Assembly: GCA_964291415.2 (NCBI GenBank)
Contig: OZ219920.1
Location: 448,001 to 512,000 of the forward strand
Length of the DNA stretch: 64,000 nucleotides
Reading direction: 5' to 3'
Source of the DNA: Alphaproteobacteria bacterium
GTDB lineage: Bacteria; Pseudomonadota; Alphaproteobacteria; SP197
Shown here: positions 1-64,000 of the stretch, piece by piece
Layout of the letters: every line of letters starts with the position of its first letter
How positions within the stretch are numbered: the first letter of the stretch is position 1
Made by a program: the position numbers and the translations under genes
Notes under the pieces: model-generated
Database searches by the model: none
What the model saw: only the letters and a program-made list of their open reading frames with translations
Told to the model about the DNA's origin: nothing

Positions 1-75
1 ACCGCATTGTTTCGCCCGGCCCATGCGACGGACCGTCCTCATCCCCACACCGGGAACTCCCGTTCCCGGCAGGCG

Positions 76-3000
76 TCAGCCGGCCGGGGCGCTGTCGCGC
101 AGTCTTTCGGCCGCATCGAGGTCGACGGAGACGAGCTGCGAGACCCCCGGTTCGCTCATGGTGACGCCGAACAGCCGGTGCATGCGCGCCATGGTGACGC
201 GATGGTGGGTGATCACCAGAAACCGGGTGCTGTCCGTGGCGGCGAACTCGTCGAGCAGGTCGCAGAATCGCGCCACGTTGGCATCGTCAAGGGGTGCGTC
301 CACCTCGTCGAGGACGCACACCGGCGACGGGTTGGTGAGGAAAAGGGCGAAGATGAGGGCGATGGCCGCCATCGCCTGTTCGCCGCCGGAAAGCAGCGAC
401 AGCGCCTGCAGCTTCTTGCCGGACGGATTGGCATCGACCTCGAGACCGGCCTCGAGGGGATCGTCGGAATCCACCAGCGAGAGGCGCGCTTCGCCGCCCG
501 TCAGACGGCGATGCAGGTCCTGGAAGTGGCGATCGATGTCATTGAAGGCAGCGAGCAGCCGCTCGCGGCCCTCGCGGTTGAGCTCGCCGATGCCGCGGCG
601 CAACCGCTGGATGGCTTTCTCGAGATCGCTGCGCTCGCGGCTGAGGGCGGAGATCTGCTCGGCGAGTTCCGTCATCTCCGTTCCGGCCATGAGGTTGACC
701 GGGCCCATGTTGTCGCGCTCGCGCACGGCCCTCGCGTAGCGCTGCTCCAGGTCCCCGGCCTCAGCGAGAGCGCCGGCGTCCGGCACCTGGCCTGCCAGGT
801 CCTCGGGCGCAAGCGAGAGGTTGTGGCGGATCTGGTCGGCAACGTCCGCCGAACGCTGCCTTGCCTGCGCGAGGTCTGCCTCGCGCCGTGCCCGTTCCTC
901 GCGCCTGGCATAGAGAGCCTGTTCCTGCTGGCGCATCGCGCTCTCGCGTTCGGCCAGCTGCGTTTCGGCCGTGGCGAGACGATCGGCGTCGGCCTTGCGC
1001 CGTTCCCGGGCTCGACTGATCCGGTCGCCGAGGTCGCGCCGCTGGCGGGCAATGCGCTCCGGCGCGCTCTCGAGTTCCTCGCAGGTGGCGCGCCGCGACG
1101 CGATGCGTTCTTCCATGCCGGTGATGCGCTGACGCGCCTCGCTGGCGCGCGAGCGCCACGATTCCCGCTCGCGGCCGATGGCTTCGATGCGCCTGAGGCG
1201 CATGTCGCGTTCCTGATGCAGCCGGTCGCAGTCGCGCTGGCGTTCAAGGACTGCCTGGCGCAGGAGTTCGAGCCTCTCGCGCAGCGCCTCGAGGTCGCCT
1301 TCGTCGTCCGCTTCCGGCAACCCTTCGAGGTCACTGCGGCAGCGGGCGAGGGTCTCTTCGAGAGAGGCCTGCTCCGCGGCCTTGCGTTGCGCCTCGACGG
1401 CGCGCCGCTCCTGACGTTCTTCCAGATCCAGGAGCATCCGTGCCGCCGCGGCCGCCTCGTTGACGCATGTCGCGAGGCGGTCGGCGAGACGGGTGGCCGT
1501 GCGCCGCGCCTCGTCCTCTCCAAGGCGCGCCGCGGCCTCGGCTTCCACGGCGGCCGCGTGCGCATCGTAAGCCCGTTGGCGATCGGGCCTGGCCTCGTCG
1601 AGATCCCGGTTGAGGGCGTCGAGGCGGGCCCTCTGAGCGAGGCGGGTGGCGGCGCCCGACCGGGAACCGGTGACGTAGTAGCCGTCCCAGCGCCACATGT
1701 CGCCCTCGCGACTGACGAGGCGCTCTCCCGGTCCAAGGGACGCTGCCAGCTCGCGGCCCGAAGAGGCGTCGACAACCCCGGTGCGTTCGAGGCGGCGGGC
1801 GAGTTCCGGCGGGCCCTTCACGTGACGCGTGAGGGGTTCGGCCCCGGCCGGCAGGGAAGGGGGTACGGCCGGCGTGGCAACGAGATGCCAGCCGCGTTCG
1901 TGCCCGTCGCCCGACGGGGCCTCGAGATCGTCTCCCAGGGCGGCACCCAGGGCGTTCTCGTATCCGGCCGACACCTCGACCGAGTCGAGCAGCGGTTTCA
2001 GGTCTCCCGCCTCGTGGCTCCAGGCCTCGGCCTCGAGGGCCTCGGCCGCACTCTCGAGTCTCTCGACGCGATGGTCGGCGCCGCGCAGGGCAAGGCGGGT
2101 CTCCTCTTCCACGCGCCGGGCCGTCGCGTGGGCCTCTTCGTGGCGCAGGAGGTCACGGCGGGCGCTCTCGCGCGCCAGTTCGGCCTCCTCCTCCTGCCGG
2201 CGCCGCCTTGAGAGGTCGGCACGGGCTGCGTCGATCGCCGCGCCGCCGTCATCGGCCGGCACATCCTCCTCAAGGGAGGCGAGACGGGCCTCGCAGTCGG
2301 CGATCTCCCGGATGAGGGCCTGGCGTTCGGCGGAGAGCGCGGCTGCTCTCCTGGTCGCGTCGTTCACCTGGGCCTCGATCTCCCGGACATCCTGCAGTGC
2401 CAGGCGCAAGGCCTCCTCGGCGGCGGCGATGACGGGCCCGTCGCTTTCGTTCGCAAGGCCTTCGCGCTCCGCATCGAGACGGGCGAGGGTCTCCTCGCCC
2501 TCGGCCTCCAGCGCCTGTTCCCGCCTCAGGTTATCGGCGAGCTCGACGAGAGCGCTCCGCGCCTCCTTCAGGGCGTCGTCGATCCGTCCCCCTTCGGTCT
2601 CGAGAACGCCACGCGCCACGTCGAGCTCATGGAGCGCCCGGTCGGCATCGCTGAGCGCCTGGCGTGCCGGCGGCACCGCTGCGGCAGCGCTCTCTCGCGC
2701 CGAGGTGGCCGCGGCCACCACGCCGGTGAGTTCGGCGACCTCCGACTCGATGGCGGTGAAGGCATCGTCGGCTGCGACGAGGGCCTCGCCGGCGTCCTGC
2801 CACAGGCGCAGGCGCCAGCGCATCTCGGCATCCCGGATTCGCTTGGCGAGGTTGCGGTAGCGTTGCGCCATGCGTTCCTGGCGGCGCAGGTTGGCATGGC
2901 GGTCTTCCAGGCCATCGATGACGACGATCAGATCGTCGAGATTCCTCTCCGCTCCCTGGAGACGCAGTTCGGCCTCGTGACGGCGCGCCTGCAGGCCGGC

Positions 3001-3510
3001 GATTCCGGCCGCCTCCTCGAGGAGATGGCGGCGGCTGGCCGGCTTTCTCTTGATGATGTCCGAGATCTGGCCCTGGTTCACCAGGGCCGAGCTCGATGTG
3101 CCCGACGCGATGTCGGCAAAGAAGTGGCGCACGTCCCGCGCCCGCATGTCCTGGCCGTTGATGGTGTAGGCCGAACCGCTGCCGCGCTCGATGCGCCGCG
3201 TGATCTCGATCTCGTCGATGTCATTCCACCGCGCCGGGGCATCGCGGCCCGGGTTGGCAAGCGAGAGGGTCACTTCCGCCAGGTTGCGCGACGGCCTGAG
3301 ACTGGTTCCGGCGAAGATGACGTCCTCCATGCCGCCGCCGCGCACCCTGGTCGGCGACGCCTCGCCCATGATCCATCGCAGGGCCTCGAGCAGGTTGGAC
3401 TTGCCGCAGCCGTTGGGGCCGACGACGCCGGTCAGCCCGGGTTCGATCAGGAGGTCGGCGGGGTCGACGAAGGACTTGAAACCGACGAGGCGCAGACGGG
3501 AAAAGTGCAT
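76..3510 (-). CDS. smc: Chromosome segregation protein SMC
   Basis: N-terminal MHFSRLRLVGFKSF, Walker A GPNGCGKS, long coiled coils with hinge, LSGGE signature, Walker B/D-loop VLDEVDAPLD. Confidence 0.97.
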   Translation of the reverse strand: MHFSRLRLVGFKSFVDPADLLIEPGLTGVVGPNGCGKSNLLEALRWIMGEASPTRVRGGGMEDVIFAGTSLRPSRNLAEVTLSLANPGRDAPARWNDIDEIEITRRIERGSGSAYTINGQDMRARDVRHFFADIASGTSSSALVNQGQISDIIKRKPASRRHLLEEAAGIAGLQARRHEAELRLQGAERNLDDLIVVIDGLEDRHANLRRQERMAQRYRNLAKRIRDAEMRWRLRLWQDAGEALVAADDAFTAIESEVAELTGVVAAATSARESAAAAVPPARQALSDADRALHELDVARGVLETEGGRIDDALKEARSALVELADNLRREQALEAEGEETLARLDAEREGLANESDGPVIAAAEEALRLALQDVREIEAQVNDATRRAAALSAERQALIREIADCEARLASLEEDVPADDGGAAIDAARADLSRRRRQEEEAELARESARRDLLRHEEAHATARRVEEETRLALRGADHRVERLESAAEALEAEAWSHEAGDLKPLLDSVEVSAGYENALGAALGDDLEAPSGDGHERGWHLVATPAVPPSLPAGAEPLTRHVKGPPELARRLERTGVVDASSGRELAASLGPGERLVSREGDMWRWDGYYVTGSRSGAATRLAQRARLDALNRDLDEARPDRQRAYDAHAAAVEAEAAARLGEDEARRTATRLADRLATCVNEAAAAARMLLDLEERQERRAVEAQRKAAEQASLEETLARCRSDLEGLPEADDEGDLEALRERLELLRQAVLERQRDCDRLHQERDMRLRRIEAIGRERESWRSRASEARQRITGMEERIASRRATCEELESAPERIARQRRDLGDRISRARERRKADADRLATAETQLAERESAMRQQEQALYARREERARREADLAQARQRSADVADQIRHNLSLAPEDLAGQVPDAGALAEAGDLEQRYARAVRERDNMGPVNLMAGTEMTELAEQISALSRERSDLEKAIQRLRRGIGELNREGRERLLAAFNDIDRHFQDLHRRLTGGEARLSLVDSDDPLEAGLEVDANPSGKKLQALSLLSGGEQAMAAIALIFALFLTNPSPVCVLDEVDAPLDDANVARFCDLLDEFAATDSTRFLVITHHRVTMARMHRLFGVTMSEPGVSQLVSVDLDAAERLRDSAPAG

Positions 3511-3533
3511 GCCGGTCTACTGGCACGCTCCGC

Positions 3534-4127
3534 TCACAAGGCGGCCTCGATGTCCTGGAGCATCGCGTCGAGCGCCGCGTAACCGGGATCGCCGGAGACC
3601 ACCTCCCCGTTGAGGACGAGCGTCGGCGTCACCCTGACCCCATGGGTCGCGCGGGCCTCCTCCAGGCCCTCGAGGATCCGCTGCATCACCGCGCGGTCGT
3701 CGATGCACTGATCGACGATGGCCGGATCGCGTCCCCCGGATGCGACGATGGCTCTCAGTTCCGCCACCGGATCGTCCGCACCGGCCCAGCGGTCGCGGGT
3801 GCGGAAGAGCACGTCGACGAAGCGGAAGAAGCTGTCGCCGCCGGCACAGCGGGCCAGCGCCGCCACCCTCAGCGCCAGGCCGTCCAGGGGATAATCGCGG
3901 AACACCAGCCTGGCGCGTCCCGTCTCGAGCCAGTTGGCCTTGAGATCGGGAAGCGTGTTGGCATGGAAGGCGGCGCAGGCGCCGCAGGTCATCGAGGCAT
4001 ACTCGATGATCTCGATGGGAGCCGCGGGATCGCCGAGGATCATGTCGCCCCCGTCGGCCCGCGCCCTGACGAACGGCGCCACCACCGCTCCCGCCGCCAG
4101 TCCCACAAATTCGCGTCTCTTCCACAC
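3534..4127 (-). CDS. DsbA-family thioredoxin-fold protein with Tat-like signal
   Basis: KRREF N-terminus, GDPAAPIEIIEYASMTCGAC (CxxC), TPT cis-Pro loop; dsbA-smc adjacency is typical of Alphaproteobacteria; GGAGG RBS. Confidence 0.92.
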   Translation of the reverse strand: MWKRREFVGLAAGAVVAPFVRARADGGDMILGDPAAPIEIIEYASMTCGACAAFHANTLPDLKANWLETGRARLVFRDYPLDGLALRVAALARCAGGDSFFRFVDVLFRTRDRWAGADDPVAELRAIVASGGRDPAIVDQCIDDRAVMQRILEGLEEARATHGVRVTPTLVLNGEVVSGDPGYAALDAMLQDIEAAL

Positions 4128-4148
4128 GGCCGGACACGCCTCCCTGAA

Positions 4149-4191
4149 AGACGCCGCCGATCATAAGGCAGGCACCCGCGCCATCTCAAGA
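4149..4191. repeat. Copy 1 of dsbA-upstream ~43-bp motif (other copies at 4697-4739 and ~8244-8288)
   Basis: AGACGCCGCCGATCATAAGGCAGGCACCCGCGCCATCTCAAGA vs AGACGCCGCCGATCACAAGGCAGGCACCCCAGCCATCTCAGGA. Confidence 0.85.
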
Positions 4192-4244
4192 TGCCGAAGC
4201 CGGGCGATACCGCACGATCGCGCTAGTCATACCGACGTTCTTGC

Positions 4245-4639
4245 ATGCTGACAGACTGCCCGTGCCGGTTCCCTGCAGCTCGCGTCGTACGCCGTGCGTG
4301 TGCAATTGCCGGGATTCCCGCCACCGCCCATGACACTGCGGCCTTGTCTTGGGGAAGCAGCCACGCCCTCGAATACGTGCTTCGCGTCTACGATATCGAG
4401 ACGGAGGCGCAGAGAATGACAGCACACGACTCCAGGCAGGACTGATCTGGAGGCGGTCATGGCACTGGGATTCCGTATCGTGCCTTCCTTGTTGTTGCGG
4501 GCGCAACTGCCAGGACTACGAGCGCATCCTTGAAACTGCCGAGTGGATTTCGCCAGCCACGCGTGCGTGGATCCAACACCTCAGCCGAGTACCCGAAATG
4601 CTTGAAACCGGGTGTGCCGACGGAGCATTTCGTTTCTGA
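4245..4639 (+). pseudogene. Decayed gene remnant of unknown family
   Basis: Protein-like pieces in different frames (RVYDIETEAQRM; QDYERILETAEWISPATRAWIQHLSRV) with no intact ORF; lies between repeat copies 1 and 2. Confidence 0.35.
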
Positions 4640-4696
4640 AGGATCAGAAACGGTCGAGAGTCCGGGCGCTATGTGTCCGAGGAACTCCTCCCCAAG

Positions 4697-4739
4697 AGAC
4701 GCCGCCGATCACAAGGCAGGCACCCCAGCCATCTCAGGA
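4697..4739. repeat. Copy 2 of dsbA-upstream motif
   Basis: Near-identical to 4149-4191. Confidence 0.85.
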
Positions 4740-4818
4740 CACGGAGGCCAATTTCGGCTTGCTCTTGACATCGACGGAAATGTAACTACAAGAAAGCAAC
4801 TACAGGAACGCCACCTCC

Positions 4819-5109
4819 TTGCGCTGGGCATGGGACTACGGAAAGAACCTCACCAACAGGGGATAGCATGGTCTGGATTTCGAGACAGCGCAGCTCGTGT
4901 TCGATGATCCATTGGCGGCCTCGCGCCAGGAGACGCATTCTGACGAAGAGCGATGGCAGACAATCGGGACGATCGGGAACGTTGTCGTGATAGTGGCTCA
5001 CACCTTCCCTCGTCTCGATCGTGAAACCGGCGACGAGACCGGGCGTATCATCAGCGCCCGAAAGGCCACGACACATGAGAGGAGACTCTATGAAGAAGGC
5101 GACTTCTAG
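4819..5109 (+). pseudogene. brnT: BrnT-family toxin with in-frame amber stop
   Basis: Reads WAWDYGKNLTNRG*HGLDFETAQLVFDDP...EERWQTIG...RIISARKAT; TAG at 4864-4866 where the family has K before HG. Confidence 0.85.
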
Positions 5110-5374
5110 AACACTGACCGAGGCACAGAAGGCGGATCTGGCCGCGCTTGAGGCTTTGCCCGACGATCAAATTGATACGAGCGACTTGCCTGAGATCGTG
5201 AATTGGCCAGACGCCCGACGTGGCCTCTTTTATCGACCGTTGAAGAAGCAGATCACATTGCGCCTGGATGTCGACGTACTGGCCTGGTTCAGGAGAAATG
5301 CACCGGGTGGGCGTGGATATCAGACCGAGATCAACCGCGCCTTGCGGCAGCACGTTCAACGCAACCGACGGTGA
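5090..5374 (+). CDS. brnA: BrnA-family antitoxin
   Basis: IDTSDLPE...KKQITLRLDVDVLAWFR...GYQTEINRALR; GGAGA RBS; overlaps brnT 3' end. Confidence 0.92.
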   Translation: MKKATSRTLTEAQKADLAALEALPDDQIDTSDLPEIVNWPDARRGLFYRPLKKQITLRLDVDVLAWFRRNAPGGRGYQTEINRALRQHVQRNRR

Positions 5375-5382
5375 ACCCGAAC

Positions 5383-6291
5383 TCATCGGCACACGGTCTC
5401 AATCCAGGGACCTCCGGGAGGCCACGAGGCAACCTCTGCTTTGGTCAGCATCGGCTGCAGGAAGGCACGCAGACAATCGATGACCTCGACGAGTGAGGGG
5501 GGCGCCACTGCGAGCCGGTTGCGCTCCAGGTAGGCCTGCCACTGGGTTTCCTTCTCAAGGGCGAAGCCATCACTGAGGCCGACAGGTACTTGTCCCGGCA
5601 AGGAGGTTCGGCGTCGTTCGAAGGTCCGACGGATGGCCTTCGACAGGTCGTCGCCTTCGAACGAAAACACCTGCGCGATCATCCAGAGGTCGTAGAAATC
5701 CTTCATGCGGCTGTTTGCGATACCGCGCGTCACGATTGCTTCAGCTTTTTCGGCGACGACGGTTTCTGGCGGATAGGCACGCAGGATGGGCGCGGGCGCG
5801 TCGAGCAGCGTGGGGTATTCGATTTCGATCGCCCCGGGCGTGATCACGTCTCCGAAACCGACATCGATCTGAATGGGCAGTCGCGCCCCGGCGATGGTTG
5901 CGCTGGTTCTGATGCGCACACCGGGATACGCGTCCTCGTCGCGGATTGGAGCGGCTTCAACGCGCGCAGCGTCGAAGACAACCCCGTCGTCAGGAACTTT
6001 CACGGAGCAGACGGAGCGGATGCTTGCCGCAATCGACGCGGGATCGGGATCGCCCTGACCCAGCAAGTCGAGGTCACGGGTCGGTCGGAAGAGATCCTCC
6101 TGCCAGACTGCGAGGAGCATCGCTCCCTTCAGGACAAGCTGTTCGCGCTGGTTGGAGACGCTGAGTCGGTAGAGCAATCGCTCGAGCGCGTAACGGGTCA
6201 GAAGCAACTGAAAATCCGCCTGTTCGGCACGGGCGCGCGCGAGCAGGCGGGTACGCACGGATGCGCCGACGTTGCGAAGTTCACGCGCCAT
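5383..6291 (-). CDS. AbiEii-family nucleotidyltransferase toxin (type IV TA), pair 1
   Basis: ASVRTRLL, LKGAMLL, RPTRDLDL, AEKAEAIV, NSRMKDFYD motifs. Confidence 0.93.
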   Translation of the reverse strand: MARELRNVGASVRTRLLARARAEQADFQLLLTRYALERLLYRLSVSNQREQLVLKGAMLLAVWQEDLFRPTRDLDLLGQGDPDPASIAASIRSVCSVKVPDDGVVFDAARVEAAPIRDEDAYPGVRIRTSATIAGARLPIQIDVGFGDVITPGAIEIEYPTLLDAPAPILRAYPPETVVAEKAEAIVTRGIANSRMKDFYDLWMIAQVFSFEGDDLSKAIRRTFERRRTSLPGQVPVGLSDGFALEKETQWQAYLERNRLAVAPPSLVEVIDCLRAFLQPMLTKAEVASWPPGGPWIETVCR

Positions 6292-6904
6292 CGGCGACCA
6301 TCGCTTCGACATAGGGCCGCATCACTGACCAGGCACGCTCCGAGCGAGCGAACTCCCAAAGCTGGTCGGGTGTGACGCGACGGCTGCGGAGCCCTTCCCG
6401 GAGTCCTTCCAGCGCGATGTCGAGCCCGATCTTGCTGCGGTATCGGAAGCAGTCGACAATCGACTTGGCCGGCTCGAATATCGGGACCTCAATTCCCTCG
6501 ATGAGATGCCGCTTCACCCCCCCCATCAGGGCGTGGCCGCTGAATCTGACAAAGCGGACCAGGGGGTATTCAACGTTGGGCTTCCATCCGGTGCGGTCGA
6601 TGGCGATCCAGACAGCGGAAGGCATCTGGAGTGTCAATTCATGAAACTGAAGCGCGGATGTAAGGCAAATCACTCCCCTGGGCACGAGGGCCGAGGCCTC
6701 TGCAAGGCTGCGTCGGGGATCCGGAATCGCGTCAGCAAGCTGGTAGAGGCCGCGTGCGACTCGCGTGACAATGCCCTTGCGAACCAACCGGGCAACGGTC
6801 TCGGGCCCAACGCCGGCGTCACGAAGATCTCGCATGCGGACCAGCCCCCTCTGGCGACAGAGAGACAGGACCATGTCGCGTTGTTTCGTCGGGTAATGTG
6901 ACAT
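6281..6904 (-). CDS. AbiEi-family antitoxin/transcriptional regulator, pair 1
   Basis: wHTH with RVARGLY, ICLTSALQFHELT, PAKSIVDCFRYR; overlaps toxin start; start could be 6874. Confidence 0.92.
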   Translation of the reverse strand: MSHYPTKQRDMVLSLCRQRGLVRMRDLRDAGVGPETVARLVRKGIVTRVARGLYQLADAIPDPRRSLAEASALVPRGVICLTSALQFHELTLQMPSAVWIAIDRTGWKPNVEYPLVRFVRFSGHALMGGVKRHLIEGIEVPIFEPAKSIVDCFRYRSKIGLDIALEGLREGLRSRRVTPDQLWEFARSERAWSVMRPYVEAMVADGA

Positions 6905-6947
6905 TATCTCTGCTATAATGAACAGACGCAGAGGTTATGTCACATTA
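6894..6947. promoter_or_regulatory. 20-bp inverted repeat, probable AbiEi operator
   Basis: TAATGTGACATTATCTCTGC (6894-6913) / GCAGAGGTTATGTCACATTA (6928-6947), 18/20 complementary. Confidence 0.75.
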
Positions 6948-7019
6948 GTGTTGTGAAGTCCAGTGCACATTCTGACGTTCCAGTTGAACGGTAGCGGGGC
7001 ATCCGACCTTCCGCGGCCC

Positions 7020-7400
7020 CTTGACTTTCGGGTTGCGGCGGGCGATGGCCACAACGATGCGCATCGCGGGGCAGCGTCGATGTCCTTGAGCGATGATTGG
7101 CGATCCGCGACCGGCAGGCAGGTGAGGTCGATATCGTCGGACAGCCTTGGCATGTCCCTATAGAACAGGCTGATGGCGGTGCCGCCCTTACACGTGAACA
7201 CGGTTTCGTTGTCGATACTCTGCAGCGTGTCCAGGAGCAGTCGGACCGGCGCCACGTACCGGTCAAGCATCGCCGTGGGCCGTTCGCGGTGTCCCGGGCA
7301 GGAACGCTTCGGGCACGCAAATGCGGTAGATCGGATGACATCTCCCGCCCTCTGCCAGGGCCGCGGCCCGGACCCGAAATTGATCTCTGAAGTGTCCAGG
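7020..7400 (-). pseudogene. Remnant of a third AbiE pair (AbiEi 3' end plus AbiEii 5' part), paralogous to ~9085-9465
   Basis: MLDRYVAPVRLLL...KGGTAISLFYRDMPRLSDDIDL vs MLDRYVAQVRLLL...KGGTAINLFYRDMPRLSVDIDL; frameshifted and truncated. Confidence 0.88.
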
Positions 7401-7409
7401 AGGGTTTCA

Positions 7410-8140
7410 GGCTGATCGGTTTCCGGGTTGACTCAATGGCTCGGCAAGACCTCCAGCGCTCACCGTCGCTTAACCCATGACTCAGTGCGTCGGGTGAAAG
7501 CACTGACAGATGTGGCGATCCAGTGGGCGTTGACGCTCCCTGGCCAGCCTGCCGATGTTCACCGTGTTCCTGCCGCTGCAATCGGCTGTCCTGGGCGGAG
7601 AAACCGCGAAGGCAATCCGTGCCGGTTCCATTGTGCCCCGTCGATCATCGATGGGGCCGTCGATCAGGTCTGGGCCGCCTCGCCGATGTTGTCGACGCCG
7701 CGTTCCTCGAGGACCGTGTTGAGCCAGTTGGGATCCATCTCGGGCACCGAGGAGAGCAGGAGGTCCGTGTAGGGGTGATGGGGCGGCGTGAACATGACGT
7801 CCTTTGGACCCATCTCGACGACGCGCCCCTCCTTCATGACCACGACCTCGTCGGCGATGGAGCGCACGGTTGCGAGATCGTGGGTGATGAACATGTAGGC
7901 GAGGTCAAGTTCCTCCTGCAGGCGATCGAGAAGCCTCAGGATTCCCTCGGCGACCAGCTGGTCAAGGGCACTGGTGACCTCGTCGCAGATGATGAAGGAG
8001 GGCTCGGCCGCCAGGGCCCTGGCGATGCCAATCCGCTGTTTCTGCCCACCGGAAAGCTCGGGCGGAAAGCGGCTGTAGAACTGCGACGGTTCGAGCTCGA
8101 TGAGGTCGAGGAGCTCGTCGACCCGGTTCTTCAGCTGCGC
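7410..8140. repeat. 731-bp near-identical direct duplication of 10360-11090
   Basis: Both start GGCTGATCGGTTTCCGGG and end TCAGCTGCGC; constant offset 2950; few substitutions. Confidence 0.95.
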
Positions 8141-8245
8141 AACCGTGAGCCCGCCGTTGGACCAGATGACCGGCACTCTCAGGGATGCCGCCGACAGTCC
8201 CTGTGGGTCGCATCTCATCCATACGGCCGGGTGCCCCTCTCGCAC
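7664..8245 (-). pseudogene. Chimeric fragment: decayed dsbA 5' end fused to the duplicated ABC ATPase C-terminus
   Basis: VWMRCDPQGLSAA aligns to DsbA MWKRREFVGLAAG; from AQLKNRV onward identical to the C-terminus of 10614-12263. Confidence 0.8.
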
Positions 8246-8418
8246 GTCGTCGCCAATCGCGAGGCAGGTGTCCCTGCCATCTCAGGATGCGAGGGCTGAG
8301 CGGCGCCATGCGATCGCGCCACGTCAGCCTCCCTGCGGCTTGCCCCGTGCATAGTGCGTGCCTGGAAGCGCCATGCGGTATGCAGGTGCGCGGGCAGAAT
8401 GCTGGGGGGCGCAAGGGA

Positions 8419-9333
8419 TCACCGGAATAGCCTTTCAAGCGCGTCGCGCTGGGCCCTGTGTTTCCGGGGATTCGCTCGCTTCAGCTTTTCCAGGTTCACC
8501 AGCTTCCAGCGAACGGCCGGCAGGTTGACGGCTTCGGGCAAGTTGATCAGGCGGAAGTCCGGATCGGCATCGTGCAGGGAGAGCAGGAAGTCCGAGACGT
8601 CACCCGTCAATCGCGAACCGATGTCGGCATGAAGAAAGCGACGCGTTTCGATCAGGGCATTCCAGGAGACGGGCTGGCGAGTCATCCCCACGAACTCCTC
8701 CCCATACAGCTCCTCCCTGAGAGACGCCGCCGGCGCCAGCAGCTCGTGCATCGGGCGGGCAGATCCCGCCACATAGACCATGAACGTTCGGAAGAGGTCT
8801 GCCGTCAGGCCCTCGTTCTCGTACAGGAGCTTCACATCGTAGAGATCGCGCGGATGCTGGCGATCGAGCGCCGCGTGAAGCTTCCCGCCGTACAGATCTT
8901 CGAATGCCAGTACGTTCGTCTCGACGAATCCGAAGAGCTCAGTCACGGCCTCCGAAGCAGTCATCGTCGCCGCCGGATACACCGCCCCTCGCGCAACCGG
9001 GGAAGTCTCGATCTTGATCTGCGACTGGCCGTCGCTCACCATGATGCGCGTGCTGGCGTTTCCACTACCCGCAGCGCGGCGAGCCTCGACCCGCGGGTTG
9101 CGGCGGGCGATCGCAGTGACGATGCGATCGAGGGCATTGTCGATGTCCTGCAACGAAGATTGGCGGTCCGCCACCGGCAGGTAGGTCAGGTCGATGTCGA
9201 CGGACAGTCTCGGCATGTCTCTGTAGAACAGGTTGATGGCGGTCCCGCCCTTGAGCGCGAACACGGTCTCGCTGGCGATATCCTGCAGCGTGCTCAGGAG
9301 CAGGCGAACCTGCGCCACGTACCGGTCAAGCAT
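8419..9333 (-). CDS. AbiEii-family nucleotidyltransferase toxin, pair 2
   Basis: FALKGGTAINLF, RLSVDIDL, GGKLHAALDRQHPRDLYD. Confidence 0.94.
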   Translation of the reverse strand: MLDRYVAQVRLLLSTLQDIASETVFALKGGTAINLFYRDMPRLSVDIDLTYLPVADRQSSLQDIDNALDRIVTAIARRNPRVEARRAAGSGNASTRIMVSDGQSQIKIETSPVARGAVYPAATMTASEAVTELFGFVETNVLAFEDLYGGKLHAALDRQHPRDLYDVKLLYENEGLTADLFRTFMVYVAGSARPMHELLAPAASLREELYGEEFVGMTRQPVSWNALIETRRFLHADIGSRLTGDVSDFLLSLHDADPDFRLINLPEAVNLPAVRWKLVNLEKLKRANPRKHRAQRDALERLFR

Positions 9334-27731: not shown

Positions 27732-30700
27732 TCAATCGACTTCTACACCATACCCTGCATATCGAACCTCGGGCATTGCGTCCGCCTTTGCTTCTTTGAT
27801 ACAGGTCTCCGTAAACCTTTCAACTACCCCGCCCTTTCGCAGCGCCATGCAAATTTCCACGACCGCCTTCCTTTGCAACCCAACGTCTGAGCTACGAGTT
27901 TCATCCTCCCAATTTCTGTAATCTGTTTCCGCCCACATCAATTCCAGAGCTGCCACAAGTCGGCCAACATCCTCCTTAGGCACATTGCCTGCTTCCGCAA
28001 ATTTCTGCACCCAGATTAGCGCACCCAGCAGTCCAGGCTCCCGTCTCATTACACAAATGGAAAGAATGTCACTAACAATCTCCGGTGGTATCTGATCGCT
28101 CAACTCCTCAAACCAAAAAACCGCGTTTAATGCCATGTTGATGATATCTGAATCGTGGCTGATCAATCCTTTTTGGATAAGTCGAGTCGCACGATCCCGT
28201 AATTCCGGAACCTTGCTAGCTATTACAGGCGCGGCACAAATCAAATGTGGTCTATCCAATGACTCAATTCTTACCAAAAGATCGTCAACCTTTGCTCGAT
28301 CACCACCGAACACCGAACTAGAAGGTAGCACGGTCGAAGCCAAACACCGTCCCATGCGTATCATAATATTTCGATCTTCTATGCCACGATCCACAAATGG
28401 ATCGCGCATCTTGGGTCTAGGTCTCCATTGAAGAATATTTTCCAGTATTTTATCCGCATCTTTGACGTCTAGCATAAACGGACTATACTTTCTATTCTCA
28501 TCGAATGACACTCCATCTAGACTCACCAGACTATCTTCGGTCATATTTCCTTGTACTAGTTCGGCTACCACGGTCTTCTGAAAAATCTCTTCACCATTTT
28601 GATTCTCCGCGTCTGGGAGTAGACGAATAATGTGTGGGTACAATGCACACGCCGCTGGACTACCATCCTCGCTTACATGACTCCAAATTGCGCCTCCGTA
28701 CTCATCAATCTCATGCTCCGTCAACAAGTCGGCCTGACTTAGCTCGAATAACCTATATATTGCGTCTCCCCGCGACACATCACAACTCCCTTCCGCCGCA
28801 ACACGGCACATTCTTTCTATCACACCCGGCCACTCACTGGTTCGCGTTGCGTGCCGCCAAACCTCTACATCCATCACTTCCAACACAGCAGTCCAATTGA
28901 CCGTCTCCTTAGCCACCAAATCCTTTTCGCAGGCGAATGGAAGTTTAAGGAGAATAAGGCACACCTCCGATCTTCGATTTGGTTCTACTGCCGCCAAGCT
29001 TCTTGCGATTAGAGTCGCTAAATTAGGAAAGAAATTGTGCGATACATGATCGTACCGCCGTGCCAGCCTTGCTCCAAATCGGATCAGATCCAATGCTTCC
29101 TCTGTTCCACATCGCATAGAGAGAAACGACAACACTTCTAGCAGCGCCGTGGCGATTTCCGGTCTGTTAGACCATGTTCTGTATGATGGGTCGAAAGCCC
29201 CTTGGTCAACTCTCCTCAACATGAAGTCTATCGCAGCGGTGATTCTTTCGATCATGTCTCGGACTAGATCAATGTCGATTCTCGCAACCAAGGAGCGCGA
29301 GAATTGTTCCCGTATTGCATCTAGTCGCCCATTTACAACACACCTCAAACTCCACCATATGCGCAATCTCTGGTCTTGATGCGAACATAAGGTTGCGTCT
29401 GTAAACCGTGATGCCAGCAAATCTGTATGTCCTAAACGAAGAGGTACGCCCACTACTTCAGATAGCCAGACAAGTTCCGCGTCTGGAAACGCCACTCCGA
29501 CTCCGTAGAACTTCCTGCCAGGAACAACGTAACTGCCGGGATCAAAGCTGGGTACCCGAGTCCGAAAGGCCGCAGCTCGGTCCTTCGAAGCCTTCACTAT
29601 CTCAGCATCTTGCCAATGTACCTCCTCCCACGGGTCTGTTCTCGCCTCTCTGTATCGAGTATTAGCCCCTTCCTGTTTGTGCTCAAATCCTAGTTTGGAA
29701 AGTTCGTAACGCGCCGCATCCAACAGCCAAGACGCCCATGCCTCCCTTGACAATAGCCAAATTGAGTTCGGACTTTGAGCGCGACGGTCCTTTATGACGC
29801 GGAAAGCTTCGTACACAAGTTGTACTGGCTCTCGTGAGTCTCCCAGCTCACTCAACAAAGCAGCGCGTCGAATCTTCCAAATAGGATCATCACCCTCAAT
29901 CTTGTCGATATGGTTCATCATTGAAGCATAATCCTGATATTCCCGCGCCATTAGACATCTTTCGTAACTTGCCTCAGCAACAGCAATGGGACTATTCAGT
30001 GCCTCTAGCAGTTCCACTCTCTCCTCAAAAGGAGCAACATCATGGCTCCTACGTGCGGCTTGTGTCAGTCCGCGTCGCAAAATTACGCGGTCTTCTAATG
30101 GAAGTATGCGATCCCTGTCTTGTGCGACTATTTCGTGAACTTGGCGCTCCAAAGAATCAGTAAGCACATTGAACGAAACGTGGTGACGCCATACTACCTC
30201 AACAGCGAGCCGAACATTGTTGACAAGCGATGTGTCCAAATCAAAACTCTGCAAAGCTCGCAGTTCGTACATCAACTCAGAGCGTATTTGCCAACGATAC
30301 GACACCGGCATTACTAACCAGCCAGGATATGCTCGTCTATCGGACTGCAACATTTCAACTACTTCGTCTTCGCTGAGTGGCGTGCCTGTTCCTTTCGAGT
30401 TGTCCGCAAGTTTGGATATGTTCCATTCAGCAGGACGGGGACGACCTTCCTGCATAAAGTGGAGAAACATTTGCGTTGCGCAATAGTGGCGGTCATCGCC
30501 TACTTGGTCACGCACCAAGGGCGTAAGATCGATGACAGTCACGTTTCGCTCTTCAAAGTATCGACGGCGGGAATGGGACAGATCGAGCGCACCAATAAGC
30601 CGGATAGGTCGAGCAGACGATTCAAGATGATCCCGAACCCACCCGGACCACTCAATGAAGTTCGGATCATTGCCGGAAAAGCCCAACATACAGAGCTCGT

Positions 30701-31310
30701 TTTGAAGAAGCACTTGTCGGGCGAGGTTAACAAAGGCGGGAAATTCTGTTGGGTATTTTCGAAAATCCTCTTCCGTAAATGTGAATGGCCCGTGAGAGGG
30801 CAAGGTGCCATGGAGCTTTGTAATACGTGGAGAAGTGGTTCTAGCAATATCCGAGGTAGTACGAACTACGTCATAGGTCATGTCAGGGTTTTGCTGGACT
30901 GTTCGTTCCAGTAAAGTATCCCAGTTTGTGGTAAGCACGTCATTCCACGGGAGCTTGAGCAATTGGCTATGGAGGTCGCCAGGGCTCCATTCCGTGTCGC
31001 GAACCTTATCACGGATCAGATTTTCTAAAGCGCTTGGACCCAGCGCGGCACTATACTCTTGCGCCAATGCTAGCGGGTCGTGGCTAGCAGGAGTGTCGTC
31101 GTGGGGGTAAAGCTCCGCCAACATCGAATGCACGAAATCGTGCCACAAGGGAGGCTTAGGGACCGTTTCAGCGGCTCTCTTAGCAAACCTGCTAAATCCG
31201 GACCCAACCATAACCGCTGCACCGCGTATTGACCCCTTGTTCCATAGCGCGTCGCGAATTTGGCAAAGGGCGGCGTAGTCCGGCAATGAAGAAATGTCGG
31301 GATTTGTCAT
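27732..31310 (-). CDS. Large SIR2-like domain protein (DSR-like anti-phage NADase candidate)
   Basis: VGSGFS, TTNWDTLLE, KLHGT, GFSGNDPNF, then ~900 aa of apparently helical sequence; markedly lower GC than the flanks. Confidence 0.85.
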   Translation of the reverse strand: MTNPDISSLPDYAALCQIRDALWNKGSIRGAAVMVGSGFSRFAKRAAETVPKPPLWHDFVHSMLAELYPHDDTPASHDPLALAQEYSAALGPSALENLIRDKVRDTEWSPGDLHSQLLKLPWNDVLTTNWDTLLERTVQQNPDMTYDVVRTTSDIARTTSPRITKLHGTLPSHGPFTFTEEDFRKYPTEFPAFVNLARQVLLQNELCMLGFSGNDPNFIEWSGWVRDHLESSARPIRLIGALDLSHSRRRYFEERNVTVIDLTPLVRDQVGDDRHYCATQMFLHFMQEGRPRPAEWNISKLADNSKGTGTPLSEDEVVEMLQSDRRAYPGWLVMPVSYRWQIRSELMYELRALQSFDLDTSLVNNVRLAVEVVWRHHVSFNVLTDSLERQVHEIVAQDRDRILPLEDRVILRRGLTQAARRSHDVAPFEERVELLEALNSPIAVAEASYERCLMAREYQDYASMMNHIDKIEGDDPIWKIRRAALLSELGDSREPVQLVYEAFRVIKDRRAQSPNSIWLLSREAWASWLLDAARYELSKLGFEHKQEGANTRYREARTDPWEEVHWQDAEIVKASKDRAAAFRTRVPSFDPGSYVVPGRKFYGVGVAFPDAELVWLSEVVGVPLRLGHTDLLASRFTDATLCSHQDQRLRIWWSLRCVVNGRLDAIREQFSRSLVARIDIDLVRDMIERITAAIDFMLRRVDQGAFDPSYRTWSNRPEIATALLEVLSFLSMRCGTEEALDLIRFGARLARRYDHVSHNFFPNLATLIARSLAAVEPNRRSEVCLILLKLPFACEKDLVAKETVNWTAVLEVMDVEVWRHATRTSEWPGVIERMCRVAAEGSCDVSRGDAIYRLFELSQADLLTEHEIDEYGGAIWSHVSEDGSPAACALYPHIIRLLPDAENQNGEEIFQKTVVAELVQGNMTEDSLVSLDGVSFDENRKYSPFMLDVKDADKILENILQWRPRPKMRDPFVDRGIEDRNIMIRMGRCLASTVLPSSSVFGGDRAKVDDLLVRIESLDRPHLICAAPVIASKVPELRDRATRLIQKGLISHDSDIINMALNAVFWFEELSDQIPPEIVSDILSICVMRREPGLLGALIWVQKFAEAGNVPKEDVGRLVAALELMWAETDYRNWEDETRSSDVGLQRKAVVEICMALRKGGVVERFTETCIKEAKADAMPEVRYAGYGVEVD

Positions 31311-31732
31311 GTAACGGACACTCCAGTCGCACGAAACGCTCTCGCAGATATCGTCAATCGGTCCCGCACAAGAACGTGCAGAGCGGCATCTCTACGGCCG
31401 ACAGGAACGGCTCGGACAGTTCGTCGAGAATCGCTCCCATTCGTCCGTGGAAGCGGAGTGATTGATGCCCTCCGCGACAAGAACACTAGCTTCTTCATTT
31501 CCTGACTCCTGCGCGGATCCTACGGTCCCGCCCAATCTATCAGCTGATCCCCTAACCGTAGCCTGCGGACGCGTTCGCCGCGTGCTGCGAATACTCCCCA
31601 GCCTCTCGACCCGTTCCCTGAATGTGTCCGCCAGGAGGCCGAGGCCGGTGGCGGTCGGCCGAGGCTGTTGTCCCCGAGTGGACCAGCCACCGCATTCCTG
31701 GACATTCGGAAAGTTGTGCACGGGGTCCCACC

Positions 31733-32713
31733 ATGGCTACCACCACCAAGAAACGTCGTCACTCCATATCTCCTTCCGGAACCGATGAAAACTCCCACTC
31801 TGCGCTCGTGAATTATGCCAGCAACGGGGAAGGGATCGCTTGCAAGTTTGCCATCAATGAACCCCTGGAGACCAACTTCCCTATCCCGTCACAATGCGCA
31901 GACCTGATTGGTCGCGGAGCGCTGTTGGCACTTTCCCACTCCGGCGGAAAGGACAGTCAGGCCATGACCATCCTGCTCTCCCGCGTCGTTCCCCGAGACC
32001 AGCTCGTTGCAGTCCACGCACCGCTCGGCGAGGTGGAGTGGCCCGGCACGGTCGAGCATATCCAGAACTCTATTCCCCCGGGCGTGCCGCTCATCATGGC
32101 CCCCGTTACGTCCGGCAAGACCCTGCTCCAACAGGTGGAGGAGCGGGGGATGTGGCCGTCGAAGTTTGCCCGATGGTGTACCTCGGGCACGAAGCGCGGA
32201 CCCATCGAGCGCGAGCTACGCCGCTACCTCAAGGCCCATCCGCGCTTCGCGGGACGGCTCGTCAACGCCCTCGGGATCCGCCGCGACGAGAGCCGCGACC
32301 GGGCGCGGCGCATCCCCTGGCGCCGCAACGATCGCATGAGCGCCGCCGGCCGGGAGGTCTTCGACTGGCTGCCCGTGTTCGACTTCACGACGGAGGACGT
32401 GTTCCGCGTCATCGCCGAGGCCGGCCAGACGCCGCACCCCGTCTACTCGTTCGGCCTGACCCGCTGTTCGTGCAGCTTCTGCATCTTCGCGTCGCGCTCG
32501 GACCTGCGCCGCGCGGCGGAACTCCGTCCGGACCTTTACGCCAAATACGCGCAGCTCGAACGGCGCATCGCCCACACGCTCTCGCCCACACGAAAGTATC
32601 TGCCGGAACTCACCGGCATTCCGGTCGAGAGCGCCGTCCGCACGTTGCCCCGGGCCCGCGGCCCCAAAGGAAGTATTCCGACGCGGCCCCGTGCCGCGTC
32701 AGTGTCGCGGTAG
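31733..32713 (+). CDS. Phosphoadenosine phosphosulfate reductase-family protein
   Basis: PP-loop SHSGGKDS, RWCTSGTK, GIRRDESRDRA, RCSCSFC; start uncertain. Confidence 0.85.
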   Translation: MATTTKKRRHSISPSGTDENSHSALVNYASNGEGIACKFAINEPLETNFPIPSQCADLIGRGALLALSHSGGKDSQAMTILLSRVVPRDQLVAVHAPLGEVEWPGTVEHIQNSIPPGVPLIMAPVTSGKTLLQQVEERGMWPSKFARWCTSGTKRGPIERELRRYLKAHPRFAGRLVNALGIRRDESRDRARRIPWRRNDRMSAAGREVFDWLPVFDFTTEDVFRVIAEAGQTPHPVYSFGLTRCSCSFCIFASRSDLRRAAELRPDLYAKYAQLERRIAHTLSPTRKYLPELTGIPVESAVRTLPRARGPKGSIPTRPRAASVSR

Positions 32714-32989
32714 CGGCTCCCCGTAGCGGGCGGTCTCCCAGACCGCGCGACTCGCGGGATGACGGTCCATCCAGTCCTTGTAACCGTCCATCTTGCGCTT
32801 CCAGTCGATTTCGCCGCCGATGTATTCGCCGGTCTCGTCGATGACCCCGCACTCGAGCTCCGCCGCGGTCATGTGCCACCACATGTCGACGTCGGCGGCG
32901 AGCTTTTCCTCGCTGATGCCGTCATGCCCCAGCCGCTTCGCGGTGATGGCCCGCGCGACCGCCTCGATGTTGTCGCTCCAGCTACCCAT
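32699..32989 (-). CDS. Hypothetical protein (96 aa)
   Basis: Natural composition and high GC3; no family recognised. Confidence 0.65.
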   Translation of the reverse strand: MGSWSDNIEAVARAITAKRLGHDGISEEKLAADVDMWWHMTAAELECGVIDETGEYIGGEIDWKRKMDGYKDWMDRHPASRAVWETARYGEPLPRH

Positions 32990-33246
32990 GCCCGCAAGTT
33001 AGCGCCGCCCCGGCGGACTCCGCAAGCCGTCCGTCGACTCCCGCCCGGCCGCCCCGTCCGGGGCCACTCCCGCATTCGCCCGCCGCGCCGCCGACGCTCC
33101 CACGCCGGTGGTCGCCCCGCGGCCGTTATCCCGCCGGCTCCAAGCCGTCCAGCCACCCGGAGACGAGGCCAGCCCGGGCAGGGGTGAAGACCGGAGGCCC
33201 GGGGAGGGTCTCCGCGCCGTGCTCCCGCCATTTCCGGAGGCTGCCC

Positions 33247-34278
33247 ATGACCGTTCCCGACACCATCTCCGCGGACTACACGCTGCGCCCGAGCGAGCTC
33301 GCCTCGGTGCTCGCCCTCCTGGTCGAGGCCCGACAGCCCTGCATCGTCTGGGGCCCGCCCGGCGCCGCCAAGTCGCAGATCGCCCAGCAGGTCGCGGCCG
33401 ACGCAAACCGCGAGTACGTCGACGTCCGCGCGCTGCTGCTCGACCCCGTCGATCTGCGCGGCATCCCCTGGCGCGACGGCGCCGACCGCACCCGCTGGGC
33501 GCCGCCTGCCTTCCTGCCCCCGTCCGACGACCCCGGCCGCTGGCTCATCAACCTCGAAGAGCTGCCGTCCGCCGTGCCGATGGTGCAGGCAGCGCTCTAT
33601 CAGTTGGTGCTCGACCGCAAGGTCGGCGAGTACGAGCTGCCCGAGGGCGCCTCGCTCATCGCCTGCGGCAACCGCGAGACCGACCGCGGGCGTGGTGCAT
33701 CGGATGCCAACCCCGCTCGCGTCCCGTTTCGTTCACCTGGATATCCGGGTCGACGCCGAGGACTGGCTGGCCTGGGGCGCAGCCAACGGTATCGCGGCCG
33801 AGGTGCTGTTCTTCATCACCTACGAGTCGGATCTCCTGCACCAGTTCGACCCGCAGTCGAAGGAGCGCGCGTTCCCCTGTCCGAGGACCTGGGAGTTCGC
33901 GAGCAACATCGTCAAGCGCCGCAACGGGCTCGACCCGGAGGCCGAGCGGGCGCTGTTCCGGGGCACGGTCGGCGAGACCGCGGCGGTCGAGTTCGCGGCG
34001 TTCCTCAAGGTCTGGCGCGAGCTGCCGCACCCGAGGGCGATCGTCAACGACCCCGAGAACGCGGGCATCCCGAACAACGCGAGCGCGCTGATGGCGCTCT
34101 GCGGCGCCCTCTACAAGCTCGCCTCCGACGTCAACTTCGACGCCATCGTCACCTACGCCCAGCGGCTCCGCCGCGAGGTCGGCGAATCGCTCGTCGGCGC
34201 GTGCGTGCGCCGCGAGCCCCTCCAGCGCTCCAGCGCTCGCCCGGCTTCATCCGCTGGGCGGCCGCCAAGACCCAGTGA
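33247..34278 (+). pseudogene. MoxR-like AAA+ ATPase with two indels (~33690, ~34220; possibly sequencing errors)
   Basis: GPPGAAKS, DLRGIP, INLEEL, ACGNRETD, PLASRFVH, PCPRTW; GGAGG RBS. Confidence 0.85.
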
Positions 34279-34289
34279 AGGAGAACGCC

Positions 34290-34424
34290 ATGCACTGGTG
34301 GGTCACCCACTACCCGGCGGGGGATGCCCCGTCGCGCAGGTACGCCGTGCGGGCACGCAGCCACGAGGCGGCGAAGCGCAAGCTCGCCGCCTTTCTCGAC
34401 GTCCCCGTATGGACGCTTCGCTAA
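34290..34424 (+). CDS. Small hypothetical protein (44 aa)
   Basis: AAGGAG RBS; MHWWVTHYPAGDAPSRRYAVRARSHEAAKRKLAAFLDVPVWTLR fills the operon gap. Confidence 0.6.
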   Translation: MHWWVTHYPAGDAPSRRYAVRARSHEAAKRKLAAFLDVPVWTLR

Positions 34425-34441
34425 CCCGAGAGGAGAACCCG

Positions 34442-35341
34442 ATGGACCTCAATCGAGACGCCATGCTGGTCGGCCTGCACATTGCTGCCTGGTCCGGCCG
34501 GCTCTACGACCGCCAGGCGAGCGACCACGTCGCCGTCGCCCACGACGCCTCGGCGAGCGCCGGGCGCTACAACAAGCGCCTGCTGCCCAAGGCCGCCTTC
34601 GCCGCGCTCACCTCGACCATGAGCGAGGCCCGCACGAAGCACTACGAGAACAGCCTGCCCTGGGACGACAAGGGCGCGCGGCTGCTCACCGTCGCCAACT
34701 ACGAGCACTACACCGAGCTCATGAACGCGCTCCGCGAGCGCGTGGTCCGCCAGCGCGCCCGCTTCATCGAGGACTACGACGACTATGTCGACCAGGCCCG
34801 GCTCGACCTCGGCAAGCTCTTCCGCATCGAGGACTATCCGTCCAAGGAGGCGCTTCAGGGCAAGTTCGCCATCCGCTACCGCATCACCCCGGTGCCGGAC
34901 GCGGACCACTTCATCGCGAAGCTCGCCTCCGACGACACCGACCGGGTGAAGCGCGACATCGAGCGCCACATCGAGGAGCAGCTCCACGACGCGGTGGGCG
35001 ACCTCTACCGGCGTCTCGGCGAGGCGGTCGGGCGGGTCTCGGACCGCTTGCAGGAGGACGACAACGGCAAGCCGCTCGTCTTCCGCAACTCGATGATCGA
35101 GAACATCCGCGATCTGGTCGACGTGGTGCCGCGGCTCAACATCTTCGGCGACGACGAGCTCGCGCGCCTCTGCGGGCAGGTGAAGGAGAAGATCGCGGGC
35201 GTCGAGCCGGACGCGCTCAGGCCGTCCAAGACCTTCGACCCGGCGGCGCGCGCCCAGGTCAAGCGCGACGCCGACGATCTCGCGGAGAAGTTCGCGGGCT
35301 ACTTCGCGCCGCCGCCCGAGCCCGTGCGGAAGGCAGCCTGA
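34442..35341 (+). CDS. DUF3150-like protein
   Basis: MLVGLHIAAWSG...NKRLLP...SLPWDDKGARLL...DYPS; position between AAA+ and vWA genes; GAGGAG RBS. Confidence 0.7.
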   Translation: MDLNRDAMLVGLHIAAWSGRLYDRQASDHVAVAHDASASAGRYNKRLLPKAAFAALTSTMSEARTKHYENSLPWDDKGARLLTVANYEHYTELMNALRERVVRQRARFIEDYDDYVDQARLDLGKLFRIEDYPSKEALQGKFAIRYRITPVPDADHFIAKLASDDTDRVKRDIERHIEEQLHDAVGDLYRRLGEAVGRVSDRLQEDDNGKPLVFRNSMIENIRDLVDVVPRLNIFGDDELARLCGQVKEKIAGVEPDALRPSKTFDPAARAQVKRDADDLAEKFAGYFAPPPEPVRKAA

Positions 35342-36784
35342 TGTCTGCCCGCGTACTCCAGGAATCGGCGCTCCGCGTCAGCGACTGCGTGACGGAGCTG
35401 CTGCGCAAGCAGCCCTTCTTCGGGAGCCTCGTGCTGAGGCTCCCGCTTCGCCCCGATGCGACGCGCGAGACGCTTGGCGACCGACGGGCACGAGATCCGC
35501 TACTCGCCCCGCTGGGTGGCGGAGACCGATTCGCACCTCATCGAGACCGCGATGGCGCGCGTGGTGATGGCCTGCGCCCTGAAGCACCACACCCGCCGGG
35601 GCGACCGGGACCCCGAGCGCTGGCAGATGGCCTCGCAGCTCGTCACCCATGCGCTCGTTCGCGACGCGGGCTTCACGCTCCCGCCCGACGCGGAAGCCTG
35701 GGACGGGCTCACCGTCGAGCAAGCCTACGACCGCCTCCAGGCCGAGGACGGCGACCCCGGCGACGACGGCGACGCGCCCTCCGATACCGCCGGAGCCGGT
35801 GCCTCGCCCGCCGGCCAATCCTCGCCCGACGGCGATGACGAGGACTCCGACGACGACACCGATTCCGCCGCCGCCGACAGCGACGGCCCCGACGATGACG
35901 GCGACAGCGACGGCCGGGACGATGACGGCGACGGCGATTCTGACGGCGAGGCCGGAGGCGACCAGGACGGGGACGGCCAGGACGGCAACGGCGAGGGCGA
36001 CGATGCTACGCCCGATGCGCCGCCCAGCCACGATCCGTCCGGCACCGGCGAGGTCATGGACGCGGACGCCCGCGCGGGCGACGACGGCGAGCCCGCCGAG
36101 GCGCCGGTGGACGTCACCGCGGAGGAGCAGGCGTGGGACGAGGCCATGCACCAGGCGCTCAACATCGCCCGCGCCGAGGGCAAGGTGCCGGGCCGGGTCG
36201 AGGAGACCATCCAGGGCGCCCATGCCAGCACGCTCGACTGGCGCACGCTGCTGCGCCGCTACATGACCGACGCGGCGAGCCACGACTATAGCTGGAGCGT
36301 TCCCAACCGGCGCTTCATCGACGGCGGTCTCTACCTGCCCTCCATCCGTTCCGAGGGCATCGAGACCATCGCCTTCATCATCGACAGCTCCAGCTCCCTT
36401 GCGACCGCGACACTCGCCGAGTTCTGGGCGGAGCTGCGCGAGGTCGCGGCCGAGATCCGCCCCGAGAGCGTCATCGTCCTCCAGGTCGACACGGTCCTTC
36501 AGGACGCGGCGGAGTACGCCGCCGACGACCTTCCCGACGAGATCGCGGCCAAGGGCCGGGGCGGCACCGACTACCGCCCGGGCTTCGCATGGCTCGACGC
36601 GCAGGGCATCGAGCCGAGGGTGTGCCTCTACTTCACCGACATGGAGTGCTCCGACTACCCGGAGACCGAGCCCGCGTTCCCGGTGCTGTTCTGCGACTAC
36701 GGCGACGAGGAAAGCCCCTGGCGGCACCCCGCGCCCTGGGGCGAGCGCATCAGGATCGCCCCCGACCGGCGGGCCTCGCCGTGA
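35341..36784 (+). pseudogene. DUF2201-type metallopeptidase-like plus vWA protein (+1 indel near 35475)
   Basis: QPFFGSL, ATDG..I.Y.P, acidic linker, DWRTLLRRY, YSW..PNRR, IDSSSS, GRGGTDY, YFTD. Confidence 0.85.
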
Positions 36785-37086
36785 TGCGCGCGATTCACGG
36801 CGCTCCCGCCGAGGCGCTGCGCCAGGCGCTCAAGGCCCTGGCCGAGCTGTCGTTCTGGATAGCGTGGACCTCGGACCCGGACCTCAAGCCCGAACCCGTG
36901 GTCAGCGCCCGCTGCATGCGGGACGCCGCGGCCGCGCTGCGCAAGGCCGCACGCCTCCTCGACCAAGCCGCCGACCGCGCCGACCCGCCGCCCCACACCG
37001 CCGCGCGTGCGGCCTCACCCGGCTCCACCGGGACCCCGGACGACCCGTCCGGTGCCGGCGCCGGCCGCCCCGCCGCCGGCGCCTGA
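36784..37086 (+). CDS. Hypothetical protein (100 aa)
   Basis: TGATG coupling to the vWA gene; MRAIHGAPAEALRQALK. Confidence 0.55.
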   Translation: MRAIHGAPAEALRQALKALAELSFWIAWTSDPDLKPEPVVSARCMRDAAAALRKAARLLDQAADRADPPPHTAARAASPGSTGTPDDPSGAGAGRPAAGA

Positions 37087-37198
37087 GCCCTGCAGCGACG
37101 GCGCCCGGAGTCGGAGCCGGGCCGAGGCCGGGGCGCGCGCGGGGCGGGCCGGAGAGGGCCGCGCTCCGCGCCCCACCCCTCATCCATGGGAGATCCGA

Positions 37199-39741
37199 AT
37201 GAACCACATCGCACCCATGCACGAATCGGCGATCCGGGACATCCCGCTCTGCCGGCTCGCGCTCGCGCCCGAGAACGTGCGCAAGACCCCGCCCGACGAG
37301 GCGGCCGAGACCCAGCTCCGGGCGTCCATCGCCGAGCACGACCTGCTGGAGAACCTCGTCGTGCGGCCCGACGAGCCGGACGCGGACGGCATCGAGCGCT
37401 TCGCCGTCGTCGCCGGCGGGCGCCGCCTCGCGGCGCTCAAGGCGCTGGCCGAGAACGGCACGCTGCACGCCGATCACCCGGTGCCCTGCAAGATCGCCGC
37501 CAACGGCAACGCCAGCGAGCTCTCGCTCGCGGAAAACGTGGTGCGCATCGCGATGCACCCCGCCGACCAGGTGGTCGCGTTTGCCGGACTGGCCGATTCC
37601 GGCGTCACCGTCCCGGCCATCGCCGCGCGCTTCGGCGTCTCCGAGCGCACCGTCGAGCAGCGGCTTCGCCTCGGCAACGCGGCGCCCGAGCTGCTGGACG
37701 CCTACCGCGCCGAGCAGTTCGACCTCGAGACCCTGATGGCGTTCGCCGTCACCACCGACCACGACCGCCAGCGCAGCGGTTTGGGAGCGGGTGTCGGGGC
37801 AGAACTACCGCCCCGCCGCCTGGCAGGTGAAGCGCATGCTGACCGAGGAGCGGGTGCCCGCCGGCGCGGCTACGGCCCGCTTCGTCGGCGTCGCGGACTA
37901 CGAGGCTGCCGGCGGCCGGGTGCTGCGCGACCTCTTCGCCGACGAGCACGAGAACGGCGTGTGGCTGGAGGACCCGAAGCTGCTCGACGAGCTCGCCATG
38001 AAGAAGCTCCAGGCGGCCGCCGACGAGCTCTCGACCCGCTGGAAGTGGGGGGAGGCCATGGTCGAGGTCGACTGGAGCGCCACCGCGCGCTACGGGCGCA
38101 TCCATCCCGAGCCCGGCGAGCCGACCGACGCCGAGAAGGCCGAGATCGAGCGGCTCACCGCCCGCCACGACGAGCTCGTCAACATGGACGAGGACGCGTG
38201 GACGGACGCGCTGGTCGAGGAGGCCGAAGCCATCGAGCCGCGCCTCGACGAGATCGAGGCCGAGGTCGAATCCCGCGCCCGGTTCAAGCGCGAGGATTTC
38301 GCGATCGCCGGGTGCATCGCCACCATCGGGCGCGACGGCTCGCTCCAGGTCATCCAGGGGCTGGTGAAGCCCGAAGACCTGCCGAAGGACACCGGCGCCG
38401 CCGCGAACGGCCACGACGCCGATGCCGGTGACGACACCACGGCCGACACCGGCCGGGTCAACGGTCCCGCCATCACCACGCCGCTGGCATCGCCCGTCGA
38501 CCCGCGCGCCAAGGCCCGCGCCGACGCGGGCGTCGGCATCGGGCTCGCGGACGATCTGCGGGCCATCCGCACCGCGCTCGTCAAGGCGTATCTCGCGGGC
38601 GACTTCGAGGCCGCGTTCGACCTCGTGGTGTTCCAGATGGTGCGCGCGGTGTTCGCCCGCGGCTACACCGCGTCGTGGCACGCGCTCGACATCCAGTTCA
38701 ACGAGACCGCCGACCGGCCGACGTCCCGGACGAACGACGACGACTTCGCGAGCGTGGAGCCCGGGCGAGGCGATGCTCGCAGACTGGTCGCACCTGCCCT
38801 TCGAGTGGATGGAGGGCGACGACGACGCGGCCTGCTTCGCCGCGCTCCGGGCGCTGCCGCGCGCGGACAAGGAGAAGCTCTTCGCGGCCGCGGTGGCGCG
38901 GACGGTGAAGGGCCAGCTCGCCTTCGAGCACGACGCCCGGCCCGAGCTCGAAGCCACCGTGGCCCGGCTCGACATCGACTTCGCGAAGCACGTGCGGCCG
39001 ACCGCCGACAGCTTCTGGTCGCGCATCAGGAAGAGCCGCATCCTCGACATCGCCCGCGAGACCCTGGGCGCGGCCTGGGCATCGACGCGGTCGAAGTACA
39101 AGAAGGCCGACCTCGCGAACTCGATGGAGGAGGCGTTCGCGGCCGGCACGCCGCCCGTGGGCATCGGCGCCACGATGCACGCCGCCGCGCTCGCGTGGGC
39201 CATTCCGGGGTTCGCGGCGTTCGATTCGGGCGGTGCGCCCGAGGAGGATGCCGCCGCGAACGAGGCCACCGGGGACGCTCAGGCGAACCCCGCGGACGCA
39301 TCCGGGCATGCCACGGCAGATACCGCGGCCGCGGAGAAGCCGCGCGCCACGTCGGTGGTCGAGAGCATCGAGTCCCCGGGCGTCGCGGAGCGCCGCGCCG
39401 CCGCCAGTGCGGAGGCCAACTCCCCGAGCGGCAACGGCGAATCCGTCCCCGCCCCGGATTCCCGCGAAGCTGCCGCCGAAGCCGAGACCGGCGCGAACGG
39501 CAACGGCCACGCCGATCCGGTGCAGGACGAGGCCGAGGCCGGCCCGGAGCCGGTGAACGGCGAGGGCTCGGAGGACGGACAGCCCGAACCCTCCGCCGCC
39601 GACGCCATCGACGCGATGAACCGGGTCCCGACCGCCGACGGCGGGCCCCGGGTCATCGTGCAGACGGTCGGCCCGGTGAACGGCGAGGCTCCGGCGGACG
39701 ACCCGCTGGACATCCCCGAGTTCCTGCGCCGCGTCCACTGA
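37199..39741 (+). pseudogene. ParB/Spo0J-domain protein of conjugative elements (+1 indels near 37772 and 38750), ending in an FtsZ-tail-like peptide
   Basis: PENVRKT, LLENLVV, VVAGGRRLAAL, SLAENVVR, HTH IAARFGVSER; C-terminus DDPLDIPEFLRRVH. Confidence 0.88.
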
Positions 39742-39761
39742 CCGTTCGCCACCAACCGAGT

Positions 39762-39790
39762 GCCCCGTCCGGCACGCCGCCGGGCGGGGC
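39762..39790 (+). terminator. Hairpin after ParB
   Basis: GCCCCGTCCGGC-N5-GCCGGGCGGGGC then GCTTTCCTT. Confidence 0.55.
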
Positions 39791-39824
39791 GCTTTCCTTC
39801 CCGCATCCATCACGGAGAGCGTCC

Positions 39825-41558
39825 ATGAACGACACCGCGACCATCCGCGCCCGCATCCACGACAGCGCCATCCGCCGCGTCACGAGGACCTTCGCTGCGA
39901 CCCTGACCGAGGCGTTCACCGAGATCCTGCAGAACAGCCGCAGGGCCGGCGCCACGCGGGTCCGCGTCGCCGTCTCCGGCGCCGGCGGCAACCTCGCGGT
40001 GAGCGTCACCGACGACGGCGCCGGCATCGCCGATCCGGGCGTCCTGCTCTCGTTCGGCGAGAACGGCTGGACCGAGGACCTGGTACGCCGCGAGGACGCC
40101 GCCGGCATGGGCATGCTCAGCCTCGCGCGGCGCGGCTGCACGGTTTCCTCCCGCCCGCGCGCCGCGAACGGCGAGCCCGCGCCCGGCTGGCGCGTCGCGC
40201 TTCAGCCCGCGCATTTTCTCGGCGAGGCAGAGGCCGAGGTTCACCCGGACGACACGGCGCCCTGGCCCGGCGGCACCGCCGTCGCGTTCGAGGCATACGA
40301 GACCGAGGACGCCGACGCCATCCGCAAGGCGGTCGAGACCGCCGCCTGGCACTACCCCCTGCCGGTCGTGTTCGAGAACGCCCCGGAGACCCCGCCCGGC
40401 GGCGAGACGCTCGAACGCCGCGCCTTCCTCGACGGCGCGCTCCATGCCGAGCCCTGGAAGGGGCTGGTGTTCGGCGTGTTCAAGGACCGCTGGAACGGCA
40501 TCGGCCTCAACGACCCGGACGTCAACTTCCACGGCCTCACCGTCACCGTCCGCCTGCCGTCCGTCAAGGCGGTTCACGGCCCGCACTGGACGGTCGCGGC
40601 CGACGTCGTGGACTGCCCGGAACTGGAGCTCGTGCTGCCCGCACGCAAGGAGGCGGTGGAAACCCCGTTCCTCGACGACATGCGCGAGGCCGCAAGGCTC
40701 GCGATCTACCGCGCCATGGCCGCCGATCCGGACCCGCGCCCGTCCTTCGAGGACCGCAGGCGCGCGCACGAGGCCGGCATCGACATCGCCCCGCCGCCCG
40801 CCGAGCTCCGGCCCTGGCGCCCCGGCCTCGCCGACGTCGACGACTGGCGCGAGCCGCCGAGGCGCGAGCCCGTCGGCGGGGACGCGCTGCTGATGGCGTG
40901 CGACCCCGAACCGCCCGAGGCGCAGGCGCTGTGGCGCGCCGCCGGGCGCGGCGGCATCGCCGGCCGGATGTTCGAGCCCGACCGCCGGCTGGAGGGCTAT
41001 GCCTGGTACGACGCGATCGAGCGCATCGTGAGCATTCACACCGAGGCGACCGTCGGCCGCCGCGGTCACGCGCTCGACCGCTATCCCGTGCCGGAGCGCA
41101 ACGGCGCGCCCGAGGCGCCGCTTCCGCAACGGCCCGATGCCATCCGCATGAGCCTCACCATCCGAGCCGGCAAGGGCGTGGGACGCGTCCTCGACCTCGA
41201 CGCCGATGTCGCCTTCGCGGGCGAAGCCTGGTCCTGGGTCGGCGACGCCCTGCCGCTGGTCACCGCCGCCAGCGACATCGACCCGTTCCAGCTCATGCTG
41301 CTGCTGCGGGCGGGGTATTTCTCGGCCTCCGACGACTCGGACGCCGATTCCTGGGAGCGCCAGCGCGACGTCTTCGAGCAGGAGGCCCACCACATCGCGA
41401 CGCGGCTGCTGGTCTCCGAGGACGCCGCGAGGCGGAGCTCCATCGCCGACGCTGTGACGCGCGAGGTGTTCTGGCTCATCCCGCACGACCGGGGCGCCGA
41501 CATCTCGGTCCGCGACCGCAAGGTCACCGTGACCCTGGGCGCGGCCGCCGCCGGCTGA
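39825..41558 (+). CDS. GHKL (HATPase_c) ATPase domain protein
   Basis: EILQNSRRAGA, DDGAGI, AGMGMLS, GGT motifs. Confidence 0.82.
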   Translation: MNDTATIRARIHDSAIRRVTRTFAATLTEAFTEILQNSRRAGATRVRVAVSGAGGNLAVSVTDDGAGIADPGVLLSFGENGWTEDLVRREDAAGMGMLSLARRGCTVSSRPRAANGEPAPGWRVALQPAHFLGEAEAEVHPDDTAPWPGGTAVAFEAYETEDADAIRKAVETAAWHYPLPVVFENAPETPPGGETLERRAFLDGALHAEPWKGLVFGVFKDRWNGIGLNDPDVNFHGLTVTVRLPSVKAVHGPHWTVAADVVDCPELELVLPARKEAVETPFLDDMREAARLAIYRAMAADPDPRPSFEDRRRAHEAGIDIAPPPAELRPWRPGLADVDDWREPPRREPVGGDALLMACDPEPPEAQALWRAAGRGGIAGRMFEPDRRLEGYAWYDAIERIVSIHTEATVGRRGHALDRYPVPERNGAPEAPLPQRPDAIRMSLTIRAGKGVGRVLDLDADVAFAGEAWSWVGDALPLVTAASDIDPFQLMLLLRAGYFSASDDSDADSWERQRDVFEQEAHHIATRLLVSEDAARRSSIADAVTREVFWLIPHDRGADISVRDRKVTVTLGAAAAG

Positions 41559-41717
41559 CCCAAGCCCGGATCCGCAGGCGCCGCCATGCCGTCCACTGCC
41601 ACCGCCAGCCCCCGGCCGCCTGGAGCCCGGCCGGCGTCCGTCCGGACGAGCGGGGGGCGGGGCGCGGGAGCGTCCCGTCCCGCCGCGTCCCGTTCCCCTC
41701 TCACCGGAGATCCCGCC

Positions 41718-41930
41718 ATGAAGACCCGCGCCGAACCCCGCCCGGCTCCCGCCGGCATCCCCGCCGCCCCGCCCGACTGCGCCGACGAGGCCAGGAAGCG
41801 CGCCATCGCCCACGCTCTCTGGACCGAGATCCACTGGCTGATGCCGACCGACCGGGCCGTGACCATCACCGTCGACGGCGACGACATCCGCGTCGCGTTC
41901 GGCCCGCCCGCCCGTTCCACGGCCCACTGA
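41718..41930 (+). CDS. Hypothetical protein (70 aa)
   Basis: GGAGA RBS; second half resembles the C-terminus of the upstream GHKL protein (EIHWLMP.DRAV.I.V vs EVFWLIP.DRGA.I.V). Confidence 0.6.
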   Translation: MKTRAEPRPAPAGIPAAPPDCADEARKRAIAHALWTEIHWLMPTDRAVTITVDGDDIRVAFGPPARSTAH

Positions 41931-42024
41931 CCCGGCGCTGCCGCCTCGACGTGGACGTTCCGCGTTCGCCCGCTCGCCGGACGGCGCGATCCCCTCCGCA
42001 TCCTCCACAAGCAGGAACCCCACC

Positions 42025-42434
42025 ATGCCCGAACCCGCCACCGCATTCGGTCCCGTGCTCCACGCCTACACCCGCGCCCAGGCGATCGAGGACGGCATCC
42101 TCGTCGACGTCTCCGAAACCGCGCGCGAGGCCGGTTTCCAGATTCCCGTCGCGGTCACGCGCAGCGTCTGGACCCGCCTGGTTGCCCTGCCCGAGGGCTA
42201 CCGGGGCTTCCAGGACGAGAGCGGGCGCCTGTGGGACGTGCTGTGGATGGCGCGCCACTACGCGCTCCGCGCCTCCAACAGCAACCGCGTGAGGATGTGC
42301 GTGCTGGTGCGCGACATCCGCAAGGACCTCCGCGACAGCAACCGCCCGCCCCGCAGGCACTTCCCCATCGTGGCGATCGGCGCCGGCGACGACGCAGCCC
42401 GGTCATCACCGTGATGTTCCCCGAGGACGACTGA
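42025..42434 (+). pseudogene. DUF6573-like plasmid protein (-1 indel near 42395)
   Basis: YTRAQAIEDGILVDVS, QDESGRLWDVLWM, PVITVMFPEDD. Confidence 0.75.
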
Positions 42435-42508
42435 GCGCGCCGCCGCGCCTCGTCCGCATTGCGCCGGGCCATGCCATCCGCAACCCGCGCCCGGAAAGGA
42501 GCTGAGCC

Positions 42509-43154
42509 ATGCCCCGCACCGTCGAGACCGTCGTCTACGAGCTGGAAGAGCTGCCGGAGGCGGCGAAGGAGAGCGCCCGCGCCTGGTATCGCGAGACCTG
42601 CCTCGAACACGAGTGGTACGACGCCGTGTTCGAGGACTTCGAGACGATCTGCCGGATCCTCGGCGTGACGCTCCGGACCAGCCCCGTGAGGCTCATGGGC
42701 GGGGGGACGCGGGAAACCCCCACCTGTTCTTTCGCGGGTTCCACAGTCAGGGGGACGGCGCGTCCTTCGAGGGTGCGCTACAGCCTACGCCCCCGGCGCG
42801 GCCAGGGCCATCCGCGCCCACGCGCCGAAGGACGAGGAGCTGCACCGCATCGCGGACGAGCTGCAGGCGGTCCAGAAGCGCAACTTCTACCAGCTCACCG
42901 GCACCATCCGGACGCGCGGCAACTACTGCCACGAGCACAGCATGGCGATCGAGGTCGAGCGCGACAGCCCGACCTGGCAGCCGATGACGGACGGCGCCGA
43001 GGACACCGTGATCGAGGCGCTGCGCGACCTCGCCCGCTGGCTCTACCGCCAGCTCGAACGCGAGTACGACTACCTCACCTCGGACGACGCGGTCGACGAG
43101 TCCATCGCTCTCAACCAGTACACGTTCACCGCGCAAGGCCGCCGTTTCGGCTGA
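42509..43154 (+). pseudogene. Conserved ICE/plasmid backbone protein of unknown function (indels ~42715-42790)
   Basis: VYELEELPEAAKESARAWY, GFHSQGDGASF, LARWLYRQLEREYDY, NQYTFTAQGRRFG. Confidence 0.7.
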
Positions 43155-43398
43155 CCCGCCCGGCCGTCCCCGGTATCGCGGCTTCGACAGGCCCGCCCCG
43201 CACACCCTCCCCATAGCACCGCGCCGCGCCCGCACCGCCGGGCGCCGGTACGCCGCCCCCGCCTGATCCCGCACGTCCCGGCCCGCGCCCTCCCGAGGCG
43301 AGGCAGCCGGCCGGGGGCAGGCCCGGCGACGCGGCGCGGGAGCCCTCGCTCTCGCCGCACGGCCGGCGGTTCCACGTCCTGCCACTTCGGAGAATGCC

Positions 43399-46300
43399 AT
43401 GCTCGACGCCCACCCGGCGCCGGACGCGTCCGCGCGCCCGCCGCTTCCCCCCGTATCCGTCCCGGCCACCGGCCCCAACGGCGCCATCGAGGACGCTCCC
43501 GCCGCGCTCCTCGGCGCCGCCCGCACTCTGCTCCCCGTGCTCGAAGCGGGCCGGCCCCTCGACGCCGCCACGCTCCGCGACGCCATGACCCGTGCCTTCG
43601 GCGCGAGCGACTCCGACGGCGCCTGGGTCTGGAAGGACGCCTACGAGGCGGCCGAGGCCGCGGTGGTGATGTTCGTCCGCCGCTACGGACGCGCCATGCG
43701 CCGGCGGGCCGGCGCCGGCGCGGACGGCCCCCGCAGGATGCTCGACATGCTCGCGGCCGTCGCCGCGCTGGAGCCCTCGCACACGAAGCGTTCCGAGGAG
43801 CAGGTCCGGCTCCAGCAGTTCTCCACCCCGCTGCCGCTCGCCTATGCCGCGCTCAAGGCCGCCGCCGTCCGGCCGGGCGACATCGTGCTGGAGCCCAGCG
43901 CCGGCACCGGGATGCTCGCCGTGATGGCGGAGTGCGCGCTCGGCAAGGACGCCGCCGGCCGCCTGTATCTGAACGAGATCGCGGCGGTCCGCGCCGGCCT
44001 GCTCGCGGGGCTGTTTCCCGGCATCGCCGTCACCCGCCACAACGCCGAGGCCCTCGCCGACTTCCTGCCGGGCCTGCGTCCGACCGTGGTGCTGATGAAC
44101 CCGCCGTTCTCGGCGACGCCGGGGATCGAGCGCATCCGCCACGACGCCGATCTGCGCCACCTCCGCTCGGCCTTCTCGATGCTGCCGCCGGGCGGACGGC
44201 TCGCCGCCATCACCTCGGCCCACTGCGTTCCCGGCGACGCCGCCTGGCGCGGCGCCTTCGCCGGCCACGCCGCGCGCACCGTGTTCACCATGGCCATCGA
44301 CGGGCGCGCCTACGCCCGGCGCGGCACCGGCTTCGACACCCGGCTCACCGTCATCGAGCGGAGCGCCGGGGCCGGCATCGACATCGACGGCCAGGCCCGC
44401 GCCGCGACGCCCGCCGCGCTGCTCGACGCGGTCATCGCGCAGGTGCCGCCGCGCGCCGCAATCGAGCCCGAGCCGATCCGGCCCGCGCCCGCCGTCGCCA
44501 GCCGGGACCTGTTCGGCAATGCGGTCACGCCGCCGAAGACCGGGAAGCCGGCCGCCCACGCCGCCCCGAAGACGCCTCGCGACTGGGGTCCCGTCAGCGA
44601 GCTCCCCGTCGAGACGGCGGCGCCGGAGACCGGCCCGGGCGCACCCGTCGCCGCGTCCACCGCCGGCCCCTACGAGCCCTGGCGCCCGAGCGTCGTGCGG
44701 GTGCCGGGCGCCATCGAGCACCCGACCCCGCTCGTGCAGTCCGGTGCGATGGCCGCCGTGTCCCATCCGGTGCCGGCCTTCCGCCCCATGCTGCCCGAGC
44801 GGGCGGTGACGGACGGGCTGCTGTCCGACGCCCAGCTCGAGAGCGTGGTCCTGGCGGGGGAGGCCCACTCGCGCCACCTCGCCGCCGACTACCGCATCGG
44901 CTCCGGCTGGGAGACCGTCCACCGCTGCCGCGAGGACGACGGCGAAGAGATCGACACCGCTTGTCTCACCGATGACGGCGAAACGCTGTCGGCCCCGGTC
45001 CGGTTCCGGCGCGGCTGGATGCTGGGCGACGGCACGGGCGCCGGCAAGGGCCGCCAGGTCGCCGCCATCGTGCTCGACAACTGGCTCCAGGGCCGCAGGC
45101 GCGCGCTCTGGCTCTCGCAGTCGGACAAGCTCGTCGAGGACGCGCGCCGCGACTGGACCGCGCTCGGGGGCGCGACGACGACGTCATCCCCCTCGGCAAG
45201 TTCCGCCAGGGGGCGGAGATCCCGCTCTCGGAGGGCATCCTGTTCGCCACCTACGCGACGCTGCGCTCGCCGGCCCGGCAGGGGAAGGCGTCCCGGCTCG
45301 ACCAGATCGTCGACTGGCTCGCGGGCTCGCTCGACGAGGACGACCGCCACGCCTTCGACGGGGCGGTGATCTTCGACGAAGCGCATGCGATGGCCAACGC
45401 GGCGGGGTCGAAGGGCAATCGCGGCGAGGTCGCGCCGTCCCAGCAGGGACGCGCCGGACTCAGGCTCCAGAACGCGCTCCCCGATGCGCGCATCGCCTAC
45501 GTCTCGGCGACCGGCGCCACCACCGTCCCCGGTCTCGCCTACGCCGGTCAGCCTGGGCCTGTGGGCCGCCGGCGAGACGCCCTTCGAGAAGCGCACCGAC
45601 TTCGTCTCCGCCATGGAGGCGGGCGGGGTCGCGGCGCTCGAAGTGGTCGCGAGGGACTTGAAGGCCCTCGGGCTCTACCAGGCCCGCGCGCTCTCCTACG
45701 ACGGGGTCGAGGTCGAGATCCTCGAACACCCGCTCTCCGACGCCCAGCGGCGCATCTACGACGCTTATGCCGGCGCGTTCAAGGTCATCCACCACAACAT
45801 CCAGGAGGCGCTGAAGGCGACCGGCATCACGCAGGGCGACGCCACCCTCAACAAGAACGCCAAGTCGGCCGCCATGAGCGCGTTCGAGGGCGCGAAGCAG
45901 CGCTTCTTCGGGCACCTGCTGACCAGCATGAAGTGCCCTTCGCTCATCCGCGCGATCGAGGCCGACCTCGATTCCGGCCGCTCGCCCGTCATCCAGCTCG
46001 TCTCCACCGGCGAGGCGCTGATGGAGCGGCGCATCGCCGAGATCCCGGCGTCCGAGTGGGACGACATCAACGTCGACCTGACGCCGCGCGAGACCGTCAT
46101 CGAGTTCCTGGCCCACGCCTTCCCGGTGCAGCTCCAGGAGCCGTTCACCGACGACGACGACAACGTCATGAGCCGGCCGGTGTTCGACGAGGACGGCAAC
46201 CCCGTCATCTGCCAGGAGGCCGCCGCCCGCCGCGACGCGCTCATCGAGAAGCTCGCGTCATTGCCGCCGGTGCCCTCCGCGCTCGACCAGATCGTGCAGC

Positions 46301-47897
46301 ACTTCGGGCACGACGCCGTCGCGGAAGTGACGGGACGGTCCCGCCGGGTGCTGAAGATCACCGACGCCCGCGGCGAGCGCCTCGCGCTGCGCACCCGGCC
46401 CGCCTCGGCCAACCTCGCCGAGACCGCGGCGTTCATGGACGGCGAGAAGCGCATCCTGGTGTTCTCGATGGCGGGCGGCACCGGCCGCAGCTATCACGCC
46501 GATCTCGCCTGCGGCAACACCGAGCGGCGCATCCACTACCTGCTGGAGCCCGGATGGCGGGCCGACCAGGCCATCCAGGGGCTCGGCCGCACACATCAGG
46601 ACGCACCAGGCGTCCGCGCCGCTCTTCCGCCCCGTCGCGACGGACGTGAAGGGCGAGCGGCGGTTCATCGCCACCATCGCGCGCAGGCTCGACAGCCTCG
46701 GGCGCGATCACGCGCGGCCAGCGCGATTCGCAGACCGCGATGGGCGGCGACCAGGCGCTGTTCCGCGAGAGCGACAACCTGGAGAGCCTGTACGCCAAGG
46801 CGGCGCTGCGGCAGTTCTACATGGCGCTCCACCGCGGCGCCATCGAGGGCTGGTCCCTCGCCGACTTCGAGGAGGCGACCGGCCTCAAGCTCGTCCACGA
46901 GGGAACCCTCAAGGAGGACCTGCCGCCGATGTCGCGGTTCCTCAACCGGCTCCTGGCACTCCCCATCGCCGAGCAGAACCAGCTCTTCGCGGCATTGGAG
47001 ACCCGCATCGAGTCGAACATCGAGCAGGCGATGGAGGCCGGCAGCTACGAGGTGGGCGTCGAGACGGTGCGCGCTGACTCGCTCTCCACCGCGGGCCGCG
47101 AGACGCTGTATGAGCATCCCCGCACCGGGGCCGCGACCGACCTCGTCGAGATCGTCCGCCGCGACCGGCTGGAGCCCACGACCGCCGAAACCGCGCTCGA
47201 CATCGGCGCCCGCGATCCGGGGCCGGACGGCAAGCCGTCGCTGGTCGTGAACGCGCGCTCGAAGCGGGCCGCCATCCTGCTGCCGGCGCCGTCGCGCCTG
47301 TTCGACGACGGCGGGGTCCAGGAGCGGACGCGCCTCGTCCGGCCCGCGACCCGCGAGACGATGGCGCGGACGGAGCTCGACGCGTCCCACTGGCGCCCGG
47401 CCGACGAGCCGACCTGGCGCGCGCTCTGGGAGCACGAGACGACTGAGCTGCCGACCCACCGGGAATCGCGCTTCTGGCTCGCGGCCGGATTGCTTCTGCC
47501 TATCTGGGACCGGCTGCCGTTCGAGAACATGCGGGTGCGCCGGCTCACCACCGACGCGGGCGAGGCCCTCATCGGCCGCGTGCTCGACGCCGAGCAGGTG
47601 AGAGCCGTGCGCACGAGCTTCGGCCTCGGCGGCGCGTTCGCCATGACCGGCGCCGAAGCGTTCGAGGCGGTCATGGGACGCGGCACCGCGCTCGCGCTCG
47701 CCAACGGCTGGCGGCTCGCGCGCCGGCGCATCATGGGCGCCGACCGCGTCGAGATCGAGGGACCGGTCGACGGCGACACCGATGCGCTGAAGCGCATGGG
47801 CTGCACCGTCGAAATCGTGTCGTGGCGGGCGCGCGCCTTCGCCCCCGGCGCGCACGTCCTCGACCGCATCCTAGAACGCTGGCCGCTCGCCTCATGA
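43399..47897 (+). pseudogene. Methyltransferase plus strawberry-notch-like SF2 helicase (indels near 45170, 45550, 46598, 46700)
   Basis: LQQFSTP, LEPSAGTG, MNPPFS, LSDAQLE, GDGTGAGKGRQ, FDEAHAMAN, VSATGA, AGGTGRSYH, QGLGRTH. Confidence 0.9.
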
Positions 47898-48045
47898 ACG
47901 GCGCCCGCGCTATACGTATTGCCGGCCCGCCGCCCTCCGGCGGCGCCGGCCCGTCCGCTACCATGCCCCGCACCGCCATGCGCGGGGCACGCGCCGCCGG
48001 CCCGCCGGCCGCCAACACCGCCACCCGCGCAAGGAGACCGCTCCA

Positions 48046-48315
48046 ATGACCGCGCAGACGCTCCCCGACGAACCCAACTTCTGTTTCGTGCCGGCCTACG
48101 ACGTCGAGACCGACGTGCAGCAGATCCGCATCGTCATCGAGGGCCTCGCCGGCCACGTCCCGACCGCCCTCATCGCGCTCGACCTCGACGACGCGCTCAC
48201 GATCTGCGACAAGCTCAACCGCAGGCTCGGTTACGACCGGGATGCCTGGACCGCCATGGCCGCCGCCTCGATGCGCGCCGAGACGCCCGAGCCCGGCGAC
48301 CCCGCCGAGCACTGA
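48046..48315 (+). CDS. Hypothetical protein (89 aa)
   Basis: AAGGAG RBS, high GC3, co-oriented with neighbours. Confidence 0.7.
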   Translation: MTAQTLPDEPNFCFVPAYDVETDVQQIRIVIEGLAGHVPTALIALDLDDALTICDKLNRRLGYDRDAWTAMAAASMRAETPEPGDPAEH

Positions 48316-48349
48316 GGCGAAGCCTTGTCCCCCGCCACAAGCTATGTCC

Positions 48350-48587
48350 GCGCCGCCAGCCGCATCGACGACATCGTGCGCGATCGCGGCTTAACGCAAA
48401 CCGAGGCCGCGCGGCTGACGGGCCTGTCCCAGCCCGACGTGTCGCGGCTGCTGCGCGGCGACTTTCTCGAGTATTCGCTGGAGCGCCTGTTCCGTCTGCT
48501 CAACGCGCTCGGCGCGACATCGTCATCCGCCTGCCCCGTTCCGCCGACAGCGCACGGCTGCGCATCGCCGCCGCCGAACCCGCCTGA
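48350..48587 (+). pseudogene. XRE-family HTH regulator fragment
   Basis: RGLTQTEAARLTGLSQPDVSRLLRG...SLERLFRLLNALG / RDIVIRL; no clear start; -1 indel near 48515. Confidence 0.75.
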
Positions 48588-48847
48588 CCGCTTCGCCGGT
48601 TTCGCCGGACGCCGCCGCTCAGCCGGCGTCCGCCCCTCCCTCCAGCCCGCCCCGAACGGGACGTCCCGCCGGCCGGCCTTCGGCCGCGCGGGGCACGTGC
48701 CGCCGGCCCGCCGCCCTCGGGCAACGCGGCCCGGACTCGCCGCGTACATCGCAACGAGGCGGAGTCCGGCGCACGCGAGGGCGCGGACCGGCAGGGCAGT
48801 GAAGAGCCTCCGGGCCGCACCCCTTCGCTGCCGTACGAGGAGGCGAC

Positions 48848-49537
48848 ATGTCCGCCGAATCCGCTCTCGCCCTCGCACCTGCTGCGCCACTGTCCCGCGC
48901 CGCGCTTCCGCCGCCCGCGCCCGTTCTCGCCCGCATCGCGCGGGGAGGCCCCGCCGCCCTGGACGACCACGAGCTGCTCGCGCTCCTCGGAATCGCCGTC
49001 GACGCCCGCACCCTCGCCGCCGCCGGGGGGCTCCGGGGACTCCTCGACGACCCCGACGATCTCTGGCGCACCGTGGTCCTTCCTGCCGAGGACCGCGCCC
49101 GCGTTCACGCGCTCCTCGACGTGCACGCCCGCTGGATGGAGGCCCGGCTCCACCGCGACGGCGGGCCGCTCACCTCGCCGGACCACACGCAGCGCTACAT
49201 CGAGGCGCGGCTCCGGGGCTACCGCAACGAGGTGTTCGCGATGCTCTACATGGACAGCCGCCACCGCATCATCGCGTTCGAGGAGACCTTCTCCGGCACG
49301 GTCGACGGCACCACCGTCCATCCGCGCGTCGTCGTGCGCCGCGCGCTGATGCACAACGCCGCGGCCTGCATCGCCGCGCATTCGCACCCCTCGGGCGTGG
49401 CAGAACCGAGCTCCGCCGACCGCGCCATCACCAGGCGGCTTCACGACGCGCTCGCCCTGGTCGAGATCCGCCTCATCGACCACTTCGTCGTCGGCGACGG
49501 GGAGCTGGTCTCGTTCGCCGAATGCGGCCTCCTGTAG
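48848..49537 (+). CDS. radC: RadC/JAB-domain protein
   Basis: ALDDHELLALL, NEVFAMLY, VHPRVV, HSHPSGVAEPSSAD, LIDHFVVG. Confidence 0.92.
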   Translation: MSAESALALAPAAPLSRAALPPPAPVLARIARGGPAALDDHELLALLGIAVDARTLAAAGGLRGLLDDPDDLWRTVVLPAEDRARVHALLDVHARWMEARLHRDGGPLTSPDHTQRYIEARLRGYRNEVFAMLYMDSRHRIIAFEETFSGTVDGTTVHPRVVVRRALMHNAAACIAAHSHPSGVAEPSSADRAITRRLHDALALVEIRLIDHFVVGDGELVSFAECGLL

Positions 49538-49648
49538 CTCCACCGGACCCGACCTCCCCCATCCCGCGCCGGAGGGACAGCCGGGGGCGGGCGAATGCCG
49601 CTCACAGAAAGAGGGAGCGGCGCCATCGTCTCCCGGAGGAATCGCGAC

Positions 49649-50176
49649 ATGACGACTCTCATCTACGCCGGCATCGGCTCGCGCGCCACGCCCCGGTCCG
49701 TGCTTGCGGACATGACGAAGATGGCCACCTGGCTCGCGCGCACGGGCTGGCACCTCGCGAGCGGCGGCGCGCACGGGGCCGACACCGCGTTCGCGGCGGG
49801 CGCGCCGGCCGGCCAGCGGACGCTCTACCTGCCGTGGCCGGGCTACAACGGGCACGCGGGGCCGGATTGCCGCGCGCTTTCCCGGTCCGCGCTCGCCGAT
49901 TGCATGGACGTGGCCGCCTCCCTGCATCCCGCCTGGCGCCGCTGCTCGTCCGGCGCCCGGATGCTCCACGCCCGAAACGTCCTGATTCTGCTCGGCGCCG
50001 GGCTGGACCATCCCGTTGATGCGGTCGTCGCCTTCACCCGCGATGGGGCGGTCACGGGCGGCACCGGGATGGGGCTGCGCATCGCGGCCGAGTTCGGCAT
50101 TCCGGTGATGAACCTCGGCGCGATGCCTCCGCGTGAGGCCTGCGAGCGCCTGCTGGCCATCCGCCGCGCCGCCTGA
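49649..50176 (+). CDS. SLOG-superfamily (DprA/Smf-like) protein
   Basis: YAGIGSRATP, SGGAHGADTAF, YLPW, HARN..ILLG, GGTG...GIPVMNL. Confidence 0.8.
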   Translation: MTTLIYAGIGSRATPRSVLADMTKMATWLARTGWHLASGGAHGADTAFAAGAPAGQRTLYLPWPGYNGHAGPDCRALSRSALADCMDVAASLHPAWRRCSSGARMLHARNVLILLGAGLDHPVDAVVAFTRDGAVTGGTGMGLRIAAEFGIPVMNLGAMPPREACERLLAIRRAA

Positions 50177-50293
50177 GCCTCCCGCATTCGAGCCGGAGGG
50201 TTGCCTCGCGCCGGGCGAACGCCCGGCAGGGAGAGGGAGATGGGCTCCCGCCCCCGATGCCGGACGCGGCAACCGGCTTAAGGAGTCTCGCCC

Positions 50294-50425
50294 ATGTTCG
50301 ATTTCGACGTTCAACCGCAATCCGGCACGGACCTGCTCGCACAGCTCGGCCTCGATGCTCGTGCCATCCGCACCATTCTCGAAGAACCGGCTCCCTTCGA
50401 CCCGCGCGGCGACGACCGCGAGTAG
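50294..50425 (+). CDS. Small acidic hypothetical protein (43 aa)
   Basis: TAAGGAG RBS; MFDFDVQPQSGTDLLAQLGLDARAIRTILEEPAPFDPRGDDRE. Confidence 0.55.
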   Translation: MFDFDVQPQSGTDLLAQLGLDARAIRTILEEPAPFDPRGDDRE

Positions 50426-50531
50426 GAGGGAAGCGAGGGAAGGGTGAACGGGAAGGGGCCGGGGGGAGTGAACCCCGGTCCCCCCGCTTCGCAACCCATC
50501 GTCAGCAACCAGGAACCTCAGGAGACGAATC

Positions 50532-50999
50532 ATGGCTTTCGGATTGAACCTCGCGCAGCTCATCGGCCGGCTCGGCGACGACGTGCGCATCAACCACCTC
50601 CCCTCCGGCGGGCGCGTGGCGAACATGAGCATCGCCACCGACGAGTCGTACATCGACAAGAACACCGGCGAGCGGATGGACCGGACCGAGTGGCACCCGG
50701 TCGTCACCTTCCAGCCCGGCCTGGTCGACATTCTCGAGAAGCACGCGAAGAAGGGCCGGCTGGTCTACGTCGCGGGCAAGCTCCAGACCCGGCGCTGGCG
50801 CAAGGACGGCGAGGACTCCGACCGCTTCACCACGGAGATCATCCTGATCCCCGGGGGCAAGGTCCAGTTCCTCGACAAGCCCAAGACCGCCAACGGCGCG
50901 TCGACGTCGGACGCCCAGGCGCCCGCGAGCGGCCCGGCGATGCCGGCCGGCGGCGCCCCGGTGCCCATGGACGACCCCGATAGCGACATCCCGTTCTGA
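50532..50999 (+). CDS. ssb: Single-stranded DNA-binding protein
   Basis: LIGRLGDD, TEWHPVV, GKLQTRRW, acidic tail DSDIPF. Confidence 0.96.
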   Translation: MAFGLNLAQLIGRLGDDVRINHLPSGGRVANMSIATDESYIDKNTGERMDRTEWHPVVTFQPGLVDILEKHAKKGRLVYVAGKLQTRRWRKDGEDSDRFTTEIILIPGGKVQFLDKPKTANGASTSDAQAPASGPAMPAGGAPVPMDDPDSDIPF

Positions 51000-51024
51000 G
51001 TCGCTTCCTCCTCCCTCCCACCTC

Positions 51025-51058
51025 GGGGACCGGCGCTTCGGCGTCGGTCCCCCCTTTT
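51025..51058 (+). terminator. Rho-independent terminator after ssb
   Basis: GGGGACCGGCGC-TTCG-GCGTCGGTCCCC then CCTTTT. Confidence 0.75.
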
Positions 51059-51141
51059 GCCGCCGGCTTCGAGTCCTCCGATGGCGCCGCCGTTCGAGTG
51101 GAGCGCCCATGTGGGCGCTTCCACCGGACAGGAGAGAGAGC

Positions 51142-51705
51142 ATGCCGCGCGACAGCATCTTCGCCCACGGGGCCGTCATCGTCCCCGACTTCGTCACCCC
51201 GGCCGAGGAGGCGCGCATCCTGCTGCGCATCGCCGAGGCGCCCTGGCTCTCCGAGCTCAGCCGCCGAGTGCAGCACTACGGCTTCCGCTACGCGTACCGC
51301 GGCGGCGGCTCGCGCGAGCCCGCGCCGGCCTTCCCGCGGTGGGCCGATGCGATGGCCCAGAGGCTCCGTCCGCATTTCGGCGGTGCGCTCCCGGTGCAGT
51401 GCATCGTGAACGAGTACCGGCCGGGCCAGGGCATCGGGATGCACGCCGACCACCGCGACTTCGGTCCCGTCGTGGCCTCTCTGTCGCTCGGCGCCGATTG
51501 GCCGATGCGCTTCCGGCCGCGCGCCACCCGGCCCTACGCCGCCGGCGCGCTGCCGGGCGACGAGGTCGCGCTGCTCCCTCGCCGCTCGGTGCTGGTGCTC
51601 GCACGAGACGCCCGCCATCGGTTCATGCACGGGATCGACCGGGAGACGAGCGTGCGCGAGACCGCGACGCGCGTCTCCGCGACCTTCCGCACCCTCGCCC
51701 CTTGA
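51142..51705 (+). CDS. AlkB-family 2OG-Fe(II) dioxygenase
   Basis: RRVQHYG, VNEYRPGQGIGMHAD, SLSLG, ARHRFMHGI, RVSATFR. Confidence 0.9.
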   Translation: MPRDSIFAHGAVIVPDFVTPAEEARILLRIAEAPWLSELSRRVQHYGFRYAYRGGGSREPAPAFPRWADAMAQRLRPHFGGALPVQCIVNEYRPGQGIGMHADHRDFGPVVASLSLGADWPMRFRPRATRPYAAGALPGDEVALLPRRSVLVLARDARHRFMHGIDRETSVRETATRVSATFRTLAP

Positions 51706-51875
51706 GCGGCGCTTCGCGCCCGCTCCCGTCCCGGCCTCGCGGCCGTGCTCCGCACGGCCCGCTCGCCCTCCGGCGCCGGCAGGAGCCGGGCCTGGCCGGT
51801 ATCGGGGCGTCCGGTCCAAGCCCCGAGGAGTCCCGCCATGCCCCATTCCTGCAACTCGCCCGCCGGAGCCGCGCC

Positions 51876-52907
51876 GTGAACGCGGCCGCCATCGCCGCCG
51901 CGCTGGCTGAGCGCGCCGAGGCCGTGTGCCGGCAGTACCTGCCACACGGCCGGCGCCAGGGCCGCTACTGGGTCGCGGGCGACCTCGACGGCGCCCGCGG
52001 GCGCTCGCTCTACGTGCGGCTCCGACCCCCCGGCACGCCGGGGAAGTGGACGGATGCTGCCGAGGGGACGCACGGCGACCTGCTCGACATCATCCGCCAC
52101 CGCTCGCGCGCGCCGACGCTTCGCGCGGCGCTCGACGAGGCCCGCGCCTTCCTCGCCCTGCCGGCTGCGCCGGCCGCGGGCGGGAGCTCGGGCGATTCCT
52201 ACGACGCCTCCGAGGCGGCGCGCCGTCTCTGGGCGCGTTGCCGCGCCATCGACGGCACGCACGCGGAAGCGTATCTCCGCGCCCGGGGGCTCGCGCGCTG
52301 CCGCTTCGCGGCGCTGCGCTTCCACCCCGAGCTTCGCTATCGCGAAGGCTCGACCGTGCGCCGCCTGCCGGCGCTGGTCGCCGCCGTGACCGGCGACGAC
52401 GGCGCCGTCTCCGGCGTGCAGCGCACCTGGCTCGACCCCCGCTCGCCCGCCAAGGCGGGCGTCGCATCCCCTCGCAAGGCGCTCGGGCGCATCTACGGCC
52501 TCGCGGTCCGCTTCGGGCGCCCCGCCGACGGCGCTTCGCTCCTCGTCGGCGAGGGCATCGAGACCGTTCTCTCCCTGGTGACCGCCGTGCCGGAGATCAC
52601 CGCCGCCGCCGCGCTCTCCGCCGGGAGCCTCGGCGCATTCGCGCCTCCGCCCGGGGTCGCGCGTCTGGTCATTGCGCGCGACAACGACGAGGAAGGTGAG
52701 CGGGCGGCGGAACGCCTCGCCCGGCGCTGCGCGCGGGCGGGCGTCGCCGCCCTGATGCTCGTCCCCGAGGGCGAGGACTTCAACGACGACCTCATTGCAC
52801 TCGGCCGCGACGCGCTCGCGGCGCGTCTCTCGCCGCTGCTCCGCGTTCCGCTCCGCACCGGCTCGCGCGAGTGGGAGTGCGCGCTTCGCTTAGGGCGAGA
52901 GCAGTGA
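51876..52907 (+). CDS. Toprim-domain DNA primase-like protein
   Basis: GKWTDAAEG, AEAYLRARGL, GEGIETVLS, ARDND, DFNDDL. Confidence 0.88.
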   Translation: MNAAAIAAALAERAEAVCRQYLPHGRRQGRYWVAGDLDGARGRSLYVRLRPPGTPGKWTDAAEGTHGDLLDIIRHRSRAPTLRAALDEARAFLALPAAPAAGGSSGDSYDASEAARRLWARCRAIDGTHAEAYLRARGLARCRFAALRFHPELRYREGSTVRRLPALVAAVTGDDGAVSGVQRTWLDPRSPAKAGVASPRKALGRIYGLAVRFGRPADGASLLVGEGIETVLSLVTAVPEITAAAALSAGSLGAFAPPPGVARLVIARDNDEEGERAAERLARRCARAGVAALMLVPEGEDFNDDLIALGRDALAARLSPLLRVPLRTGSREWECALRLGREQ

Positions 52908-52920
52908 AGGGAGAGGGAGC

Positions 52921-53718
52921 ATGGCCCGCATCGTCAATCTGAAGCACGAGCCCGACGCCGTCGCGCGCGGCGCGGTGCGCATCGACCGCCGCACGCGCTG
53001 GGGAAATCCCTATCGGATAGGCCGTGACGGAACGAGGGACGAGGTGATTACGCGCTATCGCGCGCACCTCTGGCGCCAGATCCGCTCGGGCGAAATCGCC
53101 CTCGCGGATCTCGCTTCGCTCGATTCCCGCGACCTGGCGTGTTGGTGCCATCCGAAGCCCTGTCACGGCACGGTGCTCGCCCGCGCGGCGGCCTGGGCCG
53201 CCGGCGAGCTTCGCCGCCGTGTCGCGTCGCCCGAACCGATTCTGTTCTGGTCGCGCTGCCCGGAGTGGGGATGGCTCTCGAACTTCGCCGCCGCCGGCTT
53301 CGCCGGCCCCGGCGGCGAAGTCTGGTCGAGCGTCGAGCACTGGTACCAGGCCGGCAAGGCGGCGGACCCGGCGGCGGTCGAGCGTATCCGCCGCGCGGCG
53401 ACGGCGCGCGAGGCGCAGCGCCTCGGGCGCGCCGTGCGCTGCCGCGCCCGCTGGGACGACGCGAAGCTCGCGCGCATGGCGGAGGGGCTGCTGCTCCGCT
53501 TCGCTCCGCAGCGCCCCGACACCGCGCGGCTGCTCGCCACCGGCGAGCGCGCGCTCCGCCACGCCACGCCCTGGGGCGCGCACGGCGACCCCTTCTGGGG
53601 CATCGGCCGCGACGGGGCCGGCGCCAACCGCCTCGGCCGGATGCTGGACGCCATCCGTGCCGCGCGCCGGGACGGCGCGCCGCTCGATGCCGACGCACTC
53701 GCCGGGCGCGTCCGCTGA
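52921..53718 (+). CDS. DUF4326 - NADAR (YbiA-like) fusion protein
   Basis: N-half RTRWGNPY...DLACWCHPKPCHGTVL; C-half WLSNF, SVEHWYQAGK, DPFWG, GANRLGRML..IR. Confidence 0.85.
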   Translation: MARIVNLKHEPDAVARGAVRIDRRTRWGNPYRIGRDGTRDEVITRYRAHLWRQIRSGEIALADLASLDSRDLACWCHPKPCHGTVLARAAAWAAGELRRRVASPEPILFWSRCPEWGWLSNFAAAGFAGPGGEVWSSVEHWYQAGKAADPAAVERIRRAATAREAQRLGRAVRCRARWDDAKLARMAEGLLLRFAPQRPDTARLLATGERALRHATPWGAHGDPFWGIGRDGAGANRLGRMLDAIRAARRDGAPLDADALAGRVR

Positions 53719-53799
53719 CGGAGCGCCCCGCTTCCGCTTCGCGGGAGGAAGAGGAGAGCGAAAGGGTGGGCAAGCCCACAAGGAGAGGAGGGAGAGTCC

Positions 53800-54264
53800 A
53801 TGAGCACCGCCGCGAACCCGAGCACCATCCGGATGGCGCCCCGCTACGTTGTCCGCACCGTCGACGAGGACTGGATTGACCTCTTCGATGAACCCTCGCG
53901 CATCGGCGAGAAGCGCCCGGCTTGGGACGAGGCCCAGCGTCGCGTCCGCGAACACCCCGAGCTCAAGACCGTCGTGCTCGATCGCCACACCGGCGCCACG
54001 CTCTGGCAGAGCGACCCGGACATCCCGGCGCGCTACGAGGTTCTCGCGGTCGACGAGACCGTGTTCCACGTCCTCGACACGGACCTCTCCGTCACAAGCG
54101 ACCTGCTCTCCGCGCACAAGGAGAAAGACGACGCCTGGACCGCGTTCTACGCCGCCATCGAGAAGCGCGTGGGCAACGACATCATCGTGCTGCGCGACAC
54201 GATGCAGGGAGACACCGTCCTCGCGACCTCCGACGAGGACCGCTACAGCACCGATGCGCCATGA
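53800..54264 (+). CDS. Hypothetical acidic protein (154 aa)
   Basis: Strong purine-rich RBS, high GC3; possibly two internal repeats (RYVV...VLDRHTG / RYEV...LRDTMQG). Confidence 0.75.
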   Translation: MSTAANPSTIRMAPRYVVRTVDEDWIDLFDEPSRIGEKRPAWDEAQRRVREHPELKTVVLDRHTGATLWQSDPDIPARYEVLAVDETVFHVLDTDLSVTSDLLSAHKEKDDAWTAFYAAIEKRVGNDIIVLRDTMQGDTVLATSDEDRYSTDAP

Positions 54265-54326
54265 GGGCGGTGGCTTCCATTCCTCATCGAATGCCCGGTG
54301 GGTGGCGGGGCAGGCAGGGGAAGGTT

Positions 54327-54442
54327 TGGGCGCGTCGCTTCGCGACCGGGCTACCCTGTCGAGCCCGCTGCGCGGTCTCGCCCCTTCGGGCGGGTATCCC
54401 TCGCGCCTCCGCTCCCTGCGGTCGCTGCGCGCTCCGCTTGCC
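54327..54442. repeat. 116-bp structured repeat, copy 1
   Basis: 113/116 identical to 56105-56220. Confidence 0.93.
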
Positions 54443-54773
54443 AGGAGGAGCAGGAGAGAAAGCTGCCTCCCGCCGTGACTGGGCATTGTCCCACACGTGC
54501 TCAGTGCGCCAACCCCTGCGGGGTCCTCCGCTGACGCTCCGGCCGGGACTCGCAGGGCAACGGCGCTGGCGCGCCTAGTCCCGGCGGCGCGCGCGACCGT
54601 GGCTCGCTCGCTTCGCTCCCTGCGCCCGCACCACTCGCGCACACAGCCGGGCCATGCCCTGCGGCCCCGGTGGCTCCCCTGCGCGCGCGTGAAACATACC
54701 CAGTCACCACGGGGGAGGCCCCGAGGACGAGCCGCAGACGGTTCGAGACACTCACTTCCATCAGGAGAACGTC

Positions 54774-55775
54774 ATGACTGACATCGACCGCACCGACACC
54801 ACGATGGGCCACGCCTTCGCACAGGCCGGCTTCGACTTCGACGCCACCGCCGTCATCGAGACCGGCGACGACGGGCCGCGCGAGGAGTCCCAGACCGCCA
54901 TCGCTTGCGAGCACGCCCAGCTCTTCGGCGCAACGCCCGAGCGCGACGAGTTCGACCCGCGCGAGGTCTGGGACGCCGACGACGCGACCGACGCGGTGGG
55001 CGAAGCCTTCCGCATCCTCGCCGAGGGCGTCGCACCGGACGGCTTCCAGCTCGCCGACGAGCGCGAGAGCCTGCTGTGGGGCTTCGTCAACTGCCTCGAC
55101 GCCCAGGTGCGCCGCCTCGACCGCGCCACCGACCGGCTCCTCCCGGAGATGCGCGACCTCGAACGCGCGCAGGACGGCACCGAGGTGAAGGCCCGCGAGC
55201 TGGAGCTCATCACCGACCGGGCGCGGAACTTCGGCGACCGCCGCGACGCGTTCGAGACCATGCGCGACCTCGCCGCCGACGCCTACCGCACCGAGACCGG
55301 CGACCTCTGGCGCCCGCGGCGCGGCAGCCACGTCAGCCAGACCGGGCACCTCACCTCGGCGGCCATCGACGCCCGCGACTTCCAGCGCGCCCGCAAGGAC
55401 CGCGAGCTCCGGGCGCACCTGCCGCAGGGCACCCTCGTCGCCATCGCGGGCGGGAAGCACGTCGCCGACGTGGGCGCCGTCATCGCCCGCCTCGACAAGG
55501 CCCGCGAGAAGTACGCCGACATGGTGCTGGTGCACGGCGGCGGCCCCGGCGTCGAGCGCATCGCGGCGCAGTGGGCCGAACGGAACGACGTGCACCAGGT
55601 GGTGTGCAAGCCCGACTGGACCGCCCACGGACGCGCCGCTCCCTTCCGCCGCAACGACGAGCTGCTGAACCTGCTGCCGAAGGGCGTCATCGCCTTCCCC
55701 GGTTCGGGCATCACCGACAACCTCGTCGACAAGGCCGTCGCGCTGGGCATCCCGGTGCAGCGCTGCGCCGCCTGA
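54774..55775 (+). CDS. DUF2493 (YspA/SLOG) domain protein
   Basis: LVAIAGG, LVHGGG.GVERIA..WA, AAPFRRN..LL, IAFPGSGIT.NL. Confidence 0.85.
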   Translation: MTDIDRTDTTMGHAFAQAGFDFDATAVIETGDDGPREESQTAIACEHAQLFGATPERDEFDPREVWDADDATDAVGEAFRILAEGVAPDGFQLADERESLLWGFVNCLDAQVRRLDRATDRLLPEMRDLERAQDGTEVKARELELITDRARNFGDRRDAFETMRDLAADAYRTETGDLWRPRRGSHVSQTGHLTSAAIDARDFQRARKDRELRAHLPQGTLVAIAGGKHVADVGAVIARLDKAREKYADMVLVHGGGPGVERIAAQWAERNDVHQVVCKPDWTAHGRAAPFRRNDELLNLLPKGVIAFPGSGITDNLVDKAVALGIPVQRCAA

Positions 55776-55789
55776 CCCGCAGCGCCCCC

Positions 55790-55831
55790 ACGGGTCGCGT
55801 CGCTTCCGGGCGGCGCGGCCCGTTTTTCTTT
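55790..55831 (+). terminator. Rho-independent terminator ending the + strand gene run
   Basis: ACGGGTCGCGTCGC-N6-GCGGCGCGGCCCGT then TTTTCTTT. Confidence 0.8.
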
Positions 55832-56104
55832 GGTCGGCCCCGGACAACGCCACCGCCGCGCGGCTCGCCTTCGCGTCGCCCGGCGCCTGCGGCGCCGCGC
55901 TCCGCAGCGGCTCCGCCGCTCTCTCTCCGCACAACGCCCCGCAGACAACGCTGATGCTACCCCTCGCGGTGCCGGTGTCGCTGGCGACAATGTTCGCGCT
56001 GCCGTCGATGGTGACGACGACGATCCTGCCGGCGGTGTTGCCGGTACTGGTGATGCCGCTGGTGCCGAAGATGGTACGCGGTGTGCCGAACGGTCAGGTT
56101 AGTC

Positions 56105-56220
56105 TGGGCGCGTCGCTTCGCGACCGGGCTACCCTGCCGAGCCCGCTGCGCGGTCTCGGCCCTTCGGGCGGGTATCCCTCGCGCCTCCGCTCCCTTCGGT
56201 CGCTGCGCGCTCCGCTTGCC
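56105..56220. repeat. 116-bp structured repeat, copy 2
   Basis: 113/116 identical to 54327-54442. Confidence 0.93.
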
Positions 56221-56769
56221 CGGCGGCTCGCTGCGCTCGCCGCCGTTGCCGGCCCGACACGCCCGGTGCTTCATTCGACCGCACCGTCCACGGCACCGCC
56301 GTGTCCTCCTCGCGATGGCGCTGCGCGCCGCGCTCGTCGCGGCAGTACTCCGTGCGCCGCCGGTGTCGGCTTCGCCGTCCACCGGCTCGCGCACTGCCCG
56401 GTGCAGTCGTGTCCGCACAAGTGCGGACACCACCGCCATCGCCTCCGGCAGCGTGCTGCGCACGACTGCCTGCGGCTCTGTCCGCACCGCCGCCCGCTCA
56501 CGCGCCGCGGCGGCTCCCCTCCGCCGGCTTCGCCGGCGTCGATTCCCCGAACTTCAATGCTGCCGATTTGGCCGTCCCGACCGCCGGGGCGGCCTTGGTT
56601 CTCACACCCGACGCATCGTTGATGCAAGGGTTGCCGTGACTGGCCATCGCTGCTGTTGGCTGGCTATGCCGCGCTCGTCGGTGCGCGTGTCGGCGCCTGG
56701 CGTGCCGGATTGACCTGCCACCGATCGGTGCTCCAAACCGAGCCCCGGTTACGTCGCCAAGACCGTCCC

Positions 56770-56860
56770 ATCGCGCCCATGCCGCAGCGAGCACCTTTCG
56801 GTGCCTCGCCGTGTACGGCGAATTCTCTTGAGATTTGCTGCGAGCACCTATAGGTGCTAG
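56770..56860 (-). other. Candidate oriT region
   Basis: Minus-strand GCACCGAAAGGTGC hairpin (56791-56804) as in the R388 TrwC-binding hairpin; two more palindromes; upstream of an RHH gene. Confidence 0.55.
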
Positions 56861-57043
56861 GCCGGGCGCGGCGTAGAATGACAGTCTCACCTGCGCCCAG
56901 CGTCGCCCAAGCCCGTAACGGCGTTCGTGCCGGCCCCGCGCATGGGCGCTTCCACCGCTCCAATGGAGGTCCGGAGCCCTTGCGATCCGCCCCCAGCCCT
57001 TCCCCGGAGCGCCAACTATTCCATCCGGAGGCAGCACCAAACC

Positions 57044-57358
57044 ATGACCAGTTCGCCCGACGGCTCCCTGCACAAGCACATCCGCGTGTCCCGCGCGCAG
57101 TGGGAGCGCATCGAACGGGCCGCCGAGGGCAGCCCGCATTCCCCCAACCAGGTCCTGGTCGAACTCGCCATGGAGGCCCTCGACCGCCGCGAATGGCCCG
57201 GCACCGACACCGAAATGCGCGTTGCGCGGGCTTCGCTGTTCGCCGCCCAGGCCCTCGCGCGTGGCCTGATCGCGGACGGACGCGAGCAGGAGGTTCAGGA
57301 GATCCGCGACTACATCTCGTCGATCGTGCCCGATCCGGAAGCCGACGAGCCCCGCTAA
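57044..57358 (+). CDS. Ribbon-helix-helix protein, probable relaxosome accessory factor
   Basis: KHIRVSRAQWERIERAAEG..SPNQVLVELA pattern; GGAGG upstream. Confidence 0.65.
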   Translation: MTSSPDGSLHKHIRVSRAQWERIERAAEGSPHSPNQVLVELAMEALDRREWPGTDTEMRVARASLFAAQALARGLIADGREQEVQEIRDYISSIVPDPEADEPR

Positions 57359-57645
57359 GCGGACCGAGCCAAAGAACGGCCGTGTCCGGCGGCCACGGTC
57401 GCGGGTAGCTATTTCGCGCCTACATCATGACTACCGTCACGCGTGCCTTCGCGCCGAAAACGAAACCCGCCTGCTTCGATTGTCGATGTTCGTTGCACGG
57501 GCTGTCGCTAGCGACATCGCAGCCGAAGGCATCAACGAGGTCACGAGCAGATCCGGCACAACTTCTTCGCCGCCAAGCACCCCTCAGTCAGCACTTCAAC
57601 GGGCGCTCTCCCGCGCAACGGGCGCGCCGCCCCGGGGCGATGTCG

Positions 57646-64000: not shown

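What the first reader, a model, noticed from the sequence alone, without database searches (positions are those of the whole stretch)
39230..39741. Mobile-element ParB ends in an apparent FtsZ C-terminal peptide mimic
Seen: after its usual C-terminal domain (...AALAWAIPGFAAFD) the ParB continues in the same frame through ~150 aa of acidic Ala/Glu/Gly/Pro-rich linker and ends DDPLDIPEFLRRVH* (39697-39741). Known: the FtsZ conserved C-terminal peptide (E. coli DYLDIPAFLRKQAD; alphaproteobacterial L[DE]IPxFLRR) also sits at the end of a disordered linker and is the docking site for FtsA, ZipA, MinC, SlmA and ClpXP. Inference: a DNA-binding ParB with a linker plus FtsZ tail could tether the excised or newly transferred element to divisome anchors at mid-cell, or titrate them to delay division during establishment. 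I do not know of a described system of this kind.
Basis: partly seen in the sequence, partly recalled or inferred. Interest (0 to 1): 0.88.

Follow-up and report, generated by a model that had tools for sequence, protein, structure and literature searches.

The report
ParB tail copies FtsZ docking peptide
A DNA-binding ParB-like protein of an integrated conjugative element ends in a floppy acidic linker and a short peptide almost identical to the tail by which the division protein FtsZ is held by its partners, and the same peptide turns up on many unrelated phage proteins, which suggests that mobile elements copy this host docking signal.

Summary
Window 39697-39738 encodes DDPLDIPEFLRRVH and then a stop, after a 158-residue acidic, predicted-disordered linker. 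The host's own FtsZ ends ...DDDLSIPSFLRRRE. Of 21,596 long frames in the genome, only these two end this way.

- **Conservation:** the tail is the best conserved part of the C-terminal half. 118 of 120 close homologues keep it. In a 39-sequence alignment the only invariant columns are P, F, L and R of the tail.
- **Match to co-resident FtsZ:** in other genomes of the class, sister ParB copies end ...LLEIPAFLRRG while their FtsZ ends ...LLEIPAFLRRQAN. That is 10 of 11 residues, encoded by different codons.
- **Beyond ParB:** the motif also sits on at least 30 unrelated sequence clusters on viral contigs. These include MT-A70 and N6_N4 methylases, GapR-like proteins and HTH proteins. A reversed-peptide control gave 6 junk hits against 52.

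Two caveats apply. This copy of the gene is broken by two frameshifts, and its element carries seven, so it is probably decaying. Binding to FtsA or any other partner is untested. Six literature searches found no description of such a system. The best reading is a mimic of the FtsZ C-terminal peptide that docks DNA-bound ParB onto FtsZ's receptors (confidence 0.55).

The parts
37199..37777 (+). ParB-like gene, piece 1: N-terminal ParB/Spo0J-type domain plus HTH (residues 1-193 of the intact homologue P0001)
   Evidence: tblastn of P0001 gives 98% identity. Pfam gives HTH_23 at 26.1 bits and ParB_N at 20.4 bits, under its 26.3 cut-off. P0001 residues 8-190 align to Spo0J 1vz0 at E 2.5e-9, with GGRR aligned on GERR and ENVVR on ENLQR.
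37775..37778 (+). First frame break (coding frame moves by +1)
   Evidence: GC3 frame plot and tblastn frames 3 to 1. Contigs of relatives in four public runs lack one base at 37775 or 37778.
37776..38771 (+). ParB-like gene, piece 2: middle region (residues 193-524 of P0001), no Pfam family
   Evidence: tblastn gives 96% identity. No Pfam hit.
38750..38765 (+). Second frame break (coding frame moves by +1)
   Evidence: GC3 frame plot and tblastn frames 1 to 2, overlapping at 38755-38771. Relatives' contigs lack one base at 38750 or 38754.
38773..39222 (+). ParB-like gene, piece 3a: conserved helical C-terminal domain ending ...AWAIPGFAAFD
   Evidence: Column identity is 0.84-0.99 among 118 homologues. 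The AlphaFold2 model is helical with pLDDT 50-95. No Pfam family.
39223..39696 (+). Acidic, low-complexity, predicted-disordered linker (158 aa, net charge -24)
   Evidence: Composition. pLDDT mostly under 50. Variable among homologues, entropy 1-2 bits per column. The host FtsZ linker is 166 aa with net charge -16.
39595..39684 (+). Second conserved block inside the linker (..AIDAMNRVPTADGGPRVIVQTVGPVNG..), function unknown
   Evidence: Column identity is 0.83-0.96 at residues 271-300 of the piece. A short helix is predicted at residues 275-284.
39697..39741 (+). FtsZ-CTC-like terminal peptide DDPLDIPEFLRRVH plus the stop codon
   Evidence: Sequence. 118 of 120 close homologues end [IV]P[EK]FLR[RQ][VI]H. 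P315, F317, L318 and R319 are the only invariant columns of the 39-sequence alignment A4. 8 of 11 core residues are identical to the host FtsZ tail.

Best explanation
The gene belongs to a large, uncharacterised family of about 700-990-aa orphan ParB-like proteins carried by integrative conjugative elements of the host's class. Each has a ParB/Spo0J-type CTPase-fold N-domain, an HTH and a helical C-domain. [quoted passage not shown]

I read the peptide as a functional short linear motif that occupies the sites on host proteins that normally hold the FtsZ CTC. FtsA is the first candidate, because it is the widely conserved membrane anchor that binds the CTC and it is encoded next to ftsZ in this host.

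ParB-type proteins load many copies onto DNA. The element's DNA would then display many such tails. It could be held at the membrane-proximal division machinery, or it could compete with FtsZ for its anchors and so delay division locally while the element is excised or newly arrived.

Shown here: the motif, its conservation, its architecture, its identity to co-resident FtsZ tails, its near-uniqueness in genomes, and its recurrence on other mobile-element proteins. Inferred: that it binds a CTC receptor, which receptor, and the consequence.

In this genome the gene is split by two frameshifts in an element that carries seven, so this copy is probably a decaying one.
For: 1. The host FtsZ ends ...GNDDDLSIPSFLRRRE and ParB ends ...ADDPLDIPEFLRRVH. 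That is 8 of 11 core residues.
2. Only these two of 21,596 long frames in the genome end in the motif. Shuffles gave 0-1 per run.
3. Conservation: 118 of 120 homologues at 66% identity or more keep it. The linker is variable while the tail has entropy 0.06-0.25 bits. The only invariant columns in A4 (39 sequences, 42-100% identity) are P, F, L and R of the tail. Of 111 distant cluster representatives that reach the end of the C-domain, 40 end in [IVLM]P.[FWY][LMI] within 6 residues of the end, and 4 more carry PAFLQ-type ends.
4. In a class sample, 21 of 25 distinct ParB copies in 10 of 401 genomes end ..IP[AE]FLRR plus 1-2 residues. FtsZ of the same genomes ends ..LLEIPAFLRRQAN. Core identity between ParB and co-resident FtsZ is mostly 7-10 of 11 (one pair 4 of 11), yet only 2-6 codons are shared at identical residues. 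This points to selection on the protein, not recent DNA capture.
5. Architecture matches FtsZ's linker-plus-CTC: 158 aa against 166 aa, both acidic. The region is predicted disordered with a short helix on EFLR. The domain plan of FtsZ, and FtsA binding the CTC, are taken from passages of 10.1101/2023.09.08.556907.
6. Position tables agree at D(-5), L(-3), D/E(-2), I(-1), P, F, L, R and R.
7. Recurrence: in IMG/VR contigs, [DE]IP[AE]FLRR occurs 95 times in 42 sequence clusters. 16 of the 34 clusters with a frame of 100 aa or more have it within 15 residues of the end. Positions the pattern did not impose are enriched for a hydrophobic residue (25 of 34 against a background of 0.39) and for acidic residues. 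The reversed-peptide control gave 6 loci, all short junk frames, against 52 for DIPAFLRR.
8. A viral protein that carries the RK version ends ..LDIPAFLRKQAD, the E. coli-type tail quoted in the finding.
Against: 1. No binding evidence of any kind.
2. Much of the wider ParB family has something different. 13 of 39 loci from a phylum sample carry an internal [DE]LP[AEDP]FL followed by about 20 acidic residues and a terminal ..AAE. The other 26 have no such motif. 28 of 111 representatives stop right after the C-domain. So a looser LPxFL motif without the basic RR may be older and may have another partner.
3. The ParB tail does not follow the host's own unusual FtsZ tail (LSIPSFLRRRE). It keeps its subfamily consensus.
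4. Carriers on viral contigs are mostly DNA methylases and DNA-binding proteins, for which a divisome link is not obvious. The motif is sometimes internal or N-terminal.
5. Scans for an actinobacterial-type version (0 loci) and a Firmicutes-type version (1 irrelevant locus) found no mimic. The RK type gave only 3 loci. If FtsA were the target, a wider spread might be expected.
6. This copy is frame-broken.
Confidence: 0.55

Rival explanations
1. The tail copies the part of FtsZ that proteases or their adaptors use. It would be a degradation or turnover signal (ClpXP or ClpAP) that keeps ParB, and the phage methylases and DNA-binding proteins carrying the same motif, short-lived or tied to the cell cycle. 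It would not be a docking signal for the divisome.
For: The motif is terminal in the ParB subfamily and in 16 of 34 viral clusters. Some viral carriers have it at the extreme N-terminus, and both ends are usual places for degradation tags. Carriers such as DNA methylases and GapR-like proteins are proteins whose level plausibly needs limiting. That ClpX uses the FtsZ C-terminus is recalled knowledge, not from a call. A review on bacterial degrons appeared in the listing for the motif string (PMC8138137, listing only).
Against: About 20 MT-A70 proteins carry the motif about 105 residues from the end, which is unusual for a terminal tag. The conserved positions are those of the FtsZ CTC hydrophobic core (L, I, P, F, L), not only the terminal residues. 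The last residues differ between ParB (VH, G, S, TP) and FtsZ (QAN).
Confidence: 0.15
2. The motif is a docking peptide for some other partner, either an element-encoded neighbour or a host hub unrelated to division. Its likeness to the FtsZ tail would then be convergence on a generic acidic-[LIV]P-x-F-L helix.
For: The wider family has LP[AEDP]FL followed by acidic rather than basic residues, often internal, with a separate conserved ..AAE end. The ParB tail does not track the host's odd FtsZ tail. A second conserved block (residues 271-300 of the piece) and an NG about 8-12 residues upstream are conserved in ParB but not in FtsZ.
Against: 10 of 11 residues are identical to the co-resident FtsZ in many copies, including the flanking LLE and RR. 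A viral protein reproduces even the variable end KQAD. In the genomes checked, terminal occurrences are FtsZ, the ParB family and one unexamined protein. 17 matches in 5 multi-match genomes comprised 5 FtsZ, 1 other terminal protein and 11 internal or junk frames.
Confidence: 0.2
3. The basic C-terminus is a signal for transfer of ParB through the element's type IV secretion system into the recipient.
For: The gene lies among leading-region-type genes (SSB, RadC, Sbn-like helicase) near a MobF/TrwC relaxase. That type IV substrates often carry positively charged C-terminal signals is recalled knowledge.
Against: The same motif is on phage proteins, which have no conjugative export. The conserved core is hydrophobic plus Pro, only two Arg are present, and it equals the FtsZ tail.
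Confidence: 0.05
4. Chance resemblance in a high-GC read-through extension with no function.
For: Long spurious open frames are common at 68% GC.
Against: Conservation in 118 of 120 homologues with synonymous codon changes. Invariant tail columns. Coding GC3 signal. Shuffle and reversed-pattern controls.
Confidence: 0.02

Closest known systems
FtsZ C-terminal linker plus conserved C-terminal peptide (CTL + CTC)
   Same: A long acidic disordered linker is followed by [DE]-x-L-[DE]-I-P-x-F-L-R-R and a few variable residues. Identity with co-resident FtsZ tails is mostly 7-10 of 11, and linker lengths are similar.
   Different: The module is attached to a ParB-type DNA-binding protein, not a tubulin-like GTPase. 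Position +1 is mostly E (A in FtsZ) and the last residues are VH, G or S rather than QAN. The DNA uses different codons, so it was not recently copied from ftsZ.
Noc (ParB-family nucleoid occlusion protein of Firmicutes)
   Same: A ParB-fold CTPase that binds DNA and links it to the membrane, so that DNA position is coupled to division (PMC4331003, listing and abstract start; passage in PMC12704722). P0001 residues 12-198 align to Noc 7nfu at E 4e-6.
   Different: Noc uses its own amphipathic helix for the membrane (recalled) and is chromosomal. Here the link would go through a copied FtsZ peptide and a host receptor. The NCBIfam Noc score is 31.4 against a cut-off of 315, so this protein is not a member.
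SlmA (DNA-activated FtsZ antagonist that binds the FtsZ C-terminal tail)
   Same: A DNA-bound protein whose action on division passes through the FtsZ C-terminal peptide interface (PMC4117426, listing and abstract start).
   Different: SlmA binds the FtsZ tail. The ParB tail imitates it and would bind the tail's receptors. The folds are unrelated (SlmA is TetR-like, recalled).
MatP-ZapB link between the terminus region and the divisome
   Same: A site-specific DNA-binding protein tethers a DNA region to the division machinery. This is recalled; the paper appears only in the reference list of PMC12704722.
   Different: MatP works through ZapB and ZapA, not by copying FtsZ's tail. It is a host system, not a mobile-element one.
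Phage and prophage division inhibitors (Kil, T7 gp0.4, DicB, P1 Icd)
   Same: Mobile-element proteins that interfere with the Z-ring (P1 Icd: PMC11897509, listing and abstract start; the others recalled).
   Different: Those are small dedicated inhibitors that bind FtsZ or its partners with their own folds. None is described as a copy of the FtsZ tail in the searches made.
Orphan ParB-like proteins of mobile elements (e.g. BisD of ICEclc; PRTRC ParB)
   Same: Orphan ParB-CTPase-fold proteins without a ParA partner are frequent on mobile elements (passages of PMC12704722). There is a partial N-terminal match to PRTRC_parB at E 2.7e-16.
   Different: The score of 59.2 is far under the PRTRC cut-off of 278.6. 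The passages found in that survey do not mention an FtsZ-like tail. Its supplements were not available to me.

Membership tests
ParB/Spo0J/Noc CTPase-fold superfamily | N-terminal ParB-type domain | tested here: met
   P0001 residues 8-190 match Spo0J 1vz0 at E 2.5e-9 and Noc 7nfu at E 4e-6. PF02195 is precomputed for most of the 120 homologues. The window piece alone scores 20.4 bits, under the 26.3 cut-off.
ParB/Spo0J/Noc CTPase-fold superfamily | Nucleotide-binding boxes (GERR-type and ENLQR-type; box names recalled) | tested here: met
   VVAGGRRL aligns on LVAGERRY, and LAENVVR aligns on LVENLQR, of Spo0J. The same residues are in window piece 1.
ParB/Spo0J/Noc CTPase-fold superfamily | Helix-turn-helix DNA-binding region after the N-domain | tested here: met
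   HTH_23 at 26.1 bits, over the 24.6 cut-off, at residues 131-156.
ParB/Spo0J/Noc CTPase-fold superfamily | Partner ParA ATPase and parS site (canonical ParABS) | tested here: inconclusive
   No ParA-type family appeared among the roughly 40 window ORFs scanned with Pfam. Not every ORF was scanned, and no parS search was made.
ParB/Spo0J/Noc CTPase-fold superfamily | One intact open reading frame in this window | tested here: not met
   Three frames and two +1 breaks. Homologues and the syntenic G006 copy are intact.
PRTRC-system ParB (TIGR03734) | Score over the curated cut-off | tested here: not met
   59.2 bits against a cut-off of 278.6, N-terminal 180 residues only.
Noc (TIGR04285) | Score over the curated cut-off | tested here: not met
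   31.4 bits against a cut-off of 315.
FtsZ C-terminal conserved peptide (CTC) as a motif class | Consensus acidic-x-L-[DE]-I-P-x-F-L-R-[RK] | tested here: met
   DPLDIPEFLRR against the host's DDLSIPSFLRR is 8 of 11. Sister copies reach 10 of 11 with their own FtsZ. 30 of the FtsZ termini there were found with a pattern that imposes IP.FL, whereas the 10 found with PF12327 were not.
FtsZ C-terminal conserved peptide (CTC) as a motif class | Sits at the end of a long, poorly conserved, disordered linker and is followed by a few variable residues | tested here: met
FtsZ C-terminal conserved peptide (CTC) as a motif class | Binds FtsA or other CTC receptors | not testable with these tools
   This needs a binding assay. 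See Tried and rejected for the one modelling job.
FtsZ (tubulin-like GTPase) | Tubulin/FtsZ GTPase domain | tested here: not met
   No FtsZ or tubulin family in any piece. The only FtsZ_C match in the genome is at C2.

The most novel reading that the evidence does not exclude
Copying the FtsZ C-terminal docking peptide is a general strategy of mobile elements. ICE-borne ParB-like proteins and dozens of unrelated phage DNA-binding and DNA-modifying proteins (MT-A70 and N6_N4 methylases, GapR-like, HTH, ParB_N-methylase fusions) would carry the same short linear motif on flexible linkers. With it they would plug into the hub that normally holds FtsZ. Element DNA could then use the division apparatus as a landmark or anchor, or could throttle host division. 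This would be a bacterial counterpart of the host-motif mimicry known from eukaryotic viruses.
Probability: 0.4. Interest if true: 0.92.

Novelty: new variant of a known kind. Interest (0 to 1): 0.85.

Why it matters
The FtsZ C-terminal peptide is the central docking handle of bacterial cell division. A copy of it on a DNA-coating ParB of a conjugative element, and on many phage DNA-binding proteins, would be a simple, portable way for mobile DNA to reach or jam the division machinery.

It would add motif mimicry of a cytoskeletal hub to the known ways in which DNA position and division are coupled (Noc, SlmA, MatP). It would give orphan ParB proteins a partner. It also offers natural peptide variants that probe the FtsZ-receptor interface, which is an antibiotic target.

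The idea is directly testable with a peptide-binding assay and a tail deletion.

Tried and rejected
- **Complex prediction**: host FtsA (alignment A3, residues 1-385) with the last 45 residues of the ParB piece (alignment A4). The verdict was 'no answer', score 0.00, and controls were not run. This counts neither for nor against binding.
- **The search for related loci on genome contigs** with alignments A1 and A2. I used the genome search samples instead.
- **Source reads:** The look-up of sequencing runs found no run holding half of the words. The best share was 0.40, and the holders are marine, sponge and coral metagenomes plus coded organisms. I could therefore not check the frameshifts against the reads the assembly came from. 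Laying four runs showed only fragments of relatives.
- **Plasmids**: 78 records, all under 60% identity, and none covers the linker or tail. The tail-bearing subfamily was not found on plasmids of that collection.
- **PSSM scan** of 48 unique ParB tails over the genome: ParB ranked 1st and FtsZ only 10th of 21,596 frames, because the host FtsZ tail is atypical. The four higher-ranked frames that I inspected look non-coding. The other four were not inspected.
- **Recent capture of the ftsZ 3' end** was rejected, because codons differ.
- **MipZ as receptor** was set aside. Passages of PMC9897490 say FtsZ lacking the C-terminal peptide is still sensitive to MipZ.
- **Other tail types on viral contigs:** the actinobacterial type gave 0 loci and the Firmicutes type gave 1 irrelevant repeat protein.
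- **Supplements** of papers were not available. The SI of PMC12704722 may list domain architectures that bear on novelty.
- **Unpublished genomes:** G240 and G040 are included in the tally. One locus of G240 (L121) is among the 41 FtsZ-type termini summarised. No sequence of theirs is quoted.
Full report
**What is there**

The frame that opens at 38422 runs to a TGA at 39739-39741 and ends ...AALAWAIPGFAAFD, then 158 residues, then DDPLDIPEFLRRVH. The tail is 39697-39738. The third-position GC signal stays in this frame through the linker, at 0.87-0.95.

The linker is 77% A/E/G/P/D/S/T with net charge -24. An AlphaFold2 model of the 322-residue piece, built with a 39-sequence alignment, shows three things. 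There is a helical domain at residues 1-146. Most of residues 147-322 have pLDDT under 50. Short helices lie at 202-215, 275-284 and 316-319, the last of these on EFLR.

**The gene is broken here**

The frame plot shows the coding frame moving by +1 near 37770 and again near 38750. tblastn of the intact 846-aa homologue P0001 places its three parts in three frames:

| P0001 residues | Window coordinates |
|---|---|
| 1-193 | 37199-37777 |
| 193-524 | 37776-38771 |
| 519-846 | 38755-39738 |

It is the only copy in the genome. Contigs of relatives in four public runs lack one base at 37775/37778 and at 38750/38754.

I compared the window with the syntenic, intact element of genome G006. The window has seven frame breaks in about 15 kb:

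- one near 33690;
- two in ParB;
- four in the 1581-aa Sbn-like helicase, near 45170, 45555, 46599 and 46701.

By contrast, 28 host core genes (37.7 kb aligned) compared with a same-genus genome show one such join. The breaks are therefore concentrated in the element. It is probably decaying, or this region was poorly assembled. The original reads were not available.

**What the protein is**

- Piece 1 has an HTH (HTH_23, 26.1 bits) and a weak ParB_N match.
- P0001 residues 8-190 align to Spo0J (1vz0, E 2.5e-9) and to Noc (7nfu). GGRR aligns on the GERR box and ENVVR on ENLQR.
- It falls far under the cut-offs of PRTRC ParB, PRK13832 and Noc.
- The middle region and the C-terminal domain have no Pfam family.
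- Distant relatives on plasmids (Sulfitobacter, Sphingopyxis, Shewanella, Vibrio and others, all under 60% identity) are annotated ParB/RepB/Spo0J. None covers the tail.

**Context**

Host genes (SMC, an ABC transporter, a solute-binding protein) end near 21 kb. The element's genes then follow:

| Window coordinates | Gene or domain |
|---|---|
| 21634-27487 | five tyrosine recombinases |
| 31622-32710 | PAPS-reductase-like gene |
| 35456-36781 | DUF2201 |
| 37199-39741 | ParB |
| 39840-41555 | HATPase_c protein |
| 41863-42411 | DUF6573 |
| 43267-47894 | Sbn-like helicase |
| 48803-49534 | RadC |
| 50472-50996 | SSB |
| 52894-53715 | DUF4326-NADAR |
| 54693-55772 | YAcAr |
| 57646-58890 (-) | SIR2_2 protein |
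| 60564-63545 (-) | MobF/TrwC relaxase |

No tRNA lies in the window. This is an integrated conjugative element.

**Likeness to FtsZ**

The genome's one FtsZ (C2) ends ...ESFGNDDDLSIPSFLRRRE. FtsA lies just upstream. MinC_C was not found.

Only FtsZ and this ParB, of 21,596 frames of 100 aa or more, end with [IVL]P.[FY][LM][RK][RKQ] in the last 16 residues. Shuffled tails gave 4 matches in 20 runs. The FtsZ linker is 166 aa with net charge -16, against 158 aa and -24 for ParB.

**Conservation**

- A search for longer proteins found 1626 relatives. All 120 listed share at least 66% identity, and 118 of them end [IV]P[EK]FLR[RQ][VI]H. The two exceptions have unrelated ends.
- Per-column entropy is 1-2 bits in the linker and 0.06-0.25 bits in the tail. 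A second conserved block lies at residues 271-300.
- In alignment A4 (39 sequences down to 42% identity) the only invariant columns are P315, F317, L318 and R319.
- Of 149 cluster representatives at 50% identity, 111 reach the end of the C-domain. Their ends divide as follows:

| Kind of end | Representatives (of 111) |
|---|---|
| Terminal [IVLM]P.[FWY][LMI] motif | 40 |
| PAFLQ-type end (sorted by the script into the long-extension group) | 4 |
| Internal motif | 7 |
| No extension | 28 |
| Long extension of another kind, many looking like wrong-frame products | 32 |

**Co-resident FtsZ**

In a 401-genome sample of the class, 10 genomes hold the ParB C-domain, with up to five scored copies each. 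Of 25 distinct copies, 21 end ..L[DE]IPEFLRRV[HRQ]..MPEVPEFLRRIH..LLEIPAFLRRG or ..LEIPAFLRRTP.

FtsZ of those genomes ends ..[DE]D[LP]LEIPAFLRRQA[NT], or in one genome ..NLDIPAFLKRQAN. The 11-residue core of ParB matches the co-resident FtsZ at 7-10 positions in most pairs, with one pair at 4 of 11. Only 2-6 codons are shared at identical residues, and ParB copies differ from each other by synonymous changes. The likeness is therefore kept by selection on the protein and is not a recent copy of ftsZ DNA.

The window's tail follows its subfamily consensus rather than the host's unusual LSIPSFLRRRE.

**The wider family differs**

A profile of distant members found the family in 40 of 401 genomes of a phylum sample. 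I read 39 loci other than the window's own:

- 13 have an internal [DE]LP[AEDP]FL followed by about 20 mostly acidic residues;
- 26 end in ..AAE (the 13 above and 13 others);
- the other-class genomes have neither feature;
- none has the terminal FLRR form.

A looser LPxFL motif may therefore be older than the close FtsZ copy.

**Beyond ParB**

A DNA pattern for IP[ADE]FL plus two R/S codons matched in 281 of 401 class genomes, usually once. The reversed control was rare. The genomes with 6-8 matches are those with several ParB copies (the tally includes the unpublished G240 and G040). In five other multi-match genomes, 17 matches comprised 5 FtsZ, 1 further terminal protein and 11 internal or junk frames.

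On IMG/VR viral contigs the counts were as follows:

| Peptide scanned | Loci |
|---|---|
| EIPAFLRR | 17 |
| DIPAFLRR | 52 |
| [DE]IPEFLRR | 26 |
| RRLFAPID (reversed control) | 6, all short junk frames |

- The 95 matches fall into 42 sequence clusters. Of the 34 clusters with a frame of 100 aa or more, 16 have the motif within 15 residues of the stop.
- At positions the pattern did not impose, 25 of 34 have a hydrophobic residue just before the acidic one (background 0.39). Acidic residues are also enriched, 1.56 against 0.92 in the seven residues before.
- Carriers include MT-A70 methylases (one fused to ParB_N), an N6_N4 methylase, GapR-like DNA-binding proteins, a 257-aa HTH family and DUF3102. 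Several have no family.
- The RK version gave three loci. One small protein ends ..DDVPLDIPAFLRKQAD, the E. coli-type tail including its variable end.
- The actinobacterial-type and Firmicutes-type scans found no mimic.

**Reading**

The shown facts fit a short linear motif that imitates the FtsZ CTC. FtsZ's plan (GTPase, disordered linker, conserved peptide), FtsA as the membrane anchor that binds the peptide, and the alpha-specific partners FzlC and FzlA are taken from passages of 10.1101/2023.09.08.556907. MipZ does not need the peptide (passages of PMC9897490).

I infer that ParB loaded on element DNA presents many tails to FtsA or another CTC receptor. This would tether the DNA or compete with FtsZ. 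Which receptor is used, and what follows, are open. A degradation-tag role and an unrelated partner remain live rivals.

**Literature**

Six searches found no report of a ParB or any mobile-element protein carrying an FtsZ-like tail. The string IPAFLRR occurs in no paper of the library. A 2025 survey of the ParB-CTPase fold (PMC12704722, passages only) describes orphan ParB proteins on mobile elements and many fusions, but the passages found do not mention this one. Its supplements were not available.

**Verdict**

The interpretation as mimicry is well supported by sequence evidence. The proposed consequences are untested. The copy in this window is probably defunct. The recurrence on phage proteins makes the finding more general and more interesting.

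Noticed in passing
IMG/VR loci L162-L256 (e.g. L162:546-1637, L211:2301-4640, L168:4962-5606, L190:2129-2896): The FtsZ-CTC-like motif [DE]IP[AE]FLRR occurs on 42 clusters of viral-contig proteins, often after a low-complexity linker at the C-terminus. Carriers include MT-A70 and N6_N4 DNA methylases, a ParB_N-MT-A70 fusion, GapR-like DNA-binding proteins, an HTH family and DUF3102. The reversed-peptide control gave 6 junk hits against 52.
   Followed up: partly
L265:7368-7697 (-), L264:1-1140 (-), L263:10728-11249 (+): Three viral proteins carry the RK version of the motif. One small protein ends ..DDVPLDIPAFLRKQAD, matching the E. coli-type FtsZ tail including its variable end. None has a Pfam family.
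   Followed up: partly
window 32989-34237, 37199-39741, 43279-47894: Seven frame breaks relative to the intact syntenic element of genome G006: one near 33690, two in ParB and four in the Sbn-like helicase. Host core genes show 1 such join in 37.7 kb. The element looks decayed or locally mis-assembled.
   Followed up: yes
loci L041-L080 (phylum sample of the ParB family): 26 of 39 family members end in ..AAE, and other-class members end in ..LAA..HAA or ..QAA. 13 have an internal [DE]LP[AEDP]FL about 20 acidic residues before that end, and L042 has two copies of it. The meaning of the conserved ..AAE end is unknown.
   Followed up: no
window 39595-39684: A second conserved block in the otherwise variable linker (AIDAMNxVPTADGGPRVIVQTVGPVNG). 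An NG lies 8-12 residues before the tail in both tail subtypes. No explanation.
   Followed up: no
G000:C2 ftsZ (L001:442-2337): The host FtsZ tail (DDDLSIPSFLRRRE) departs from the class consensus (..LEIPAFLRRQAN), with S for [DE], S for A, and a different end. The genome is 4.44 Mb with 8.99% contamination, against 2.8 Mb for two same-genus genomes.
   Followed up: no
window 21634-27487: Five tyrosine-recombinase genes lie in a row at the element's edge. Three of them are adjacent or overlapping (22734-25947).
   Followed up: no
window 57646-58890 (-), 52894-53715 (+), 54693-55772 (+): A SIR2_2-domain gene next to the relaxase, a DUF4326-NADAR fusion and a YAcAr (SLOG) protein lie in the element. 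They may be defence or counter-defence cargo.
   Followed up: no
G006, G155, G191 (loci L005, L010, L016-L030): Single genomes hold five or more copies of the tail-bearing ParB (6-8 motif matches per genome), which implies several related elements per chromosome.
   Followed up: partly
G294 locus L159: A 489-aa frame other than the main FtsZ ends ..DNIPAFLRRPVVR. It may be a second FtsZ paralogue or another carrier of the motif. Not examined.
   Followed up: no
G000:C4:619675-620283: One frameshift-like join in a host gene, relative to its same-genus homologue.
   Followed up: no
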